Translations under genes and position numbers: made by a program
The notes under the pieces: model-generated
Told to the model about the DNA's origin: nothing
What the model saw: the letters and a program-made list of their open reading frames with translations, nothing else
The model's database searches: none
From: a virus
Lineage: Duplodnaviria > Heunggongvirae > Uroviricota > Caudoviricetes
IMG/VR virus record: IMGVR_UViG_3300026484_000248
Location: 34,711 to 98,710 of that record
DNA length: 64,000 nt
Reading direction: 5' to 3' (one strand)
Shown: in pieces, positions 1 to 64,000 of the stretch
Position numbering within the stretch: the first letter of the stretch is position 1
Layout of the letters: each line of letters opens with the position of its first letter

Positions 1-283
1 TCCCATATCTGCAAATGGTGATATGGCACTAACAGCACCTGCCATCATAGGATTGTCTGTTCCATAGCTATTTTGTGAGCTATCCACTACTCCACCTTCG
101 GGCATCGGTAATACAAAACTTTTAAATGGTTGAGGAACGGCAGCAGGTAATGCTTCTGTTACAGATTTTGCCTTCATTATATCTGCTTCATATTCATAAG
201 CTATAAACATTATTGACGGTCTGATTCCACCACTTTGCGGCTCAGGTGTCAATAAATTAAGAGGATACATCATATCATAACTC
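1..283 (-). CDS. partial ORF (start ATG 281-283, C-terminus beyond window edge); unknown virion/baseplate-neighbourhood protein
   Basis: The open minus-strand frame begins MMYPLNLLTPEPQSGG and runs off the window; it lies immediately downstream of the tape-measure-like gene and was not in the ORF track because it is incomplete. Confidence 0.3.
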
Positions 284-295
284 CTTTTAGTTTAT

Positions 296-3200
296 TTATA
301 CAAGTCTACCTAAGTATGCTGTTTCCAACTCATTAAACGCCGAACCATGCAAATTAATATTGGCAGTTGGTGCTGGAGCCGGCACTTGTACTACAACTGG
401 TGCTGGTGCCTTTTCTACTTTAGGTGCCGGTACCGGTTTTGGGGTGACCGAACTTGCAGCCAACTTTTTAGTTTTGTTATCTAATTCAACTGGAGTTTCT
501 CTTTTAGGAGCTACACTTATTTTACCAGTTGATTTAGCGGTAGCACTTTTCTTAATAATTTCTGGGTTAGTCTGGTTAGCACTTAGACCAAAATCAGGCT
601 GTGTTTGGTTTGCAACTTGTGCTTCAACTGCGTCTCTGGTTTCTTTTACTTCTTTTTTGTCTGTATTGCCTACCAAACCTTTTAATTTATCAAACATTCC
701 AACAGACTTATCTTTAACAGAACTTAAACCATTCTTAGCAGCATCTTTTGTTTTATTAAATCCTTTTTTAACAGTATTTCCTATACCATCAGATTTAACT
801 GAACTTACAATAGATCCTATACCTTTACCCATAGATGAACCTGCTATAGCATCTGTCATATTCCCAAAATCTTTAGATGTAAAGTCAAGTGAAGCACTTC
901 CTTTAACCTTTTCACCTCTTGCCTTTTTATCCGCTAAAGTTTCAACTAACGATCCGTCTTCTCCCACAAATCCTAATTCCATTATCATATCTTGGAATCC
1001 ACCTAAAAATCCTTCATCAGCTTTTTTAAGTCCCATTTTCGCAGTTTCCATATCACTCATATCACCATCACCATTAGTGTCGAATTTTAAATCCAATCCT
1101 AAATTGTTTTCTTCATCAGTAGTTCTTCCACCTAACTCAGCAATTGCATCTTTTCTACCATCAATTTTAGTTTGGTGTAAAGTTGCTTTACTATCTAAAA
1201 CTTTCTTTTCTAGTTCTAATTTTTCTCTTTTCTTATTAGATTCGCCATCTGTTTTACCTTCTAATTCTTTTAATAAAGAAGCATTAGAGTTTTTTTCTTT
1301 ATTAATTTTATTTAATTCTATTTGAGAAGCGTTTATCTCTTTATCAATTTCATCCATTTCCGGATATTTGTCTAACTTAGCTTTTATTTCTTTAAGTTTT
1401 TTAATTTGTCCGTCTATTTTTTCTTTCTTTTCAACTGAGTCTTTATCTTTTTTGCCTTTTAGTCCTTCTGATACCACAGTATAAGATTCTATTCTACTGT
1501 CAAGTAAATCAAATCGTTTTTCAAAATCCTCTTCTTGTTTTAATTGTACCCCAGGCTTAAAACCTTTAACTGGTTTAACAATATCTGCTAAACTTTTGTC
1601 GTCTTCTTGTTTGGCAAGACCAGTTTCTATTTTTGATTCTTGTACTTGATTTTCAGCTTTCTCTTCTTCTTTAGGTAACTCTGCACTTAAACTCGATTGC
1701 TCGTCTTGTTTAATCGGAATAGCTTTCGCTTTTTTCTTTTCTACAAATAATTTAGTACCTGCAAATATTTTATCAATATCGTCTACTTGTGGATTCATAT
1801 TACTTAAATCAACTAAAGATAAATTTTGATTTTTAGCAATCTGTGCCATTGTTTCCCCTGGTTCAGAAATGTAAAACTTTCTATCGTCTTTATCTGTAGA
1901 ACTACTAATTATCTCTGCTGTAGTTTCAGATTTAGTAAAATCTCCGACTTTTTGTTTTGACTCTCCTTGCTCTACCAAACTAGGAGTTTCTGTTTGTTTG
2001 GGGGCTCTTCTTAAACTATTAGATAATTCCCTAGGCATGGACTCTGCTTTAGCATTTTCTTTTTTGTCTGCTAAAGTTTCTATAAGAGAACCATTATTAT
2101 TAGTTGCTCCAAGTGCCATCATTGTTTGTTGGAACATATCTAATGCATTTGTATCTACATTATGTAAAACAGCACCTGCTTTCTCATAACTTGAAACCTC
2201 TCCGTCACCATCTTTATCATTATTAATATCCTCAATTAATTCTTCGTCTTTTACAGTTGTTTCATATTCATCTTTTTCTAGATTAGTTTCTAAAGTTTTA
2301 AGTTTATTAATTTTATCTTTTAGATTTGTTAATCTTTCTTTACTAGGTTTGTCAGATAAACCAGTTAAGCTTTTAGCGATGTTTTCATACTGTTCTATTC
2401 TTGAAGGTAAAATATCAAATCTCTTATTGTATTCCTCTTTCATTCCTTGTCCGGCAGCAGTATCCGAAAAAACTTTTTTGGCTGCAATTTCAGGAGTTTC
2501 TCTTACTTCTGCTTTAGGCTCTCCTTTTATACTACTATCATTTGCTGGTTCTACTAAAGAGCTAATTCCTTCTCCTTTGGTTTCTTTTACGATTGTACTT
2601 CCTAATTTAAAACCATCTGCATTAATTTTTTCAATTTTACCTTTAGTAAACTTGCCCTCTGTAACTAATTTATCTACATTTAGTCCTTTTTTGCCAGCTT
2701 TTTTACCAGCTGCCCTTACATTTTTTCTATCTTGTTGAGTAAGAGAGTTTGGTTCCATATGCCAAGTCTCCAATTTTCCATCAGATTTATAAACATTTCT
2801 ATGAAAACCATATTTACCCATAATACCTGAACTCTCTGCTATAGCAAGTTGGTTACTTTGTGCATCAACTGCTAAACCATAATTGTGCATACTCCCACCT
2901 GGTACAGCTACAGAACCATCACTTTTTCCGTGATTCTTTTTAAGCATTTCTTTATAAAGTTTAGTTTGCTCTTGTACGCTTCTTCCTGTAGAGTTAAGTT
3001 GTAATTTTTGGCCAAACTCTTCTTTATATTCATATCCCATAGCAAGTAAATTATGTTTTACATCAGGGTTAAGATTTTTAATTTTAGTGCCCTTAAAAAC
3101 ATCTCCTTCTTTAATATCATCCACAGAAGTGATTTCTTTCTCTTCTTGTTCTGACGGTGTTGATGCTTTAACTTTTATAGGCTCAGGACTAAAAGTAGTT

Positions 3201-5524
3201 CCTGATTCGTTTAATATACCGCTATCTGTAGAAACTGTTCTCATTTCTGTTTTTAGAGGTTTTTTATCTCCTGAGACTGCTTTAGTATTTTTTGCTTTAT
3301 AAGAAACTTTATTGGCGTTTACATCTTTAAACTCTCCACTTGCCACTTGTTTAACAAATTCTTCTTTTGCCATAGCGTTATATTCATCTTCTGTTGTTTG
3401 AGCTATTTTATCATATTGTTCTTTTTGAGCATTAGTTAAAACAACAGACACTCCGTTAATTGTTACGGCATATCCTGATGATTTACTTCGTTCAAGTAAT
3501 TTGAAAATAGCATCCTCTGCATCTTTCCCTCTTCCCTCTGCTGCTTTTTTAACTAGTGCAGTTTTATCACCTTCTGTTTTTGCATCAGTTATATCTTTTA
3601 ACATACTTTCTGATAAAACAAATTCATTATAATGCACTAAACCAGCAACTTCATCTGATTTACCTTCACCAGTATATCCGCCCAATATAAATTGGTTCTT
3701 AGAAGCTTTCACTAAAGTGGCTATAGGATTATCGCTATCGTTTGCAGCTTTACCTAGCATTGATTCGTTTGCTTTAGGAAGTTTAAATTCTTGAGTTGCC
3801 TTTTCTTTATCTTTACTTAATTGAATAAGTTCGTCTAGTTTACTTTCGCTATCACTATCTAAAGATGCATTTTCTTTCATAGCCAGTAAATCTTTTAAAG
3901 TAACAGTTCCTTTTTCTAATCCTATTTGCACTTGGTCTGTATTTAAAGTATTGTACCCCATATCATCAGTCCACATTCCGTCTGCTTCCATTTTTGAAGC
4001 CCTTCCTTTGAAATCTTTTTCTTGTGCTTCTGCCGCTTGTGCTTTTGCTGTTTTACCAAAAATCATATCAGTAACTACATCGGGAACTAAGGGATTTGCT
4101 CTTAGCATATCTTCAAAAAATTGCCCTATACCTCTAAATTTATCAGCAACCCAATCTCCTATTTTAACAACCCCTGCCTTAACAGTTCCCCAAATACTTT
4201 TTCCAAGTTCTGCTATTTTTTCTACACTAAACATATTTTTAATTTCTTTAGTAAAATTAGGAAAGAATGTTTCTAGCAAATCCCATACCGTAACAATTAA
4301 ACCGAGGAAAGGTACTATTTTAGCAAGAGGTTTAAGTACTTTTAAAACACCACCTATTCCTTTACCTATTTTCACTGCTCCGCCTATGCCCTTTTCCAAT
4401 AAAGAGCTACCGATTTGTTTAACTTTAGAACTTACACCTGATAATTTTTCTCCCATGCCTGAAAATTTTTCACTCATATTTTCTTTAAAGGCAGCTAATT
4501 TACCTGTTGACTCTCCAAATCCTATTCCCATTTTTTCAAATAGTTTGCCTGAACCTTCTTTAAGGGCTGATACTGTAGAGCTTAATCCTTCTTTAACTTT
4601 ATCAGTAATTTTGCCTACGATAGGCCCAACTTTTGCCGATACAGTATCTTTGATTTTTATTAAACCATCTTTAGCAAGCTCAGTAACTTTACCAATACCT
4701 TTTCCTGCTAGTTCTTTTCCTTTGTTCCACGCTTTTTCAAGTCCTTCTTTACCCATACTTGCTAATTCTGAAACTCCTTCATATGCTAACTTTCCTACAC
4801 CTTTAATAAGTTTGAACATCCCTTTAACAGTGAAAGCCCCTATTTTTCCTACGTATTTGCCAAGTGTTTTAAATAATCCAGCACCCATACTAAAAAGAGA
4901 TTTAATAGTTTTTAAAGGATTAGCCAATAGTTTTGCAATTCCTAGGGTTCCTAAAATAGTTTTAAAATGTTTTTGAATAAACGGGAAAATTTTATCTTTA
5001 ATGAAGGGCCATAGTTTTTTCTTTATAAGAGGCCATAATGTTTTAATTAAATAACCAGCTGCAAGTAATTTGGAAATCATTAAAAGCATTCCGCCTTTTG
5101 GTTTATCTTTTACTTTCTGAATTACTGTTCTTGATTTTTCTTTAACTTTGGCAGCTGCTGCTTTTAATGATGCTTTATACTGATGTTTTCTATTATACTC
5201 TGCTTTTTTTTGTTCTTCAAGTGCTTCTTTTTGAACCGCAAGATTATCTTTATTGATTTCCATATTATGTCTGGTTATCTCAGCTATTACTTTTAATTTA
5301 GAAGTTTCACGCTTATCTTGAGAAATCATTTTACTGTCTAAATGTTTTTTTAATTTAGAGATTTCTTCTATAACAATATTATTTTTTGCTAAATTTCTTT
5401 TAACATTAGTCTTTAATTCTATTTCAGGTATTTTTTGATTAAGTGTTTTTTCGTTTCTTTGAATGCGCACCTCTGAAGCTGTTATTCGTTTTTGAATTTT
5501 GTCTTTTTTAAATAATTTAAACAT
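296..5524 (-). CDS. tail tape-measure / tail hub-like giant protein (1742 aa) with internal LAS/M15-type peptidoglycan peptidase motif and LysM domain
   Basis: The protein has long coiled-coil and Gly-rich hydrophobic segments typical of tape measure proteins; a SMHNYGLAVD motif (SxHxxGxAxD zinc site of M15/VanY-like peptidases, about nt 2740-2960); a LysM-like segment YISEPGETMAQIAKNQNLSLVDLSNMNPQVDDIDKIF (about nt 1745-1880); an RBS GGGGAAG upstream; and TATAAATA late-promoter motif upstream. Confidence 0.6.
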   Translation of the reverse strand: MFKLFKKDKIQKRITASEVRIQRNEKTLNQKIPEIELKTNVKRNLAKNNIVIEEISKLKKHLDSKMISQDKRETSKLKVIAEITRHNMEINKDNLAVQKEALEEQKKAEYNRKHQYKASLKAAAAKVKEKSRTVIQKVKDKPKGGMLLMISKLLAAGYLIKTLWPLIKKKLWPFIKDKIFPFIQKHFKTILGTLGIAKLLANPLKTIKSLFSMGAGLFKTLGKYVGKIGAFTVKGMFKLIKGVGKLAYEGVSELASMGKEGLEKAWNKGKELAGKGIGKVTELAKDGLIKIKDTVSAKVGPIVGKITDKVKEGLSSTVSALKEGSGKLFEKMGIGFGESTGKLAAFKENMSEKFSGMGEKLSGVSSKVKQIGSSLLEKGIGGAVKIGKGIGGVLKVLKPLAKIVPFLGLIVTVWDLLETFFPNFTKEIKNMFSVEKIAELGKSIWGTVKAGVVKIGDWVADKFRGIGQFFEDMLRANPLVPDVVTDMIFGKTAKAQAAEAQEKDFKGRASKMEADGMWTDDMGYNTLNTDQVQIGLEKGTVTLKDLLAMKENASLDSDSESKLDELIQLSKDKEKATQEFKLPKANESMLGKAANDSDNPIATLVKASKNQFILGGYTGEGKSDEVAGLVHYNEFVLSESMLKDITDAKTEGDKTALVKKAAEGRGKDAEDAIFKLLERSKSSGYAVTINGVSVVLTNAQKEQYDKIAQTTEDEYNAMAKEEFVKQVASGEFKDVNANKVSYKAKNTKAVSGDKKPLKTEMRTVSTDSGILNESGTTFSPEPIKVKASTPSEQEEKEITSVDDIKEGDVFKGTKIKNLNPDVKHNLLAMGYEYKEEFGQKLQLNSTGRSVQEQTKLYKEMLKKNHGKSDGSVAVPGGSMHNYGLAVDAQSNQLAIAESSGIMGKYGFHRNVYKSDGKLETWHMEPNSLTQQDRKNVRAAGKKAGKKGLNVDKLVTEGKFTKGKIEKINADGFKLGSTIVKETKGEGISSLVEPANDSSIKGEPKAEVRETPEIAAKKVFSDTAAGQGMKEEYNKRFDILPSRIEQYENIAKSLTGLSDKPSKERLTNLKDKINKLKTLETNLEKDEYETTVKDEELIEDINNDKDGDGEVSSYEKAGAVLHNVDTNALDMFQQTMMALGATNNNGSLIETLADKKENAKAESMPRELSNSLRRAPKQTETPSLVEQGESKQKVGDFTKSETTAEIISSSTDKDDRKFYISEPGETMAQIAKNQNLSLVDLSNMNPQVDDIDKIFAGTKLFVEKKKAKAIPIKQDEQSSLSAELPKEEEKAENQVQESKIETGLAKQEDDKSLADIVKPVKGFKPGVQLKQEEDFEKRFDLLDSRIESYTVVSEGLKGKKDKDSVEKKEKIDGQIKKLKEIKAKLDKYPEMDEIDKEINASQIELNKINKEKNSNASLLKELEGKTDGESNKKREKLELEKKVLDSKATLHQTKIDGRKDAIAELGGRTTDEENNLGLDLKFDTNGDGDMSDMETAKMGLKKADEGFLGGFQDMIMELGFVGEDGSLVETLADKKARGEKVKGSASLDFTSKDFGNMTDAIAGSSMGKGIGSIVSSVKSDGIGNTVKKGFNKTKDAAKNGLSSVKDKSVGMFDKLKGLVGNTDKKEVKETRDAVEAQVANQTQPDFGLSANQTNPEIIKKSATAKSTGKISVAPKRETPVELDNKTKKLAASSVTPKPVPAPKVEKAPAPVVVQVPAPAPTANINLHGSAFNELETAYLGRLV

Positions 5525-5574
5525 AACTTCCCCTATAATTTACAATTATTTATAAGGGAAGTAAAGTTTTAAAA

Positions 5575-6267
5575 TCAAGCCCAAAGTAGATTTGGTATGT
5601 AAGTGTAGTCTATAGTTTCTTTAGTTTCACATTCGGGACAAACCCAGTTATATTCTAATTCAACTTCGTCTACCATTTTTTGATATTTTTCAAATAATTC
5701 GTCAAATATCTTAGTTGGTAATTTATCTATAAATTTATTTAGTTCTCTGTGACTAAATTTATCTTGTAACTCACCATTTATTTCTATAGCGTGTATATGC
5801 AATAAAAAGTCCTGGAAAATGTACTCAACAACTCCTTTATCCATTTTTAAAAAGTCTTTTTCTTTGTTGGTCCTTATAGGGCCCATTACAAATTTTAGGT
5901 CTTTAATCTGCACTTCTTTATAATTTGCGGGTCTATAAGTCATTACTTCAGAAATTTTTACTTTTAAATCTATTTTCTTTCCACAACTTTTACACTCGTG
6001 CTCATCTTCTATAAAATTTGATATACTCTCACATCTGATATCTATAATTAATTTCTTTTGTTCTGATGCTGATAATACAATATCCTTCTCCTCTATAGCA
6101 GGTGCCAATAAAGTATCAAAAATAATTTTATCTGTTATTTCAGAATCGTCTTTTTCTAGAAGCTTAAGATAGTTTCTTTCATCTTTTGCTGTCCATTGTC
6201 TAAATTTAACTTGTTTATCTCCAATTACTGATGTGTAATCATAACCAGATTCATATATTAACGCCAT
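5575..6267 (-). CDS. zinc-ribbon protein (CxxC...CxxC), paralog of 6510..7205; possible tail/baseplate assembly factor
   Basis: The protein is collinear with and clearly similar to the neighbouring ORF (IGDKxxKFxxWTxKxExxYL; two Cys pairs); it sits directly upstream of the tape-measure-like gene on the same strand. Confidence 0.4.
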   Translation of the reverse strand: MALIYESGYDYTSVIGDKQVKFRQWTAKDERNYLKLLEKDDSEITDKIIFDTLLAPAIEEKDIVLSASEQKKLIIDIRCESISNFIEDEHECKSCGKKIDLKVKISEVMTYRPANYKEVQIKDLKFVMGPIRTNKEKDFLKMDKGVVEYIFQDFLLHIHAIEINGELQDKFSHRELNKFIDKLPTKIFDELFEKYQKMVDEVELEYNWVCPECETKETIDYTYIPNLLWA

Positions 6268-6509
6268 TGTTTTCCTTTTATATTATATAGTAATTATACT
6301 TTAATCCCACTTAATTTATTAGCCAAAATATTTAACATAACTGTTTATCTATTTATTCTTATTCTGTTCTTCTATTGTTTTACTTAAAAGTCCAAAATAA
6401 ATATCTCGTTCAAAAGGCAACATATCGTCAACTTCTTGAATACTATAATGTCCAAAATACTTCATATTGCTGTAGTATTGATATAGACTAGATAAATTTG
6501 ACTCTACAG

Positions 6510-7205
6510 TTATGTCCACAAAAAATTTGGCAAGTGATCAAATTCAACATTATTTTCCTCGTTACATACCATGCAGTATGTTTTCAATTCAAATTCTAAA
6601 GAACTTTTCATCCCTTGAAACTCTTTATATACTTTATCAAAAATAAATGTGGGCATTTCTTCTACAAATTCCTGAAGTTCATCAAAACTGAAAGTATCTT
6701 CTACTTCTCCGTCTATAGTTATACTTTGTATATGAAGTAAAAATTCTGTAAAAGCGTAATCAATATTTGTTTCTTGGTTATCTAGCCTACTTCTTAGTCT
6801 TTCAGAAACTATATCACCAAATTTGAAAATCATATTTTCTACTTCTACATCTTTGTAATTATCAGGAGTATATTTAACAATTGAATCAAAATTTACATCT
6901 ATATCATTTACTTGTTTACATTTTGTACAAGCGTATCTCATTGGAAAAGTAGATCCAAGAGATTTTTTTCTTATTTCTATAATAAGCATTTTTTGTTCAT
7001 TTTGTGAAAGTACAATATCGGGGTTTTCAAGACAAGGTTTAATTAATAAATCAAAAAGCATAGTATCTGTTACTTTAGTTTCTGATTCAACCGCTATTAA
7101 ATAGTCTTTTTCATTTTTAGTAGTCCAAGGTTTAAATTTATATTCTTTATCGCCTATTGTTGCTGTGTTGTTATATTCAACTTTGTATTTTAAAGCCATT
7201 TTCAT
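6510..7205 (-). CDS. zinc-ribbon protein, paralog of 5575..6267
   Basis: It is paralogous to 5575..6267; a bidirectional late-promoter motif GTATAAATATTTATAAA lies upstream. Confidence 0.4.
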   Translation of the reverse strand: MKMALKYKVEYNNTATIGDKEYKFKPWTTKNEKDYLIAVESETKVTDTMLFDLLIKPCLENPDIVLSQNEQKMLIIEIRKKSLGSTFPMRYACTKCKQVNDIDVNFDSIVKYTPDNYKDVEVENMIFKFGDIVSERLRSRLDNQETNIDYAFTEFLLHIQSITIDGEVEDTFSFDELQEFVEEMPTFIFDKVYKEFQGMKSSLEFELKTYCMVCNEENNVEFDHLPNFLWT

Positions 7206-7217
7206 TCCTTTATGTTT

Positions 7218-7234
7218 GTATAAATATTTATAAA
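7218..7234. promoter_or_regulatory. bidirectional T4-type late promoter motif GTATAAATATTTATAAA
   Basis: TATAAATA occurs on both strands between the divergent genes 6510..7205(-) and 7245..7826(+); an identical 17-mer is present at 61476..61492. Confidence 0.45.
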
Positions 7235-7244
7235 GGAGAAATAT

Positions 7245-7826
7245 ATGTCAGGACCAAAGAGCACCGAAGCAAAATTAATGAATTGGCAAGATCCAAGTAA
7301 ATTTAGAATTTTTATGACAGGAGCTGGTGCGGATGCATTAGAACTTCCTGACCCGGAACTTTTAACTATGGCGTGTAATGGTGTAGAAATGGCAAGTATC
7401 GCTACAACACCTATAGAAGATTATACAGCAGAAGAGTGGAGATTTGCTTCAGGTAGAACAGAAGCTTATCAGATAGCCATAACTTTTAAAGACTTTAATA
7501 ACTTTGAACTATACAGAGCTTGGAGTACTTCTATTCAAAAGTTTCAGCGATGGTACCCAGCTTCTCAATATTTTAATTTAGAAATCCATACTGCCTCAGA
7601 CTTTAGTATAGAAAAATTTGAAAAAATTCTAGAATTTAAAAAGTGTATATTGACTAATGTTAGTGGTCCTACTCTAAGTAATGACGCTGTTGCAAGTGTT
7701 GCAGAATTTTCAGTTCAACTTAAATCTAGTTATGTTGAAATAGAAGGAGGTAGTGGATTCCTTAAAAATATGATGGGCGGCCTAGGTGTTGCAAGTGCTG
7801 TAAAAGCAGTAGCGGGGTTATTTTAA
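7245..7826 (+). CDS. putative tail/baseplate structural protein
   Basis: It has the RBS AAAGGAG, a late promoter, and is translationally coupled to the following tail tube gene (ATGGG overlap at 7826). Confidence 0.35.
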   Translation: MSGPKSTEAKLMNWQDPSKFRIFMTGAGADALELPDPELLTMACNGVEMASIATTPIEDYTAEEWRFASGRTEAYQIAITFKDFNNFELYRAWSTSIQKFQRWYPASQYFNLEIHTASDFSIEKFEKILEFKKCILTNVSGPTLSNDAVASVAEFSVQLKSSYVEIEGGSGFLKNMMGGLGVASAVKAVAGLF

Positions 7827-8344
7827 TGGGAGTTATTAATGAATTATTAGATACTTTAGGTATGGGCGCTAGGTCCAACAAATATATGGTTAATATTAAT
7901 GGACTAGGAAAAAAATTTGAAGTAGGAAAAATGGGAGATACTTTGGCTAAAAGTACAACTATTCCGGGTAGAAGTTTTAATGAAGTAAGTATATGGAATC
8001 AAGGGAGATTGACAACTATAGCAGGGGATCCTGATTACAGTGGAACTTGGTCAGTTACTTTTAGAGATACAGAAGAACACAAATTAAGAACAATTTTTAT
8101 AGATTGGATGGAATTCATCGGAACAGTTCAGAGAAACGCAAGAGAAGCAAACTCGCATAATGACTATATGACAACTTCACAAGTTAGCCAATTAAGTACA
8201 GTTGATAACAGCGTTACCGCTACTTACGAGTTCTATGATATATGGCCTAAAAGTATTTCTGATAGCTCACTGTCTGATGATGCACAAGATATGTTAGAGT
8301 TTACAGTAGAATTTAATTTTTCTAGTTGGAGTAAAATATGTTAG
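7826..8344 (+). CDS. tail tube protein, T4 gp19-like (paralog 1)
   Basis: The C-terminal block ATYEFYDIWPKSISDSSLSDDAQDMLEFTVEFNFSSW matches the conserved gp19 C-terminus (GLWPTNV..L.WD..N.IQTFEVTLALDYWE); it is about 45% identical to 10183..10707. Confidence 0.7.
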   Translation: MGVINELLDTLGMGARSNKYMVNINGLGKKFEVGKMGDTLAKSTTIPGRSFNEVSIWNQGRLTTIAGDPDYSGTWSVTFRDTEEHKLRTIFIDWMEFIGTVQRNAREANSHNDYMTTSQVSQLSTVDNSVTATYEFYDIWPKSISDSSLSDDAQDMLEFTVEFNFSSWSKIC

Positions 8345-10113
8345 TATTCTTTTAAGAATACTTTATTGCCTGAATCATAAATTTTTCTATAACCGTTGTT
8401 AAACATATTTATGGTTTCAGTAACATCTGGATTAAAGATTTCTAATAATCCTTTTAACTTATGTTTTTGGAACTTGTTTCTAGACCATAGTATGTTTTCT
8501 TTAGGATGGAAATAAAAATAGTTAGGTGTAGTATTATATTTAAAAGTAAAGCCTGATTTTATATAAAAATTACCTGTACTCCATCTTCTATTAGCGTAAG
8601 ATAAAAGACTTTTAGGTTTATATGTTTTCTCGAAGTACTTAAGCATTCTAGAACCTCCACCTTGTATAGTATAACCTTTTTTAGTGCAGAACCTAATAAG
8701 TTCATAATCTATATCTTTATTAAACCTAGGCTTACCAAAAGTCATTATAGACATTAGACTGTCTTCATAATACATCCCTATTTTTATAGAAGAGTTACAG
8801 TATCCCTGCATATGGTTGTCATCAATAAATCTTCTAGCTTCCTTAGTTGGTACTTCTTTTATACTGCATTTTCTAGCTCCTATTTTTTTATTTTTATTTA
8901 ATTTATCTTCTATCATAGAAACCCATATAGACTTTTTATTTTTATCTAACCATTCATTTTCAAATATATGAAATAGTTGTATTCCTTTTTCTTCCGCTAA
9001 CTCCGTCTTTCTAAGATGTTTATTTCTATGTTCTATAGGTTTATTAAACATTGAATGCTTAGAATGACCGAAGCTATGCCACATAAGACCGTTATATTCT
9101 ATAGCAAAATTATGTTCTTTGGAATATAAGTCTAATTCAAGTGGTTTTATTAGTTTTCTATCGTTAATAGTAAAAATATTATTAAATTCTATGTTAATTT
9201 CCTTCTCTTTAGAGAATTTACTTTTAAAAGGTATAGTTAAATCTTTCATTTTCTTATATACAAACGAAGTAGATCTTTTATAATCTACTTTAATAGATTC
9301 TATGTCTATTTTTTCATCCCTCAAATATCTCTCTATTATGATTCTTTTATTGAAAGGTTTCCAATTTATATAACCATCACCCGTACCATTTTTTTTATTT
9401 TTAATTTCTACTATCGCTGCTCTACCTTCCTCTGAGCCAAAATATGTAGTTGCACCATATTTTACTAGGTTATTCGCTGCTCTTTTCTGAGGATTATTAT
9501 AGTTCTCATCACCGTATCTTTCTAGTTTAGTTTTCTTAGCTTTTATAATACTTTCTTCGAGCATTGCAAAGTTTTTTACGCCATATTTTTCCATATTGTT
9601 TAGTTGAGTTTTTAAAGTTCTTTTATTATAGTCTACTTTACTTTTAACTTTGGGTTTTTCTTTGGCGATAGAACATTTTATTTTGCATTTATTATCGCAT
9701 TTATTTTTATAACCTTTCTTAAATGAAATAAAGCTATGTTCTTTTAAACATATCACGCAATATTTGGGTTGATATAAGAGATCGTACACTTCTTTAATTG
9801 AAATATTATACATTTTGACTTTCCTTGAAGAAATCCCTTTACTTTTAGTTAATACTAAATTGATATTTTCTTTAGTAATTTTTATCGATTTTTTCTCTAT
9901 GGCCATTCTGCACTTAGGCTCCCCACAAGTTACTCTGTATCCTTTTTTAAAAGAATTAAAAAGTACATTTTTACCACATACGCACTTAGGGGTACTGGTA
10001 CCGTGGTATATATTATATAGTTCTTTTGTTGTAGTATTAAATTTTTTGTTTACGCCAGGTTTAGGGTTGCCTAAGGAATTAAGTAGATGGTTGTGAATGA
10101 AATTTTTGTCCAT
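8341..10113 (-). CDS. free-standing homing-endonuclease-like protein (N-terminal Cys4 zinc-ribbon repeats + conserved C-terminal module)
   Basis: The track ORF is extended; the likely start is the internal MDKNFIHNHL. It has repeated PKCxCG..FxSFKxGY...C...C modules and KYG..NYNN repeats, and an E-Y-N-G-x-x-W-H motif reminiscent of Vsr/PD-(D/E)xK nucleases. The C-terminal 200 aa are nearly identical to 19646..21274 (ARKCSIKEVPTKEAR..NHMQGY..GGGSRMLKYFEK..SYANRRWSTGNFY). It is inserted between the two tail tube paralogs. Confidence 0.55.
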   Translation of the reverse strand: MDKNFIHNHLLNSLGNPKPGVNKKFNTTTKELYNIYHGTSTPKCVCGKNVLFNSFKKGYRVTCGEPKCRMAIEKKSIKITKENINLVLTKSKGISSRKVKMYNISIKEVYDLLYQPKYCVICLKEHSFISFKKGYKNKCDNKCKIKCSIAKEKPKVKSKVDYNKRTLKTQLNNMEKYGVKNFAMLEESIIKAKKTKLERYGDENYNNPQKRAANNLVKYGATTYFGSEEGRAAIVEIKNKKNGTGDGYINWKPFNKRIIIERYLRDEKIDIESIKVDYKRSTSFVYKKMKDLTIPFKSKFSKEKEINIEFNNIFTINDRKLIKPLELDLYSKEHNFAIEYNGLMWHSFGHSKHSMFNKPIEHRNKHLRKTELAEEKGIQLFHIFENEWLDKNKKSIWVSMIEDKLNKNKKIGARKCSIKEVPTKEARRFIDDNHMQGYCNSSIKIGMYYEDSLMSIMTFGKPRFNKDIDYELIRFCTKKGYTIQGGGSRMLKYFEKTYKPKSLLSYANRRWSTGNFYIKSGFTFKYNTTPNYFYFHPKENILWSRNKFQKHKLKGLLEIFNPDVTETINMFNNGYRKIYDSGNKVFLKEY

Positions 10114-10125
10114 TGTTTTCCTTTT

Positions 10126-10170
10126 TATATAAATAACTGTAAATATTGTACAATAATATTTATAATTATA
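10126..10170 (+). promoter_or_regulatory. late promoter region (TATAAATA at 10128-10135; TATAAT at 10161-10166) upstream of tail tube paralog 2
   Basis: The motifs lie directly upstream of the RBS GGAGG and the ATG at 10183. Confidence 0.4.
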
Positions 10171-10182
10171 GGAGGAATACAA

Positions 10183-10707
10183 ATGGGTGTATTAGAAGAA
10201 TTAAAAACAAGTCTTGCAATGGGTGCAAGAGGTAATAAGTATAAAATTATGTTAGCTGCTCCAGTAGGGCCACAAGATGATTTTTTAATAGATACTATAG
10301 GTAAAGGTGGAGCGATTCCAGCCAAAACAATAGGACAAATCGAAATTTGGACACAAGGAAGAAAATTAATTGTTGCAGGTGATGCAGCGTTTGAAAATGC
10401 TTGGAATTTGACTTTCTGGAATACACAAGATCATGCTCTTAGAACAGCGTTTGATAAGTGGATGTTATATATTGATGATATGGACAATCACAATAGAACG
10501 GCGACTGATCATGCTTCATATATGACAGAAGGAGCTCAAATCCAACAACTTAATACAGCCGATAATGCGGTTACGGCTACTTATAACTTTTATAACTTAT
10601 GGCCTACAGGTATTTCGGCAATTGATATGGCAGATGACCAACAAGATGCTATTACAGAATTTTCTGTAGACTTTGCTTACTCTCACTGGGTTAGAACAGA
10701 CGCATAA
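10183..10707 (+). CDS. tail tube protein, T4 gp19-like (paralog 2)
   Basis: The start is assigned at the internal ATG after the RBS GGAGG; the C-terminus ATYNFYNLWPTGISAIDMADDQQDAITEFSVDFAYSHWV closely matches the T4 gp19 C-terminal motif. Confidence 0.75.
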   Translation: MGVLEELKTSLAMGARGNKYKIMLAAPVGPQDDFLIDTIGKGGAIPAKTIGQIEIWTQGRKLIVAGDAAFENAWNLTFWNTQDHALRTAFDKWMLYIDDMDNHNRTATDHASYMTEGAQIQQLNTADNAVTATYNFYNLWPTGISAIDMADDQQDAITEFSVDFAYSHWVRTDA

Positions 10708-10799
10708 TCTTAATATAAGTATATGTTTTATCCTGAAGTATTTTACTTCAGGTTTTCTTTCTCTTTCCTAATGTTATAAATAATATTAAAAGGAAACTT

Positions 10800-11612
10800 A
10801 TGCAGTACTTTAACCACAATTCAATCAAAAATTATACTATAGCTCTGTTAGATATGTTTAATGACATTCATATCCCTAGATATAATTCTAAAGGTGAGCG
10901 AATTAAAGATATTAATGTCCCTATTAAATTTGGTAATAGAGATAAAGCTTATATATTATCAGAACACGACCTAGAAAATCTTCATAATGGAAATGTTAAT
11001 ACACTTCCTAGAATGGTACTTGCTTTTAACGGGATGTCGAAAGCACCTCAACGAGATACCAACAAACTCCACAAAATTAACAAAAGAAAAGTAAATGGAG
11101 ACCCTTCCTCCCTAATGTATGAATATCATTATAATGCGGTCGCATACGATTTTACTTTTACTATATATCTTGCTACTAGAACTTTTACAGATGCTACTAT
11201 AATCATAGAGCAAATAGCTCCTATGTTTAGACCTGACATTACATTAAAAATTCAGGAATTGGACATTCAAGAAACTCCTACTTCTGTACCTGTTCAATTA
11301 GGAGATTTTGGAATAGAACTACCTGAAGATATGAGTGAAGAAGAAATTAGAATTATCGAAGTAGATTTCCCTTTAACACTAAAAGGTAATTTATATTTGC
11401 CAATTAAAGATGCTGAAATTATTAAAGAAATTGAAGTTAATATGCTTAATATTGAAAGTACCAGAAATAAAAAAGGAATTGCTTACGAGTTAGAATATAA
11501 AGATGCTATTATTACTGCTAAAAGTACAGAAGGGCAGACTGTTGAAAATATAGAAGAGATTAAAACAGAACTAGAAAATGTTATTCCTTCGTTTGAAGAA
11601 GAAAACAATTAA
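10800..11612 (+). CDS. hypothetical late (virion-associated) protein
   Basis: TATAAATA is present at 10775-10782 with an RBS; the ORF is 270 aa with no recognisable motif. Confidence 0.4.
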   Translation: MQYFNHNSIKNYTIALLDMFNDIHIPRYNSKGERIKDINVPIKFGNRDKAYILSEHDLENLHNGNVNTLPRMVLAFNGMSKAPQRDTNKLHKINKRKVNGDPSSLMYEYHYNAVAYDFTFTIYLATRTFTDATIIIEQIAPMFRPDITLKIQELDIQETPTSVPVQLGDFGIELPEDMSEEEIRIIEVDFPLTLKGNLYLPIKDAEIIKEIEVNMLNIESTRNKKGIAYELEYKDAIITAKSTEGQTVENIEEIKTELENVIPSFEEENN

Positions 11613-11651
11613 AAAAACTTCTTATAGTAAAATTAAAAAGGAAAAATAAAA

Positions 11652-12281
11652 ATGAATTTAGAAGAAAGAATAGAGCAATATGATAAAATAACTAATGAGT
11701 TTACAAAAAACGAGGATGCTATAACCAATAAAATATTAAGTAGCTCACCTGAGGAAGTTATTCGAGATAGTAAAAAATTTATGTCATTATGTGATGTATT
11801 TGAAATAGATGCAGGTGAAATGGAAGAAAATATGCTTAAAGAAAAGGAAAAAACACTTAAAGCCATAACTCCAGAACATTACAAAGAAGAAATAGAAGTA
11901 ACAAGTATTATTGAAACAGATGATTTAATGTTTGATTTTACTCTTATAAGAAAGAATTTAAGAAATAATATACAAAGTACATCTACTTTACTTGAGAAGT
12001 TTGGAGAAGATTTGGGTTCTAGTCACGCTGAAGATGTTTCAGGCCAAATGCTTTTAGGATATTCTGAGTTAATAAAAAGCGTAAATACTTCTATGAAATT
12101 GTTAATTGATAGCTACAGCTCTGTGGCCAAGACGCAGACAGAAATTAAAAAGTTAATCTCATTAAATAAAGATTTGGATGAGAAAAATAGTGAGGCTGAC
12201 GAAACTTCAAGTGTAACTAATATAGTAAATTTTGTTGGTACGCCAGCTGAGATGTTAGCAAATTTAAAAGGTGCTAAATAG
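11652..12281 (+). CDS. hypothetical protein
   Basis: The ORF is 209 aa with a coding-like composition and is preceded by an RBS AAAGGAAAAA. Confidence 0.35.
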   Translation: MNLEERIEQYDKITNEFTKNEDAITNKILSSSPEEVIRDSKKFMSLCDVFEIDAGEMEENMLKEKEKTLKAITPEHYKEEIEVTSIIETDDLMFDFTLIRKNLRNNIQSTSTLLEKFGEDLGSSHAEDVSGQMLLGYSELIKSVNTSMKLLIDSYSSVAKTQTEIKKLISLNKDLDEKNSEADETSSVTNIVNFVGTPAEMLANLKGAK

Positions 12282-12347
12282 CCCTGGCGTACTATTTTTT
12301 GCTTTTTCTTGGTCATTTATTTTATATAGTTCTTTATAAATAGAAAG

Positions 12348-13028
12348 TTATATACCCACTATTCCTTTCAATCTATTAATTGATTTAGTTCTTTTCTTTT
12401 TCTCTTTAAGAGCAAGAACATTATAAACAGTTGAAATTCTATCTTCATATTCGTTTATCCAAGTAGGGGCAAACAAATTTTCAAATTGTTTAAGAGTATC
12501 TGACATTTCTTTTTTGCTTTCATTTTGTTCTCTTTTTTCTTCCATTTCGTTTATTATCTGAACTGTTGGGTCTTTAGGATTAATTGCTTCATCTATATCC
12601 ATATCCCATTTTAATCCAAATCTTGAGTTTAAACCAGCGAAAGATGGTTCATCTCTATCTACAAAAGAATAAAAAATGCCCCCACCAAGAAAAAACTTAT
12701 CATGAATTTTATTAATTATTCTTTGAACAACAATATCAATGTAATAAACTTTTTCAAGCCCTATTTTACTTGTCGTAAGGACTTTATATGTTTCGTCTGT
12801 ATCTGGATTGTCATTTATTAATGCCAGTTTTAAGGCACTAGCATAATATCGTCTATAAAATGAAAATCTTTCATCATTTTCATTTCTTTGGAACTGTATT
12901 TTGTGTTTTTTACAAACAGATTCAATCCCTTGTTTAAATTCTAAGCATAAATAATCAATAATTTCAGTATAAGACTGATTGTTAATATCTACATCAACAT
13001 TTAAATTGTAAAAATCTATTCCTACCAT
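12348..13028 (-). CDS. hypothetical protein
   Basis: It is a 226-aa ORF in the minus-strand operon, translationally coupled to 13028..13579. Confidence 0.4.
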   Translation of the reverse strand: MVGIDFYNLNVDVDINNQSYTEIIDYLCLEFKQGIESVCKKHKIQFQRNENDERFSFYRRYYASALKLALINDNPDTDETYKVLTTSKIGLEKVYYIDIVVQRIINKIHDKFFLGGGIFYSFVDRDEPSFAGLNSRFGLKWDMDIDEAINPKDPTVQIINEMEEKREQNESKKEMSDTLKQFENLFAPTWINEYEDRISTVYNVLALKEKKKRTKSINRLKGIVGI

Positions 13029-13579
13029 TAATTCGCCAATCTATAATTATTTAAAGTATTAATTAAATCCATTTCAAAAGTACTAAATCTTCCATAGCTT
13101 TCAAGTATTTCAAAATCTGTTTTTGAAGTATATAAACAAATTGCTCTACCTAATTCTGGTTCCCATTTAAAATTTCCTGTTCTAAAAAGTGCTGCAGTTG
13201 TATAAATTTTTTCTGTAAGAACGATGCTTATTGCTGTTTTAATACCTTTAAGACTATATACATCTTCACAAAAATCAGACCAAGGATAAAAATTCTCAGG
13301 GTCTTGTAAAATATCATTTAAGTTATCTAAATCTTCAGATACTCCGGCATTTAAGCTAATTACAGTTTTATGATTACGACTCCAATCAAATAATATTTTA
13401 TACGCTTCTTCCTTTTCTAAATCAATTAAATCCAATTTATCTTTCTGAGATGGGTTTGGAACATATTTGTTGAAAATCTCAACTGTGCTATGTAATGTTT
13501 GGATTCCTTTTGCCATTGGCGACAACATAAAATGACTAAATGTATAGCATCTTTTCTCTAAATCTTTTGTATTTTTCAT
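13028..13579 (-). CDS. hypothetical protein
   Basis: It is a 183-aa ORF with overlapping start and stop codons with its neighbours. Confidence 0.4.
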   Translation of the reverse strand: MKNTKDLEKRCYTFSHFMLSPMAKGIQTLHSTVEIFNKYVPNPSQKDKLDLIDLEKEEAYKILFDWSRNHKTVISLNAGVSEDLDNLNDILQDPENFYPWSDFCEDVYSLKGIKTAISIVLTEKIYTTAALFRTGNFKWEPELGRAICLYTSKTDFEILESYGRFSTFEMDLINTLNNYRLAN

Positions 13580-13959
13580 TTCTTTCCTTTATTTTGTATT
13601 AAATCAAAAGTAATTATTTTAATATCTTTTATATTCATTGAGTTATTATTAGTAATTGCTCTTATGCCGAATTGATAATTAATTAAACCATTTTCCAATA
13701 AATCTTTTTTATCACCAATAAATTCTATATCTGCTACAAGATTTTCATCTTCAATTCTATAATTTTTACTAATACAAGCATTTATCGAATCAATTTGATG
13801 CTTAGTATTTCTTTTTCCTTTTGAGTCAATTCCACCATTTAATTCTTTATCTTTTAATTGTTTTAATTGTTTTTGAATTTCCTCAAGAACTTCTTTTGAA
13901 TATATTAAACCATTTGGCGAAATAGTTTGCTCATTTAGTTGTCTTATAACTACTTTCAT
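13576..13959 (-). CDS. hypothetical protein
   Basis: It is a 127-aa ORF and the first gene downstream of the non-coding island on the minus strand. Confidence 0.4.
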   Translation of the reverse strand: MKVVIRQLNEQTISPNGLIYSKEVLEEIQKQLKQLKDKELNGGIDSKGKRNTKHQIDSINACISKNYRIEDENLVADIEFIGDKKDLLENGLINYQFGIRAITNNNSMNIKDIKIITFDLIQNKGKK

Positions 13960-14925
13960 TTCTTTCCTTTATAAAAATAAAAATTCAATATTATTAATAA
14001 ATCTCTTTACAAGATTTAACTTTATTTGATATTGAATTTTTATATTTATTGAATATACTACCCTATGTTAAGGTATCGCTTCCTTAATGTTTTCGTTAAT
14101 TTTGCGACTTGAAATCCTCTTCATCCGGCCATAGTGATATTACTTTAGTAATTGTCTTAAAAAGTTATTTTTTTAAGAATTTACTTAATTTTATTTCTGG
14201 TTATTCTCACATAATTTGTATATTTACCTATTATCCTGCCTGGATAATAGGGGCTATATTTAGCCGCTTAGTGGTGAGTAACTAGCCTTTCATCCCTTTG
14301 GACTTCACTGCAAAACCTCAATCCATTCTCGCGCATTAATAGACACATTACAGCATTAACTGCTCCATTGCTGGACTACGCGTAGACGCCTACTTTAACT
14401 CTAAACTATCTGATAACCTGTGTCTTAATTGGGCGATAATTATAATAAAGCGAACTTTTCATTCTATTTTGTAAACACTAAGTTTAAGTACTTTTTGTAT
14501 TCTTTGTTATACCCTTATACCGTTACTCGACGTTATCTTTTACGATATTAATAGTTTATACTAAGATTTACTTAATAAATGATAGGAATGGAGAGATTTG
14601 AACTCATCAACCTTCGGATTTAAGTTCCGCCGCTCTACCTTTAGAGCTACATCCCTATAACTTTTAAGAGCATCTGTTTGTAAACTTCTCTTAAAATTAA
14701 GTGTTTAAGTGTTTAAAATATATCTTAATCTTTCATTGAAATCATTCTTCTGAGTAACTATACGGTGACTTTCTATAATTCTATCTTTTACTCTGTTAAT
14801 AAGATTTCATAATGTAATTTATACTACTGAGTCTGTTTCAACTCTAATATTTTTAGGTAGAGATTTGTTTCTAATTTTAGTCTTACCTATACTACCGTAT
14901 TCCTTATAAATATCTTTTGTTGTCT
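13960..14925 (-). other. ~1 kb non-coding island, locally GC-elevated and hairpin-rich; transcribed leader / candidate structured ncRNA(s) containing the tRNA-like gene
   Basis: No ORF of 60 aa or more exists on either strand; the composition shifts toward GC; it contains the perfect hairpins CCTATTATCC-TGCCT-GGATAATAGG (about 14230-14255) and GGCTA-TATT-TAGCC; an early-type promoter on the minus strand at 14926-14950 points into it. Confidence 0.4.
14583..14656 (-). tRNA. tRNA-like gene (acceptor 7/7 bp, D-arm 4 bp with GG, T-loop TTCAAAT, short variable arm); anticodon loop reads ACUUAAA, giving an apparent anticodon UUA (ochre-suppressor-like); possibly degenerate
   Basis: The minus-strand sequence is AGGGATG-TA-GCTC-TAAAGGTA-GAGC-G-(G)CGGA-ACTTAAA-TCCG(A)-AGGTTG-ATGAG-TTCAAAT-CTCTC-CATTCCT-A. 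The acceptor stem is fully paired with one G.U; the T-stem has only 3 Watson-Crick pairs; C33 is unusual. Confidence 0.5.
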
Positions 14926-14950
14926 AAGTATAATTATAACATAAATAAAC
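14926..14950 (-). promoter_or_regulatory. early-type extended -10 promoter (minus strand TGTTATAAT) driving the non-coding island/tRNA
   Basis: The plus strand reads ctaagtataattataacataaataaac, a palindromic TTATAATTATAA core shared with at least 8 other intergenic sites. Confidence 0.45.
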
Positions 14951-14955
14951 TTAAC

Positions 14956-15534
14956 TTAAACAGAACCTTTAGGATATTTTAATATTTTAGTGATACTTGT
15001 TAAATCTTTTCTCATATCTTTAACTGAATATTCTGAGTTTACTGCGTTTAGGAAATTATCTAGTCCAACATTTTTAATGAACTCTAAAGAACTAACAGCT
15101 ATTTTATTCCAAAATTCACTTGAATGGTATAACCATTCTTCAATTTTATCCGCTATATCATCTGTAGTGACTACTTTACCTCTAGCTATAACAGATGAAC
15201 AACTATACTCTAATAATGTTTCTACATCTTTAATATCTGAAACTTTTAAATAATTAGCAACTCTTGCCTTAACCAGCATTCTATCACCCACATAGCTTAA
15301 TAAAGTCTTATTATTTACTGCATAGCCTTTATAAGCATAAGGTATATTCTTTTTAAACATAACTCCAGTAACTTCTGAGTCGTTCGCAACTTTAACATTG
15401 CCTAAGTAATTCCAAGATTGATTTCTTGAGCCTTCCCAATAACCATCCGAAAATTGGCCTAATAATTCTGAATCTAATAACACCTTCTGAGCTTCGTTTT
15501 CTACTATAATTAACGCTTTGTTTGAGTTTATCAT
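14956..15534 (-). CDS. hypothetical protein
   Basis: It is a 192-aa ORF with a TGTTATAAT promoter 30 nt upstream (15561-15574). Confidence 0.45.
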   Translation of the reverse strand: MINSNKALIIVENEAQKVLLDSELLGQFSDGYWEGSRNQSWNYLGNVKVANDSEVTGVMFKKNIPYAYKGYAVNNKTLLSYVGDRMLVKARVANYLKVSDIKDVETLLEYSCSSVIARGKVVTTDDIADKIEEWLYHSSEFWNKIAVSSLEFIKNVGLDNFLNAVNSEYSVKDMRKDLTSITKILKYPKGSV

Positions 15535-15560
15535 TTTGTTACCTTTTAAGTTAGTCTATA

Positions 15561-15574
15561 CATAATTATAACAT
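15561..15574 (-). promoter_or_regulatory. early-type promoter TGTTATAAT (minus strand)
   Basis: The plus strand reads cataattataacat, about 30 nt upstream of the ATG at 15534. Confidence 0.45.
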
Positions 15575-15606
15575 AAGATTCTTAATATAACATTAAATCC
15601 GCAAGT

Positions 15607-15870
15607 TTATTGATTGATATAATCAGGCTCCACCTTAACTGTATTGTTGGCTACTAATTCGAAATTTTCAATACCTTCTTCAAGCTTCTGTAAAAGGGCA
15701 TTCTTAGCAACGCCAGCGATATTTAATCTCACTTGTTGGTGTTGTATTTCTGTATCGACTGTTCTTATATCGCCTAGTAATTTTTGTGAAGTTTCATCCA
15801 GTGAGTCTAAGTAATACTTGTTCTTGTTTATTGTGATAGTTTGTCTTTCAACTATTTTTGGTTCTGTCAT
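15607..15870 (-). CDS. hypothetical small protein
   Basis: It is an 87-aa ORF overlapping the start of the next ORF. Confidence 0.35.
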   Translation of the reverse strand: MTEPKIVERQTITINKNKYYLDSLDETSQKLLGDIRTVDTEIQHQQVRLNIAGVAKNALLQKLEEGIENFELVANNTVKVEPDYINQ

Positions 15871-16276
15871 TTGTTTCCTTTTTAATTTTTACTAAATCGC
15901 TTTTTGCTTTGATATTCATATATTCTCGATTCCAAGAAAAGAGTTCAAAGGTCATACTATCTTTTACTAAAGCGCTTAAATCCACTTTAGTGGGTTGCAC
16001 TCTTAATCCTATATAATTATTTTTATAAATTATCCAATTAAACAAGATGCCGTTCTTAATAAAAAATTTCTCAAGATTATCGAGCATATACATTTTAAAG
16101 ACCATATATTTTTTTATTTGAAAATTGTTATCTTGCCATTTGTCAAACATTATCTGATTAATATTGTTATCTTCACTTTCAAATGGTCTAACTGAAGCAC
16201 TTGAGAAAATATTAGAAATATTTTCAGCATTATAGTTTATATCTTCTAATAATATAAACCACATTTTAGTAGACAT
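15848..16276 (-). CDS. hypothetical protein
   Basis: It is a 142-aa ORF. Confidence 0.35.
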   Translation of the reverse strand: MSTKMWFILLEDINYNAENISNIFSSASVRPFESEDNNINQIMFDKWQDNNFQIKKYMVFKMYMLDNLEKFFIKNGILFNWIIYKNNYIGLRVQPTKVDLSALVKDSMTFELFSWNREYMNIKAKSDLVKIKKETNDRTKNS

Positions 16277-16597
16277 TTATCTACCTATTCTTTGAATATT
16301 TAAATGCTCCATACCTTTTCCGTCTATGAAAGGGATAATAATTACTTTTTCAGCAGATGCGAAATTTGCTGCCATTAGTCTGTAAATATTTGTAATATTA
16401 TCAAATAAAGTTCCTTTTGTATCATATCTCAATAAGACTTTTAATTTAGTAATTTCTTGTTCACTAAGGTTAATTCCTGTTACATCTTTTAAAATTTCAA
16501 ATACAAAAGTGTCGTTCTTTTGTATATCTTTAAAACCGTTTTGTAATATTTTTGGTTCTGTTATTTCCTCTGCTTTTTCAGTTTTTTTCTTTGCCAT
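16277..16597 (-). CDS. hypothetical protein
   Basis: It is a 106-aa ORF preceded by an RBS AAAGGAACAACAA. Confidence 0.4.
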   Translation of the reverse strand: MAKKKTEKAEEITEPKILQNGFKDIQKNDTFVFEILKDVTGINLSEQEITKLKVLLRYDTKGTLFDNITNIYRLMAANFASAEKVIIIPFIDGKGMEHLNIQRIGR

Positions 16598-16746
16598 ATT
16601 GTTGTTCCTTTTAATATTAGTATGTTGCCAACTTAATCTGTTTATTCCTAAGTACTTGCAATCACTTGTTGCTCAGTTAGTGCTTTACCCGTAATTGTAT
16701 TTCTTGCCCTTCATCAGAAACTAAAGTTGCTCTATACTCAATTAGA

Positions 16747-17355
16747 TTATTTGCCTTCTTTTTCTTTTTTATCTGAATCTTTTTCTTTTAACTTAAGTTT
16801 AGCCATCGCTTTACCTACTAATGTTCTGTATTCGTCTCTTGCCTCTGAACTACTGCCCCAATTAGTATCAAGTGATTCAACAGCTTCATCTTGAAATTTA
16901 AAAGCAAAATCCATAGCAGGAAGCAAATTTAAGTCCAGATTTTCTACACTATAACTTAATGTTATATGGGGTTTATAATCATCAAATTCCGAAATAAATT
17001 TATATTCTTGTACAAGCGCTTCATTTCGTTTAAGTAAATCTTGTGAATTTATTTCTGCAACTAATGCATCTTTATTTTCCCCAAATAGATTAAATTCTTT
17101 GAAAGTCCCTACTGCAGTATATTCAGCTGGTTCAATTTCCTCAACTTGTGGTTTCTTAGAATAAATTAAGCTGCAATGTAAATCCGTATTAATCTTTTGG
17201 CCTTTAAGATATTTTTCTTGATATTCTTTTACTGCCAGTTCAGTTTCCTCTGATAATTTAACCGATATATAAACCCCGTCCGGAAAATGAACCTCTTCAT
17301 GTTCTTCTCCGGTTTCTATATTATTTTCAGTAATATATTGTCTAAAGGTTACCAT
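16747..17355 (-). CDS. 2H phosphoesterase family protein (LigT / 2',3'-cyclic phosphodiesterase-like)
   Basis: It carries two H-x-T/S-x motifs (DLHCSLIY and KPHITLSY) with the spacing typical of the 2H superfamily. Confidence 0.5.
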   Translation of the reverse strand: MVTFRQYITENNIETGEEHEEVHFPDGVYISVKLSEETELAVKEYQEKYLKGQKINTDLHCSLIYSKKPQVEEIEPAEYTAVGTFKEFNLFGENKDALVAEINSQDLLKRNEALVQEYKFISEFDDYKPHITLSYSVENLDLNLLPAMDFAFKFQDEAVESLDTNWGSSSEARDEYRTLVGKAMAKLKLKEKDSDKKEKEGK

Positions 17356-17600
17356 TATAAATAGCCTTTATCGCCTGGTTTAAAATGTCCTTTGTTAATA
17401 TTTTTTTCCCAATAAGCTTTAATTTTATCATTAGTAGCTCTATCTGAAAGATTAAACCCTCTATTATTAGAATTTATTAATGATGAATAAGTAACATAAC
17501 CACTATACTTATCAGCATTTTTCAATATTTGCTCTAATTCCTCATCTGTTGGAACGGGTTTTTTTGATTTCTCACTTATGTATTCACTAAATTTTTGCAT
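17355..17600 (-). CDS. hypothetical small protein
   Basis: It is an 81-aa ORF with coupled start and stop codons. Confidence 0.35.
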   Translation of the reverse strand: MQKFSEYISEKSKKPVPTDEELEQILKNADKYSGYVTYSSLINSNNRGFNLSDRATNDKIKAYWEKNINKGHFKPGDKGYL

Positions 17601-17635
17601 TTTAATTCTCCTTTATTATTATTTATAGAAAGCTG

Positions 17636-18094
17636 TTACGAACAGCTTTCACAAATATAATTGTCTCCACCTTCTTTTTCTTGTTTTAAATAATAACTTG
17701 TTTTTACTCCTAATTTGAATCCATATAGATGCAATTGAGTTAATTCTAAAAGACTATCGGGTTTTGTGATATAAGTATTAATACTTTGCGCCTGGTCAAG
17801 CCATTTCTGCCTAACTGCTGCATTTTCAATTAAAATAAATTGATTACAACCAAAGCTTCTTTTGTAGAATCTATTATTTATTCTAAAATTTGGAACAAGA
17901 GTCGGTATTGTTTGGGTTCCTTCTTCTTTATAAAAGAAGTCGGCAATTGGTTCTATACTTTCTGTTGCATTACATGCTTTCCCACTTGTATTATGACTTA
18001 TACAACCATTACTTAGTGCATATTCATGCACTTCAGGAACCTTTATATCCCAAGTATGTTCTGTTAATCCATCTGTTATTTTTTTAATTTTCAT
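17636..18094 (-). CDS. nrdA: nrdA fragment 3: C-terminal intein-2 segment (about 35 aa, ..VHEYALSNGCISHN) fused to the NrdA C-terminal extein (TSGKACNATESIEP..HLYGFKLGVKTSYYL..CESCS)
   Basis: The extein aligns with the E. coli NrdA C-terminus (ESIEP, HFYGWKQGLKTGMYYL, terminal Cys pair); the intein blocks F/G end in HN followed by Thr +1; it is in the same frame as 18647..19630. Confidence 0.7.
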   Translation of the reverse strand: MKIKKITDGLTEHTWDIKVPEVHEYALSNGCISHNTSGKACNATESIEPIADFFYKEEGTQTIPTLVPNFRINNRFYKRSFGCNQFILIENAAVRQKWLDQAQSINTYITKPDSLLELTQLHLYGFKLGVKTSYYLKQEKEGGDNYICESCS

Positions 18095-18114
18095 ATATTT
18101 TCCTTTATTATACC

Positions 18115-18372
18115 TTATTGTTCTTGGGAGATTTCAACAATCTCCATATTTTCATCCAAGTCCGCGACTTGAACCCAACCCTCTGAACCATCTTTATATT
18201 TAACAAGTAATTTATGATTAAGTGTGAATTTATAAGAACTTCCATCTTCAAATTCAATTTCCCTAACAGGTTGTTTGCCATTATACCAGATTTTAGTTAC
18301 ATTTTTATCACCAAATCTCGTAGGAATAGTTATTCCCTTTTTTATATATTTACTAACTTTAATTACCTTCAT
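18115..18372 (-). CDS. Hint-domain (intein N-terminal splicing region)-like 85-aa ORF lying between nrdA fragments 2 and 3, in a different frame
   Basis: It has a block-B-like GSSYKFTLNHKLLV (G..h..T..H) and a GWVQVADLDENMEIV segment like intein 1 (GYVQAKELLKTDKL); it has its own RBS and ATG; it lacks an N-terminal Cys. Confidence 0.45.
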   Translation of the reverse strand: MKVIKVSKYIKKGITIPTRFGDKNVTKIWYNGKQPVREIEFEDGSSYKFTLNHKLLVKYKDGSEGWVQVADLDENMEIVEISQEQ

Positions 18373-18646
18373 ATTTTTCCTTTATAATATTTAATACTTC
18401 TTGACTTTTAAAAAATTATTCTCATTACTCCATATTTTAAAAATCTCAAAACTATTATCTTTCGCTAATTTTATTTTTTCATTTTGTATTTTTAAGATTT
18501 CTTCTGAACTTCTTTTACTTTAAGGACATTCCCATTCTTTTATATTTGGATGACAATGAATACATCATAATAATTATATTTAATCATTTTACGCCCACTT
18601 AACTTTATATCCATTTATAAAAATGAAGTAGTAGGCACAATTAAAA

Positions 18647-19630
18647 TCATATATATACTATATCCATACCTTCACAAATTTCCCCTGCTGTTATTTTTAC
18701 TTCTATATTATTTTTTAATATAGTTACTTCTTTATGAGTAGGTATATGCTTAATGTCTCCATTTTCTAAAACAATTCCTATATATTCGGTTTTAAAATCT
18801 AACCATTGTTGGGTTTCTTCATTCATTATTTTATTATAATCTATATTAAAATCATCCATAATATTTTGTAAGGATTTAATGCCTTCATTAGTTTTAATTT
18901 CAGTTTTCATTTCAGAACAGGCGGTTGGAGCTATGGCCATCAGAGCCGCATTTCTTAAACCAGTTACTTTAATTTTTTCTCTTAATTTGTTCCATCTGTC
19001 CATTTTAGGTAGATAATCAGTTAAATTAACTGTTTCTTTATTTGCTAAATCAATTGGTAAAATACCCTCAGCCCATTTTGTTTCGTAGAATTTTTCAAAT
19101 TTGCCTTTTTCCTCTGCTAATTCAGCACTAACTGAAATAATTATATAAGATAAATCATCAAATAATTTGTCTGTTTCTTCTAGTGCCTCTTGTGTATCAA
19201 TAATAATTTCTTTTAACGCTAAGTAATTTGCAAAGTTAAGAACTCCAATACCCAAATATCTATACATTAAGTTTGAATTTTTACCTTCTTTTACTGGATA
19301 GTTAGCAACATCTACAGTATTATCGAGTCCTCTTACAAGAGTTCTAATTAATTGCCATTTTTGTCCTTCATCCATATAAAACCATCTTTCAAGATTTACT
19401 GAACTAAGGTTACATAAAGCAATTTCACCTGCTGTATATCTTTTAACAATTCTTTTTTCTCCATTTTCCATTGTAAATAATTCTTCATTAATTAATTCCG
19501 ACGGTCGTGATGGAAGTACTATCTCTGTGCAGTTATGTACCAGTATATCATTTGCATAAAAATTATGGTTATCTTCTACAGTAATATCATATACAGGCAT
19601 TTCCTCTTCTAAATATTCTATTTTAATCAT
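18647..19630 (-). CDS. nrdA: nrdA fragment 2: C-intein-1 (MIKIEYLEEEMPVYDITVEDNHNFYANDILVHN) + middle extein (CTEIVLPS...LMAIAPTA, about 204 aa) + N-terminal piece of intein 2 (CSEMKTEIKT..., about 90 aa, ends TGA)
   Basis: The extein matches NrdA CLEIALPT..LCTLS.NL..LGIGV.NFA..GILPID..GLRN..ALMP; intein block F/G lies before the catalytic Cys; the start codon has an RBS. Confidence 0.75.
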   Translation of the reverse strand: MIKIEYLEEEMPVYDITVEDNHNFYANDILVHNCTEIVLPSRPSELINEELFTMENGEKRIVKRYTAGEIALCNLSSVNLERWFYMDEGQKWQLIRTLVRGLDNTVDVANYPVKEGKNSNLMYRYLGIGVLNFANYLALKEIIIDTQEALEETDKLFDDLSYIIISVSAELAEEKGKFEKFYETKWAEGILPIDLANKETVNLTDYLPKMDRWNKLREKIKVTGLRNAALMAIAPTACSEMKTEIKTNEGIKSLQNIMDDFNIDYNKIMNEETQQWLDFKTEYIGIVLENGDIKHIPTHKEVTILKNNIEVKITAGEICEGMDIVYI

Positions 19631-19645
19631 CTTTTTTCCTTTATT

Positions 19646-21274
19646 TTATTTATATTCTTTAACATAAACCTTGTTGCCTGAATCATATATTTTTCTATAA
19701 CCATTATTATGCATATTTTCTGCTTCAGTAACATCTGGATTAAAAGTTTCTAATAATCCTTTTAACTTATGTTTTTGGAACTTATTTCTAGACCATAGTA
19801 TGTTTTCTTTAGGATGGAAATAAAAATAGTTAGGTGTAGTATTATATTTAAAAGTGAAGCCTGATTTTATATAGAAATTACCTGTACTCCATCTTCTATT
19901 AGCGTAAGATAAAAGACTTTTAGGTTTATACGTTTTCTCGAAGTACTTAAGCATTCTAGAACCTCCACCTTGTATAGTATAACCTTTTTTAGTGCAGAAC
20001 CTAATAAGTTCATAATCTATATTTTTATTAAACCTAGGCTTACCAAAAGTCATTATAGACATTAGGTTGTCTTCATGATACATTCCTATTTTTATAGAAG
20101 AGTTGCAGTATCCCTGCATATGGTTATCATCAATAAATTTTCTAGCTTCCTTAGTTGGTACTTCTTTTATACTACATTTTCTAGCTCCTATTTTTTTATT
20201 TTTACTTAATTTATCTTCTATCATAGAAACCCATATAGATTTTTTATTTTTATCTAACCATTCATTTTCAAATATATGGAATAGTTGTATTCTTTTTTCT
20301 TCACAAGCTTCAGTTTTAATAAGATGGTAGTTTTTATTTTTAAATTTATTAGAATGCCAATATAAACCATTATATTCAATGGCAAAATTATATTCTTCAG
20401 AATACATATCTAATTCATAAGGTTTTATTATTTTTCTATTATCATATATAAATAAATCCTTAAATAGGGCCTTCATATTATCTGACACCTGTCTACCTAT
20501 TCTTGAAACACTAGAAGCATAAAAACTCATGTTTTTAAAAGCATTATAAGTGCAATTAAAATATTCACATGCAGTATAAATATCAAAATTTTTATTTAAT
20601 ACAAAGTGTTTAATTATAAATGTTTCATTAAAATTATTTAAATTATTAAAATGTTTTCTGGAAGAATTTTTATTTCCACTAAAATCTTTTTTAAAAGAAT
20701 CTAATTGAGCATAACTAGAAACACCATATTTTTCCATCATAGTATTATGAATTTTCTCTTTATTATTATAGTTTTTATCACCATATTTTTCTAATTTAGT
20801 TTTCTTGCTTTTTTCTATATTATTATAGTTTTTATCACCATATTTTTCTAATTTAGTTTTCTTGCTTTTTTCTATATTATTAATACTTGACTGATGGGTA
20901 TTATTAGATATCATAGTATCTTGTGCTTTTTTTCTTGATTCTTTAGACTGTGCTTTTTTAATCACCTTATTATGAATAGTCTTATCCTGAAAAACACTTA
21001 CATATCCGTACTTTTCTAACATTGTTTGTTGAGTCTTTTTAATTCTATTAAGTTTACTACATTCTTTACAAGTTTTATTATACCCTTTATTTAATGAAAT
21101 AAATCGTTTTTTATTGCCACAAGAACATAAACTATCATTATTATAAAAGTCCCATATGAACTTACTAGGTTCTTTCATATAATTTTTTTCTTCTAATGTA
21201 AAAGTGTGATTATTATATCTTCTGCTTTTTTTATTCCAAATAAGATCTATTTTTTCTTTTAATTCTTTTGTCAT
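19646..21274 (-). CDS. free-standing homing-endonuclease-like gene inserted inside nrdA intein 1 (same family as 8341..10113 and 57414..59135)
   Basis: It has N-terminal Cys4 zinc-ribbon modules, a 57-bp tandem in-frame duplication (KTKLEKYGDKNYNN x2), EYNGLYWHS, and a C-terminal module about 90% identical to 8341..10113; it is in the same frame as both flanking nrdA pieces but separated from them by TAA codons. Confidence 0.6.
   Translation of the reverse strand: MTKELKEKIDLIWNKKSRRYNNHTFTLEEKNYMKEPSKFIWDFYNNDSLCSCGNKKRFISLNKGYNKTCKECSKLNRIKKTQQTMLEKYGYVSVFQDKTIHNKVIKKAQSKESRKKAQDTMISNNTHQSSINNIEKSKKTKLEKYGDKNYNNIEKSKKTKLEKYGDKNYNNKEKIHNTMMEKYGVSSYAQLDSFKKDFSGNKNSSRKHFNNLNNFNETFIIKHFVLNKNFDIYTACEYFNCTYNAFKNMSFYASSVSRIGRQVSDNMKALFKDLFIYDNRKIIKPYELDMYSEEYNFAIEYNGLYWHSNKFKNKNYHLIKTEACEEKRIQLFHIFENEWLDKNKKSIWVSMIEDKLSKNKKIGARKCSIKEVPTKEARKFIDDNHMQGYCNSSIKIGMYHEDNLMSIMTFGKPRFNKNIDYELIRFCTKKGYTIQGGGSRMLKYFEKTYKPKSLLSYANRRWSTGNFYIKSGFTFKYNTTPNYFYFHPKENILWSRNKFQKHKLKGLLETFNPDVTEAENMHNNGYRKIYDSGNKVYVKEYK
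20764..20877. repeat. 57-bp tandem in-frame duplication inside endonuclease gene 19646..21274
   Basis: tattatagtttttatcaccatatttttctaatttagttttcttgcttttttctatat is repeated twice and encodes IEKSKKTKLEKYGDKNYNN x2. Confidence 0.8.
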
Positions 21275-21322
21275 TCTTTTGATATCCTGGCAATTATTTT
21301 ATATTTTACTAACTTTGGGCAT

Positions 21323-23014
21323 TTATTCTTTTATATTTAATTTATCTGTTTTAAGCAATTCTTTTGCTTGGACATAACCCCTATTTTCAGTCCATATTTT
21401 ATGTTCGGGAGTACAAACAATATTTTTACCCGTTTTTTCATCAATAATTTTCATTACTCTTGTTTTGGGGTTTGTCATAGCAAAATCTGTAACTATTTTA
21501 TATTCAACTTTTTTAAGTTTTGTATTATATGATTTCACTTTGTCGCCTATTTTAATGTCCTTAAGTTCTTTTGTCCCTTTTTCGGTTTGTACTTTAGTAT
21601 CACCTTTTAAACATAAATTTGAACTACCAATATATCTATTAAGCATTGAAGTGTTATTAACATTTTCTTCATGGAACAAATATATATTACCAGTTTCTGT
21701 TCTTTCTTTCATCATCTTTTCCCAAAGATCTCTCGCTTTAATTTTTTTCTTTTTGATATTTGTTTTATTACTGTACATTTCATAATTTTTATTAAATTCT
21801 TCTCCAAATACACCAACCAATAACGGAGTATCTTTAGGGTCAAATAACCACACTTCTTCATCCATTTCAACTGCATCCAGAAAGTTTTGATTCATTTTCA
21901 TTGCATATTGTAAACCTCTTGCCCTATTTTCATCAGTACCACCATTACTTTTAAGTGATAAAATATCAGTAACATCTAAATGCCACCAAGAGAAGTAAAT
22001 TGCAAGGGCACCTTGCCTTTTCCCGCCTTGATTCCAAGCTTTCATAATACTTTCAAAGAATTTCATAAATGGTACAGGCCCAGAACTATAACCTTGAGTT
22101 CCTTCAATATAACTTCCCCCAGCTCTCATCGCTGTAATATCTAATGCTGTTCCACCTTTAAATTTTGAATAAATTCCCAGGTTTTTACCAGTATCTAAAA
22201 TATTATGACTATCATCTGCTAAAGTATTTAATACACAAGAACTTAATTGCTGCCCAGGAGTTAAAGCATTTAACATAATTGGAGTAGCAACAGTATATTG
22301 ATGTTGTGAAATAGCATCATATAATTCAATCATTTTTTGAACTCTGTTATCCTTTTCGTCAATAGTAAGTGCAATAGCAACTCTCATATAAGATATTTGG
22401 GGTAATTCTAATTTATTTCTTTTACTATAATTAAGACAATACTTATCAAAAAATGTTACAAGTGCTTTATAATTAAAAATTAAATCTCTTTCAGGGTTAA
22501 TTGCAGTATTTAATTGCTGTATTTCATCTTCAGTTAGTTTATTAACTGTAAATTTATCGTAAATTTTCTTTTCAATCCCTTTAGTGAGGATATCTTTTAA
22601 TTCTGGATAAGTATTATGGTCACTTATGTTATAAGTTTCTTTATAATATTCAAGTAATTGTAATTTTGCCGCTACTTCTTCCCACATTGGATTAAGCATA
22701 CTGATTTTATTAACTGCAGTAATGATTAATTGCTTGTACATATCTTTAATATGAATTTCTTTATGTAATTTAACCTTAGTATCTCTGAGTAATTCCTCTT
22801 TCATATATTGATTTGGGCAAGACCAATCAACTACTTTATCTAATTTCTTTGGATGGAAAGGTTCTTTATGTCCTTTCCTTTTTATAATAATTATTTTTGA
22901 TGCTTTTATTTCTTCTTGATTTGAAATATCAATATTTTCCTTATTTTCTACTGCCTGAGACAAAGTGCCTAAAGGCACTTTGTTATATCTTTTTGCTTTA
23001 TTCTTATTACTCAC
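21323..23014 (-). CDS. nrdA: nrdA fragment 1: class I ribonucleotide reductase alpha N-terminal extein (about 467 aa, ends ...IGSSNL) fused to the N-terminal half of intein 1 (CLKGDTKVQT...GKNIVCTPEHKIW..., 96 aa)
   Basis: It has the ATP-cone and RNR large-subunit motifs; SNL is followed by an intein block A (CLKGDTKV) and block B (TPEH) and then a TAA stop; the following catalytic Cys (CTEI) lies in the next fragment. Confidence 0.8.
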   Translation of the reverse strand: MSNKNKAKRYNKVPLGTLSQAVENKENIDISNQEEIKASKIIIIKRKGHKEPFHPKKLDKVVDWSCPNQYMKEELLRDTKVKLHKEIHIKDMYKQLIITAVNKISMLNPMWEEVAAKLQLLEYYKETYNISDHNTYPELKDILTKGIEKKIYDKFTVNKLTEDEIQQLNTAINPERDLIFNYKALVTFFDKYCLNYSKRNKLELPQISYMRVAIALTIDEKDNRVQKMIELYDAISQHQYTVATPIMLNALTPGQQLSSCVLNTLADDSHNILDTGKNLGIYSKFKGGTALDITAMRAGGSYIEGTQGYSSGPVPFMKFFESIMKAWNQGGKRQGALAIYFSWWHLDVTDILSLKSNGGTDENRARGLQYAMKMNQNFLDAVEMDEEVWLFDPKDTPLLVGVFGEEFNKNYEMYSNKTNIKKKKIKARDLWEKMMKERTETGNIYLFHEENVNNTSMLNRYIGSSNLCLKGDTKVQTEKGTKELKDIKIGDKVKSYNTKLKKVEYKIVTDFAMTNPKTRVMKIIDEKTGKNIVCTPEHKIWTENRGYVQAKELLKTDKLNIKE

Positions 23015-24133
23015 TTATAATCCTTTTGCTCTTGTATATGATTCTAATTTACCGTCTGGTATATCATTTTTCATAATACCGATTGAATAAATTGACATAT
23101 CTGATTCTTGTTGCGCTACATTAGATATATTTAAATCCTTTTCGCCTTCAAAATATTGAACTGTATCTGTTTTAATAATATTAAATGGTTTTGCTACACC
23201 TATTGATGATAGTCTATCATCAACATAATATTTCATAAAATCTTCTACAACTCTTTTAGTCAATGTTGGTATATCACCAAAACTTGCTAAATAATCATAA
23301 AACTCTAATTCATCTCTAAGTACATCCAAAAATGTTTTAGTTGCCATATTACTAAACCATTTAGAATTAATTAACTCACTAAATCCTTCTGATTTTGTTT
23401 TTTTGAGTATTTGAATTGTTCCCGATACCATACTTGTATGAATATCTTCATCAAAATTAATTAATTTAATGATTCTTGTAGCACCTTGGATTTTATTATT
23501 ATAATTATTGTTAATAACATAAGTTACCAAAAATGATACATAAAATTTAACACCTTCAAGTGCTAATATACCAACAAGTAATTCTAAAATTATTTTTTTC
23601 TTTTCAGTTTCATCGCTAATACTATCAATATTTTTAACTCTTTTATATAATTCAATTTCATTATTTACTCTTTTTTGAATTTCCGGATAATCAGCAATTC
23701 TATCAAATATTGCTGAAGCATCACTAAAAATACCTCTTAATATATGAGAGTAAGATAAACTATGAATTAATTCAAAATAGCCCTGTGTCTTAAACATCGC
23801 TTCAAACTCAGGATTTGTGCATAAACTAGCTAATATTTCTTCAAGTCCACTATTTTGAGCAGAGTCCATTAATGTTTGAAATAACCAAACCCTAATCATA
23901 ATTTCCTGAATGTATTCAGGCATTTCAAAAAATTTAAGTGCATCATTTGTCATACTTATTTCTTTTGGATTCCAAAAAGCATTTCTTTGTTTTTCTTCCA
24001 TCGCTACTGCAAATGGAAATTTCGGATTATCGTATCTTTGGAAACCTGAATAGGAACCGAAAAATATTCTTTCCTTTGCATTCTTTGGTACTAAATTTTC
24101 AGTGCAAAGAATTCGTTCACATGAACTGCCCAT
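23015..24133 (-). CDS. nrdB: ribonucleotide reductase small subunit (NrdB)
   Basis: The protein shows IFFG...RYD, the ferritin-like di-iron motifs (E..H, FYVSF, EDIHT) and collinearity with E. coli NrdB. Confidence 0.8.
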   Translation of the reverse strand: MGSSCERILCTENLVPKNAKERIFFGSYSGFQRYDNPKFPFAVAMEEKQRNAFWNPKEISMTNDALKFFEMPEYIQEIMIRVWLFQTLMDSAQNSGLEEILASLCTNPEFEAMFKTQGYFELIHSLSYSHILRGIFSDASAIFDRIADYPEIQKRVNNEIELYKRVKNIDSISDETEKKKIILELLVGILALEGVKFYVSFLVTYVINNNYNNKIQGATRIIKLINFDEDIHTSMVSGTIQILKKTKSEGFSELINSKWFSNMATKTFLDVLRDELEFYDYLASFGDIPTLTKRVVEDFMKYYVDDRLSSIGVAKPFNIIKTDTVQYFEGEKDLNISNVAQQESDMSIYSIGIMKNDIPDGKLESYTRAKGL

Positions 24134-24136
24134 ATT

Positions 24137-24532
24137 CTACCCTTTACTTTGTTTAATTGAAATACCATTTGGGTTATAATCATCTGCTAACTCTTTTAAC
24201 ATTCTTCGTCTGTCGGCTTCTGTTTGCTTTTCAATTTCTTCTTTTCTATCTAAATACCTTTTCTCTTCAATATAGTCTTCAAAATTATGGTCATAAGCAT
24301 ATCTATTCGTTTCATAATCTGTTAAAATTGTTTTAATCATATTTTCTTCTGGCTTCTGAAATGTACATTTTTTATTTTTAATATACATCTTCTTAAACTC
24401 TTTCTTGTTGTAACTTAATATTTTGCCGCCAGTTGTAACACCATCTTTATCGTACTCAAAAATTATTGACCTTTTTGAATCACTCTTTACTAATAACACT
24501 ATCTGCTTCGTTTCTTTGTTTTTATAGAACAA
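24137..24532 (-). CDS. hypothetical protein
   Basis: It is a 131-aa ORF directly upstream of nrdB. Confidence 0.4.
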   Translation of the reverse strand: MFYKNKETKQIVLLVKSDSKRSIIFEYDKDGVTTGGKILSYNKKEFKKMYIKNKKCTFQKPEENMIKTILTDYETNRYAYDHNFEDYIEEKRYLDRKEEIEKQTEADRRRMLKELADDYNPNGISIKQSKG

Positions 24533-24576
24533 CCTAATTTCCTTATCTTTTATATTATTTATATTATACTGGGTTT

Positions 24577-25860
24577 TTACTTAATTACTTCAATAAGTGT
24601 TCTAACACCAAAACCTGTTGCACCTTTAACATTACTACCAAAACCTTTATCTACAAAACTAGGCCCTGCAATATCAATATGAATAAATTTATTTTTATTT
24701 TTCTTTTTAACCGCTTCTGTTAGAAATAATCCTGCTTTTTGACAACCCATTGTAGGAGTTCCTGTATTACTTAAATCAGCAACATCATCTTTCACACCAT
24801 CTAACATATATTTATGGAAAGGAGCATCTAAAAATATTTCACCTTGTTTATCTCCAGCTTTTTGAATTTTTCTTTTTAATTTATTGTTAAAAGAAACTAA
24901 TCCTGCTGCTTCATTTCCAAATTGAGCCACTGCACTTCCGGTTAATGTTGCTATTGAAGTCATTGTATCAAACTTTTTATTTTGTTCTTGTGCTAAACAG
25001 ATATTATCAAAAAGTACTAATCTTCCTTCTGCATCTGTGTTATTAATTTTAACAGTTTTGCCGTTTTTCATTGTAAGAATATCGCCTGGTCTGTAAGCAT
25101 TTTCATTAATCATATTTTCTGCTAATGCAATATAACAAATAACTTCTGAATTCCCACCATTTAATCTTAGGTATTCCATTAAACCAATAAGGGTCATTGC
25201 TCCTGCTTTATCTGCTTGCATTTTTACCATTGAGTTTGTTGGTTTTATTGAAAGTCCTCCTGAATCATATGTTAAACCTTTTCCAACAAAAATATGTCTT
25301 TTTGTATTTTGGTCTTGATTTTCTGGAGTATAAGTCATTTTAATTGTCATTGCTTCTTGATTACTTGCAGCATTTACCGCTAAATGACCATTCATATTTA
25401 ATTGTTCTAATTTATCTTTTCCATATAATTCAATAGTAATGCCGGAATTAACAAAAATATCTAAAACTAAATCTAAAACATATTCAGCATTTGCAATATT
25501 TGGTGGTGTGTTTACTAAATCTCTTGTAAGGTATTGTGCTTTAATAATATTTCTAGCATTTGCTAATTCAATTGCATTAGCATTATATTCAATTTCTATT
25601 TTTTTATAGTTATCTTTTTTCTTAATACTGTATTGATAATCACCTAAAATAGTTCCTTCAATAAATGCTTGTGAACCGTTCGGAATAGTCATTTCTATTT
25701 TTTTAATTTTTTCATTAATACAAAATTGAGTTACTTTAAATCCAAGAACTCGCCAATCTTCATCTGTTTTAGTATCTTTTGTTCCGACTACAAGGAACAA
25801 ACCTTGTTTTTTTATTCCTGTCTTGTTTTTTTTAAATTCAGTTATAAGTACTTTTTTCAT
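24577..25860 (-). CDS. pepA: M17 leucyl aminopeptidase (PepA-like)
   Basis: The NTDAEGRLVLFD signature of cytosol aminopeptidases is present; the length is 427 aa; the start overlaps the ClpP stop codon. Confidence 0.75.
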   Translation of the reverse strand: MKKVLITEFKKNKTGIKKQGLFLVVGTKDTKTDEDWRVLGFKVTQFCINEKIKKIEMTIPNGSQAFIEGTILGDYQYSIKKKDNYKKIEIEYNANAIELANARNIIKAQYLTRDLVNTPPNIANAEYVLDLVLDIFVNSGITIELYGKDKLEQLNMNGHLAVNAASNQEAMTIKMTYTPENQDQNTKRHIFVGKGLTYDSGGLSIKPTNSMVKMQADKAGAMTLIGLMEYLRLNGGNSEVICYIALAENMINENAYRPGDILTMKNGKTVKINNTDAEGRLVLFDNICLAQEQNKKFDTMTSIATLTGSAVAQFGNEAAGLVSFNNKLKRKIQKAGDKQGEIFLDAPFHKYMLDGVKDDVADLSNTGTPTMGCQKAGLFLTEAVKKKNKNKFIHIDIAGPSFVDKGFGSNVKGATGFGVRTLIEVIK

Positions 25861-26441
25861 TAAGAACCCACAATCATATCAATTAAACCAATTTCCATTG
25901 CTTCTTCAGGGCTTAAAAATTTATCTCTATCTGTTAATACACAGATTTCTTCATAAGAAGTTTTGCCTTTTGTATATTCCGACATTTGTCTCATAAGTTT
26001 TTCTTGTAAATATTTTGACTCATTATAATCAATTTCCATATCTTGGAATTTACCTTGTGTTCCGCCTGCTAATGAATGAATCATAATTCTCGCGTTTGGC
26101 ATAGCACTTCTTGTACCTGTTCCTGCTGCTAGGATTTGATTTCCCATACTCATTGCAATGCCAGTACAAATTGTATTAACTGGAGTTTTAATATGACGCA
26201 TAACATCAATAATTCCGTTACCAGCATAAATACTTCCGCCACCACTTGAGATGTACATATTGATTTCTTTGCAGTCTTCTTTACTATCTAAGTATAATAA
26301 TTGTGCTTTAATTGTTGTTGCTAAATCATCACCAATACCATTTTCCAAAATGACAATATTTTCCTCAAATAGCTTGTCTATCATTGTATATTGTCTATCA
26401 CTTCTTCCGTCTTTTTCTGCCACATTTGGTAAAAATATCAT
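25860..26441 (-). CDS. clpP: ClpP-family serine protease subunit
   Basis: YISSGGGSIYAGNGIIDVMRHIKTPVNTICTGIAMSMGNQIL..ARIMIHSLAGG aligns with the ClpP catalytic Ser/His region (INSPGG..AG..IYD....TIC.G.AASMG...MIHQP.GG). Confidence 0.75.
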   Translation of the reverse strand: MIFLPNVAEKDGRSDRQYTMIDKLFEENIVILENGIGDDLATTIKAQLLYLDSKEDCKEINMYISSGGGSIYAGNGIIDVMRHIKTPVNTICTGIAMSMGNQILAAGTGTRSAMPNARIMIHSLAGGTQGKFQDMEIDYNESKYLQEKLMRQMSEYTKGKTSYEEICVLTDRDKFLSPEEAMEIGLIDMIVGS

Positions 26442-26474
26442 TTTTAATCCTTTAAATTTTGTTATATTTGTGTT

Positions 26475-26663
26475 TTATATTGCTCTGTATTCTTGAGCTG
26501 TAAGTATATCCATTCTTAAGTTTTCCACATCTTTTAAATCCAGTTTTTCAAGTGATTTCAGAAGATAAGTTATTTCTTTTACGGTGGGATATGTTTTTGA
26601 TTTGTGTGCTTCTTTGATATTAAATTTTGAATCAAAGAATACTATGTAGTATTCTTCATCCAT
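26475..26663 (-). CDS. hypothetical small protein
   Basis: It is a 62-aa ORF. Confidence 0.3.
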   Translation of the reverse strand: MDEEYYIVFFDSKFNIKEAHKSKTYPTVKEITYLLKSLEKLDLKDVENLRMDILTAQEYRAI

Positions 26664-26666
26664 TTT

Positions 26667-27332
26667 TTATCCTAGCATTTGTAAGATTAAACTTGTTTGC
26701 TTTCGAACTTTTTTCTCAAAACTTTTAGTACTAATATTTAGGATTCTAGCATTATCTAGCATTAAGTCTAATTGTGCTTTTCTTTTTTCAAGATTTGTTC
26801 TTTGTGCTGTTGTAATTTCTGTAACAGTTGCCGTCTCTTGAGTGGTTTCGATTGAGTCCATAAATGATTGTAATCTGTCTCTATTTTCAAAAGATTTAAT
26901 TGCGTCCTTAATTTTTAAACCTTGGGGTTCAATAATTTCCTTAAGTGAAGTACCTGTCTGTTCTACTTCTTTTGTAATATTTACAAATAAATCATTTAAC
27001 TTTAACACTGCTTTTTTAACTTCTGGTTTTGAGGTTATTTCAGCTAGATATTCATTAAAAATATCATTAACTTCATTAAGTGCTTCTTCCTCAGTATTAT
27101 CTTCTGGTTCTTGAATATCTTTATCTGCTTTTGATTTTGTTTCTTCATAATCATCTACTAATGAATCCCACAGCGAACCTGGAATTAAACCTTGTAGATT
27201 ATTCATTCTGTTTTTAATAACATTAACTTTATAATCATCTTTTATAAGAATTCCAACTAAATCACATTTTAACATAATTTCATTTGTAACCTCTAACTCA
27301 TCTTCTAATAATTGTATTTTATTTAATTCCAT
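26667..27332 (-). CDS. hypothetical acidic coiled-coil protein
   Basis: It is a 221-aa ORF. Confidence 0.4.
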   Translation of the reverse strand: MELNKIQLLEDELEVTNEIMLKCDLVGILIKDDYKVNVIKNRMNNLQGLIPGSLWDSLVDDYEETKSKADKDIQEPEDNTEEEALNEVNDIFNEYLAEITSKPEVKKAVLKLNDLFVNITKEVEQTGTSLKEIIEPQGLKIKDAIKSFENRDRLQSFMDSIETTQETATVTEITTAQRTNLEKRKAQLDLMLDNARILNISTKSFEKKVRKQTSLILQMLG

Positions 27333-27523
27333 TTTCTTTCCTTTTATTGTTTATATATTATAACATTTTCTTTCTTAAAGTCTTATTAATTTTAAAGCAT
27401 TCATTAGGGATGTAACATTTTTCACCATTATCAAACATGATGTAAGAATCATTCTTACCAGTTGATAATATTCGACCAGTTAAATCTTCTATAACATCAT
27501 ATTTATTTGGGATAGTAATTATT

Positions 27524-28042
27524 TTAGTCACGCTCAGACCCGTTTTTGTTTTTTTTAGAAATTACTCCATCATCAACTGCATTAAACATATCAACTTCTG
27601 CTTTATGCCCATCTTGTGTAGTTGTACTAAAAACCTCAACTCCTTCTATTGATTCTAATCTTTTATTAAAATCATTTATATCATTTCCTCTTTTTAAGAT
27701 CATAAATTCATCTCCACCAATTCTAAAAATTATACTATCTTCAAACTTTTCTTTCAAATCATTAGCAACTTTTTGAATAAATTCATCACCCGCTTCAAAT
27801 GAAACATCTCTATTTAATGCATGCAATCCATTTAAGTCTACCATTGCCAATATAAATCTATGTCCGAATTCTTTATAGGAGTACCACATTTCATCAAATC
27901 TATCATTAAAATCTGATCGTCTTAATAATCCTGTCAAACTATCATACTTATAATTTTTGATTATAAGTCGCAATTTTTGTACTTCCTGTTTTAATTTTGT
28001 ATTTGTCTTTTCCAAATACTCATTCTTTTCCTTCTGTGTCAT
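27524..28042 (-). CDS. GGDEF-domain protein (putative diguanylate cyclase; N-terminal coiled coil)
   Basis: YDSLTGLLRR..F...F......AMVDLNGLHALNRDVSFEAGDEF...RIGGDEFMIL carries all GGDEF catalytic-core hallmarks with an intact GGDEF; no RxxD I-site is present. Confidence 0.6.
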   Translation of the reverse strand: MTQKEKNEYLEKTNTKLKQEVQKLRLIIKNYKYDSLTGLLRRSDFNDRFDEMWYSYKEFGHRFILAMVDLNGLHALNRDVSFEAGDEFIQKVANDLKEKFEDSIIFRIGGDEFMILKRGNDINDFNKRLESIEGVEVFSTTTQDGHKAEVDMFNAVDDGVISKKNKNGSERD

Positions 28043-28076
28043 ATTGATTTCCTTTTAATTTTATTTATAGAAATGG

Positions 28077-29528
28077 CTATGATAAATTCATAGCCATTTC
28101 TTTCATTTCTAAACATCTTTCAAGTGTATCTGTTGTATCTTTGTCGCTTCTAAATTCAATAAATCTTGGATGAGATAATGCGTATGTTTCAGATCCTCTT
28201 GCTTTAGTAATATCATTAAATTGAACTGTAAAAACTTTTCCAATATAATTGTTTCTATTATTGTTAATTTCTTCAAGCATTTCATCAGTAAAACCTGAAG
28301 TGCTTCCTTTAATTGTTCCTTCATCATTTTCAAAAACTAAAGAACCGAATGTTTTCTCCCTTTTAGTACCTGGTGTTCCTTCAATAAAACCTACTACTCT
28401 CATTTCAGCATCAATCTCAAGTTTTAATTTTAGTTGCGTTTTGCTAGTTCCATCTTTATAAACATTTCCAAAATCTTTAAGAATTGCTCCTTCTAAACCT
28501 TCTTTCATTTTTTCTGAAGTAAATTCATAAGCTTCTTTAAGATTATTTACATTTTTATGTTCTATAACTCTTATTTGATTAGAATCAACTCTTGAAATAA
28601 TACTTTTCAATTTTTCAAATCTTTCAGAATAAGGTACTTTAGGTAAATTTTTCTTATCTTTTAATCCAGCTAATTGATAATCTCCAGAAGTTACAAAATC
28701 CCAAACCTCAAAAACTATATTTTCATAAGGAACTTTATCAGAATTAAGTAATCCATTACCTAAACTTCTTGGTAAAATATATTCCTTATTATTTGCTTTA
28801 TGTTCATTATAATTATTAATTAATGTTTCAGCATCGTTTGTACCATTCTTTTTATCAGCTTTTTTCATTTTAGGTAAGACTAATTTTAAGATATCTTTAT
28901 CACAAATTACTGTCATTTCACCATGCAGGTATCCTTCTTCAATATTCTTTAAAACTTCTTCCAATGAAGGATATGAATAACTTTCACCACTTCTTGAAAT
29001 AAATGATGCAGAAGTTCCTGTAGTTGAACATTCTCTATATGTACCATCGGCTTTTAATTCAACAATAGCAGGAAAAGAAATATTTTTCTCAATGTTCTTC
29101 TTTGTTCCAATATCACATCTCATATAAATTGGTTTTGTTATTAAACCTTTCATTACTTTGTTGATGTTTGTTCTACCCATATTAATTTTTAAATCTCTAC
29201 CTAAAATTAATTTGATAATCTCTCTATCTGCTTCTGACATATCTTCTAAAATATCTTCAACTAATGCTATTGCAGCATTTCCAGTAACTTCTCTTCTTGC
29301 TAGTTTTTCTAATCTATCTAAACCATCTGATAAATCTCTTCTATTTTCTGAAGTACCAGCTTTTACATTTTTCATTGTAACACCAAATGAATATACTACT
29401 TTATCATAAGTCATTTTAAGTACTCTTCGCACTAAAGTGTCTGATTTATAAGCTGTTAAAGTAGCTATTTTGTCATTAGTTGAGTTTGTTTTGTTAATTT
29501 TCTCTATAAAGTTTGTGATATTTGTCAT
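28077..29528 (-). CDS. ATP-dependent DNA ligase (T4 gp30-like)
   Basis: Motif I reads ELKADGTYRE (KxDG); the length of 483 aa is close to T4 ligase (487 aa); a TGTTATAAT promoter lies 25 nt upstream. Confidence 0.7.
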   Translation of the reverse strand: MTNITNFIEKINKTNSTNDKIATLTAYKSDTLVRRVLKMTYDKVVYSFGVTMKNVKAGTSENRRDLSDGLDRLEKLARREVTGNAAIALVEDILEDMSEADREIIKLILGRDLKINMGRTNINKVMKGLITKPIYMRCDIGTKKNIEKNISFPAIVELKADGTYRECSTTGTSASFISRSGESYSYPSLEEVLKNIEEGYLHGEMTVICDKDILKLVLPKMKKADKKNGTNDAETLINNYNEHKANNKEYILPRSLGNGLLNSDKVPYENIVFEVWDFVTSGDYQLAGLKDKKNLPKVPYSERFEKLKSIISRVDSNQIRVIEHKNVNNLKEAYEFTSEKMKEGLEGAILKDFGNVYKDGTSKTQLKLKLEIDAEMRVVGFIEGTPGTKREKTFGSLVFENDEGTIKGSTSGFTDEMLEEINNNRNNYIGKVFTVQFNDITKARGSETYALSHPRFIEFRSDKDTTDTLERCLEMKEMAMNLS

Positions 29529-29540
29529 TTGTTTCCTTTT

Positions 29541-29569
29541 TTGTTATATATAATTATAACATAATAACC
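29541..29569 (-). promoter_or_regulatory. early-type promoter (TGTTATAAT on minus strand)
   Basis: The plus strand reads ttgttatatataattataacataataacc, directly upstream of the ligase ATG. Confidence 0.45.
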
Positions 29570-29584
29570 TTATGCTAAAATTAA

Positions 29585-29800
29585 TTATTCAATCTTATCT
29601 TGTGTTAATAATGGTGCTGGTGTTTTTGCTTTTAAACTTCTTCTTAATATAATCACTGGTTCACTACATATATTTATTAATCCTTTTTCCAGAAAACCAG
29701 AATCAGGATTAAATCCTTGTTCTTCAAATAATATATTACAACACAAGTTGAATAAGTTACTTCCATCTACATCTAAGTTTTTAGTATCTAAAAATCCCAT
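29585..29800 (-). CDS. hypothetical small protein
   Basis: It is a 71-aa ORF. Confidence 0.3.
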   Translation of the reverse strand: MGFLDTKNLDVDGSNLFNLCCNILFEEQGFNPDSGFLEKGLINICSEPVIILRRSLKAKTPAPLLTQDKIE

Positions 29801-29894
29801 ACATCATCTTCAGTGAAAAAGTGTGTATAACCTTTTGCCAATTCTAAAGCTATTTCTTTTATTAATTTTTTATTTGAAAGTATTCCCATTTTTT

Positions 29895-30161
29895 TTATTC
29901 CTCCTCTTCTATATCACAACAATATTCTGCATCAAACTCATTATCATATTCACATCCACATTCATCACAAGTGTATACATTTTCTTCATAATCATGTTCT
30001 GATTTTAAAGCATCATAATCATTTGGTCTCATTTCTTTTAAGATTTCTGAAGGCCAAAATCTAGTTCCTGCTATTGTAACTTCACCTTGTTCATCTAATA
30101 TCTCGTCAAATTCACTATCTGAAATTTCTTTAATTATTGTTGATTCTGTAACTGTTGCCAT
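29895..30161 (-). CDS. small acidic zinc-ribbon protein
   Basis: It has the C-terminal cluster YTCDECGCEYDNEFDAEYCCD; a promoter lies at 30175-30200. Confidence 0.4.
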   Translation of the reverse strand: MATVTESTIIKEISDSEFDEILDEQGEVTIAGTRFWPSEILKEMRPNDYDALKSEHDYEENVYTCDECGCEYDNEFDAEYCCDIEEEE

Positions 30162-30212
30162 TTTATATCCTTTTTGTTATATAATTATAACATTAATATC
30201 TTTAAAACAATA

Positions 30213-30509
30213 TTAAATAAAGTATTCTGGATTAAGCATTTCAAATATTTTTAAAGCTTTTTCCAAATTTTGAGATATTTGGATGTTAAAGTCAGCTTTT
30301 TGTGCAGAAAAAGCAATAACACAAATATCATTTTGAATTACTGGAATATCATATTCTCTTAATTTTTTTACTGAAAAATTAATAATTCTATCACTAATAT
30401 CATTATCAAAATTAATCAACTCAAATAAGAACTCATTTATTATTTCCGTTCCTATTAAATCTACAAATAATCTACTATTTTGATAACCAGCTTGTGTGTA
30501 AAAATTCAT
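30213..30509 (-). CDS. small protein of the PEYFI-tail family (ends ...LNPEYFI)
   Basis: It shares the conserved C-terminal pentapeptide with 4 paralogs. Confidence 0.45.
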   Translation of the reverse strand: MNFYTQAGYQNSRLFVDLIGTEIINEFLFELINFDNDISDRIINFSVKKLREYDIPVIQNDICVIAFSAQKADFNIQISQNLEKALKIFEMLNPEYFI

Positions 30510-30949
30510 AGGAAATATTCTGGATTTTTTCTTTCAAATAACGGTACAAAAATACTTTTGAAATCGTTCTTTAGTTCCCTTAATAAAATTGAACGCTGTT
30601 TGGCAATTGCTTTTTCTTGTTCTCTAAGTTTTTTATATAAATTCATTTTATTATAAATCTCTATATTTTCTTGAAATAATTGAAGAGCTTCTTCCTCAAA
30701 TTCAAAGGCTTCATTACTTTGAGCTACTCCAAATTCAGCAGGTCTTGTTTCATTAGTCGCTTGATATTCTTTAAATACTAAGTGCATATTTTTCCTTTTT
30801 TCTAAATTATTCCATAAACCGAGCTTTATTTCACATTCTATACAAATTTTATAATTATGTTGACTTCTCCAATTATAAGTAAATGAAGTATTTTGTTTTT
30901 CTGTATTACAAACTTTACATTTATAACTCTTACATTTTGGTATAAACAT
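30506..30949 (-). CDS. PEYFI-tail family protein with N-terminal Cys4 zinc ribbon (ends ...KNPEYFL)
   Basis: It has CKSYKCKVC...CIEC and the C-terminal NPEYFL; it overlaps the next gene by 4 nt. Confidence 0.45.
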   Translation of the reverse strand: MFIPKCKSYKCKVCNTEKQNTSFTYNWRSQHNYKICIECEIKLGLWNNLEKRKNMHLVFKEYQATNETRPAEFGVAQSNEAFEFEEEALQLFQENIEIYNKMNLYKKLREQEKAIAKQRSILLRELKNDFKSIFVPLFERKNPEYFL

Positions 30950-30958
30950 TTTCTTTTC

Positions 30959-31153
30959 CTATATAAAATATTCCGGATATTTAATTTCAAAATCACTGAA
31001 TGTTTTTCTGCCGTATTCTGTTAAAGTAATCCACCTATCTTTTTTATCATTTATTTTTATTTCATTATTTCTAATAAGATAACCTTTATTTTTAAAAAAT
31101 TTCCTCATTGCCGCTTTTGTTAAAAGTACATTTTTATATTTTCTTTTGAACAT
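30959..31153 (-). CDS. PEYFI-tail family small protein (ends ...KYPEYFI)
   Basis: It has the C-terminal motif. Confidence 0.4.
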   Translation of the reverse strand: MFKRKYKNVLLTKAAMRKFFKNKGYLIRNNEIKINDKKDRWITLTEYGRKTFSDFEIKYPEYFI

Positions 31154-31222
31154 AAATTATCTAAATCCAAATCAAATTCTTTTCTTTTATATAAATTATC
31201 TAATAATGTAATAAGTTTTAAA

Positions 31223-31504
31223 TTAAATCCCATATTCTGGATAATCCTCTTCAACTTTTTTAAGTGTTAAGCCATTGTAATTTGTACAAAGATAATCACT
31301 AACCATCGCTCTCACCAAATCTTCCGGACTTTTTAAATTATTAATTAAATGTCTTCTAACCAATAAATTCATTTCAACCGTTACTTTTGGACTTCCAAAT
31401 TCATTTGCATAAAAACTTGACGAGATTTCATTTTCTCTTACTGTTAATTCTTTTAAATAAAAACTTTCCATTAATGGTGACAAAGCTAAATCTATCGTTG
31501 ACAT
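31223..31504 (-). CDS. PEYFI-tail family small protein (ends ...DYPEYGI)
   Basis: It has a variant of the C-terminal motif. Confidence 0.4.
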   Translation of the reverse strand: MSTIDLALSPLMESFYLKELTVRENEISSSFYANEFGSPKVTVEMNLLVRRHLINNLKSPEDLVRAMVSDYLCTNYNGLTLKKVEEDYPEYGI

Positions 31505-31526
31505 CTTACTCTCCTTTATAAAAGTC

Positions 31527-32405
31527 TTATTTTACACTAAATATAAAACTTGATTTTTCATTCCCTACAGTTGTAGGAGTAACTCCATTCCATTTTTTAA
31601 TACTTTCTAACTTCAGTAATTTATCTGTAACACTTTTTGAAACAGTTTTATTTGCATAAGCCTCACTATCAGCTTTAATTTTTACAGCTTCTGCCTCACC
31701 TTTTGCTTTAGCTATTACAGCTTGAGCTTCGTTTTCCGCTTTCTTAACTAACTCAAGACTTGCTAGGGCGGTTTGTTTTGCGACTTGAACTTCTAACATT
31801 TTTTGGGTAATTTTCTCTGGTACCAAAATGTCTTTTAAATTAATTCCTACTAATGTAAAATATGGGTTTTTACTATATGAACTTTTTAATAAATCCGTTA
31901 ATGTTTTCTCTACTTCTGCCCTATGGTCCATAATTGTATCTACACTAAATTTAGAAATTGTACTTTGAACAGCTTCTCTATTTACTTGAAGGACTTTCTT
32001 ATAGAAACTGTTTTCAAAATCCCCATCTTCTCTGTACATTAAGGGCAAATTTTCTGCATTCGGTCTAACTTCAATACTTAATGCCAGCCCTACCGGAATA
32101 CCTTTCTTATCTAAACCTTTAAGTGGCGTTTCATATTGTAAAAGCTCAGTGTCTTGTTTTCCCGATTCTGACTTACTATAATTAATTAAAATAGGTCTAA
32201 TTGTCTTAATGTCCATTGTCTGATAAATTGGCACAAAAATGTGATAACCAGGTTGAACTGCTTGCATATCATACTTAGTTCCTGTTTTCATAATACCTCT
32301 ATCTCCGTCATTTACAATTGCTACTCCAGTTTTAGTTGCTATCATAATCCCTAAAATTAATAGTAAAGTAAACATTGCTCCTGTTATATAACCTAAAATT
32401 CTCAT
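31527..32405 (-). CDS. SPFH/band-7 (prohibitin / HflK/C-like) membrane protein
   Basis: It has an N-terminal transmembrane helix, an SPFH core, and an Ala/Glu/Lys-rich coiled coil (EAQAVIAKAKGEAEAVKIKADSEAYA). Confidence 0.6.
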   Translation of the reverse strand: MRILGYITGAMFTLLLILGIMIATKTGVAIVNDGDRGIMKTGTKYDMQAVQPGYHIFVPIYQTMDIKTIRPILINYSKSESGKQDTELLQYETPLKGLDKKGIPVGLALSIEVRPNAENLPLMYREDGDFENSFYKKVLQVNREAVQSTISKFSVDTIMDHRAEVEKTLTDLLKSSYSKNPYFTLVGINLKDILVPEKITQKMLEVQVAKQTALASLELVKKAENEAQAVIAKAKGEAEAVKIKADSEAYANKTVSKSVTDKLLKLESIKKWNGVTPTTVGNEKSSFIFSVK

Positions 32406-32892
32406 TTTCTTTCCTTTTTTTATTATTACATTATCTAAATGTATGTTGTTTAATGTTCTTATTTGGAAATTTTAATACCCAAATAATCCAAAACTTGATT
32501 TCTTAATAGTAAAATTGTATTTCTCTTTAATAAACTATTAGTTTTTAAAAGTAAGTTGCCTTACTAAATGGTAGTCAAACATGCTATATTTTTCTACTTT
32601 AAAACATAAAGCCATATCAAATAATTCTAGTTAATTTAATAATTTCTCCTTTTCTGTATTATATCACTTTATTTTCTATCATTAACAATACTATTAAAAC
32701 ATAATCGTCACTACAAATGTGATTCCAAATGTCTGTACTGCCCTGTTAAATAAATTTTCTGTTATTTTAATCTTTCTTTTTGTTTTAATTTCTTAAGATA
32801 ATCTCTGTTATCTTGAACCTGTTTTTCTTGAATTTTGATTATATTTTCAAGTGCCTTAATTTGTCTTTCATTCTTTTCTCTTTCTGTCTCCA

Positions 32893-33423
32893 TTATGCGC
32901 CCACCATTATTTCTCCTTCTTTAGACTTACAAATTTCCATAATTTTCCTCATTATTTTTGTTTGTCTATCAGTTACTTCTTTTCTCTCTTCTATCAAATA
33001 TTCTATTAATTCAACAGTATTCTTAACGTATTTTTTAGTTGGTCCGTCTATAACATTAGATAATCTATCTAAAAGTTTAAGCGTAAAGGCATATCGTGAC
33101 ATCTTTTCCATTTTATCTTTAAGATATTCATTCTTACCCATTAATTTACTCTGTTTTTTATCGCTTGTTAATTCAATAACTATACTTGAAACTAATGGGC
33201 CAAATTCCCTTTCTAGTTCATGATAAGTCGTTTCTGTGTCCTCTAAAGTATCATGAAGTAATGCAGCACATTTTAGCTCGTCTATATGTTTTGAAGTTCC
33301 CTTATATTTTTGAACTAATTCCATAACAATAATGGGATGCGTTACATAAGGCAATCCTGTACTTCTTCGTTCTTGACCTTTATGCTTTTCCGATGCAAAT
33401 TGAATTGCTTTAATTACTAACAT
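32893..33423 (-). CDS. HD-domain (p)ppGpp hydrolase-like protein (RelA/SpoT HD; small alarmone hydrolase-like)
   Basis: AIQFASEKHKGQERRSTGLPYVTHP...AALLHDTLEDTETTYHELEREFG matches the hydrolase-domain consensus of RelA/SpoT/Mesh1. Confidence 0.6.
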   Translation of the reverse strand: MLVIKAIQFASEKHKGQERRSTGLPYVTHPIIVMELVQKYKGTSKHIDELKCAALLHDTLEDTETTYHELEREFGPLVSSIVIELTSDKKQSKLMGKNEYLKDKMEKMSRYAFTLKLLDRLSNVIDGPTKKYVKNTVELIEYLIEERKEVTDRQTKIMRKIMEICKSKEGEIMVGA

Positions 33424-33507
33424 TTTGTGCCTTTATATAATTTTATAATAAAATAAGATGAATATCTTTCTTTAAAAAATTCTTTCTAAATTTAAATATT
33501 CTCTTTC

Positions 33508-33927
33508 TTACTTTTTTTCTTTAATTTGTTTAATAAGACTTATGCACTCATTTTCAACATATCTCAGATCTTTAACTGTATCATCTGCGTCTGCAAAATC
33601 TCTCCACATTTGAATTCGTAAAGATGCAGCGTTTCTCAATTTTTCATCGATTTTATTATCTTCTAGTAATTTTTTAGTAAAATCAATGTCTGGCGCGTCT
33701 CCACAATGACCGCAATCAAAACCAATCCATCTAATTTTATCTGGTGTAGAAATTGGATAACCTGAATTTCCACCAGTATAAGTTATCCCGCCGTGACAAC
33801 TTAATTCATCTTCATTTATTTCTACATTTAACGGAACCGCCACATACCCCATTCTAAAACCTAGGGATTTTTTAATAGCAACAACATATTGAATTCCTTC
33901 ACTAGCATCAACTTTTTCTATAATCAT
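33508..33927 (-). CDS. hypothetical protein (HGG..Y.GG...W.GFDCGH.GD motif)
   Basis: It is a 139-aa ORF with a conserved-looking His/Asp cluster of unknown family. Confidence 0.35.
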   Translation of the reverse strand: MIIEKVDASEGIQYVVAIKKSLGFRMGYVAVPLNVEINEDELSCHGGITYTGGNSGYPISTPDKIRWIGFDCGHCGDAPDIDFTKKLLEDNKIDEKLRNAASLRIQMWRDFADADDTVKDLRYVENECISLIKQIKEKK

Positions 33928-33938
33928 TATTTTCCTTT

Positions 33939-34274
33939 TTAATCTCTTAATTCTGTATATCCAAAAGCATCAACCATGAATGAAGCTCCTCTTATTTGAA
34001 TTATATCACCAACTGAGGTACTTCTACACCCATCTTTAAACTCATTTGCCACTTCTATTCTTGAGTCTAAATACCATGCATTACTTAAATTCTGAGTAAT
34101 ACTAAAAGCTGTTTCATATGGGTTTTCTCCTTTTTGAATATCTATATCACAAACTTTAATATAATTATTATGTTTTAATTGATCCATTGCGAAATCAAAT
34201 CTTTCTTTTTCATTATATATACACATCATTTCTCCAAATTGTTCTCTTGGTAAATGTCTTACAGTAACTAACAT
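33939..34274 (-). CDS. hypothetical protein
   Basis: It is a 111-aa ORF with a promoter at 34296-34318. Confidence 0.35.
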   Translation of the reverse strand: MLVTVRHLPREQFGEMMCIYNEKERFDFAMDQLKHNNYIKVCDIDIQKGENPYETAFSITQNLSNAWYLDSRIEVANEFKDGCRSTSVGDIIQIRGASFMVDAFGYTELRD

Positions 34275-34338
34275 TTTAAGTCCTTTTGTTTTATTAAATA
34301 ATTATAACACTTTAACCTTAAACTAAAATTAAATGTAA

Positions 34339-34911
34339 CTATGCATACCAACTTCTGTAAAATGTTTTATTTTCATCTTTATTAATTTTGTTGGCACTTC
34401 CACAAGGTCTTTTGAAACTGTCTCCATTTAATCTTACAGTAATCTCTTCACCTCTAAAATCATTTGCTACCGGTTTAACATTTTCTGATGCCCAACTTGT
34501 AGTTTCCACGCTTTCATAACTAATTAGTCTAACTTTAATTGTCGCTGCAGTTTTCTTTTCAGTTACCTGATAAAAATCTAAGTTAGTTTGTTCCCATCCC
34601 CAAGAATAACAAAATATATCTCCAACTTGAACATTTTTAGCATCTTCTGTTTTTTGGAGTTTTTGCTTTGCTTTTCTCTCTTTTTCTTTTACCTCGTTTG
34701 AAATTTTATTATTGTACCATTCTAAACAATATTCCAACATTCTATCTTCATCTTTAAATCTTGTATAAAATACAGTTTTTGTGCCATATTTGCTTCTTTT
34801 AGCAATCCTGTTAAGTTTAGCAATTCTTTTATCTTCTATAGTTAATATATAGCCTTCTTTACCTAATGTTAAAAATGCTTCTGTAAGTTGTTTTATTTTA
34901 TCAGTATTCAT
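34339..34911 (-). CDS. hypothetical protein
   Basis: It is a 190-aa ORF with a promoter at 34938-34962. Confidence 0.35.
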   Translation of the reverse strand: MNTDKIKQLTEAFLTLGKEGYILTIEDKRIAKLNRIAKRSKYGTKTVFYTRFKDEDRMLEYCLEWYNNKISNEVKEKERKAKQKLQKTEDAKNVQVGDIFCYSWGWEQTNLDFYQVTEKKTAATIKVRLISYESVETTSWASENVKPVANDFRGEEITVRLNGDSFKRPCGSANKINKDENKTFYRSWYA

Positions 34912-34978
34912 AATGTTTTCCTAATGTTAAATGTTTTCTTATATAATTATAACATCCTAACCTTAAATAACATTAAAA

Positions 34979-35590
34979 TCATTTATAATTTTCTAAGATT
35001 TTCAAACCTTCTAATGCCTTAACATTAAAACTTCTACGATGTTGTTCAGTATAACCATATTTTTTAATTGCTTCTATATGTCCTTTTGTTCCGTAACCTG
35101 CATTATTTTTCCAGTCATACATAGGATATTTTTCATCCCATTCTTTCATTCTTTTATCTTTTTCAACCTTAGCAATAATACTTGCTGCAGCAACAATACT
35201 AACTTTAGCATCTGCTTTTACAAGAGTTTCAATACCAGTTTCATAATTACATTTGCCATCATAGAGTATTTTTGTTCTATTATTTTCTTTAAAATAATCT
35301 TTAATATAAGTCAAACTATAATTACAAGCATCTGATAGTCCATTATCATCAATATAATTTGCATAGATTTCAACTACCTTGTAATCCACTATTTTAACTA
35401 CTTCTTCATAAAGTGCTTCTCGTTTTTTCTTTGACATACTTTTACTATCATTCGCAAAAGCAATATCTTTAATTGTTTTGCCTTCTTTTAAAACTGCACC
35501 AACAAAAATAAGTGAGCCTGCCAAATTTCCTCTGCCCGCTTCATCTATTCCAACATAATCCTGATACTGCGCATCTAATTCCTTAAGCAT
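34979..35590 (-). CDS. rnhB: ribonuclease HII
   Basis: It has GIDEAGRGNLAG, DSK, the IIAKVEKDKRM region and GYGTKGH..AI..YG.T..HR.SF; the start is reassigned to the internal ATG (35590) with an RBS, because the track N-terminus is a spurious extension. Confidence 0.7.
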   Translation of the reverse strand: MLKELDAQYQDYVGIDEAGRGNLAGSLIFVGAVLKEGKTIKDIAFANDSKSMSKKKREALYEEVVKIVDYKVVEIYANYIDDNGLSDACNYSLTYIKDYFKENNRTKILYDGKCNYETGIETLVKADAKVSIVAAASIIAKVEKDKRMKEWDEKYPMYDWKNNAGYGTKGHIEAIKKYGYTEQHRRSFNVKALEGLKILENYK

Positions 35591-35604
35591 TATTATCCTT
35601 TGTA

Positions 35605-35631
35605 TTTTATAAATAATTATAACTAAAATAC
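35605..35631. promoter_or_regulatory. promoter-like TATAAATAATTATAAC element between divergent rnhB and endonuclease VII genes
   Basis: A palindromic -10-like motif lies about 20 nt from each start codon. Confidence 0.35.
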
Positions 35632-35648
35632 ACTTAAAAAGGCTTTTA

Positions 35649-36173
35649 ATGGAAGAATTAAAACAACTAAAAAGCAAAGATATTACAAAAATAAGAGATG
35701 AAATCCTATATTTTCAGCAAGGTAAATGTGCATTATGTCATAATCCAATAACAGAAAAATCTGGAACTTCATTAGACCATCAACATAGAACAAAAGATTC
35801 CATAATCGGTGAAAATGGAGGTGGATTAGTTCGTGGAGTGCTCTGCAGAAGCTGTAATGTCTTTGAAGGTAAGATATGGAATAATAGTAAAAGATTTGGA
35901 TTGCACGATAATTTATCAAATTGGTTAAGAGATTTAGCAGATTATTTAGATAAAGAAAATTATCCTTTGATTCATCCTTCAGAAGAGCCTAGGGAACCGA
36001 AGGTATCAAAAAGAAATTATAATAAATGTAAAAAATTATACAATGAAGAGGAATTTATACCTAAAAGAAAAAATCAGAAGAAAAAACCTATGATAGAATA
36101 CCCTAAGACAGGTAAACTAACAAAAGGACTTCGTGAATTATTTGAGAGGTTTGGAATAAGTCCTTATAATTAG
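35649..36173 (+). CDS. endonuclease VII-like Holliday junction resolvase (T4 gp49 family)
   Basis: GKCALCHNPI...SLDHQHRTKD...GLVRGVLCRSCNVFEGK matches the Endonuclease_7 zinc/HNH-like core (DHDH.TG.VRGLLC..CN..LG). Confidence 0.65.
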   Translation: MEELKQLKSKDITKIRDEILYFQQGKCALCHNPITEKSGTSLDHQHRTKDSIIGENGGGLVRGVLCRSCNVFEGKIWNNSKRFGLHDNLSNWLRDLADYLDKENYPLIHPSEEPREPKVSKRNYNKCKKLYNEEEFIPKRKNQKKKPMIEYPKTGKLTKGLRELFERFGISPYN

Positions 36174-36188
36174 GACTTATTCCCAAGA

Positions 36189-36623
36189 TTACATATCTGC
36201 TACTAACTCTTTAGCATTTTCTCTAGCTAATTTTAAATCATATTTACCAGCATATTTTGCTTTCATATAACTCATAAGTTGTGCAACTTTCATTTTACCA
36301 GATTCAGCCATTGCTTGTCTAATAGCATCTTCGTCCATATCGTATTCTTTTTCATTAATAGCTTCGTTCATTGCTTTTTTATGTTTTTTAATCATATCAT
36401 TATAAAATTTAGCAATCATGTTACTATCGTTTTCTTTATCCAAAAGTTCAACGAACTCTTCAGGTGTAGCATCACCACCATAAATAGGTGCATCAGGATA
36501 GTTATCTTGGAACCAGTCATACATATCTTGTGTAAATTTATTGTCCTCTGTACCTTTGTATAATGCGTTTATCATATTGTCTTGTGACGCCTTTTCGTTT
36601 AAGTAATCTTTAAATGTTTTCAT
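36189..36623 (-). CDS. hypothetical acidic protein
   Basis: It is a 144-aa ORF. Confidence 0.35.
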   Translation of the reverse strand: MKTFKDYLNEKASQDNMINALYKGTEDNKFTQDMYDWFQDNYPDAPIYGGDATPEEFVELLDKENDSNMIAKFYNDMIKKHKKAMNEAINEKEYDMDEDAIRQAMAESGKMKVAQLMSYMKAKYAGKYDLKLARENAKELVADM

Positions 36624-36715
36624 TTCATTCTCCTGTTTTATTAATATTTATAAATTTCATTATACTAAATTACACTAAATTTGTACTAAATTTGTACTAA
36701 ATTGTACTAATCCTT

Positions 36716-39436
36716 CTATAACTTTTTACTAAATTTCAAAATATCTTCGTCTTGAAAATATTTGGCTTCACCTTTAATATAACCTATACTTTTAATGAAT
36801 TTTAAGAATTTTGTTTTGACATTTAACTCAGAATCTATTTTTGCTATTTCATTTATACTATATCTACTCTTTAATTTTAAAGTTCCTGATAGAAGACTAA
36901 TGTAACTAAGAAATTCTGTATAAGACTTATTCTGTAAACTCGACACATCTCCCGAAATAGTTTGAGATAACAAATAAAGGCTGTAAGTTTGTGAATTAAA
37001 AGCCTTTTTAGCTATGCGTAATTTAGTTATCATTCCTAGATATTTAAAATTTGTTTCTAATTGCTTTTCAGTTAAAAATAAAATCTCATCTTTTGTTAAA
37101 TTACCTTTAAATTTTTCTTGTATCTCAAGTGCTAGAAGTTCTACAGTTTCAGACTTAGAAAGTTCAACAGTTTTATTCCTTAAAGCATCAATATCAGCAA
37201 GGCTAAAATCTTTGTTTTCCCATTCTTTGAGAACTTTTATTTGATCTTGTTTCTCTTGATTTTTGATTTCTTTAATTGTTTCTTTTAAGTCAAATTTTTT
37301 ATCTTCAATATAGATATTGAAGATATTACCAGTAAACTGATGTTCTAATAATATCTTAAAAGCATTTGCATGGTTATTTTTAGTAATATTAAAAAAAGCT
37401 TCTATTTTGTTTACATAAGAACCCAATTTGGTTAATTTTAGTTTACCGGTTTTATAATCCACATCAACTAGCAATGTAGCGTCTTTATTGGTATAAAAAT
37501 TATTAATGTTTGTCTCTGCGATTGAGTTGATACTTTTAACATCAGTATCAAAATAAAATTGCCTTTCCTCTAAAAAATAATGAATTTCTTCTGCTGTTCT
37601 ACTTCTTTTAATCATCTGAAGACTCGAAACCACATCTGTACTCATCCCTGAGTCATAATGAAAATGTTTTCTAACATTATTAAGATTGGAAACTCCAACA
37701 GTTAAAGTGGGTGAATATAAAATAACTTCATAAGCATTATGTTTAAATTCTTTAAATTTTTTGAAGATTATCTCTTTAGTATAAGAAGGGGTCTCAGCAT
37801 TAAGCATAATTACTTTTACTCCTGCTCTTTTTAACTTTAAATCTATTGCTTTCATTATGTTATTACTTGTAAAAGATGCAGTTAAATGAGTTCCTTTTTC
37901 TAATAACTTGGATTCTTCTATTAAAGTACTTGCAAAATGTTCTTTGTTTTTGTATTCAAATAATTTAATATCATCACGGTAAACATTATCAATCATAGAA
38001 ATAGACCTCTTATTGAAAAAAATATCTTCATAACCAGTTAAAAATGCATCAGCCACTAAAGTTCTTTTAGTATCAAGTAAGATTTTAAACTTAACAATAT
38101 TAATATTAGAGTTTGGAGTAAGATTACTTCGATGGTGAAATAAAAGTGATATAAACTCATCAAGAATAACAACATCAAATTTATCAATATCAAATCTGTG
38201 CAAACTATCAAATTGCACTACAAGGCTTTGATTTTGCTTCCAAGCATCCTTATCTTTGTACCACATCATATCATATTTTTCGGCAAAATCTTGTGCCACT
38301 GATACTCTATTAGAAATTAAAATTACTCTTTCTTTTCTTTTGTGGGCTTTCTGTATGCATACTTCTATTCCGTTAGATTTGGCAGTCCCCATTGCTGATT
38401 TAATCTTTAAAATATCTTTATTACTTTCTAAAAATTTATCAATTATCTCGGACTTTCTACTATCACTAAAATCTAAATAACGCTCGTCACATTTATAATA
38501 AGTATTATATTTAAAAGTATTTTCTTTAATTAACTGATGTCTCTGTTCATCTTTTGTTTTGTTTTTAAGCCATTTCTTACCCACCGGAGTAGTTTTAAGT
38601 AAATTAAAAATACTTACAGTTCGATCTTTATTATGATGATTCATTACTAAAGGTTGAGTACTAAACCAAAAGAAGCCACCTGGTGATTTAACTTCACTTG
38701 TATGAGTAAAATTAATTGCACCTTCTGTAGATAAAGAATTTCTGATAGGACTATAACCTAAAGTAGCAAAAATTGAAATACATTCATCTATAACCTCATT
38801 ATTATAAGAAACTTCTACTTTATAATTATTACCCATAGATTCTTTTATGTTTTCAATATGCACATCTTTGTCAGTAAATTTGATGCCTTTTTCATTATAA
38901 TGAACTATCATTTTAGAATGGCTAGGTGCCTGATACGATTGTAGACTCCCGACTGTTAAATCAACTTTACATTTAGAACCCAATTCAATCTGTAGTTGAG
39001 TCAAAGCAACTTTTATTATTTCATATTTATTCTCAAAAGAAACCCTTAATATTCCTTTCATATTAAAACAATCTTTACCATTCCAACTTCTTGACTTACC
39101 AAGAATGCAACTAAAATTTTTATCTTTAAAATATTCTATAGTTTCTAAATAATCTTCTTTGGTAGTTATCTTATCCAAATCTAAGATTATATTTTTTAAT
39201 CTCTTATATGCGTATGGTTTGAGGTGCTTTTGATCTCTGATTATTTGAGTGGGTTCTTTAAGATTAAGTGGTTGAGAAAGTGTAAAATGATTAGTCATCA
39301 TTTGAAATGCTACACTTAAAGTTTCACTTTCTTTATTGGCAAAAAGGAAAGATTCGTCTACATATTTCGAAACAACATGCTTTGCTTTTTTCGGGTTTTC
39401 AGTACCATTAAACATAGTTATCTGTATTGCTGCCAA
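36716..39436 (-). CDS. large P-loop NTPase (Walker A SAMGTAKS, Walker B VVILDEF) - putative replicative primase/helicase-like protein
   Basis: It is 906 aa with a central NTPase core and N-terminal and C-terminal extensions of unknown family; a 545-bp AT-rich non-coding region lies upstream. Confidence 0.45.
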   Translation of the reverse strand: MAAIQITMFNGTENPKKAKHVVSKYVDESFLFANKESETLSVAFQMMTNHFTLSQPLNLKEPTQIIRDQKHLKPYAYKRLKNIILDLDKITTKEDYLETIEYFKDKNFSCILGKSRSWNGKDCFNMKGILRVSFENKYEIIKVALTQLQIELGSKCKVDLTVGSLQSYQAPSHSKMIVHYNEKGIKFTDKDVHIENIKESMGNNYKVEVSYNNEVIDECISIFATLGYSPIRNSLSTEGAINFTHTSEVKSPGGFFWFSTQPLVMNHHNKDRTVSIFNLLKTTPVGKKWLKNKTKDEQRHQLIKENTFKYNTYYKCDERYLDFSDSRKSEIIDKFLESNKDILKIKSAMGTAKSNGIEVCIQKAHKRKERVILISNRVSVAQDFAEKYDMMWYKDKDAWKQNQSLVVQFDSLHRFDIDKFDVVILDEFISLLFHHRSNLTPNSNINIVKFKILLDTKRTLVADAFLTGYEDIFFNKRSISMIDNVYRDDIKLFEYKNKEHFASTLIEESKLLEKGTHLTASFTSNNIMKAIDLKLKRAGVKVIMLNAETPSYTKEIIFKKFKEFKHNAYEVILYSPTLTVGVSNLNNVRKHFHYDSGMSTDVVSSLQMIKRSRTAEEIHYFLEERQFYFDTDVKSINSIAETNINNFYTNKDATLLVDVDYKTGKLKLTKLGSYVNKIEAFFNITKNNHANAFKILLEHQFTGNIFNIYIEDKKFDLKETIKEIKNQEKQDQIKVLKEWENKDFSLADIDALRNKTVELSKSETVELLALEIQEKFKGNLTKDEILFLTEKQLETNFKYLGMITKLRIAKKAFNSQTYSLYLLSQTISGDVSSLQNKSYTEFLSYISLLSGTLKLKSRYSINEIAKIDSELNVKTKFLKFIKSIGYIKGEAKYFQDEDILKFSKKL

Positions 39437-39865
39437 TTCCTTTCCTTCTTTTTTTATTATTATAACTTTTTTATACTTAATTTAATTAAAAAATAGTTGT
39501 ATTACCTATCCGAAACTATTCTAATTTAGTTCCGTATTTTTATAAAGACATTATGTTATAACTTTTTAATTTGTTGAATTTTCATTTCTAAAATACCACT
39601 CTTTAAATGGTATTTATTTTTATATTAAGTAATTTTAATATATTTTTCTCTATAAATAGAAAGTTATAATACTTTATAAAACCTCATCATAAGTAAAAAT
39701 TGGAATGAATAAAACACTAAAAGTTGTTCTTTTAAAACTTTGCATTTTCTTTGTTTTATAAGGTTTAACTAAAACGCTTCTTCCCTTTGTCAAAATACTA
39801 ATATTTTTTCTAATTATTTTTTCTTTTCTTGTGATTATCATTGTATATCCTTAAAATTTATAATA

Positions 39866-39990
39866 TAATTGTATCATAATAAACTTAAAATAGGTTTAAA
39901 TAAAATACTCTGGAAATTCAGTTCTAATATCTTCTAATCTTTTTGAAAAGAACTTATTGTTTTATGTTATTTTCAATGTATTCTAACAAT
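39866..39990 (-). pseudogene. duplicated fragment: promoter + 3' end of a PEYFI-family gene (copy of 40229..40377 with a 24-nt internal deletion)
   Basis: A near-identical 125-bp direct repeat includes the ...TEFPEYFI-encoding end and the taatataattgta(a/t)cataataaac promoter motif. Confidence 0.5.
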
Positions 39991-40198
39991 TATATTGATT
40001 ATTTAATGCTGTTTCATAAGCTACTTCAGAAACAAGTTCCATTAATTCAGCCATATCGTCTTTATTTAATTCGCACACATTATTAGATAAATATCTTCCG
40101 TAAAATTCTTCTGGTGTAACTCCAGCTACTCTTAATAAAGCATCTTTATCAACTGGTAACCAATTATAAAATTCCTCTTGTGTATTAAATACTAACAT
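39983..40198 (-). CDS. hypothetical small protein
   Basis: It is a 71-aa ORF with a promoter at 40211-40245. Confidence 0.35.
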   Translation of the reverse strand: MLVFNTQEEFYNWLPVDKDALLRVAGVTPEEFYGRYLSNNVCELNKDDMAELMELVSEVAYETALNNQYNC

Positions 40199-40262
40199 TT
40201 GTTTCTCCTGTAATTATAATGTTTTGTTAATATAATTGTAACATAATAAACTTAAAATAAGT

Positions 40263-40550
40263 TTAAATAAAATACTCTGGAAATTCAGTTCTAATATCTT
40301 CTAATCTTTTTGAAAAGAACTTATTGTCTTCTTTTATTTTCCAATTTATGTTATTTTCAAGGTATTCTAACAATGCTCCGAGATTGTCAAAAATCTGATA
40401 CTCTTTCGCTTGTATTTTAACGCCACCGTAATAAGTTTCGTAATTTCCCATATTGGAACTTATTTTAATAACCTCTTTTGCTATATTAAAAATAGCTGGG
40501 GTTACTTCACCGTATGTGTTTTCCGGGTTAAAATATATATAGGTTTTCAT
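40263..40550 (-). CDS. PEYFI-tail family small protein (ends ...TEFPEYFI)
   Basis: It has the C-terminal motif and is the fifth family member. Confidence 0.45.
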   Translation of the reverse strand: MKTYIYFNPENTYGEVTPAIFNIAKEVIKISSNMGNYETYYGGVKIQAKEYQIFDNLGALLEYLENNINWKIKEDNKFFSKRLEDIRTEFPEYFI

Positions 40551-40813
40551 ATGTCTAAAAAGCTTAATTTATAGGGATTTTCATCTATAAAATATAAACT
40601 TTTATTAACCCACATTCTTGTATTATTTTTATCCAATTCCCAAGTTATTATATTATTAATATTTGCTTTATACATTATAATAGTATCTGATTTCAAATCA
40701 AAACAACAGCTTGATTCTAATATATCTTCAGGCCTAATTTCACCCTGAAAACATTCATTTTCAGAAATAAATTTTAAAATATTTTTTGGCATTTGTATTG
40801 CGTATTCTTCCAT
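40547..40813 (-). CDS. hypothetical small protein
   Basis: It is an 88-aa ORF with a 4-nt overlap. Confidence 0.35.
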   Translation of the reverse strand: MEEYAIQMPKNILKFISENECFQGEIRPEDILESSCCFDLKSDTIIMYKANINNIITWELDKNNTRMWVNKSLYFIDENPYKLSFLDI

Positions 40814-40821
40814 AACAACTA

Positions 40822-42183
40822 CTATAGTAAAATATGAACATTTTGCTTAGATCTAGTACAAGCAACATAAAACAATCGTAACAAATCTGTATCATTTACA
40901 TAACCCAGGTTACTCATATCAACAAAGACATCTATATAGCTTGAGCCTTGTAGTTTGTGCGTAGTACTAGAAAACTGTGGTTTTACTTCCAAAAATACTG
41001 CTAATAAGTCAAAGTACATTTTCCAAGCCATCCTATCTTTTTGTTTAATGGCATTCGCTTTTAATAGTGCACAAGCATGTTCGTAATCTACTTTTGATTC
41101 TTCAGCCAACATATTAAACTTCCTACCATCGGTAGTTGTGCACTTGTATCCTTTAAAAATCTTACCTTTAAAATCAAAATCCGTAAAAGTACTTTGCTTA
41201 AGACTTAAAACTTCAGAATTAACAAACCCGTTTTGCCCAAATTCTAAATTATCTTGAGTACTTTGCTGCACTACAAATAAATCTAAAGGATGGATTTCTG
41301 GAATTTCCCCATTTTCATCTTTAGTATAATAACTTCTGATACTTGTATTATATTTTTCAACATTAGCATTCGTAAATGTTGCTATTACATCGTCATCATT
41401 TCCTAATCTATCTTTTTTAATAAACTCACCGATAAATTCTTTTTTAGTTTTGTAGAATTTTATTTTATTATGGGCACCAGCATCTCGTTCTTTTACTAAG
41501 TAATTAAATAAATCATATTTAGTCATATTAGAACTTATCATAGAACGGATTTTTGTTACGAAATTTATAACTTCCATATCTGTATTTCTAATAAGTTCTG
41601 ATAGATTATAGTGATTTATCGAACTATTATCATATATGGCGTGATTAGTGTGTGTTTCTCCCACTGGTAAAAGTTGAAACTCGTCGCCTATAAACAGAAA
41701 AGAACTAATTCTAGAATTTTGATACATTTCTTCTTTAAGAAATTTAAACATTTCTTTCGACACCATCGAACTCTCATCTAGAATACAAATATCAAATTTT
41801 TCTTTTGCTAATGAGCTCATTGTTTTATTACTTGTATCTTTTACAAATTTTTGCTCTCCTGTTTCCACATTAACTTTACCAGGCTTTAAACCTAAAAATG
41901 AATGTAAAGACGCAAAACTCAATTTCTTATGTTGGATTCCTATTGTATTCCTAATAACTTTTGTGGCCTGGTGCGTAGGAGCCACTACTGCTATCTTAAA
42001 ATTCATATTCAATAAGGTTTGAACTATCTTTTTTGATAAAAAGGTTTTGCCTGTCCCTGCTGGGCCTTTCAAAGATACCCAAGAATGTTCAGCAAATATA
42101 TCACCATTTCTAACTTCCTTAATATCTTCTATTATACTATTATAAGCATGTTCTTGCTCTTCTGTTAATTTAATATTTTCCAT
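40822..42183 (-). CDS. dda: Dda-like SF1B DNA helicase
   Basis: It has GPAGTGKT, ILDESSM, THKLQGSSYIDVFV and YVACTRSKQNVHI and is collinear with T4 Dda (439 aa); a promoter lies at 42191-42219. Confidence 0.75.
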   Translation of the reverse strand: MENIKLTEEQEHAYNSIIEDIKEVRNGDIFAEHSWVSLKGPAGTGKTFLSKKIVQTLLNMNFKIAVVAPTHQATKVIRNTIGIQHKKLSFASLHSFLGLKPGKVNVETGEQKFVKDTSNKTMSSLAKEKFDICILDESSMVSKEMFKFLKEEMYQNSRISSFLFIGDEFQLLPVGETHTNHAIYDNSSINHYNLSELIRNTDMEVINFVTKIRSMISSNMTKYDLFNYLVKERDAGAHNKIKFYKTKKEFIGEFIKKDRLGNDDDVIATFTNANVEKYNTSIRSYYTKDENGEIPEIHPLDLFVVQQSTQDNLEFGQNGFVNSEVLSLKQSTFTDFDFKGKIFKGYKCTTTDGRKFNMLAEESKVDYEHACALLKANAIKQKDRMAWKMYFDLLAVFLEVKPQFSSTTHKLQGSSYIDVFVDMSNLGYVNDTDLLRLFYVACTRSKQNVHILL

Positions 42184-42190
42184 ACCCTTC

Positions 42191-42219
42191 CTTTATAATA
42201 AATTATAACATTTTTTTAC
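42191..42219 (-). promoter_or_regulatory. early-type promoter (TGTTATAAT on minus strand)
   Basis: The plus strand reads ctttataataaattataacatttttttac, 20 nt upstream of the dda ATG. Confidence 0.45.
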
Positions 42220-43145
42220 TTAAAAGGATTAATAATTTCCCCAATATACAATCCAACTAAGTTAAGTTTTTTCTTGATGTTCAAACTAACCCTGGATCGT
42301 TTAGAAAAACCTAAAGGTTTAGAAGAAGAAGTTTTTAATAGTGCTTCTGATATAACTTTAACATCCTTAGTAGAAAGATTGGAGTAAATCACGTCTCCTT
42401 TTCGGAGAACATTAAAAAATTTAGATTGTTTTAATTTAGTAATAGCCACTTTTTTATCGTGTTCTTTTCTTATAGTAGATATTTCACCGTTGATTAAAGT
42501 TATTTCTTTATCTTTAGTTATCTCACTTTTTTTGGTAATTTCTTTTTGAATAGAAGAGTGCTCTCCATTTTCAAGTTGAAAAATTTTCCTTCTGGTTTTG
42601 GCCATTTTTTTATGTCCTTCTTGATACGAAGTAGTTTTCATGCCTTCTTTGTTTATATACGATTCTTTCCTTTTAGATGCACCTTTAATGGCACCTATTT
42701 GTGCTTTAGAAAATTTCCTTCCGTCTTTGTAAACTATTTCACTAAGCATTTTACTATGTTTTATACTTCTATTTTCCATTTTCTTTTGAAATTCTTCTGG
42801 GGCAATTAAATCTTCCTTTTTTATTTTCTTTTTTGCAATATCTTGTGTATGCATCCTAGTAAAAGCACTTAATTGACTATAGTTATCTATGGCTTCGGTA
42901 AGCATCCAATGAGCGTGATAATGGTCTGAGTGTTTTAGGTGCGTTCCGTTCCACGGATGTTCTTTAAGATTACTGTATTCTGGAAAACAAGACTTAGCTT
43001 TGGGTAAAATATGGTGATGAGATGTTTTACCTTTTATTTTTTCTTGATTTTTTTCTATACAGTAATTTATATACTGTATTAGTTTTCTTTGTGATTTTAT
43101 TTTAATACTTGAGGCTAAGAACTTTTGTAGTATTTTATTTTTCAT
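42216..43145 (-). CDS. HNH homing endonuclease with NUMOD3-like C-terminal repeats
   Basis: It has an N-terminal HHHILPK...NL....WNGTHL..DHYHAHW (HNH core) and C-terminal T/S-K-E repeats; it is paralogous to 44007..45128 and 50558..51481. Confidence 0.65.
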   Translation of the reverse strand: MKNKILQKFLASSIKIKSQRKLIQYINYCIEKNQEKIKGKTSHHHILPKAKSCFPEYSNLKEHPWNGTHLKHSDHYHAHWMLTEAIDNYSQLSAFTRMHTQDIAKKKIKKEDLIAPEEFQKKMENRSIKHSKMLSEIVYKDGRKFSKAQIGAIKGASKRKESYINKEGMKTTSYQEGHKKMAKTRRKIFQLENGEHSSIQKEITKKSEITKDKEITLINGEISTIRKEHDKKVAITKLKQSKFFNVLRKGDVIYSNLSTKDVKVISEALLKTSSSKPLGFSKRSRVSLNIKKKLNLVGLYIGEIINPFK

Positions 43146-43259
43146 TATGTTATCCTATAATTTAATAAACGAAGTGTCGAGCTTCTGGAAACTCGGCGTA
43201 ACAATTTTCTATATAGTATATAACCATTATAGAAATAAAGTTAGATTGTTACTTAAGAG

Positions 43260-43985
43260 TTAAAATACATATATTCCAAGTGGTTCAAATAATCCTTCTA
43301 ATTCTTCTTCTGATTTATCTATTAAGGCTTCACCTTTACTTTGCATATCAGCATAATTTATTTCTGAACCATTTACTAATTGGCTGTTATATTTTCCCAT
43401 TACTGTACTCCACATTACCCAAGCTTCACCCTCTGCCCTTTTTTTAATCCATTGATTACCGTAAATATTATCTATTTCCATCGGTGAATATTCTAATCCC
43501 ACTTCGAGTACCGCTACACTTGACATTGGTTGTTCATAAAATCTAAGTATCTTTGTATTAAAATTAAAATCGAAATTAACTTGAACATCAAAGATACTTC
43601 TAAGGTTAGACATTTTAGCCATTCTTTGTGTCATACTTTGAATATCTATATTAGAAACATTATCTTGCATATCTAATGAAATAGGATTCATGGCCAAGGT
43701 ATAACCAGCAGGTATGTTAATAAATGTAGAATAAGTACTTGATGCTTGCAGGCCAGTTACTGCTATAATATCGTCTGATAACTTATAATCCAATTTACCT
43801 GGTTCTAAGTTCACTAATAATGTTTCTTGTGTACAACCATCATATGCATACTCCGAATAAACCTCTATACTTTTATCTATACAATCATTAAGCATATCTT
43901 CTGTAAGTTCGACTTTTAATAGGGGTGCCCCAAGCCTTCTTTTAATATACTCTCTTAATGCTTCTGCTGTTTTAATTTTCGCCAT
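43260..43985 (-). CDS. neck protein, T4 gp13-like
   Basis: The N-terminus IKRRLGAPLLKVELTEDMLNDCIDKSIEVYSEYAYDG matches T4 gp13 ([35 protein letters not shown]); a TATAAATA late promoter lies at 44003-44014. Confidence 0.65.
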   Translation of the reverse strand: MAKIKTAEALREYIKRRLGAPLLKVELTEDMLNDCIDKSIEVYSEYAYDGCTQETLLVNLEPGKLDYKLSDDIIAVTGLQASSTYSTFINIPAGYTLAMNPISLDMQDNVSNIDIQSMTQRMAKMSNLRSIFDVQVNFDFNFNTKILRFYEQPMSSVAVLEVGLEYSPMEIDNIYGNQWIKKRAEGEAWVMWSTVMGKYNSQLVNGSEINYADMQSKGEALIDKSEEELEGLFEPLGIYVF

Positions 43986-44002
43986 AGGTTACCTCTTTAA
44001 TA

Positions 44003-44014
44003 TTATTTATATAC
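44003..44014 (-). promoter_or_regulatory. late promoter TATAAATA (minus strand) for gp13-like gene
   Basis: The minus strand reads gtatataaataata, about 20 nt upstream of the ATG at 43985. Confidence 0.4.
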
Positions 44015-45128
44015 TCACTTCTTCAACATATAAACCCACTAGATGACTCAAGTCCTTCTTAATTAGCCAATTCTTAGATTTAGTAGATTTGCCTAACCAA
44101 TTGTTTTTAGTAAATCTTACTAGAGTACTATATATTTCTTTTAATTTAATTTGGGGAACATTTTCGCTGACCAAAACCCCTTTATTAAAAATGTTAAAGA
44201 AACGCCCTTTCTCAATTTTGGTTTTCAATTCTTTCTTTTTGGCTTCTTTAGCTACAGTAGTTAAATTACCATTTTCATTATAAAACTCTTTATTCATAGC
44301 TTTCGAAATTAACTTGCCTCTTATTTTTTCCCTCGATAATTTTTTTCCTTCGTACATCTGCTCTTTCTGCATAGTTATGTTTCTCGCCTTAATAGATTCT
44401 TTGGCTATAGAAGTTGCTACTCCATCTTCATTTATAAACATTTGAGTCCTAGTGAAAGCACTTTTTCTAGCTGATTCTATAAATCTATTTATCGGTTGGC
44501 TGTTACCGTCTAGTATTTTTTTAGTCATAGTATTGAAACGGTTACTCACCATTAGTACTTCTGCCCCGCTTGCCTTTCTAGTTTTTGCACCTTTCTTGGA
44601 AGCTTCTTTGGATATTGAAGTGAGCCTACCTTTATCGTCAAAATAAGGTTTGGTTAGTTTTTCTACCCGTTTCCTACAAGCTTCTTTTTTTCTTGTGGTA
44701 TGTAACCCTCCTACTTCTATAGGTCTTCTCAAAAAATCTTCCCTATCTTTATAAGCCTTTTCTAATTTAACTTGGAACTCACCTTCAGGAATTAGGTCTA
44801 CTTCTGTTATTCTTTTATTCTTAATATCACAGTTATGCATTTTTGTGAATGCCAATAATTGACCATAATCATCTATAGCTTCGGTAAGTAACCAGTGAGC
44901 CTTGTAGTGTTTGCAGTACATTAAATGAACTCCATTCCACGGATTTTCTTTAAGGTTATTATAAGTTTCAAAAAGTTTATTTGGTAGAATGTGATGATGG
45001 CTGGTTTCACCTTTTATTCTATTTTCTTGATTATTTCTTAAACAATAATCTATATACTTCTTTATTTTTTCTGTTGATTTTATTTTAATATCTGAGTCTA
45101 AGAACTCTTGTAGTATTTTATTTTTCAT
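44007..45128 (-). CDS. HNH homing endonuclease with NUMOD3-like repeats
   Basis: It has HHHILPNKLF..NL....WNGVHL..KHYKAHW and repeated ..S/TIAKE..KKG.KTR.. modules. Confidence 0.65.
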   Translation of the reverse strand: MKNKILQEFLDSDIKIKSTEKIKKYIDYCLRNNQENRIKGETSHHHILPNKLFETYNNLKENPWNGVHLMYCKHYKAHWLLTEAIDDYGQLLAFTKMHNCDIKNKRITEVDLIPEGEFQVKLEKAYKDREDFLRRPIEVGGLHTTRKKEACRKRVEKLTKPYFDDKGRLTSISKEASKKGAKTRKASGAEVLMVSNRFNTMTKKILDGNSQPINRFIESARKSAFTRTQMFINEDGVATSIAKESIKARNITMQKEQMYEGKKLSREKIRGKLISKAMNKEFYNENGNLTTVAKEAKKKELKTKIEKGRFFNIFNKGVLVSENVPQIKLKEIYSTLVRFTKNNWLGKSTKSKNWLIKKDLSHLVGLYVEEVSI

Positions 45129-45200
45129 GATGTTATCCTATAATTTAATTTTATAAACTAAATTTCCCAGGTTATGCTCCAACTTGCTTTTAATCTCCTA

Positions 45201-45683
45201 TTATTCTGTTTCTATTCTAACATCAAAGTCTTCTGATACTTTCTGAAGGTCCGATACTAAATCCTCTATAGCCTCTACTTCAGCAGGAGTGTCGACAGAT
45301 TTTTTTACAGTTGATAAGAAATTATCTGATATTTCTTTTAATTCGTCCACTTCTTTTTGTATATTTTTCTTTATTACTTTTTTGGGTTTTTCTTTTCTTC
45401 TCTTAGCTTCTTTTGCCATAAATTCTTCAATTCCGTTAGGTATAAATACAGGAGTTGCTAGATAAGATGAAAATCCAGTCACTTCACCAATCATAACAAA
45501 GTGCTGAGGGTAAAATTTGGTGTAAGCATCTTCAGTAACTACTTGCTCTTTTTTAAATGTTTTTTCTCTTCCCATTAAACTTAAAGTTATTTCGGGTTGA
45601 TTAATTAATACTTTGTATTTTAGCATTTTGTATCCTTCTTTTATAGTATTTATAGTATATTTAAAGTTTAATTTATACCTCAA
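45201..45683 (-). CDS. hypothetical protein
   Basis: It is a 160-aa ORF. Confidence 0.35.
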   Translation of the reverse strand: MRYKLNFKYTINTIKEGYKMLKYKVLINQPEITLSLMGREKTFKKEQVVTEDAYTKFYPQHFVMIGEVTGFSSYLATPVFIPNGIEEFMAKEAKRRKEKPKKVIKKNIQKEVDELKEISDNFLSTVKKSVDTPAEVEAIEDLVSDLQKVSEDFDVRIETE

Positions 45684-45719
45684 TCTTTATCGACACCTTA
45701 GTATTCTTGGCTATGCATA

Positions 45720-45970
45720 TTTTCCCTTTTTCTTTAGGAACTCCTGGCGTTATTAAGTCGACTTTTGTTATACATAGCGTAAAAAGCACTTAACTGGCTA
45801 TATTTACTCACTGCTTCAGTAAATAACTAATGAGTATAATAGTGGCCAGAGTACTAAGAATCCGCTTTGGGAGTATATGATGATGTAAAAATTTGCTAAG
45901 TCCTTTATCGTTTAATATTCTTTTTCCTTGATTATTTACTAAACAGTGATCTATATACTTTTTCATTTAT
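45720..45970 (-). pseudogene. decayed N-terminal fragment of an HNH homing endonuclease (MKKYIDHCLVNNQGKRILNDKGLSKFLHHHILPKRIL..stop)
   Basis: The translation matches the N-termini of 44007..45128 and 50558..51481 and then hits stops. Confidence 0.5.
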
Positions 45971-46055
45971 AAGAGTGTGAAATTAGCGCCTTCACATTAT
46001 ATGCTATTCAGAGACCACTAAGAGTGGATAGTATATATTATCTCTCATTTGTTTT

Positions 46056-46063
46056 ATAAATAA
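46056..46063 (+). promoter_or_regulatory. late promoter TATAAATA upstream of the sheath gene
   Basis: gttttataaataatatt lies about 155 nt upstream of the ATG at 46218; a hairpin GTGCTTATTTAAGCAC precedes the RBS. Confidence 0.3.
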
Positions 46064-46217
46064 TATTAGACAAGACGAAGTATATATACCTTGGTTAACC
46101 ATATCCTGAGGGTTATATGGATCTCCCAAGCGAACTTTTGGTTACTAAGTTCTTAAAAATATATACTCTTGTACTTTCAAGTAACTAGTGCTTATTTAAG
46201 CACAAAGGAGAATTATT

Positions 46218-46420
46218 ATGGCACAAATGTCGCCGGGCGTTCAAGTGAATGAGATTGATTTATCAATCGTAGTACCAATGTTAGGAAATGCAACTGCATG
46301 TTTCGCAGGTGTTTTTACAAAAGGTCCAAGTGATAAATTTTTATTAATCACAAATGGAGAAGAATTAATTCAATATTATGGAGGCCCTACTAACGCAAAT
46401 TATAATGACTGGTCAGTTTT
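46218..46420 (+). CDS. tail sheath protein (T4 gp18-like) exon 1 (3' boundary approximate, somewhere between 46417 and 46431)
   Basis: MAQMSPGVQVNEIDLS..GNATACFAGVFTKGP..ITNGEELIQYYGGPTNANYNDW aligns with the T4 gp18 N-terminus (SPGIELKET...ALAGKF.WGP..I..VTNE.DLV..FG.PT...ADYF); the RBS is AAAGGAGAA. Confidence 0.75.
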
Positions 46421-46992
46421 AAAGGCAGCTTAATAATGACAAAAACTGATATAGAAGAATTTGTTAATCCTAATACAGGAAGACTATCAACAAGAATTAA
46501 GTCATATACCGACTTAAGTATTGAAGAATTATACTGTATATATAATGAAATAGAAAAATTTTACTTATAACAAAGTTAGGTTGATTGTAAACAAACTATG
46601 TCAAGTTAATTTTAATGTAAATGTTCTATTACATTAGAAAAATTATTAAGCTCTTTTAATAAGAGCCGTTCTATATAGTAATATATAGAATAATTAACTA
46701 TTGAATTGCTGGGATCACTTGTTAGGTTCTAATACCACAATATATCTGAAAAGAGTATATGAAGGTTTAAAAAATTAGAAATAGAGTCAATCAGCAGCCA
46801 AGCTACTAAGTCCATATAGGATATGTAGAAGGTTCAACGACTATTCCGAAAGGAAGTACACTAGAAGTCTAGTGGAAGTGGTAGTTGCCCAATGTTTGGG
46901 CAAAGATATAGTCTAGTCTTTATGGAGACATAAAGCAGTTCATAAGAGAACGGGATAAGATTAACGACCTTATTCGAATAAATCGTCCAATG
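46421..46992 (+). mobile_element. group I intron 1 (A element 46700-46813, B element 46831-46945; 5' region holds a decayed endonuclease ORF)
   Basis: GAATTGCTGGGATCACTTG...AATCAGCAGCCAAGCTACTAAGTCC (P3-P6/J6-7-like, compare Tetrahymena CAGCCAAGUCCUAAGUC) is followed by GGTTCAACGACTATTCCGAAAGGAAGTA...GATATAGTC...GGAGACATAAAGCAG (P7 ACGACUA/UAGUC G-site, P9); the terminal ...CCAATG precedes the exon. Confidence 0.7.
46436..46570 (+). pseudogene. truncated endonuclease N-terminal module (44 aa) inside intron 1
   Basis: MTKTDIEEFVNPNTGRLSTRIKSYTDLSIEELYCIYNEIEKFYL matches the N-terminal IY..Y..IE module of 63104.. and 60099.. but stops before the zinc ribbon. Confidence 0.45.
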
Positions 46993-48298
46993 TTATAACT
47001 TTTTACAATATGCTAACAAGTTATTAGTTTCAAGAGCAGTAGATGCGAATGGTACGTTTAAGGATTCAGGAAATAAAATTTATGCAGTAAATGAAGACGG
47101 AAAAGTGGAAGTTACAAACGCTCCATATTATATCCAAGTCGGTTCTGTTGTTAAATTTAATCCAGATCAAGAAAACGAATATACTGTAACTGCTATTGAA
47201 GAACCAACAAAGGCTGTAAAGCAAGTTGATAAAATTAAAATTAATGCTGCTGAAGAAGTAGATTATACTGTTAAAAATAGAAATGAAAGTGTAACTTATT
47301 CTGCTGGTTCTGATGACACAGTTGAAGATATTGCGTCTAACTTAGGTTCTTTAATCGAAAGTATAGATACAAATGCTACTAATGTTGCTGTAGATGGTGC
47401 TGTTATTACAGTTACTGCTTCAATTGCAGGTGTTGCTATGACTAATGAAATTATTGCTGGTAATATGACTGTAACTACTACTACTGAAAATAGTGAAGGT
47501 GAGTCTTACGAGCTAGTATTTGCAGATGTTAATGGTCAAACTGTTGATTTTACACAAAAAGATCCTGATGGGAATATTATAAGTGGTGCTGATATAGGGG
47601 CTCCTGTACTTGTTAAATATGCGGCTCAAAATGCATTAGTATGTGCTCCAAGAGACGGTGCCACTTTAAAAAGTGCTCACGAGTTAAAACCTGAAGCAAT
47701 TCATATTGCAAATGAAGCAGATTATGAAGTACAAGAAATGAGTATTCCAGTTACTGGAAATTCAAAACTTAAATTTATGGCCAAATCAAGTGGTGCATTA
47801 ATGAATGGTATTGAAATTGCTATCGCAAGAGAAGCAGATTTCGCAAGTGGTTCACAAAATGTTTTTAACGGACTTGTATTAAATGATTTCTTTGAAGCTA
47901 AACCTTTAGAGTCTAAGAAAGAGATTGCAATTGTAATAAGAAAAGATAAAAAAGTTACTGCTTCTTACATTGTTTCATTAATTCCGGGTTCAAAAGATTA
48001 CAGAAATAAATCAAATTATATTGAAGATATTATCAACAAATATGATGAGTTAGTTTTTGTTAAAGATAATACAAGTATTAATGATTTACCAGATTCAAGA
48101 TTATATACTGCTGCTAAATTAGCATTAGACGGTACTATAATTACTCCTGCAAGTAATAAAGTTCTTTATACTTCAAATGGTGGAGACGGTTATGTAAACT
48201 TTGGTGATATTGAATTCGCATATGGTTCAGTTTCTGATAATACTATCTTTGGTAAAAGTGCTAATAATACGGATTCTTCTCCTATTAGCTATGCTGCT
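46993..48298 (+). CDS. tail sheath protein exon 2 (about 435 codons; begins within ..YNFLQYANKLLVSRAVDANG..)
   Basis: The open frame starts at 46982; FLQYANKLLVSRAVD matches T4 gp18 FLQYGNDLRVVRAVDR directly after the exon-1 homology; it ends ...SPISYAA followed by TAA and an intron A element. Confidence 0.75.
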
Positions 48299-50272
48299 TA
48301 ATCAAGTAATTGATTAATGAACATTCATCTAATTGCTGGAAACACTCGGTAAGTTTTGGGTACTCGTTTATGAAAATAAGCAGTGATAATCCTAAAAATA
48401 GAGTCAATCAGCAGCCAAGTTAATTCAAATAATAAAATAACAAACAAAAATTAAAAGATACTTTTGGTAGGGTATCTTTTAATTACTACTTTTTTCCTAT
48501 AATTCAATATTTGTAAATTTTTAACAGAAATGATATGGTATATCTATATGCATTTTTATATATGGTGCCTTCTTGAGAGTGTGAAAGTTTTAATTCTTGA
48601 ATTAAAGCATTGTAGTTAGAATCTAATTGTAAAGTGTCAGTAGTCATGGGGTGATTAACCTCTTATCTTTTGATTAATAATAGTCCTGTCACTGAAGTTT
48701 TATCTTAATTAAGCTCTCAACCGTGACTGAGAAAGAGCTTAATTAATATAAAACCTCTTATTTGTTTTATTTAAAAAAGTTATTTTAATCCAAATTCTTC
48801 TTTATCATATGCCTTTTGTAAAGCGTTAAAATATTCCTCTTTTGTATAATCTCCATATTCTTCACTATGTCTTTCTATATGTAATTCGGAATTTAATTAG
48901 ACTTTAAGACTTTTTAATGTATAATTATAATATATAAAGAGATATTTAAATTATTATTGTTAAAAATGTTAATTCAATGATATTGCTAATCCCTAATAAG
49001 GACTACGGAGTATTTAAGAAGAAGTAAGTTAAAAATGTTAATTCAATGATATTGCTAATCCCTAATAAGGACTACGGAGTATTTAAGAAGAAGTAAGTTA
49101 GACTGTTTAAGAAACAAACATTGACTTTTTGGATAACTTAAAATATTGCTAATCCCTAATAAGGACTACGGAGTATTTAAGTAGAAGTAAGTTAAAAATG
49201 CTAATTCAATGATATTGCTAATCCCTAATAAGGACTACGGAGTATTTAAGAAGAAGTAAGTTAGACTGTTTAAGAAACAAACATTGACTTCTTTGACTTC
49301 ATTGAATTGATATTTTTAACTATAATAATTTAATTCATCTAAAGTTTTTTTGAGATTGTGTTGCATCATAATTTTTAAACATTTTGTTCCTTTGAGTAGT
49401 ATTGGAAAATACTTAATTTTTAATGGCTAACAAGCGGATTTTATCTTCAATTATTTCTATGCTTTTCATTGCTTCTTCGGTATCCATTTCCCTTAATTCC
49501 TTTATTTTATCGTAATATCCCTTAAGTTTTATCTCAAAACTGCTTTCTAATAAAATTCCCTAAATGTTTTCATGATTTACCCTTTTATAGATATTATAAA
49601 TAATAATGTAGTGATAATATATGTATATGTATTATCCTCAAGTTATTTGAAATTAAAAGGTTCAACGACTATCCCGAGAGGGAGTAGGGCCAAGTGGTCC
49701 GAAATGGTGAATATCCTCACTACCAAAATAGAGGATAAAGATATAGTCTGATCTATATGGAGACATATAGCAATCTAATTTGTTATCAACGATTAGATTT
49801 TGGTATAAGAATTAACGAGCTTATATGAACATAAATGAACAAAGAAGAAGTTGATCAAAAAGAAATAATATACTAAAGGTAGTAGGTATATTTTTTTGTG
49901 GTCCTACTATATAGTAATATATAGAAAGAATTATTTGAATTGCTGGAACATCTTGATAGTTCCAAGTAGGATATTAGGCAGTGATGACCTAACGACCCCT
50001 AAAAATCTTGGAAATAGAGACAATCAGCAGCTAAGTTAATTAAAACGTTTTCAACAGAAGATAATTTACAAATTATACTCTTTGATAAATAGAAAAATGG
50101 ATTAATTAAAAAGTTCAACGACTATCCCGAGAGGGAGTAGGGTGCAAGTGCATTCGAAGCGGATAACATCCTGTATATCTAACAGGATGATGATATAGTC
50201 TAGTCTTTATGAAGACATAAAGCAGTTCATAAGAGAACGGGTTTGAAGTAACGACTCAAATTGAATACAACG
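48299..50272 (+). mobile_element. composite intron region: intron copy 2 (A 48328-48428, B 49659-49775, with 310-bp tandem repeats and ORF debris) followed by or nesting intron copy 3 (A 49935-50040, B 50112-50225)
   Basis: There are two full sets of A/B core blocks; no credible coding exon lies between B2 and A3 (stops in all frames within about 30 nt), suggesting a nested twintron-like arrangement or a decayed copy. Confidence 0.55.
48960..49290. repeat. tandem repeat inside intron 2: four copies of core ATATTGCTAATCCCTAATAAGGACTACGGAGTATTTAAGAAGAAGTAAGTT arranged as two ~125-bp double-units
   Basis: The repeat is visible directly: ...gttaattcaatgatattgctaatccctaataaggactacggagtatttaagaagaagtaagtt... 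occurs 4 times. Confidence 0.8.
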
Positions 50273-50366
50273 ATAGATATAGTTATTGCAAATGAAGCAG
50301 CGCGTACTCAGGCGGGAGCATTAGCATCAGATAGAGCGGATCAAAATTACGGTTCGGTTGCGGCGT
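50273..50366 (+). CDS. tail sheath protein small exon (..IDIVIANEAARTQAGALASDRADQNYGSVAA; boundaries approximate)
   Basis: It is a GC-richer coding island between intron B3 and A4; the frame is open only here; it ends AA followed by TAA like the other exons. Confidence 0.45.
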
Positions 50367-51676
50367 AAGCCTCAATGTAAAACTTATTTAATTGCCGGAA
50401 CATCTTGTTAGGTTCTAAGTACAATATTATCCTGAAAAGAGATAACGACCTGTAAAAATCTTAGAAATAGAGAAAATCGGCAGCGAAGATTCCAAAACAT
50501 AAAAACTTTGAGTTTGGTAGCCAAAGTTTTTATAAATAAATTAAAAAGGAGAATATTATGTTTAATAGAATATTAAATATTTTTAAACAATCTAATTTAG
50601 AAATAAAATCTATACAAAAATTAGAACAGTATATAAAATATTGTATTAAGAATAATAATCAAAAAAGAATAAAATTTGAAACTGCTCATCACCATATTCT
50701 ACCAAATGCATTATTTCCGGAGCTGAGCAATTTAAGAGATACTCCGTGGAACGGAGTATATCTTATGCATTTTGATCATTATTATGCTCATTGGTTGCTT
50801 ACTGAAGCATTATATTCTCCAAGTATGCTATTTGCTTTTTGTGCTATGCATAATAAAGATATAAAAAATAATAGATTGGAGGAAAAAGATCTTATAGCAA
50901 AAAGCGATTTTCAACTTAAAATGGAAGAAAGAGGGATTTATATTTCTTTAAACAATAAAAGAAGAGCAAAAGAAGGAACCTTATTCGGCGGATATAAATT
51001 TTGTAGACTTGAATCTGAGAAGAAAAGACAACAAACTCTAAGAAAAAACCCGGACATACAGCGTCAAATGACACAAAATCAGAAAAAAACTCTCAACGAC
51101 CCTGCTTGGAAAAGTTCTAAAGGAAAGGATAAAGTATCTAAATGGCAAGCTACCAGAAAATTAAAAACTGAGGATGACGAACTAAGAAGAATAGAGAAAT
51201 TTAAGGTATCGTTTGCCAAAAGTTTCGATAAAGAAAAGCACTATCAAAAAACATTAAAAGCAGCAAAGTTTAAAAATTTTTGTATATTTGACAAAAATGA
51301 TAATCTAGTTTACCAATATGAGGGTTTGCTGACAGAATTTTGTAAGAATAACAATCTACCAATACAAGCTCTTAAGAAATCAAGTAGAAATAGTCCTATT
51401 TATGCATCTAAAGCAGGACTACGAAACGCTAAAATTAAAGGTTGGGATAAATACGAAGGATATTACTTAGTTTTGGCATAACAATAGTCCGAAATGACTA
51501 TAAACTAGGAATAACGTTCAACGACTATCCTCAAAGGAGGAGTACACTAGAAGTCTAGTGGAAAAGGTAAGCATCCTTTTGCTACCAAAATAAAAAGGAT
51601 GAAGATATAGTCTAATCTATACTGAGAAGTATAGCAGTCGCTAAAACGACGGTATTATATGTAACGATATAATATG
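50367..51676 (+). mobile_element. group I intron 4 (A 50390-50492, HNH endonuclease ORF between core halves, B 51514-51648, terminal ...ATAATATG)
   Basis: It has the A variant AATTGCCGG...ATCGGCAGCGAAG and the B block CGTTCAACGACTATCCTCAAAGGAGGAGTA...GATATAGTC...GAGAAGTATAGCAG. Confidence 0.65.
50558..51481 (+). CDS. intron-encoded HNH homing endonuclease (paralog of 42216..43145 and 44007..45128)
   Basis: It has HHHILPNALF..NL....WNGVYLMHFDHYYAHW; the late promoter TATAAATA at 50531-50538 and an RBS AAAGGAG are upstream; it is located between the A and B halves of intron 4. Confidence 0.65.
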   Translation: MFNRILNIFKQSNLEIKSIQKLEQYIKYCIKNNNQKRIKFETAHHHILPNALFPELSNLRDTPWNGVYLMHFDHYYAHWLLTEALYSPSMLFAFCAMHNKDIKNNRLEEKDLIAKSDFQLKMEERGIYISLNNKRRAKEGTLFGGYKFCRLESEKKRQQTLRKNPDIQRQMTQNQKKTLNDPAWKSSKGKDKVSKWQATRKLKTEDDELRRIEKFKVSFAKSFDKEKHYQKTLKAAKFKNFCIFDKNDNLVYQYEGLLTEFCKNNNLPIQALKKSSRNSPIYASKAGLRNAKIKGWDKYEGYYLVLA

Positions 51677-51877
51677 AATATAAAGTGTATCTGTTTCATT
51701 GGAGCAAGGTTCGAAGATGTTGTTGGTTTACAAAGTGCTAAAATAGTTGAAAATCTTATTAAAGATGCTCAAACTGGTGAATTAAATAGTGGTAATACTG
51801 CTAACTCATTCAACGCATTTTTTGGTAACTACAAATATCAATACGACAAATTTAATGATAAATTCAGATGGGTTTTA
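51677..51877 (+). CDS. tail sheath protein exon (NIKCICFIGARFEDVVGLQSAKIVENLIKDAQTGELNSGNTANSFNAFFGNYKYQYDKFNDKFRWVL; boundaries approximate)
   Basis: It is the only open frame between intron 4 and intron 5; it is flanked 3' by TAA TAG and an A element. Confidence 0.45.
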
Positions 51878-52257
51878 TAATAGAAGCTCCGGTTTATAGT
51901 AATATAAACTTGAAAACGAATCTAATTGCTGGAACATCTTGTTAAACTTATATACCACAATATACCTGAAAAGAGTATATGACGGTTAGAAAAATATAAG
52001 GTAGAGACAATCAGCAGCCAAGCTACTAAGTTATATAAGGTAGATATAATATGTAGAAGGTTCAACGACTATTCCTGAAGAGGAAGTACAGTGCAAGTTT
52101 AATGGCGCTGGAAATGGTTCGCATCCCGAAACGGATGAAGATATAGTCTAAACTATGTGGGGACATATAGTGGTATATAAAAACAAGGACCAAAAAAAGT
52201 TTTTATATAAACCAGATCTTAAAGTTGCGTTTAAGATTGGAATATTTTTTATAATTC

Positions 52258-53520
52258 TTATTTCTCAAAAGAAGACAAGAGCTCTTCTTTTGTTATACTA
52301 CATTTTCTATTTTTAGATAAATTTTTGCCAGACACCAACATCTCCAAATTACATATATTACCTATAATATTAGCAGGCATATTTTCTTTAAATCCCTGAA
52401 AAATAGAGTACTTATGATCTAGATGATAATTGTCTACTTGTATGCCTCTTTTTTCTATGTTTTCGAGGACACTTAAATCATTTTGATTTGTATATCTCCA
52501 AACCAACCTAGTATAATCTTTAAAATCTTTTACTTGATCCTCAGTTATCCAATTACCTAGTTTTTCATTAGTTTCTTTCATCTTTAATGCACTTCTTTCA
52601 TAACTGTTTAGGCCATTTTCGTCTATGTTGTTTAGTTTTGATACTTTCGCTTTTAATGCCCCCCTTTCGTAACTGTTTAATCCTTTTTCGTCTATGTTGT
52701 TTAGTTTTGTTTGGTGTTTCTTTTGTAATGCAGATTTAGATGTGCATTTTTTTCTAGTGCTTTCCATTTGAAAGGAATTTTCAACTCCATATTTAAGTAA
52801 CATTGTTTGTTTTCGTAATTCTAAGTTTAATGAATGTTTTGAAGCGCACTGTCTTGAGCAATATTTTTTATATCCTTTTGCTACGGATACAAATTTTGAT
52901 TCCTTATTACAAAATAAACATTTATTTTTTTCTTGTGTATTCGTATTTTCCTTAAAGAAAATATGATAAATTTTTTCTTTAATTAATTTTTGTTGTAATA
53001 ATTTATGATTATTAATATATGGCATATATAATTTATATTCTTGTTCTAAATAATTTTTATAAAACCATTTTTTATTTAAGCGTTGTGTCTCTATTATAGT
53101 TCTACTATTGTTTGTACCAATTAAATGGTTTAAAACAAGTTCTTTAAATGAAATTAATGCTTTATTTTTCTTTATGCCTTTATTTCTTCCTTTTGTGTTA
53201 AATTTTGCTGAACAAGAAAGATTACAAAATTTCTTATAGCCCTTATTTACATCTATAAACTTTGTTTTTTCATCACAATATTTACAAGTAGAATATATAT
53301 AGTTTCTATCATTGGGATTTTCTCCAGAACTATTTTGTAATTTTTCTTCTAACAATTTATTTTCTCTCATAAACACAAAAAGTTTTTCTTGATTTTGAAA
53401 AATTTCAGAAAATTCTAGGGAATTTTTTATAAAAAATTCTTTGTTTAGTCTTTTAGTATTTATCTTGTTTTTTACATTATATAAATAATTTTGTATTATA
53501 TAAATTTTATTGGTAATCAT
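52258..53520 (-). CDS. HNH homing endonuclease (C-terminal HNH YHLDHKYSIFQG..N..NLEMLVSGKNLSKNRK; N-terminal zinc-ribbon repeats), encoded antisense within intron 5
   Basis: It has Cys4 modules (KFIDVNKGYKKFCNLSCSAKF; KFVSVAKGYKKYCSRQCASKH) and a 66-bp tandem in-frame duplication (KLNNIDE.GLNSYER.ALK x2) at about 52585-52720. Confidence 0.6.
   Translation of the reverse strand: MITNKIYIIQNYLYNVKNKINTKRLNKEFFIKNSLEFSEIFQNQEKLFVFMRENKLLEEKLQNSSGENPNDRNYIYSTCKYCDEKTKFIDVNKGYKKFCNLSCSAKFNTKGRNKGIKKNKALISFKELVLNHLIGTNNSRTIIETQRLNKKWFYKNYLEQEYKLYMPYINNHKLLQQKLIKEKIYHIFFKENTNTQEKNKCLFCNKESKFVSVAKGYKKYCSRQCASKHSLNLELRKQTMLLKYGVENSFQMESTRKKCTSKSALQKKHQTKLNNIDEKGLNSYERGALKAKVSKLNNIDENGLNSYERSALKMKETNEKLGNWITEDQVKDFKDYTRLVWRYTNQNDLSVLENIEKRGIQVDNYHLDHKYSIFQGFKENMPANIIGNICNLEMLVSGKNLSKNRKCSITKEELLSSFEK
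52585..52720. repeat. 66-bp tandem in-frame duplication inside HNH gene 52258..53520
   Basis: It encodes KLNNIDE(K/N)GLNSYER(G/S)ALK.K twice. Confidence 0.7.
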
Positions 53521-53580
53521 TTTGTTGGTCCTTAATTTTTACTTTTACTTATATAATCAAAAAGAATTATAAAAAAATTG

Positions 53581-53800
53581 TTCTGTAGCAGGTGATGTTG
53601 CTGGTCTTAGAGCTGATACAAATACTTCATTAAATACTTGGTGGGCATCTGCTGGTCTTGATAGAGGTCAAATAAAGAATGCACAAAAAATTTCTTTCAA
53701 TCCTAATTTGGGGCAAAGAGATTTCTTATATAAAAATAAGATTAATCCAATTGTTTCTTTTCCGGGTCAAGGGAATGCTATAAAATATTGTAGCGCAGCA
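53581..53800 (+). CDS. tail sheath protein exon (..SVAGDVAGLRADTNTSLNTWWASAGLDRGQIKNAQKISFNPNLGQRDFLYKNKINPIVSFPGQGNAIKYCSAA; boundaries approximate)
   Basis: It is an open frame between intron 5 and intron 6 with the sheath C-terminal-domain flavour (NPIVSFPGQG); it ends AA followed by TAG and an A element. Confidence 0.5.
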
Positions 53801-54150
53801 TAGTAATATGTTGTATAAATGAATCGAATTGCTGGGACATCTTGAAGATATAGTACACCACAATAATCAAGAAATTAGATTATGAAGGTTAGAAAAGATG
53901 CTATATAGAGAAAATCAGCAGCCAAGCTACTAAGTCCAATGGATAAGTAGAAGGTTCAACGACTATTCCGAAAGGAAGTAGGAATCAAGTGATTCCGAAG
54001 CGGTTCACATCCTAATATTAAGTTAAGGATGAAGATATAGTCTGACCTATGTGGAGACATATAGAAAATTAAATAAATGAAAAAATAAGGGATTTAATTT
54101 GGTTGTAAGTAACGATTACAATTTAACATATTTGAGTATGGGGTCAAAAG
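53801..54150 (+). mobile_element. group I intron 6 (compact, ORF-less; A 53825-53937, B 53953-54065)
   Basis: A and B blocks are adjacent; the 3' end is tentatively placed at ...TATTTGAGTATG by analogy with other copies. Confidence 0.55.
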
Positions 54151-54329
54151 ACTTTACAGAGTAAACCAAGTGCGTCTTTGAAAATGGTTTATATACATAA
54201 TTATAAAATTGGGGAGTTTTATAATTATGCAGAAGCAAGTAATAACTTTCTATTTATAAAGAATGATAAAATAAGCGTGATTACTTTCTCTTTTTACGCA
54301 AAAATAATCAGGCAGATATAGTATATAAA
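54151..54329 (+). CDS. tentative tail sheath exon (..GQKTLQSKPSASLKMVYIHNYKIGEFYNYAEASNNFLFIKNDKISVITFSFYAKIIRQI)
   Basis: It is a 60-codon open frame immediately after intron 6; it ends with GGCAGATAT|AGTATATAAAAATG, resembling the 5' junction of intron 6 (GCGCAGCAT|AGTAATATG); there is no homology support. Confidence 0.3.
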
Positions 54330-54573
54330 AATGATTAAAAAATGTAATGATTATAAAGTAATTAGTTGTAAATGTTAATTTCAAGACAAAATCGTTCTAA
54401 AATTAGAAATTATTAAGTAATATTTTGTTATAATAATTTTACTTTTATAAATACTATTATATATTTTAATTATGATATTTAGGGGTTTTGTCAGGCTCAC
54501 TCTAAATATCATAATTAAGATATAAAAAAATTAAACGAGCCTGACAGCCGTTTATAATTAACGGAGATTAACA

Positions 54574-55917
54574 ATGAGGCAAAATTTTATCAATTTATAT
54601 ACTGCAGAATTAAAAAGATTAAAAGATTCAGACGTACTAAATTTTGCTGACTTTAACAAAGATAAAATTCAAGCTATCAAAAAAATGCTGATTTTTTTCA
54701 ACACAACATCAGATAACGAGCTTAATAAATTGCCTTCTATCATATTAAAATTCAACAAAGATAATTATATTTCTAATCACGAGCTAAAATTTATACAAAC
54801 AAGATACTATCATCTAATTAAACATAATTCCATCAAAAATTCTAAGTCAAACAAAATTAACAAATCTTATTTATTTGGTTTTGTTGAAGAAACAATTAAA
54901 GGTTTTTGTGTTATAAAGGGTAATAAATTGCATAAAAATAATTCAGTTTATGAAAAAACAAAAGAATGTAAAAATTTTATGAGTAAAATAGTACATATGC
55001 TAAAGAGTTATGAAGATATCATTAAAGAACAAGACGAGAAACTTTTTATTAGAAGTATTAAGAAATTCAATAATGCTAAAATTCAACGTATAGAGCCAAA
55101 TAAAGATTACAAAGCACCGTTCTATTTTGAAAAAGATAGAATAGAAGCCATAAATTATCTACAAAATACAAATTTACTTATTCAAATACCGTCAAAAAAT
55201 GCTAACGGGAGATTATATAACCGATACTGGAATAAATTAAAAAAAGAAGACAAAATAAATTTACTGCCTTCTTATACTTCTTATGATATTAATACATCTT
55301 TATATCAATTTTTGTTGCTGGAGGCAAAGAAGCATAATTTAGGATACAGCAATGTAAAACACTATATAGAAAACAAACAAGAATTAAGACAATTCATCTC
55401 TAAAGATACATTTAATAGTTTGCCTTATCATATAGAAAAAGGATATAAAATTTATGGCCAACAGTATATACTAGATTTAAGTGAAGAAATAAAATGTATA
55501 TTAAATACTATATTAAAAGGTGATTCATTATTTAGTATGTATGAATCATGGGAATCAACGATTATACAAGATTTTATAGATAAAAATGGTTTAGATAACT
55601 ATGTTACAAACCATGATGAAATTCTAGTTCATAGTAAAGAGAAAGTATCTTATGTGCCTGGTATATTTGGTATAGAAACAGCCGAAGAAAGAAAAGAAAT
55701 AGTTAAGGTATATAATAGCAAAACTCAAGAAGATTTTATAAGAGAAAGAGAAGAAAGAATAAAAGAACAAGATAGAAGAAGTATTATTATTCATTACAAA
55801 GGTGTCTTAAAGAGAACAAAGAATTTTTATAAGAGACAAGGATACATATATAAAATTGAATCATTAAAGGTTTCTTTTAATGAAAATTTATTAACTGAAT
55901 CATTATTAATTTTCTAA
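54574..55917 (+). CDS. intron-associated ORF of unknown family (447 aa, Lys/Asn-rich)
   Basis: It is preceded by a strong hairpin GTCAGGCTCAC...CGAGCCTGACAGCC (54490-54548) and an RBS GGAG; no HNH, GIY-YIG or LAGLIDADG motif is recognisable by eye. Confidence 0.4.
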   Translation: MRQNFINLYTAELKRLKDSDVLNFADFNKDKIQAIKKMLIFFNTTSDNELNKLPSIILKFNKDNYISNHELKFIQTRYYHLIKHNSIKNSKSNKINKSYLFGFVEETIKGFCVIKGNKLHKNNSVYEKTKECKNFMSKIVHMLKSYEDIIKEQDEKLFIRSIKKFNNAKIQRIEPNKDYKAPFYFEKDRIEAINYLQNTNLLIQIPSKNANGRLYNRYWNKLKKEDKINLLPSYTSYDINTSLYQFLLLEAKKHNLGYSNVKHYIENKQELRQFISKDTFNSLPYHIEKGYKIYGQQYILDLSEEIKCILNTILKGDSLFSMYESWESTIIQDFIDKNGLDNYVTNHDEILVHSKEKVSYVPGIFGIETAEERKEIVKVYNSKTQEDFIREREERIKEQDRRSIIIHYKGVLKRTKNFYKRQGYIYKIESLKVSFNENLLTESLLIF

Positions 55918-55918
55918 A

Positions 55919-56236
55919 TTAATCTTCTAACGACAAAAATCCTTCATTACCCAAATAACATAAGAAATCTCTATAATCTAATTCATCTAGCCTTCCTTCT
56001 CTTTTCATATAATTTAGGTAAGTAAACATCAATTCCCTACTATATAAATTATAATCTTCTGGGTTCCTTGGGTTTTTTCCTGATTGTAAAAGTAAAAGCA
56101 ATTCTTTTAACCTTAATGAATTTTCTTCATCTATATTTGAATTCGAGTCTATATTTTTCATTATTTCTTTAATTTTTTTATCACTTATATTCTTTTCTAG
56201 ATTAAAAATATAATCCTCCATTTCGTTTTCTAACAT
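55919..56236 (-). CDS. hypothetical small protein encoded antisense in intron 7 region
   Basis: It is a 105-aa ORF convergent with 54574..55917. Confidence 0.3.
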   Translation of the reverse strand: MLENEMEDYIFNLEKNISDKKIKEIMKNIDSNSNIDEENSLRLKELLLLLQSGKNPRNPEDYNLYSRELMFTYLNYMKREGRLDELDYRDFLCYLGNEGFLSLED

Positions 56237-56639
56237 TATAAATCCTTTTTTAATATTTATAAATAATTATAAGTTATGTAGAAATATATAATGTGTTCTT
56301 TGTAAAAAGAAGCCTTTCATTATCTGTCAGGCGCACTTAAAACCCATTGAATTGCTGGGACATCTTGAAGATATAGTACACCACAATAATCAAGAAATTA
56401 GATTATGAAGGTTAGAAAAGATACTATATAGAGAAAATCAGCAGCCAAGCTTCTAAGTTATAGTATATAATACGAAGAAGGTCCAACGACTATCCTGAAA
56501 AGGAGTAGGAAACAAGTGTTTCCGAAGTGGTGGGAATTATTATATTATCTCCCCAGATAAATTTTATAATAATTGTGATATAGTCTGAACTTCTAAGGAG
56601 ACTTAGAGAATTTGTTTAACGAACAAATGTAACATAATG

Positions 56640-56986
56640 TTGACAGAATAAACTAATTGTTCTGTATAAATCCATTGAATTGCTGGGACATCTTGTTAGA
56701 CTTTAGTACCACAATATATCTGAAAAGAGTATATGAAGGTTAGAAAAACTAAAGGTAGAGAAAATCAGCAGCCAAGTTGTTAAGTAGAACTATTATTTAA
56801 TAATTCTATATACAAAAGGTTCAGAGACTATCCGAAAGGAGTAGGAACTAAGCAGTTCCGAAGTGGTGGACATCCAAAAGGGTGAAGATATAGTCCAATC
56901 TTTATGGAGACATAAAGCAAAAATTAATTAATTAATGAATAATTAATTTTTGATATTTGTGTTGCGAACAAATATTAATATGAATG
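56640..56986 (+). mobile_element. group I intron 8 (compact; A 56676-56785, B 56818-56920; terminal ...ATATGAATG)
   Basis: It has B variant GGTTCAGAGACTATCCGAAAGGAGTA; only about 37 nt separate it from intron 7, with stops in all frames, so a coding exon 8 is doubtful. Confidence 0.5.
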
Positions 56987-57110
56987 AAATGTTAGAGGTT
57001 TATTTAATACTTTAGAGCGAGCAATTAGTCGTATGGCTAAATATTACCTGAATTATAACGGGTACGGAATTAGTAATAATACCGAAGATTGTAACTATAA
57101 GCTAGTTGCA
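56987..57110 (+). CDS. tail sheath protein exon (..NVRGLFNTLERAISRMAKYYLNYNGYGISNNTEDCNYKLVA; boundaries approximate)
   Basis: It is a GC-richer open frame between introns 8 and 9; it ends A followed by TAG and an A element. Confidence 0.45.
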
Positions 57111-59408
57111 TAGATATAAATCGAATTGCTGGGACATCTTAATAGGTTGTAGATAGGATATTATCTCGAAAGAAGATAACGAACCCTTAAAATTCTACAG
57201 ATAGAGACAATCAGCAGCCAAGCTTCTGTAAAATGAAGAAGGTTCAACGACTATTCCGAAAGGAAGTACACTAGAAGTCTAGTGGAAGTGGTTTACATCC
57301 TAAAAGTTAGGATGAAGATATAGTCTAATCTTTATGGAGACATAAAGCAGAAAAATTAATTAATTTTATAATATAATTATATTATAAAAACTTACTCAGG
57401 AGCAGTAAAAAAAATGAAAAAAGAAGAAATTCAAAGAAACTTATTAGATATTAAAGGAAATTTAAAATTTACTAAATTAAAAAAAGAATATCCTGGGATA
57501 TCCAAAGAAGATTGTTATAAAATCTTCTTTAATAAAACTGGTTTATGTCTAAAAGGACATAAACTAAAATTTATATCTTTTAAACAAGGCTATAGAGAAT
57601 GTAAAGTTTGTCAGGACTTAAATAACTTCTATAGTATTAATAATCTAAAAGAATACAGCAAAAATAACTTATTTACAAGTACGCAAATAAAAAAAATTTT
57701 CGAATATCATAATCTAAGCACAAAAGACATATATTTATGGAATAATAGTAAAAAATATTGCCCTATATGCAACAAAGAAAGAAAGTTTATAAATCAAGTA
57801 GGTTATGCTAAAACTTGTTCAGCTAAATGTGGAGCTAAACTTTTAAGACCAAAATTAAGCCAAGAACAAGAAAAAGAAAGACAGTTAAAGAAACAGAAAA
57901 CTTGTATAGAGAAGTATGGGGTAAAATGTACACTTGAATTAATAGATAATTCAGGCCCAAATAATGCTATGGCCAAAGCAGATTCTATAGGTAATATTAA
58001 GAAAAAGAAAACTATGCTAGAAAGGTATTATGTAGAATATCCTACTCAAAATAAAGATATATTAAAGAAAATTAAAGAAACTAGGAACAAAAACAAAAAG
58101 GATGATACTTTTGGGTATCATCATACTAGGAGACATTTTACTAATATAGGAGATTTTAATGAAGATTTTATAAAAGTAAATTTTATAAAAGAATATTTCC
58201 TTGAAAAGGCTTTTGAGGAATATTTCAATTGTAGTAGGAATACTACTTTAAGAATAAAAAGATTCTTTAATATGTGGGATGAACATTTATCCTTTCCGGA
58301 ACAAATAATTAAAAAACATCTTAAAGATTTTATTAAGACAAAGAAAGTAATACCTCCATATGAAATAGATTTTTATAACGAAAAGTTAAAATTTGGTGTA
58401 GAAGTTCATGGAGACTACTGGCATTCAATAGAATCAGGAACTGATAAAAATTATCATAAAATGAAGTCAGATATGTGCAAAGAAAAGGGAGTTGTCCTTT
58501 ATCAATTTTTCGAAAATGAAATTATAAATGATGAAGATATTGTAGCCTCAATGATCTCGTCTAAGATGGGTAATAATAGAAGGGTGTACGCCAGAAAATG
58601 TATTATAAAAGCGGTAAATGTAAAAGACTCTAAGGATTTTTGTAAGAAAACACATTTGCAAGGTTACGCAAAGTCTAAATTTAAGTTGGGTTTATACTAT
58701 AATAATGAATTAATACAATTAATGACAATAGGTAAACCCAGATACACTAAAGAAGCAGAATATGAAATAATAAGATTTAGTTCGAAATTAAATACCACTG
58801 TAGTGGGGGGATTTTCAAAACTATTAACTTATTTTGAGAGAAAATATAAACCCAAAAATATTATATCTTATGCCAATAGAAGATGGAGCGAAGGAGATGT
58901 GTATGAAAAGACAGGTTTTACTAAAATTAGAATAACTCCTCCTGGTTTTAGGTATTTTAAAGGAGGTAAATACTTTGCAAGGGAAGAGCTTCAAAAACAT
59001 AAATTAGAAGGAAAACTTAATATCTATAATAACAAAATTAGCACTAAAGAAAATATAAAAAATAACGGATACTTAACACTATATGATAGCGGGAATATAG
59101 TATATATAAAAAAAGGAGAAGATATTGAAAGATGATAAACAATATAGACTGAGATTAAAAATACCATTAGTCAACAAATGTACAGAAGATATTAATTTGA
59201 CTATTTTAGTTTCCAGTTTGTTGAAAGAATACAGTAAAAATAAGAATTTAAGAAGCAAGATTTTAAAGAACATAAATAAATAAATATATAAATAAATATA
59301 TAATTTATAATAACATTACTTAATAATACAGAGGAAGTTATAAAAAACGGTCTAAGGTACAATAGTATATTAATTTTTCGGTATTTGTTTAACGAACAAA
59401 TATGAATG
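57111..59408 (+). mobile_element. group I intron 9 (A 57122-57232, B 57241-57360 nearly identical to B1; endonuclease ORF after P9; terminal hairpin ATTTGTTTAACGAACAAAT followed by ATGAATG)
   Basis: Core blocks are present; the 3' end ...TATTTGTTTAACGAACAAATATGAATG is shared with introns 7 and 8. Confidence 0.6.
57414..59135 (+). CDS. intron-encoded homing-endonuclease-like protein of the zinc-ribbon + shared C-terminal module family (third member)
   Basis: It has a CLKGHKLKFISFKQGYRECKVC zinc ribbon, EVHGDYWHS, and the ARKCIIKAVNVKDSKDFCKKTHLQGY...VGGFSKLLTYFERKYKPKNIISYANRRWSEGDVY module, about 45% identical to 8341..10113 and 19646..21274. Confidence 0.6.
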   Translation: MKKEEIQRNLLDIKGNLKFTKLKKEYPGISKEDCYKIFFNKTGLCLKGHKLKFISFKQGYRECKVCQDLNNFYSINNLKEYSKNNLFTSTQIKKIFEYHNLSTKDIYLWNNSKKYCPICNKERKFINQVGYAKTCSAKCGAKLLRPKLSQEQEKERQLKKQKTCIEKYGVKCTLELIDNSGPNNAMAKADSIGNIKKKKTMLERYYVEYPTQNKDILKKIKETRNKNKKDDTFGYHHTRRHFTNIGDFNEDFIKVNFIKEYFLEKAFEEYFNCSRNTTLRIKRFFNMWDEHLSFPEQIIKKHLKDFIKTKKVIPPYEIDFYNEKLKFGVEVHGDYWHSIESGTDKNYHKMKSDMCKEKGVVLYQFFENEIINDEDIVASMISSKMGNNRRVYARKCIIKAVNVKDSKDFCKKTHLQGYAKSKFKLGLYYNNELIQLMTIGKPRYTKEAEYEIIRFSSKLNTTVVGGFSKLLTYFERKYKPKNIISYANRRWSEGDVYEKTGFTKIRITPPGFRYFKGGKYFAREELQKHKLEGKLNIYNNKISTKENIKNNGYLTLYDSGNIVYIKKGEDIER

Positions 59409-59670
59409 TAAATGGTTTGAATTCAATGATGTATATACAAGAAATAGATTTGTTGCTACTATTAAACCTTTCTTAGAAAGTGTTAAAGCTGGTAGAGGAG
59501 TTTATGACTTTTATGTTAGATGTGATGAAACTAATAATACACCACAAATTATTGATGCTAATCAGTTTGTTTGTGATATTGCTGTTAAACCTACAAGAGT
59601 TGCAGAGTTTATTACTCTAAATTTTGTGGCCATAGGAACTGGCGTAGAGTTCAGCGAGATTTTTGTATAA
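59409..59670 (+). CDS. tail sheath protein terminal exon (..KWFEFNDVYTRNRFVATIKPFLESVKAGRGVYDFYVRCDETNNTPQIIDANQFVCDIAVKPTRVAEFITLNFVAIGTGVEFSEIFV*)
   Basis: It has the conserved sheath C-terminal signature (..VKP.R.AEFI.L.FV..G.GV.F); TAA at 59668-59670. Confidence 0.7.
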
Positions 59671-59788
59671 GTAATTATACATTATCTTTACTTAAAAAAA
59701 GGAGGAAAATATTTTCCTCCTAATTAAGTAAAAATCCTATATAATAGGTTATATTAATTATATAAGTTCAAAAGTTTTTCTTCGCGGT

Positions 59789-60010
59789 TTGTACTTTTGG
59801 CTTTATATAAATAATATAAAAGACCGCGAACTTGTCTTATTCCGCAAGGACAAAATTATGAAAATCACAAAACAATACATAACAGAAAACCTTTTAACTA
59901 AAAAGAAAGGCCTAAATGCACAAAAATTAAGAAAATACAATATAACTATATCTATAGAAGAAATATATTGCATATTTAACGATTTGGATTATATTAAAGA
60001 AAAAAAATAA
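59789..60010 (+). pseudogene. truncated duplicate of an endonuclease N-terminal module (73 aa)
   Basis: ITKQYITENLL...IEEIYCIFNDLDYIKEKK duplicates the start of 60099..60899 (ITKQYIENYLIKKNGS... begins in its upstream region). Confidence 0.4.
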
Positions 60011-60098
60011 TATTAAGCAAAAATTCAAAGCTTTTGGTGTAGGTTATATTATCAACCATAAAAATGCAACAGTCACAAAACAATACATAGAAAACTAC

Positions 60099-60899
60099 TT
60101 GATTAAGAAAAATGGGTCGTTAAATCCGAATATAATGAAACAAATTTATACAAGTGCTAAAGATGTGTATCTGATATATTACGATATAGAAGTCCCCAAA
60201 TGTGTATGTGATAAAGAGCTAAGTTTTATTAGTTTCAAAGCAGGGTTTGTTAAACTTTGTAACTCCTGTTCTAGAAAAGACCCAGAAAGAAAAGCCAAAG
60301 TTTTAGAATCCCTAAAGAAAACTAATCTAGAAAGATATGGTGTTGAACATTACTTTAATAAAAAACAAGGCCAAAAAACAAGGATAGAACGATATGGTGA
60401 GCCCTTTTATAACAACCGTGAAAAAGCAGTCAAAACTTGTAAAGATAACGATTTATATGCTAAAGGTAGGCAAAAATTCAAAGATAGTTTAACCGAAGAA
60501 GAATATAAGGAACATTATAAAAAAGTATTTGAAAAAGTTTATGAAACTAAACTAGCTAAATATGGCGATAGGAACTACAACAACTCACTAAGTGGTCAAG
60601 AAGGTAAAAGGAAAACTATGGAATCTCAAGGATTATGGATTCCTCTCGACCAAATATCAGATTGGGAGCTTTATAAAAGAACTGTAAGAAAACAAACAGA
60701 AATTAATTATTCTCTTTATAAAGATAAAATAAACCCAAGTAATTATAATAGAGTTCTTTGTGGGAAAGACGGTCATCAACTCGATCATATTATTTCTGTA
60801 CAAGAAGGATTTTTAAATAATGTTCCTTCTTATATAATAGCTTCAGAAGATAATTTGCAGATGCTTACTTGGTCTGAAAATAGAGCCAAATGGGCATGA
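60099..60899 (+). CDS. HNH homing endonuclease (N-terminal PKCVCDKELSFISFKAGFVKLCNSC zinc ribbon, KYG repeats, C-terminal HNH GHQLDHIISV..NLQMLTWSENRAK)
   Basis: The motifs can be read directly; it lies between the sheath end and the portal gene. Confidence 0.65.
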   Translation: MIKKNGSLNPNIMKQIYTSAKDVYLIYYDIEVPKCVCDKELSFISFKAGFVKLCNSCSRKDPERKAKVLESLKKTNLERYGVEHYFNKKQGQKTRIERYGEPFYNNREKAVKTCKDNDLYAKGRQKFKDSLTEEEYKEHYKKVFEKVYETKLAKYGDRNYNNSLSGQEGKRKTMESQGLWIPLDQISDWELYKRTVRKQTEINYSLYKDKINPSNYNRVLCGKDGHQLDHIISVQEGFLNNVPSYIIASEDNLQMLTWSENRAKWA

Positions 60900-61164
60900 A
60901 GATTATGCCCCTAATTTTTCTATAGGATAAGTATTCACCGTTATAATTATGAAGAATATTTGCCCGCTTTTTCAATAGAGGCTTCTTTTAAGGGTGCTGT
61001 ATATCAAGCATATGTTCTAATGTATAAATTTGTTTAGCAGGGAGTTGTTTGTTGGAGATATTGTGAGGTTTGATGAAGTTAGTAATTGTCTAAGTTTAAT
61101 CCTTTTAAGTTATAATTATAACAAATTAAACTTAGACACACTTTAGAAATTTAAAAAATTTCTA

Positions 61165-61446
61165 TTATTTTTTACTTCTTTTTCTTTTTGGTTCCTCATC
61201 CACTTCTTCAGTAACTTTTAGAGCTGCAACTGGTGCTTCCACCAATAGTTCTTCTTTTGGTTTTTCAATTTTCTTTTCTACTTTTTTAGGAGCAGCTTTT
61301 TTAGGAGCTTTAGCAACTTTAATAGTAACAAATTTATCAGCATTCGCTAAAACAATAGGAGCGTCGTCTTTATATTCTACTCCTGCTATAATTGTTTGGC
61401 TCATTCCATTAAAATAAACCTTTGTATCCATTAGTACTTTTTTCAT
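61165..61446 (-). CDS. hypothetical small protein with Lys/Pro/Ala-rich basic tail
   Basis: It is a 93-aa ORF with a bidirectional late promoter upstream. Confidence 0.35.
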   Translation of the reverse strand: MKKVLMDTKVYFNGMSQTIIAGVEYKDDAPIVLANADKFVTIKVAKAPKKAAPKKVEKKIEKPKEELLVEAPVAALKVTEEVDEEPKRKRSKK

Positions 61447-61475
61447 ATTTAAATCCTCTTTTATTTTTTTTGTTT

Positions 61476-61492
61476 GTATAAATATTTATAAA
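61476..61492. promoter_or_regulatory. bidirectional late promoter GTATAAATATTTATAAA (identical to 7218..7234)
   Basis: It lies between the divergent genes 61165..61446(-) and the portal gene (+). Confidence 0.45.
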
Positions 61493-61508
61493 ATACAAAA
61501 GGTAAAAT

Positions 61509-63038
61509 ATGGCAGATAATAACAAAAATTTACTAATGGAAATGCTTGAAAAGCCTTTCCTAACGAAAAATTCAGATGACAACATTAAATTAACTTCTGA
61601 ACCTCGTATAGATGATATTGAACATTCTTTAGAAGATATGGTGCCCACTGGTTTCTTTGATACTGGTGATACCAACATTTATAGTGGGCAAGGTTCTAAA
61701 AAACAAAAGCAAACTCAATTACAAAATGAGTTAATATCAAGTTACAGAAGAATTGCTTCGACAGCTGAAGTAGCAGACGCCGTTAATGAAATAGTTGATG
61801 AGGCAATTTTTAGTCCAGGTTCTGCTGACATACTTAATATAGATTTTCTACTAGAAACCCCTCAGGAAGTTAAAGACAAATTCGCCGAAGAACTACGCGA
61901 TATTTTAAATAAAGTTAATTTAAGAAAAAATATATATTCTATGTTCTTAACTTTTTATATAGACGGTCAATTAAATATTCATTGTGCATATGATGAGGCT
62001 GACTTAGGTGGGGGCATCAAAAAATTAAATATCTTAAGTCCTTTTGGGTTAAACTTTAATTATTCCAAAGAAAGATGGGAATATGTTGATCTATCACATT
62101 CGCAAAATCAATTTACTACAACTACTAGAAAAGAATCTCGACATTTCGATAGAGAAGAAATTATTAGAATAGATTCAGGTATTTATTCGGATAATGTTAT
62201 TTTGAGTAATCTACATACAGCTATTAAACCGGCAAATATGCTAAGTACACTTGAAGATATGTTAATTCCTATGAGATTTACCCGTTCCGTTTCAAGAAGA
62301 GTTTTTAATGTAGATGTTTCAAATCTTAATAACAAAAAAGCAGAAGAAGTTATGAAGAAAAATCAAGCAAAGTTTAAATACAAAAAATTCTACGATTTAC
62401 AATCCGGAACAATATCCAATCAGCAACATATTAGTTCACTTACTGAAGATTATTGGTTCCCTAATAGGGGTGGTGAAAAAGGAACAACGGTAGATACAAT
62501 AGACGAAACCGGTAATCTAGGTGAATTGGGTGATGTTCTGTATTTTAAAAGAAAACTATATAGTACACTTAAAGTACCTACAAATAGAATTAATGATGAA
62601 GGCCCAGGAGAAGGGGGATTTGATTTTGACACTACTTCTATTAATAGAGAAGAACTTAAATTTTTTAACTTTATATCTAGACTAAGGAACCAATTCCTTG
62701 AATTATTTTATGAATTACTTAAAAGACAAGTAATTACAAAAGGAATTGCTACTGAAGAAGAGTGGGAAGATTTATTAAAAAATATGAAAATTAAATTTGT
62801 TTCTGAGAATAAATTCTTTGAAAAAATGGAAAGAGAGCATATTACAGAATCGTTAAGTTTATATAATGATATTGAAGATATGATAGGAAAATATTTTAGT
62901 CACTCCTATGTATTTAAAAAGGTACTAAAAATGAGTGATGAAGAAATCACTGAGATGAGTGAACAGATAGAACAAGAAAAGAAAGACCCGTTATATGCTA
63001 GGTTTTATAGTGATGGGGACAATGGTGACGGGTGGTAA
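61509..63038 (+). CDS. portal vertex protein, T4 gp20-like
   Basis: ELISSYRRIASTAEVADAVNEIVDEAIFS matches T4 gp20 ([29 protein letters not shown]); its 509 aa compare with 524 aa in T4. Confidence 0.75.
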   Translation: MADNNKNLLMEMLEKPFLTKNSDDNIKLTSEPRIDDIEHSLEDMVPTGFFDTGDTNIYSGQGSKKQKQTQLQNELISSYRRIASTAEVADAVNEIVDEAIFSPGSADILNIDFLLETPQEVKDKFAEELRDILNKVNLRKNIYSMFLTFYIDGQLNIHCAYDEADLGGGIKKLNILSPFGLNFNYSKERWEYVDLSHSQNQFTTTTRKESRHFDREEIIRIDSGIYSDNVILSNLHTAIKPANMLSTLEDMLIPMRFTRSVSRRVFNVDVSNLNNKKAEEVMKKNQAKFKYKKFYDLQSGTISNQQHISSLTEDYWFPNRGGEKGTTVDTIDETGNLGELGDVLYFKRKLYSTLKVPTNRINDEGPGEGGFDFDTTSINREELKFFNFISRLRNQFLELFYELLKRQVITKGIATEEEWEDLLKNMKIKFVSENKFFEKMEREHITESLSLYNDIEDMIGKYFSHSYVFKKVLKMSDEEITEMSEQIEQEKKDPLYARFYSDGDNGDGW

Positions 63039-63103
63039 AAAATAAGTTATAAATAAAAGTATATAAGGGGTTATACTCTTATAATTTTAATTCAAGTGAA
63101 TGT

Positions 63104-64000
63104 TATGACAAAGATAGAAATTCAAAATATTATAAATCCTAGAACTAATAGACTCCAATTATCAAAACTAACAATATCACTAGAAAAGGCTTACTGCATA
63201 TATAATAGTATAGAGACGCCTCCTTTATGTAAATGTGGTAAATCTTTACCTTTTATTAACTTTAAAAGTGGTTATAGAAAAAGTTGTGGTAATAGCAAAT
63301 GCAAAAATAAAAAACTTACAATGGAACCTAAAATATTAACAGATAAAGTTATAAACGAAATATTCAAAGGAAAAGGTTTTAATTATAAGTTGGCTCAAAA
63401 GTACGGTATAACCCAAAAAGATTGTTATGATTATAAGTTTCCTGGTAAAGAGATGTGTTCCTGTTCAACAAAGAAAAAATTTATAAATTTTAAAATAGGT
63501 TACAGACAAGTCTGTAATTGCAAAAAATCAGTGACATTAACTAAAGAGTTTATAATTGAAAATAACGGGGTTATTAATAATAAACTGAATCCCTCTTTTA
63601 TGAGAAAATATGACGTTACTGTAAATGAAGTATATTCAGTGTATAACAATATCTCTATACCCAAATGTCAATGTGGCGAGGAGTGTAAAGTATCTATCTT
63701 TAGTAAAGGACCTTCTTACTATTGTGGCAGGAAAGAATGTAAAAATTCTATATTAACTAGAGATTGGATATTATTTCCTGAAAATATTAATAGAGACTTT
63801 TGGATTAAAAACTTTTCTCAAGATGGATTTATAGATGTTTCTAAAGTTCATGAATATCATAATTTATCTTATACAGGAATTTATTTGAGAATTAAAGAAT
63901 TTAATCTTAAAATTAAAAAAGTAAATAAAGCGGAAGCTTTACTCTTAAACTTAGTGCATGGAGCAGAACTTAATACCAGGAAAATTATTACGCCTTTTGA
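63104..64000 (+). CDS. homing-endonuclease-like protein with four N-terminal Cys4 zinc-ribbon modules (partial, continues beyond window)
   Basis: It has the repeated PLCKCGKSLPFINFKSGYRKSCGNSKC / EMCSCSTKKKFINFKIGYRQVCNCK / PKCQCGEECKVSIFSKGPSYYCGRKEC modules; TATAAATA lies at 63048-63055. Confidence 0.5.

Follow-up and report, generated by a model that had tools for sequence, protein, structure and literature searches.

Nine predicted group I introns in an uncultured T4-like phage divide its tail sheath gene into ten exons

Can a tail sheath gene spread over 13.4 kb encode an ordinary sheath protein, and what separates its coding pieces? The locus occupies positions 46218–59670 (+) of the window, that is, the whole 64,000-nucleotide stretch of Caudoviricetes DNA analysed here, and comprises 10 exons (2,310 nt) and 9 predicted group I introns (11,143 nt), the latter making up 83% of the gene. 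In the splice map the 3′ base of every 5′ exon is U, the final base of every intron is G, and the joined exons, which include micro-exons of 18 nt (exon 3) and 10 nt (exon 8), form a single open frame of 769 codons; in-frame stop codons lie 2–48 codons past each 5′ splice site. All nine intron sites fall in conserved parts of the protein, at aa 65 towards its N-terminus and at aa 488–686 towards its C-terminus. We consider it very likely that the locus is a functional tail sheath gene of gp18 type, belonging to an uncultured T4-like phage and interrupted by nine phage IA-type group I introns (P7.1/P7.2). Splicing itself is predicted only, without RNA or protein evidence.

The predicted joined protein (769 aa, full length ~84 kDa) contains the Pfam domains Gp18_domIII_N, Phage_sheath_1 and Phage_sheath_1C, aligns over its full extent with T4 gp18 (PDB; residues 2–654 aligned, 1.4e-79) and is 37% identical to the CP30A sheath (3e-145). 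Its spliced coding sequence (2,310 nt) is 75% identical to the uninterrupted one (2,313 nt) of an IMG/VR relative, L017, with zero gaps at any exon junction, and dN/dS of the sheath against relatives is 0.22–0.39. Junction-spanning peptides of the predicted sheath include NTIFGNKEEVDIDIVIANEAAR, PSAFDR, INVR and MAKYYLFEFNDVYTR; the ligated string of exons 7, 8 and 9 was sought in metagenome contigs and nothing was found. Concatenating the exons thus gives the one continuous sheath homolog that had been expected (by Pfam, T4 gp18 and CP30A, and colinear with L017), confirming a gene in ten pieces that would together yield a normal, conserved sheath protein, with splicing predicted and no RNA data.

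All exons and introns lie on the + strand. Exon 1 (46218..46413, 196 nt) encodes M1 to W65 plus the first base of F66 and was placed using tblastn with the CP30A, P0005 and P0017 sheath proteins, the splice map and Pfam Gp18_domIII_N. Intron 1 (46414..46985, 572 nt; core 46645–46935, guide-sequence (IGS) G at 46665; RF00028 80.3 bits) has ~250 nt inserted in its P1 loop, including a 44-aa ORF remnant (46436–46570). Exon 2 (46986..48253, 1268 nt), with 17 homologs, covers the variable middle sheath domains. Intron 2 (48254..49837, 1584 nt) has half-cores at 48322–48424 (5′) and 49617–49777 (3′), a 1237-nt P6-loop insert without a long ORF and an antisense ORF remnant at 48540–48647 (−); it reaches only sub-threshold RF00028 scores (20 and 43 bits), with nhmmer scores of 67 bits (A block) and 99 bits (B block), and its core pairs are all intact in the nine-copy alignment. 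The micro-exon 3 (49838..49855, 18 nt; AACAAAGAAGAAGTTGAT, encoding NKEEVD) is colinear with the intron-free alleles of L017, L016, L006 and L002. Beyond it lie intron 3 (49856..50272, 417 nt; core 49874–50222, 78.7 bits), with a P6 region of 74 nt and no ORF, and exon 4 (50273..50341, 69 nt; IDIVIANEAARTQAGALASDRAD). Intron 4 (50342..51685, 1344 nt) is again divided into half-cores, at 50381–50493 (5′) and 51390–51642 (3′); the 3′ half scores 39.7 bits (sub-threshold) with RF00028, the nhmmer scores are 91 (A) and 91.5 bits (B), and P4 carries a compensatory U-A to C-G change.

Exon 5 (51686..51873, 188 nt) precedes intron 5 (51874..53580, 1707 nt; core 51864–52170, 76.5 bits), in which a 1.4-kb stretch separates P9 from the 3′ splice site. 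Exon 6 (53581..53781, 201 nt) is followed by the most compact intron, the ORF-less intron 6 (53782..54134, 353 nt; core 53772–54064, 90.6 bits scanned alone), and by exon 7 (54135..54175, 41 nt; VWGQKTLQSKPSA). The IGS G of intron 7 (54176..56639, 2464 nt; core 56276–56608, 74.8 bits), at 56331, is 2155 nt past the 5′ splice site. Exon 8 (56640..56649), the 10-nt micro-exon TTGACAGAAT, gives seven bases to P10 of intron 7 and seven to P1 of intron 8, overlapping in ACAG; the intron-free alleles of L006, L002 and L016 read ttgacagaat|taatgttagagg here, and T4 gp18 reads FDRINVR over the joins of exons 7, 8 and 9. Intron 8 (56650..56986, 337 nt; core 56640–56917, 73.2 bits) lacks both an ORF and P2. 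After exon 9 (56987..57049, 63 nt), intron 9 (57050..59414, 2365 nt; core 57044–57347, 87.6 bits) ends in a terminal hairpin and 3′ splice site at ~59380–59414, and exon 10 (59415..59670, 256 nt including the stop) carries the conserved sheath C-terminus (Pfam Phage_sheath_1C, 7.3e-16). The original prediction of about 9–10 exons had come within a few bases of these boundaries, ending exon 1 at ~46420 (here 46413), resuming at ~46993 (46986) and placing the last exon at 59409–59670.

Seven of the nine introns passed the Rfam RF00028 gathering threshold at 73–91 bits, six in a scan of the whole window and the seventh (intron 6) when scanned alone; introns 2 and 4 remained sub-threshold because their cores are split by 1.0–1.2 kb P6-loop inserts. 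The two recurrent blocks proposed at the outset, A and B, were accordingly recognised as group I cores, and their helix assignments were borne out: B comprises P7 and P9, and A comprises J3/4-P4-P5...P4′-P6. Within the window, the A-block and B-block strings each occur eight times, the former at ≤3 mismatches, where 0.09 and 0 occurrences respectively would be expected, while profile HMMs of the blocks found exactly nine A and nine B, alternating A,B, all on the + strand, within 46697–57351 and nowhere else in the whole 64 kb; no group I match was found in window positions 1–46200. Nine pairs therefore stand, but the near-identity claimed for them holds only for short core motifs (elsewhere identity is 48–82%). 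One such motif, GATATAGTC, which forms the 3′ strand of P7, is present once in each intron, and this accounts for all nine of its occurrences in the window; the P7 pairing GACUAU/AUAGUC, within the B block, is invariant. The ribozyme cores are full-size (roughly 280–350 nt), and 47 core base pairs (P3–P9, the P7 pseudoknot and P7.1/P7.2) are 98.8% paired over the nine copies, with compensatory changes on both sides at 25 of the 47; slid controls were 34–48% paired, and 0 of 500 shuffles reached the observed values.

Folding of P1 and P10 gave the cognate IGS–exon pairing as best or tied best in all nine introns, although several of these helices are short. P1 and P10 comprise 4 and only 2 bp in intron 2, 5 and 4 bp in intron 4, 6 and 5 bp in intron 6, and 5 and 3 bp in intron 9. 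Intron 1 has a P1 of only 4 bp and a P10 of 2 bp, and its IGS position and sequence are kept in the orthologs of L002 and L006; in intron 3, P1 has only 3 bp, with an extension, and P10 has 5 bp with one base skipped. The intron 5 IGS, AGAAGCUC, pairs over 4 bp with the 5′ exon and over 6 bp with a 3′ exon 1.7 kb away. In intron 7 the IGS (UCUGUCAGGCGCACU) can pair across the ligated junction AGUGCGU|UUGACAG, with 7–8 bp in each of P1 and P10, and this guide pairing bridges 2.1 kb. In intron 8, P1 has 7 bp (ACAGAAU/GUUCUGU) and P10 only 2 bp.

Long ORFs occur in four introns, three of them homing-endonuclease-like (one antisense) and one without a known family; introns 1 and 2 hold ORF remnants and introns 3, 6 and 8 none. 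The intron 4 P6-loop ORF (50558–51481, +, 307 aa) encodes an HNH-type homing endonuclease (phrog_655 homing endonuclease, 3.3e-15; phrog_12434 HNH), and that of intron 9 (57414–59135, +, 573 aa), between P9 and the terminal hairpin, a homing endonuclease (phrog_3339, 1.5e-102; phrog_559, 6.8e-72; DUF559 weakly). The intron 5 ORF (52258–53520, −, 420 aa), in the stretch that leads from P9 to the 3′ splice site, has matches in phrog_23051 and phrog_5104 and a weak one in phrog_3339; these putative homing-endonuclease family matches are weak. A C-terminal HNH-like motif in this ORF (HLDH...N...N) was seen by eye only. The P1 loop of intron 7 contains two ORFs, at 54574–55917 (+, 447 aa) and 55919–56236 (−, 105 aa), the former without a recognisable nuclease domain or known family in our searches. 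The intron 2 remnant corresponds to the first 36 codons of a 636-aa antisense ORF in L003 (97% identity). No maturase-like domain was found in the intron ORFs.

Where the introns came from is constrained by relatives, whose sheath genes carry 0, 1, 3 or 5 introns against nine in the window phage, over 12 sites altogether; introns have therefore been gained and lost. Site 1 (intron 1) is empty in L003, L005 and L017, the intron 9 site is also occupied in L006, and no intron was found among the relatives at the intron 6 or intron 8 site. The original prediction inferred active proliferation within the gene, and a single intron recently multiplied there by reverse splicing or ectopic homing into nine paralogous copies would explain the one architecture and long invariant motifs common to all nine, as well as sites 580, 647 and 664, which are filled only in the window phage among the relatives compared. 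We regard this as improbable. Identity between introns in the window is 48–82% (over ~115-nt A and ~130-nt B segments, with the intron 6/7 A segment an outlier at 94%) and overlaps the 41–71% found to introns of unrelated Vibrio, Pseudomonas and Staphylococcus phages, which have the same UAACGA-loop 3′ hairpin. Introns 1, 2, 4 and 7 are nearer to same-site introns of other phages, their best matches at 84–98%, than to introns of their own gene (the intron 2 ortholog in L003 is 97–98% identical, and the B segments of the intron 7 orthologs in L002 and L006 are 86–89% identical), so the claim of active proliferation over-reached; these identities already point toward same-site grouping or toward the nine not forming a clade. 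Judged on sequence alone, the conserved blocks are general to a class of phage introns rather than one in-gene family, and the best same-site matches, with the similarity and hairpin of unrelated-phage introns, indicate old site-specific lineages of a widespread class. Introns 6 and 7 nevertheless share exact tracts of 74 and 28 nt (103 nt that differ at one position and take in variable peripheral helices) and introns 1 and 9 one of 56 nt. Such long exact tracts show recombination among the intron copies, and they alone point to putative recent exchange within the gene; gene conversion fits better than whole-intron duplication because the high-identity tracts are patches in diverged introns.

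Exact inter-intron repeats (24–74 nt) in a metagenome assembly could also have yielded a chimeric or expanded contig, a reading that is hardly credible here: typical reads are longer than the repeats, each exon is unique, occurring once and in the correct order, relatives from other samples carry same-site introns, including the same micro-exons, and contigs from ENA (117 kb, over 7,344 nt) and Logan (over 2,364 nt) are 100% identical to the window over these lengths of its most repetitive part. A single sample may underlie the ENA, Logan and JGI contigs, so this agreement speaks for reproducible assembly, not independent sampling. Weak P1/P10 pairings, the decayed ORFs of introns 1 and 2 and the lack of expression data would suit a sheath gene that has died as a pseudogene in a phage genome that is itself defective or in decay, with at least one intron no longer splicing; this is very unlikely, as there are zero frameshifts or stops in 2,310 nt over ten pieces, dN/dS is low enough at the values given above to count against it, every junction restores residues invariant from T4 to the window clade, the nine introns all retain the 47 core pairs, the window shows no second sheath gene, and neighbouring late genes such as portal are intact. 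Less easily set aside, though still doubtful, is that the introns are real and some are non-autonomous, their removal requiring a phage or host protein (maturase, RNA chaperone or helicase) or occurring in vivo only. Efficient unaided splicing of all nine is not assured, because P1 of intron 7 closes over 2.1 kb and the 3′ splice sites of introns 5 and 9 lie 1.4 and 2.1 kb past their cores; these three, with big inserts between paired elements, and introns 1–3, with short P1, are the candidates, P1 or P10 is short in introns 1, 2, 3 and 8, and the uncharacterised 447-aa protein of intron 7 could act as a helper. Of eight intron-containing Bastillevirinae genes that were spliced, four were spliced in infected cells only (PMC11878797). 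Against non-autonomy, all canonical helices are kept in the nine cores and no intron ORF has a maturase-like domain. ORFs in P1, P6 and P9 loops are tolerated in the self-splicing introns T4 td, nrdB and sunY and Physarum PpLSU3, which also counts against it.

The preferred reading, a functional sheath gene with nine group I introns, has partial parallels. The classic IA2 introns of phages, those of T4 td, nrdB and nrdD (sunY), have P7.1/P7.2 and encode homing endonucleases; their ORFs lie in the P6 loop or past P9, in-frame stops follow the 5′ splice site early, and they spread by homing between co-infecting relatives. The window introns resemble them in P7.1/P7.2 class, P6-loop or post-P9 ORFs and early stops, whereas the T4 introns occur singly, in genes of nucleotide metabolism, against nine in one virion structural gene here, where two ORFs are antisense (introns 5 and 7) and two inserts are in the P1 loop (introns 1 and 7). 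Twort Orf142 has three group I introns in one gene, with splicing and exon skipping shown experimentally (Landthaler & Shub 1999, via PMC10136302). It too is a virulent myovirus gene with several IA-type introns and a very short internal exon (23 nt) between two similar introns, but the window has nine introns, shortest exons of 10 and 18 nt, a gp18-type sheath as host gene and splicing that is predicted only. An intron of L015, a Silviavirus (Twortvirinae), has P9.1 GUUCAUAAGAGAAC and a UUAACGA-loop terminal hairpin in common with introns 1 and 3. Bastillevirinae genes have two to three introns (PMC11878797), and a crAss-like MCP gene termed intron-rich has five fragments (PMC7886860). In our search no reported number of introns per phage gene came near nine, which lies far above them, and the expectation that nine would be exceptional held against counts of up to five fragments.

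Intron-rich genomes offer a further comparison: the crAss-like Zeta group has up to 14 introns per genome, and Jug gut phages a mean of 18.5, with elements of ~206 nt on average against window cores of roughly 280–350 nt (PMC7886860, PMC12880540). These too are uncultured phages with homing endonucleases and essential and structural genes split by group I introns, but their load is spread over many genes, in two to five fragments each, whereas that of the window is in one gene, with no introns found in its remaining 50 kb. Fungal mitochondrial cox1, a group I intron reservoir in, for example, Agaricus bisporus (PMC2987802), is likewise one conserved essential gene with many group I introns, occupancy varying between relatives, micro-exons, decaying HEGs and far more intron than exon sequence; it is organellar, with nuclear-encoded splicing factors and slow turnover, unlike a lytic phage late gene needing very high expression within one infection cycle. 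The nearest cultured relatives by portal (44% identity; sheath 37%) are the Campylobacter Eucampyvirinae phages (CP30A, IBB_35), which have many homing endonucleases and split genes with introns and inteins, the reported introns being in the terminase gene (PMC3322345). Their sheath genes are uninterrupted, unlike that of the window, and the CP30A sheath gene is immediately followed by two homing endonuclease genes. The genome of the window phage is 100–117 kb in size.

Under standard group I chemistry, the late pre-mRNA would be made as one 13.4-kb transcript in which each intron would fold its own core, its IGS first forming P1 with the U-terminated 5′ exon and afterwards P10 with the 3′ exon. 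Two guanosine-initiated transesterifications would remove each intron, and nine removals would leave a 2,310-nt mRNA for the 769-aa sheath protein, while the early in-frame stops may, by analogy with T4 introns, keep ribosomes off the ribozyme cores. Nine serial splicings look costly for a late gene with very high expression. On the preferred reading the introns are mobile or formerly mobile elements; an ORF-less intron was plausibly co-carried in a gene-conversion tract, we infer, because each lies 10–69 nt from an ORF-bearing one. On the same reading, the set built up as site-specific lineages that related phages share and exchange when homing takes place in co-infected cells.

The tail sheath gene of this phage (46218-59670, plus strand) carries nine introns, confirming the original observation. 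The main interpretation, that these are nine group I introns (I1-I9) separating ten exons (E1-E10), is supported by every in silico test available; splicing itself is inferred, as there are no RNA data. The mechanism is the ordinary group I one, and it is the intron load and its packing that are unusual. Using tblastn with three guides, namely the sheath protein of the Campylobacter phage CP30A and those of two metagenomic relatives, we identified 10 collinear coding pieces, and boundaries were placed so that guide residues were restored, each 5' exon ended in U and each intron ended in G. The resulting exons, all on the plus strand, are E1 (46218-46413), E2 (46986-48253), E3 (49838-49855; 18 nt), E4 (50273-50341), E5 (51686-51873), E6 (53581-53781), E7 (54135-54175; 41 nt), E8 (56640-56649; 10 nt), E9 (56987-57049) and E10 (59415-59670). 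They are separated by introns of 572, 1584, 417, 1344, 1707, 353, 2464, 337 and 2365 nt (I1 to I9), so that introns account for 11,143 nt (83% of the gene) versus 2,310 nt of exon.

A scan of the whole window against Rfam returned six full-length matches to the group I covariance model (RF00028) above its curated gathering threshold of 50 bits, all on the plus strand within 46645-57347: I9 (87.6 bits), I1 (80.3), I3 (78.7), I5 (76.5), I7 (74.8) and I8 (73.2). I6 reached 90.6 bits when its stretch (53772-54064) was scanned alone, bringing the number at or above gathering to seven of nine. The remaining two, I2 and I4, fall below the threshold because inserts of 1.0-1.2 kb in P6 (1,237 nt in I2 and 1,024 nt in I4) split the core; a looser scan recovered sub-threshold matches at 49617-49770 (I2, 43 bits) and 51390-51634 (I4, 39.7 bits), along with a further fragment at 48334-48438, and both half-cores of each were detected with nhmmer at 67-99 bits. 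The two conserved strings on which the original prediction rested, A (J3/4-P4-P5...P4'-P6) and B (carrying P7 and P9), are thus recognized as a group I core, as had been claimed. Each string occurs eight times at ≤3 mismatches, where approximately zero occurrences are expected, and profile HMMs of the blocks found exactly nine A and nine B segments in strict alternation, with no match in the 64-kb window outside 46697-57351. The 3' strand of P7, GATATAGTC, likewise has exactly nine occurrences in the window, and no group I signal was found in window positions 1-46200. A lone tRNA gene lies at 14583-14656 on the minus strand (RF00005, 46.5 bits).

With the large inserts removed, we aligned the nine mini-introns and counted pairs on a hand-drawn core of 47 pairs in nine helices (P3, P4, P5, P6, the P7 pseudoknot, P7.1, P7.2, P8 and P9). 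With I2 and I4 counted among the nine, 98.8% of 422 cells were standard pairs, and both sides had changed in 25 of the 47 pairs. None of 500 shuffles attained the observed values, and sliding one strand by 1-3 columns reduced pairing to 34-48%. P7 (GACUAU/AUAGUC) is invariant and therefore contributes no evidence from covariation. Every intron has the extra hairpins P7.1 and P7.2, located after P7 and before the 3' strand of P3, with compensatory changes in two of three pairs of P7.1 and all six of P7.2. These helices mark the introns as type IA, the usual group I type in phages, with IA2 versus IA1/IA3 unresolved.

Splice-site features are regular: each 5' exon terminates in U and each intron in G, and the G of the internal guide sequence (IGS, which pairs with the 5' exon as P1 and with the 3' exon as P10) occupies a homologous position just upstream of P2/P3 in every copy. 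In-frame stop codons follow each 5' splice site within 2-48 codons. P1 spans 5-8 bp in I4, I6, I7, I8 and I9 and 3-4 bp in I1, I2, I3 and I5, while P10 spans 4-8 bp in I3, I4, I5, I6 and I7, 3 bp in I9 and just 2 bp in I1, I2 and I8. The short P1 of I1, I2 and I3 and the 2-bp P10 of I1, I2 and I8 are the weakest point of the case. Nonetheless, in a 9 × 9 matrix of guides against exon ends, cognate pairing was best or tied best for all nine. I7 is the clearest case of predicted guide pairing: the ligated junction AGUGCGU/UUGACAG is matched by a complementary guide, UCUGUCAGGCGCACU (7-8 + 7-8 bp), even though this guide lies 2,155 nt downstream of the 5' splice site of the intron. In I5, the predicted guide pairing covers 4 bp at the 5' exon and 6 bp at the 3' exon, 1.7 kb away. 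In the 10-nt E8, the seven bases of the I7 P10 (UUGACAG) overlap the seven of the I8 P1 (ACAGAAU); both helices cannot coexist, from which we infer an order of splicing events, and such an arrangement would both force that order and invite exon skipping. An IGS-like string, uuugucagGCucac, at 54495 was considered as a nested or duplicated intron within I7 and rejected, being the arm of a hairpin with no A or B profile match. This 9-bp hairpin (GTCAGGCTC...GAGCCTGAC; approximately 54490-54549) has a loop of ~40 nt and lies directly upstream of a GGAG ribosome-binding site and a 447-aa open reading frame (ORF). One of its arms resembles the I7 guide; the hairpin could serve to regulate or process the ORF, or the resemblance may be due to chance.

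Joining the ten exons, with predicted junctions such as ...GACTGGT/TCCAATG and, for E7-E8-E9, ...GTGCGT/TTGACAGAAT/AAATGTT, yields a single open frame of 769 codons, and the original expectation of one continuous sheath homolog was met. The protein contains the Pfam domains Gp18_domIII_N, Phage_sheath_1 and Phage_sheath_1C in their usual order (residues 27-82, 554-653 and 656-756), aligns over residues 2-177 and 334-767 with residues 2-654 of T4 gp18 in solved structures (9mkb, 3j2m; E = 1.4e-79), with the motif FDRINVR continuous over the E7-E8-E9 joins, and matches the CP30A sheath over residues 1-631 (E = 3e-145). The strongest test of the predicted product is colinearity with two related phages, inferred from alignment of complete coding sequences (CDSs). 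The IMG/VR relative L017 has an unbroken sheath CDS of 2,313 nt with 75% nucleotide identity to the spliced window CDS and gaps at none of the nine junctions, while in L016 the first intron is the only one present and the remaining eight sites are colinear. This full-CDS comparison serves as the clean empty-site test; some apparent empty sites in other relatives were read-through into introns and were dropped (junctions 2-3 of L003 and L004; junctions 1, 7 and 8 of L002). Relatives L006 and L002 read ttgacagaat/taatgttagagg over the 10-nt exon, confirming the exact length of E8. Alternative boundaries were rejected: an I8 3' splice site 5 nt downstream, suggested by alignment of 3' motifs, produces a stop codon, and a 15-nt E8 would turn the invariant FDRINVR into FDRINFR and provide no space for the 7-bp P1. 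An exact search of metagenome contigs with the 29-nt ligated E7-E8-E9 string, which would represent a spliced transcript or an intron-free allele, gave no matches. The portal gene follows ~1.8 kb downstream in the same orientation, and dN/dS for the spliced CDS versus three relatives is 0.22-0.39, indicating purifying selection rather than decay.

Matching contigs were also recovered from other assemblies. A 117-kb ENA contig and a Logan contig, both reached via the I7 ORF, are 100% identical to window positions 51574-58917 and 54015-56378, respectively; these and the window may all derive from one sample. The same sites and micro-exons are also present in different phages from other samples. 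For contigs encoding the exact E2 read-through product (P0001), nothing was on record. Databases contain several truncated sheath 'proteins' of the clade (P0002, P0003, P0004, P0005, P0011, P0014 and P0015), which finish in short intron read-through tails (...SPISYAA, ...QMVA, ...QILGSVA), indicating that gene callers systematically mis-annotate its sheath genes. This carries a practical warning, as gene callers yield only fragments of the window sheath gene and public databases hold truncated read-through products.

Sheath introns number zero in L017, one in L016, three in L002 and five in L006, and at least two to three in L003, L004, L005 and L007, whose contigs are incomplete. The clade has 12 insertion sites (window-protein codons 65, 71, 488, 494, 517, 571, 580, 605, 647, 660, 664 and 686), nine of which are filled in the window phage; all 12 are in the conserved N- or C-terminal parts and none in the variable middle. 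For each of the nine window sites, some relative has an intron-free allele. Two marks of a homing intron are present: an endonuclease gene in a peripheral loop, and presence or absence at fixed sites among colinear homologs.

The original prediction held the nine copies to be one actively proliferating family, a reading that is only weakly supported. In its favor are exact tracts shared between I6 and I7 (74 + 28 nt, which take in variable peripheral helices), I1 and I9 (56 nt) and I1 and I8 (35 nt), a clear sign, at the level of sequence, of recent exchange between copies. Against it, different introns of the window gene are only 48-82% identical to each other, and same-site introns across phages are mutual best matches, with identities of 97-98% for I2 (L003), 84-90% for I1 (L002 and L006), 89% for I4 (L003) and 86-89% for I7 (L002 and L006). 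Moreover, the window introns are 41-71% identical to those of Vibrio phage D181, PhiPA3 and a Staphylococcus Silviavirus, and a terminal hairpin with a UAACGA loop is common to the window introns, PhiPA3 and this Silviavirus, indicating that the A and B blocks are class-wide features. Judged from these identities, the nine introns are old site-specific lineages and not the product of a recent copying burst. When E1 through E2 was searched against phage genomes at the DNA level, only the intron part matched, at 71-77% to introns of unrelated phages, and the collection contained no close sequenced phage. In one Staphylococcus phage record (CIFT_MFB_MRSA28, PV017447.1, Silviavirus), four consecutive Intron_gpI features are annotated at 1240-2393, just downstream of the tail sheath gene and adjoining 'virion protein 5'; some of these resemble the window introns in having the same P9.1 sequence or terminal hairpin.

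Intron cargo is varied. I4 encodes a 307-aa HNH-type homing endonuclease in its P6 loop (phrog_655, 3.3e-15) and I9 a 573-aa homing endonuclease placed after P9 and before the terminal hairpin (phrog_3339, 1.5e-102). I5 contains a 420-aa ORF on the opposite strand (52258-53520, minus) with weak homing-endonuclease matches, and I7 contains, both within its P1 loop, the 447-aa ORF, for which profile comparison matched no family, and a 105-aa antisense ORF. I1 retains a 44-aa ORF remnant (46436-46570, plus). In I2, a 47-aa ORF (48540-48647, minus) retains only the first 36 codons (97% identical) of a 636-aa antisense ORF whose full length is preserved in the orthologous L003 intron, the remainder having been lost or replaced in the window phage. 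No ORF is present in I3, I6 or I8. The introns of relatives repeatedly contain antisense ORFs of 303-743 aa (L003:11693-13603, L005:11847-14003, L006:11826-14057, L007:11223-12851 and L002:3446-4357, all on the strand opposite to the sheath gene), some with weak similarity to HNH or GIY-YIG homing endonucleases; to our knowledge, antisense ORFs within phage introns have not been described. The genome is also rich in homing-endonuclease-like genes and gene fragments that are free-standing but paralogous to the ORFs of the introns (minus strand: 42216-43145, 44007-45128, 45767-45966, 8341-10182 and 20705-20875; plus strand: 60099-60899 and 63120-63740), two of which flank the sheath gene. The HHHILP family is common to the I4 ORF and the ORFs at 44007-45128 and 42216-43145, and the motif SIEE[LI]YCI[YF]N to the 44-aa ORF of I1 and a 73-aa ORF shortly downstream of the sheath gene (59789-60010, plus), which are probably N-terminal remnants of one endonuclease family. 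In two related contigs (L011:9359-12438 and L012:9359-11421), the large terminase is annotated as separate N- and C-terminal ORFs adjoining a homolog of the 447-aa ORF, suggesting that the sheath gene is not the only essential gene to be split in this clade.

That phage genes can carry group I introns is textbook knowledge. A 2025 survey counted just over 100 phage group I introns, with a maximum of two to three per gene in Bastillevirinae (PMC11878797). Twort Orf142 has three introns and a skippable 23-nt exon (PMC10136302), crAss-like Zeta phages reach 14 introns per genome with an 'intron-rich' MCP gene in five fragments (PMC7886860), and in Jug phages the mean is 18.5 small introns per genome, individual genes being cut into two to three pieces (PMC12880540). 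The load reported per phage gene in the searchable literature is one to three introns, or five fragments in the crAss-like gene described as intron-rich, and literature searches on tail sheath, introns and homing endonucleases turned up no sheath gene described as having multiple introns. In overall behavior, the nearest analog is the intron reservoir of fungal mitochondrial cox1 (PMC2987802).

We tentatively propose, as a possibility that we consider unlikely on present evidence, that the sheath gene of this clade is a phage counterpart of that reservoir, with a C-terminal array (eight introns in 200 codons, separated by exons of 10-201 nt) moving as a co-converted block and new introns arising in place. 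The array would pass between co-infecting phages as one unit, and recombination between resident copies together with ectopic insertion would generate the new introns. I6 would be a candidate for an intron created in this manner: its site is occupied in the window phage alone, and it matches I7 at 99% identity over the 5' half but not over the 3' half. Overwriting of a rival's gene by a single intron endonuclease has been shown in PhiPA3 (PMC11620839). If the reservoir proposal is true, the array would be not merely tolerated but a multi-nuclease weapon that overwrites the sheath gene of a rival.

A virion requires well over a hundred copies of the sheath protein. Nine full-size ribozymes occupying 83% of such a gene would set a new upper bound on the self-splicing tolerated in a late structural gene of a lytic phage. 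The locus is also a natural test bed, with exons of 10 and 18 nt, a P1 closed over 2.1 kb and antisense ORFs within introns, and relatives with 0, 1, 3, 5 and 9 introns provide a graded series on intron accumulation, the hitch-hiking of introns without ORFs and possible benefit in phage competition.
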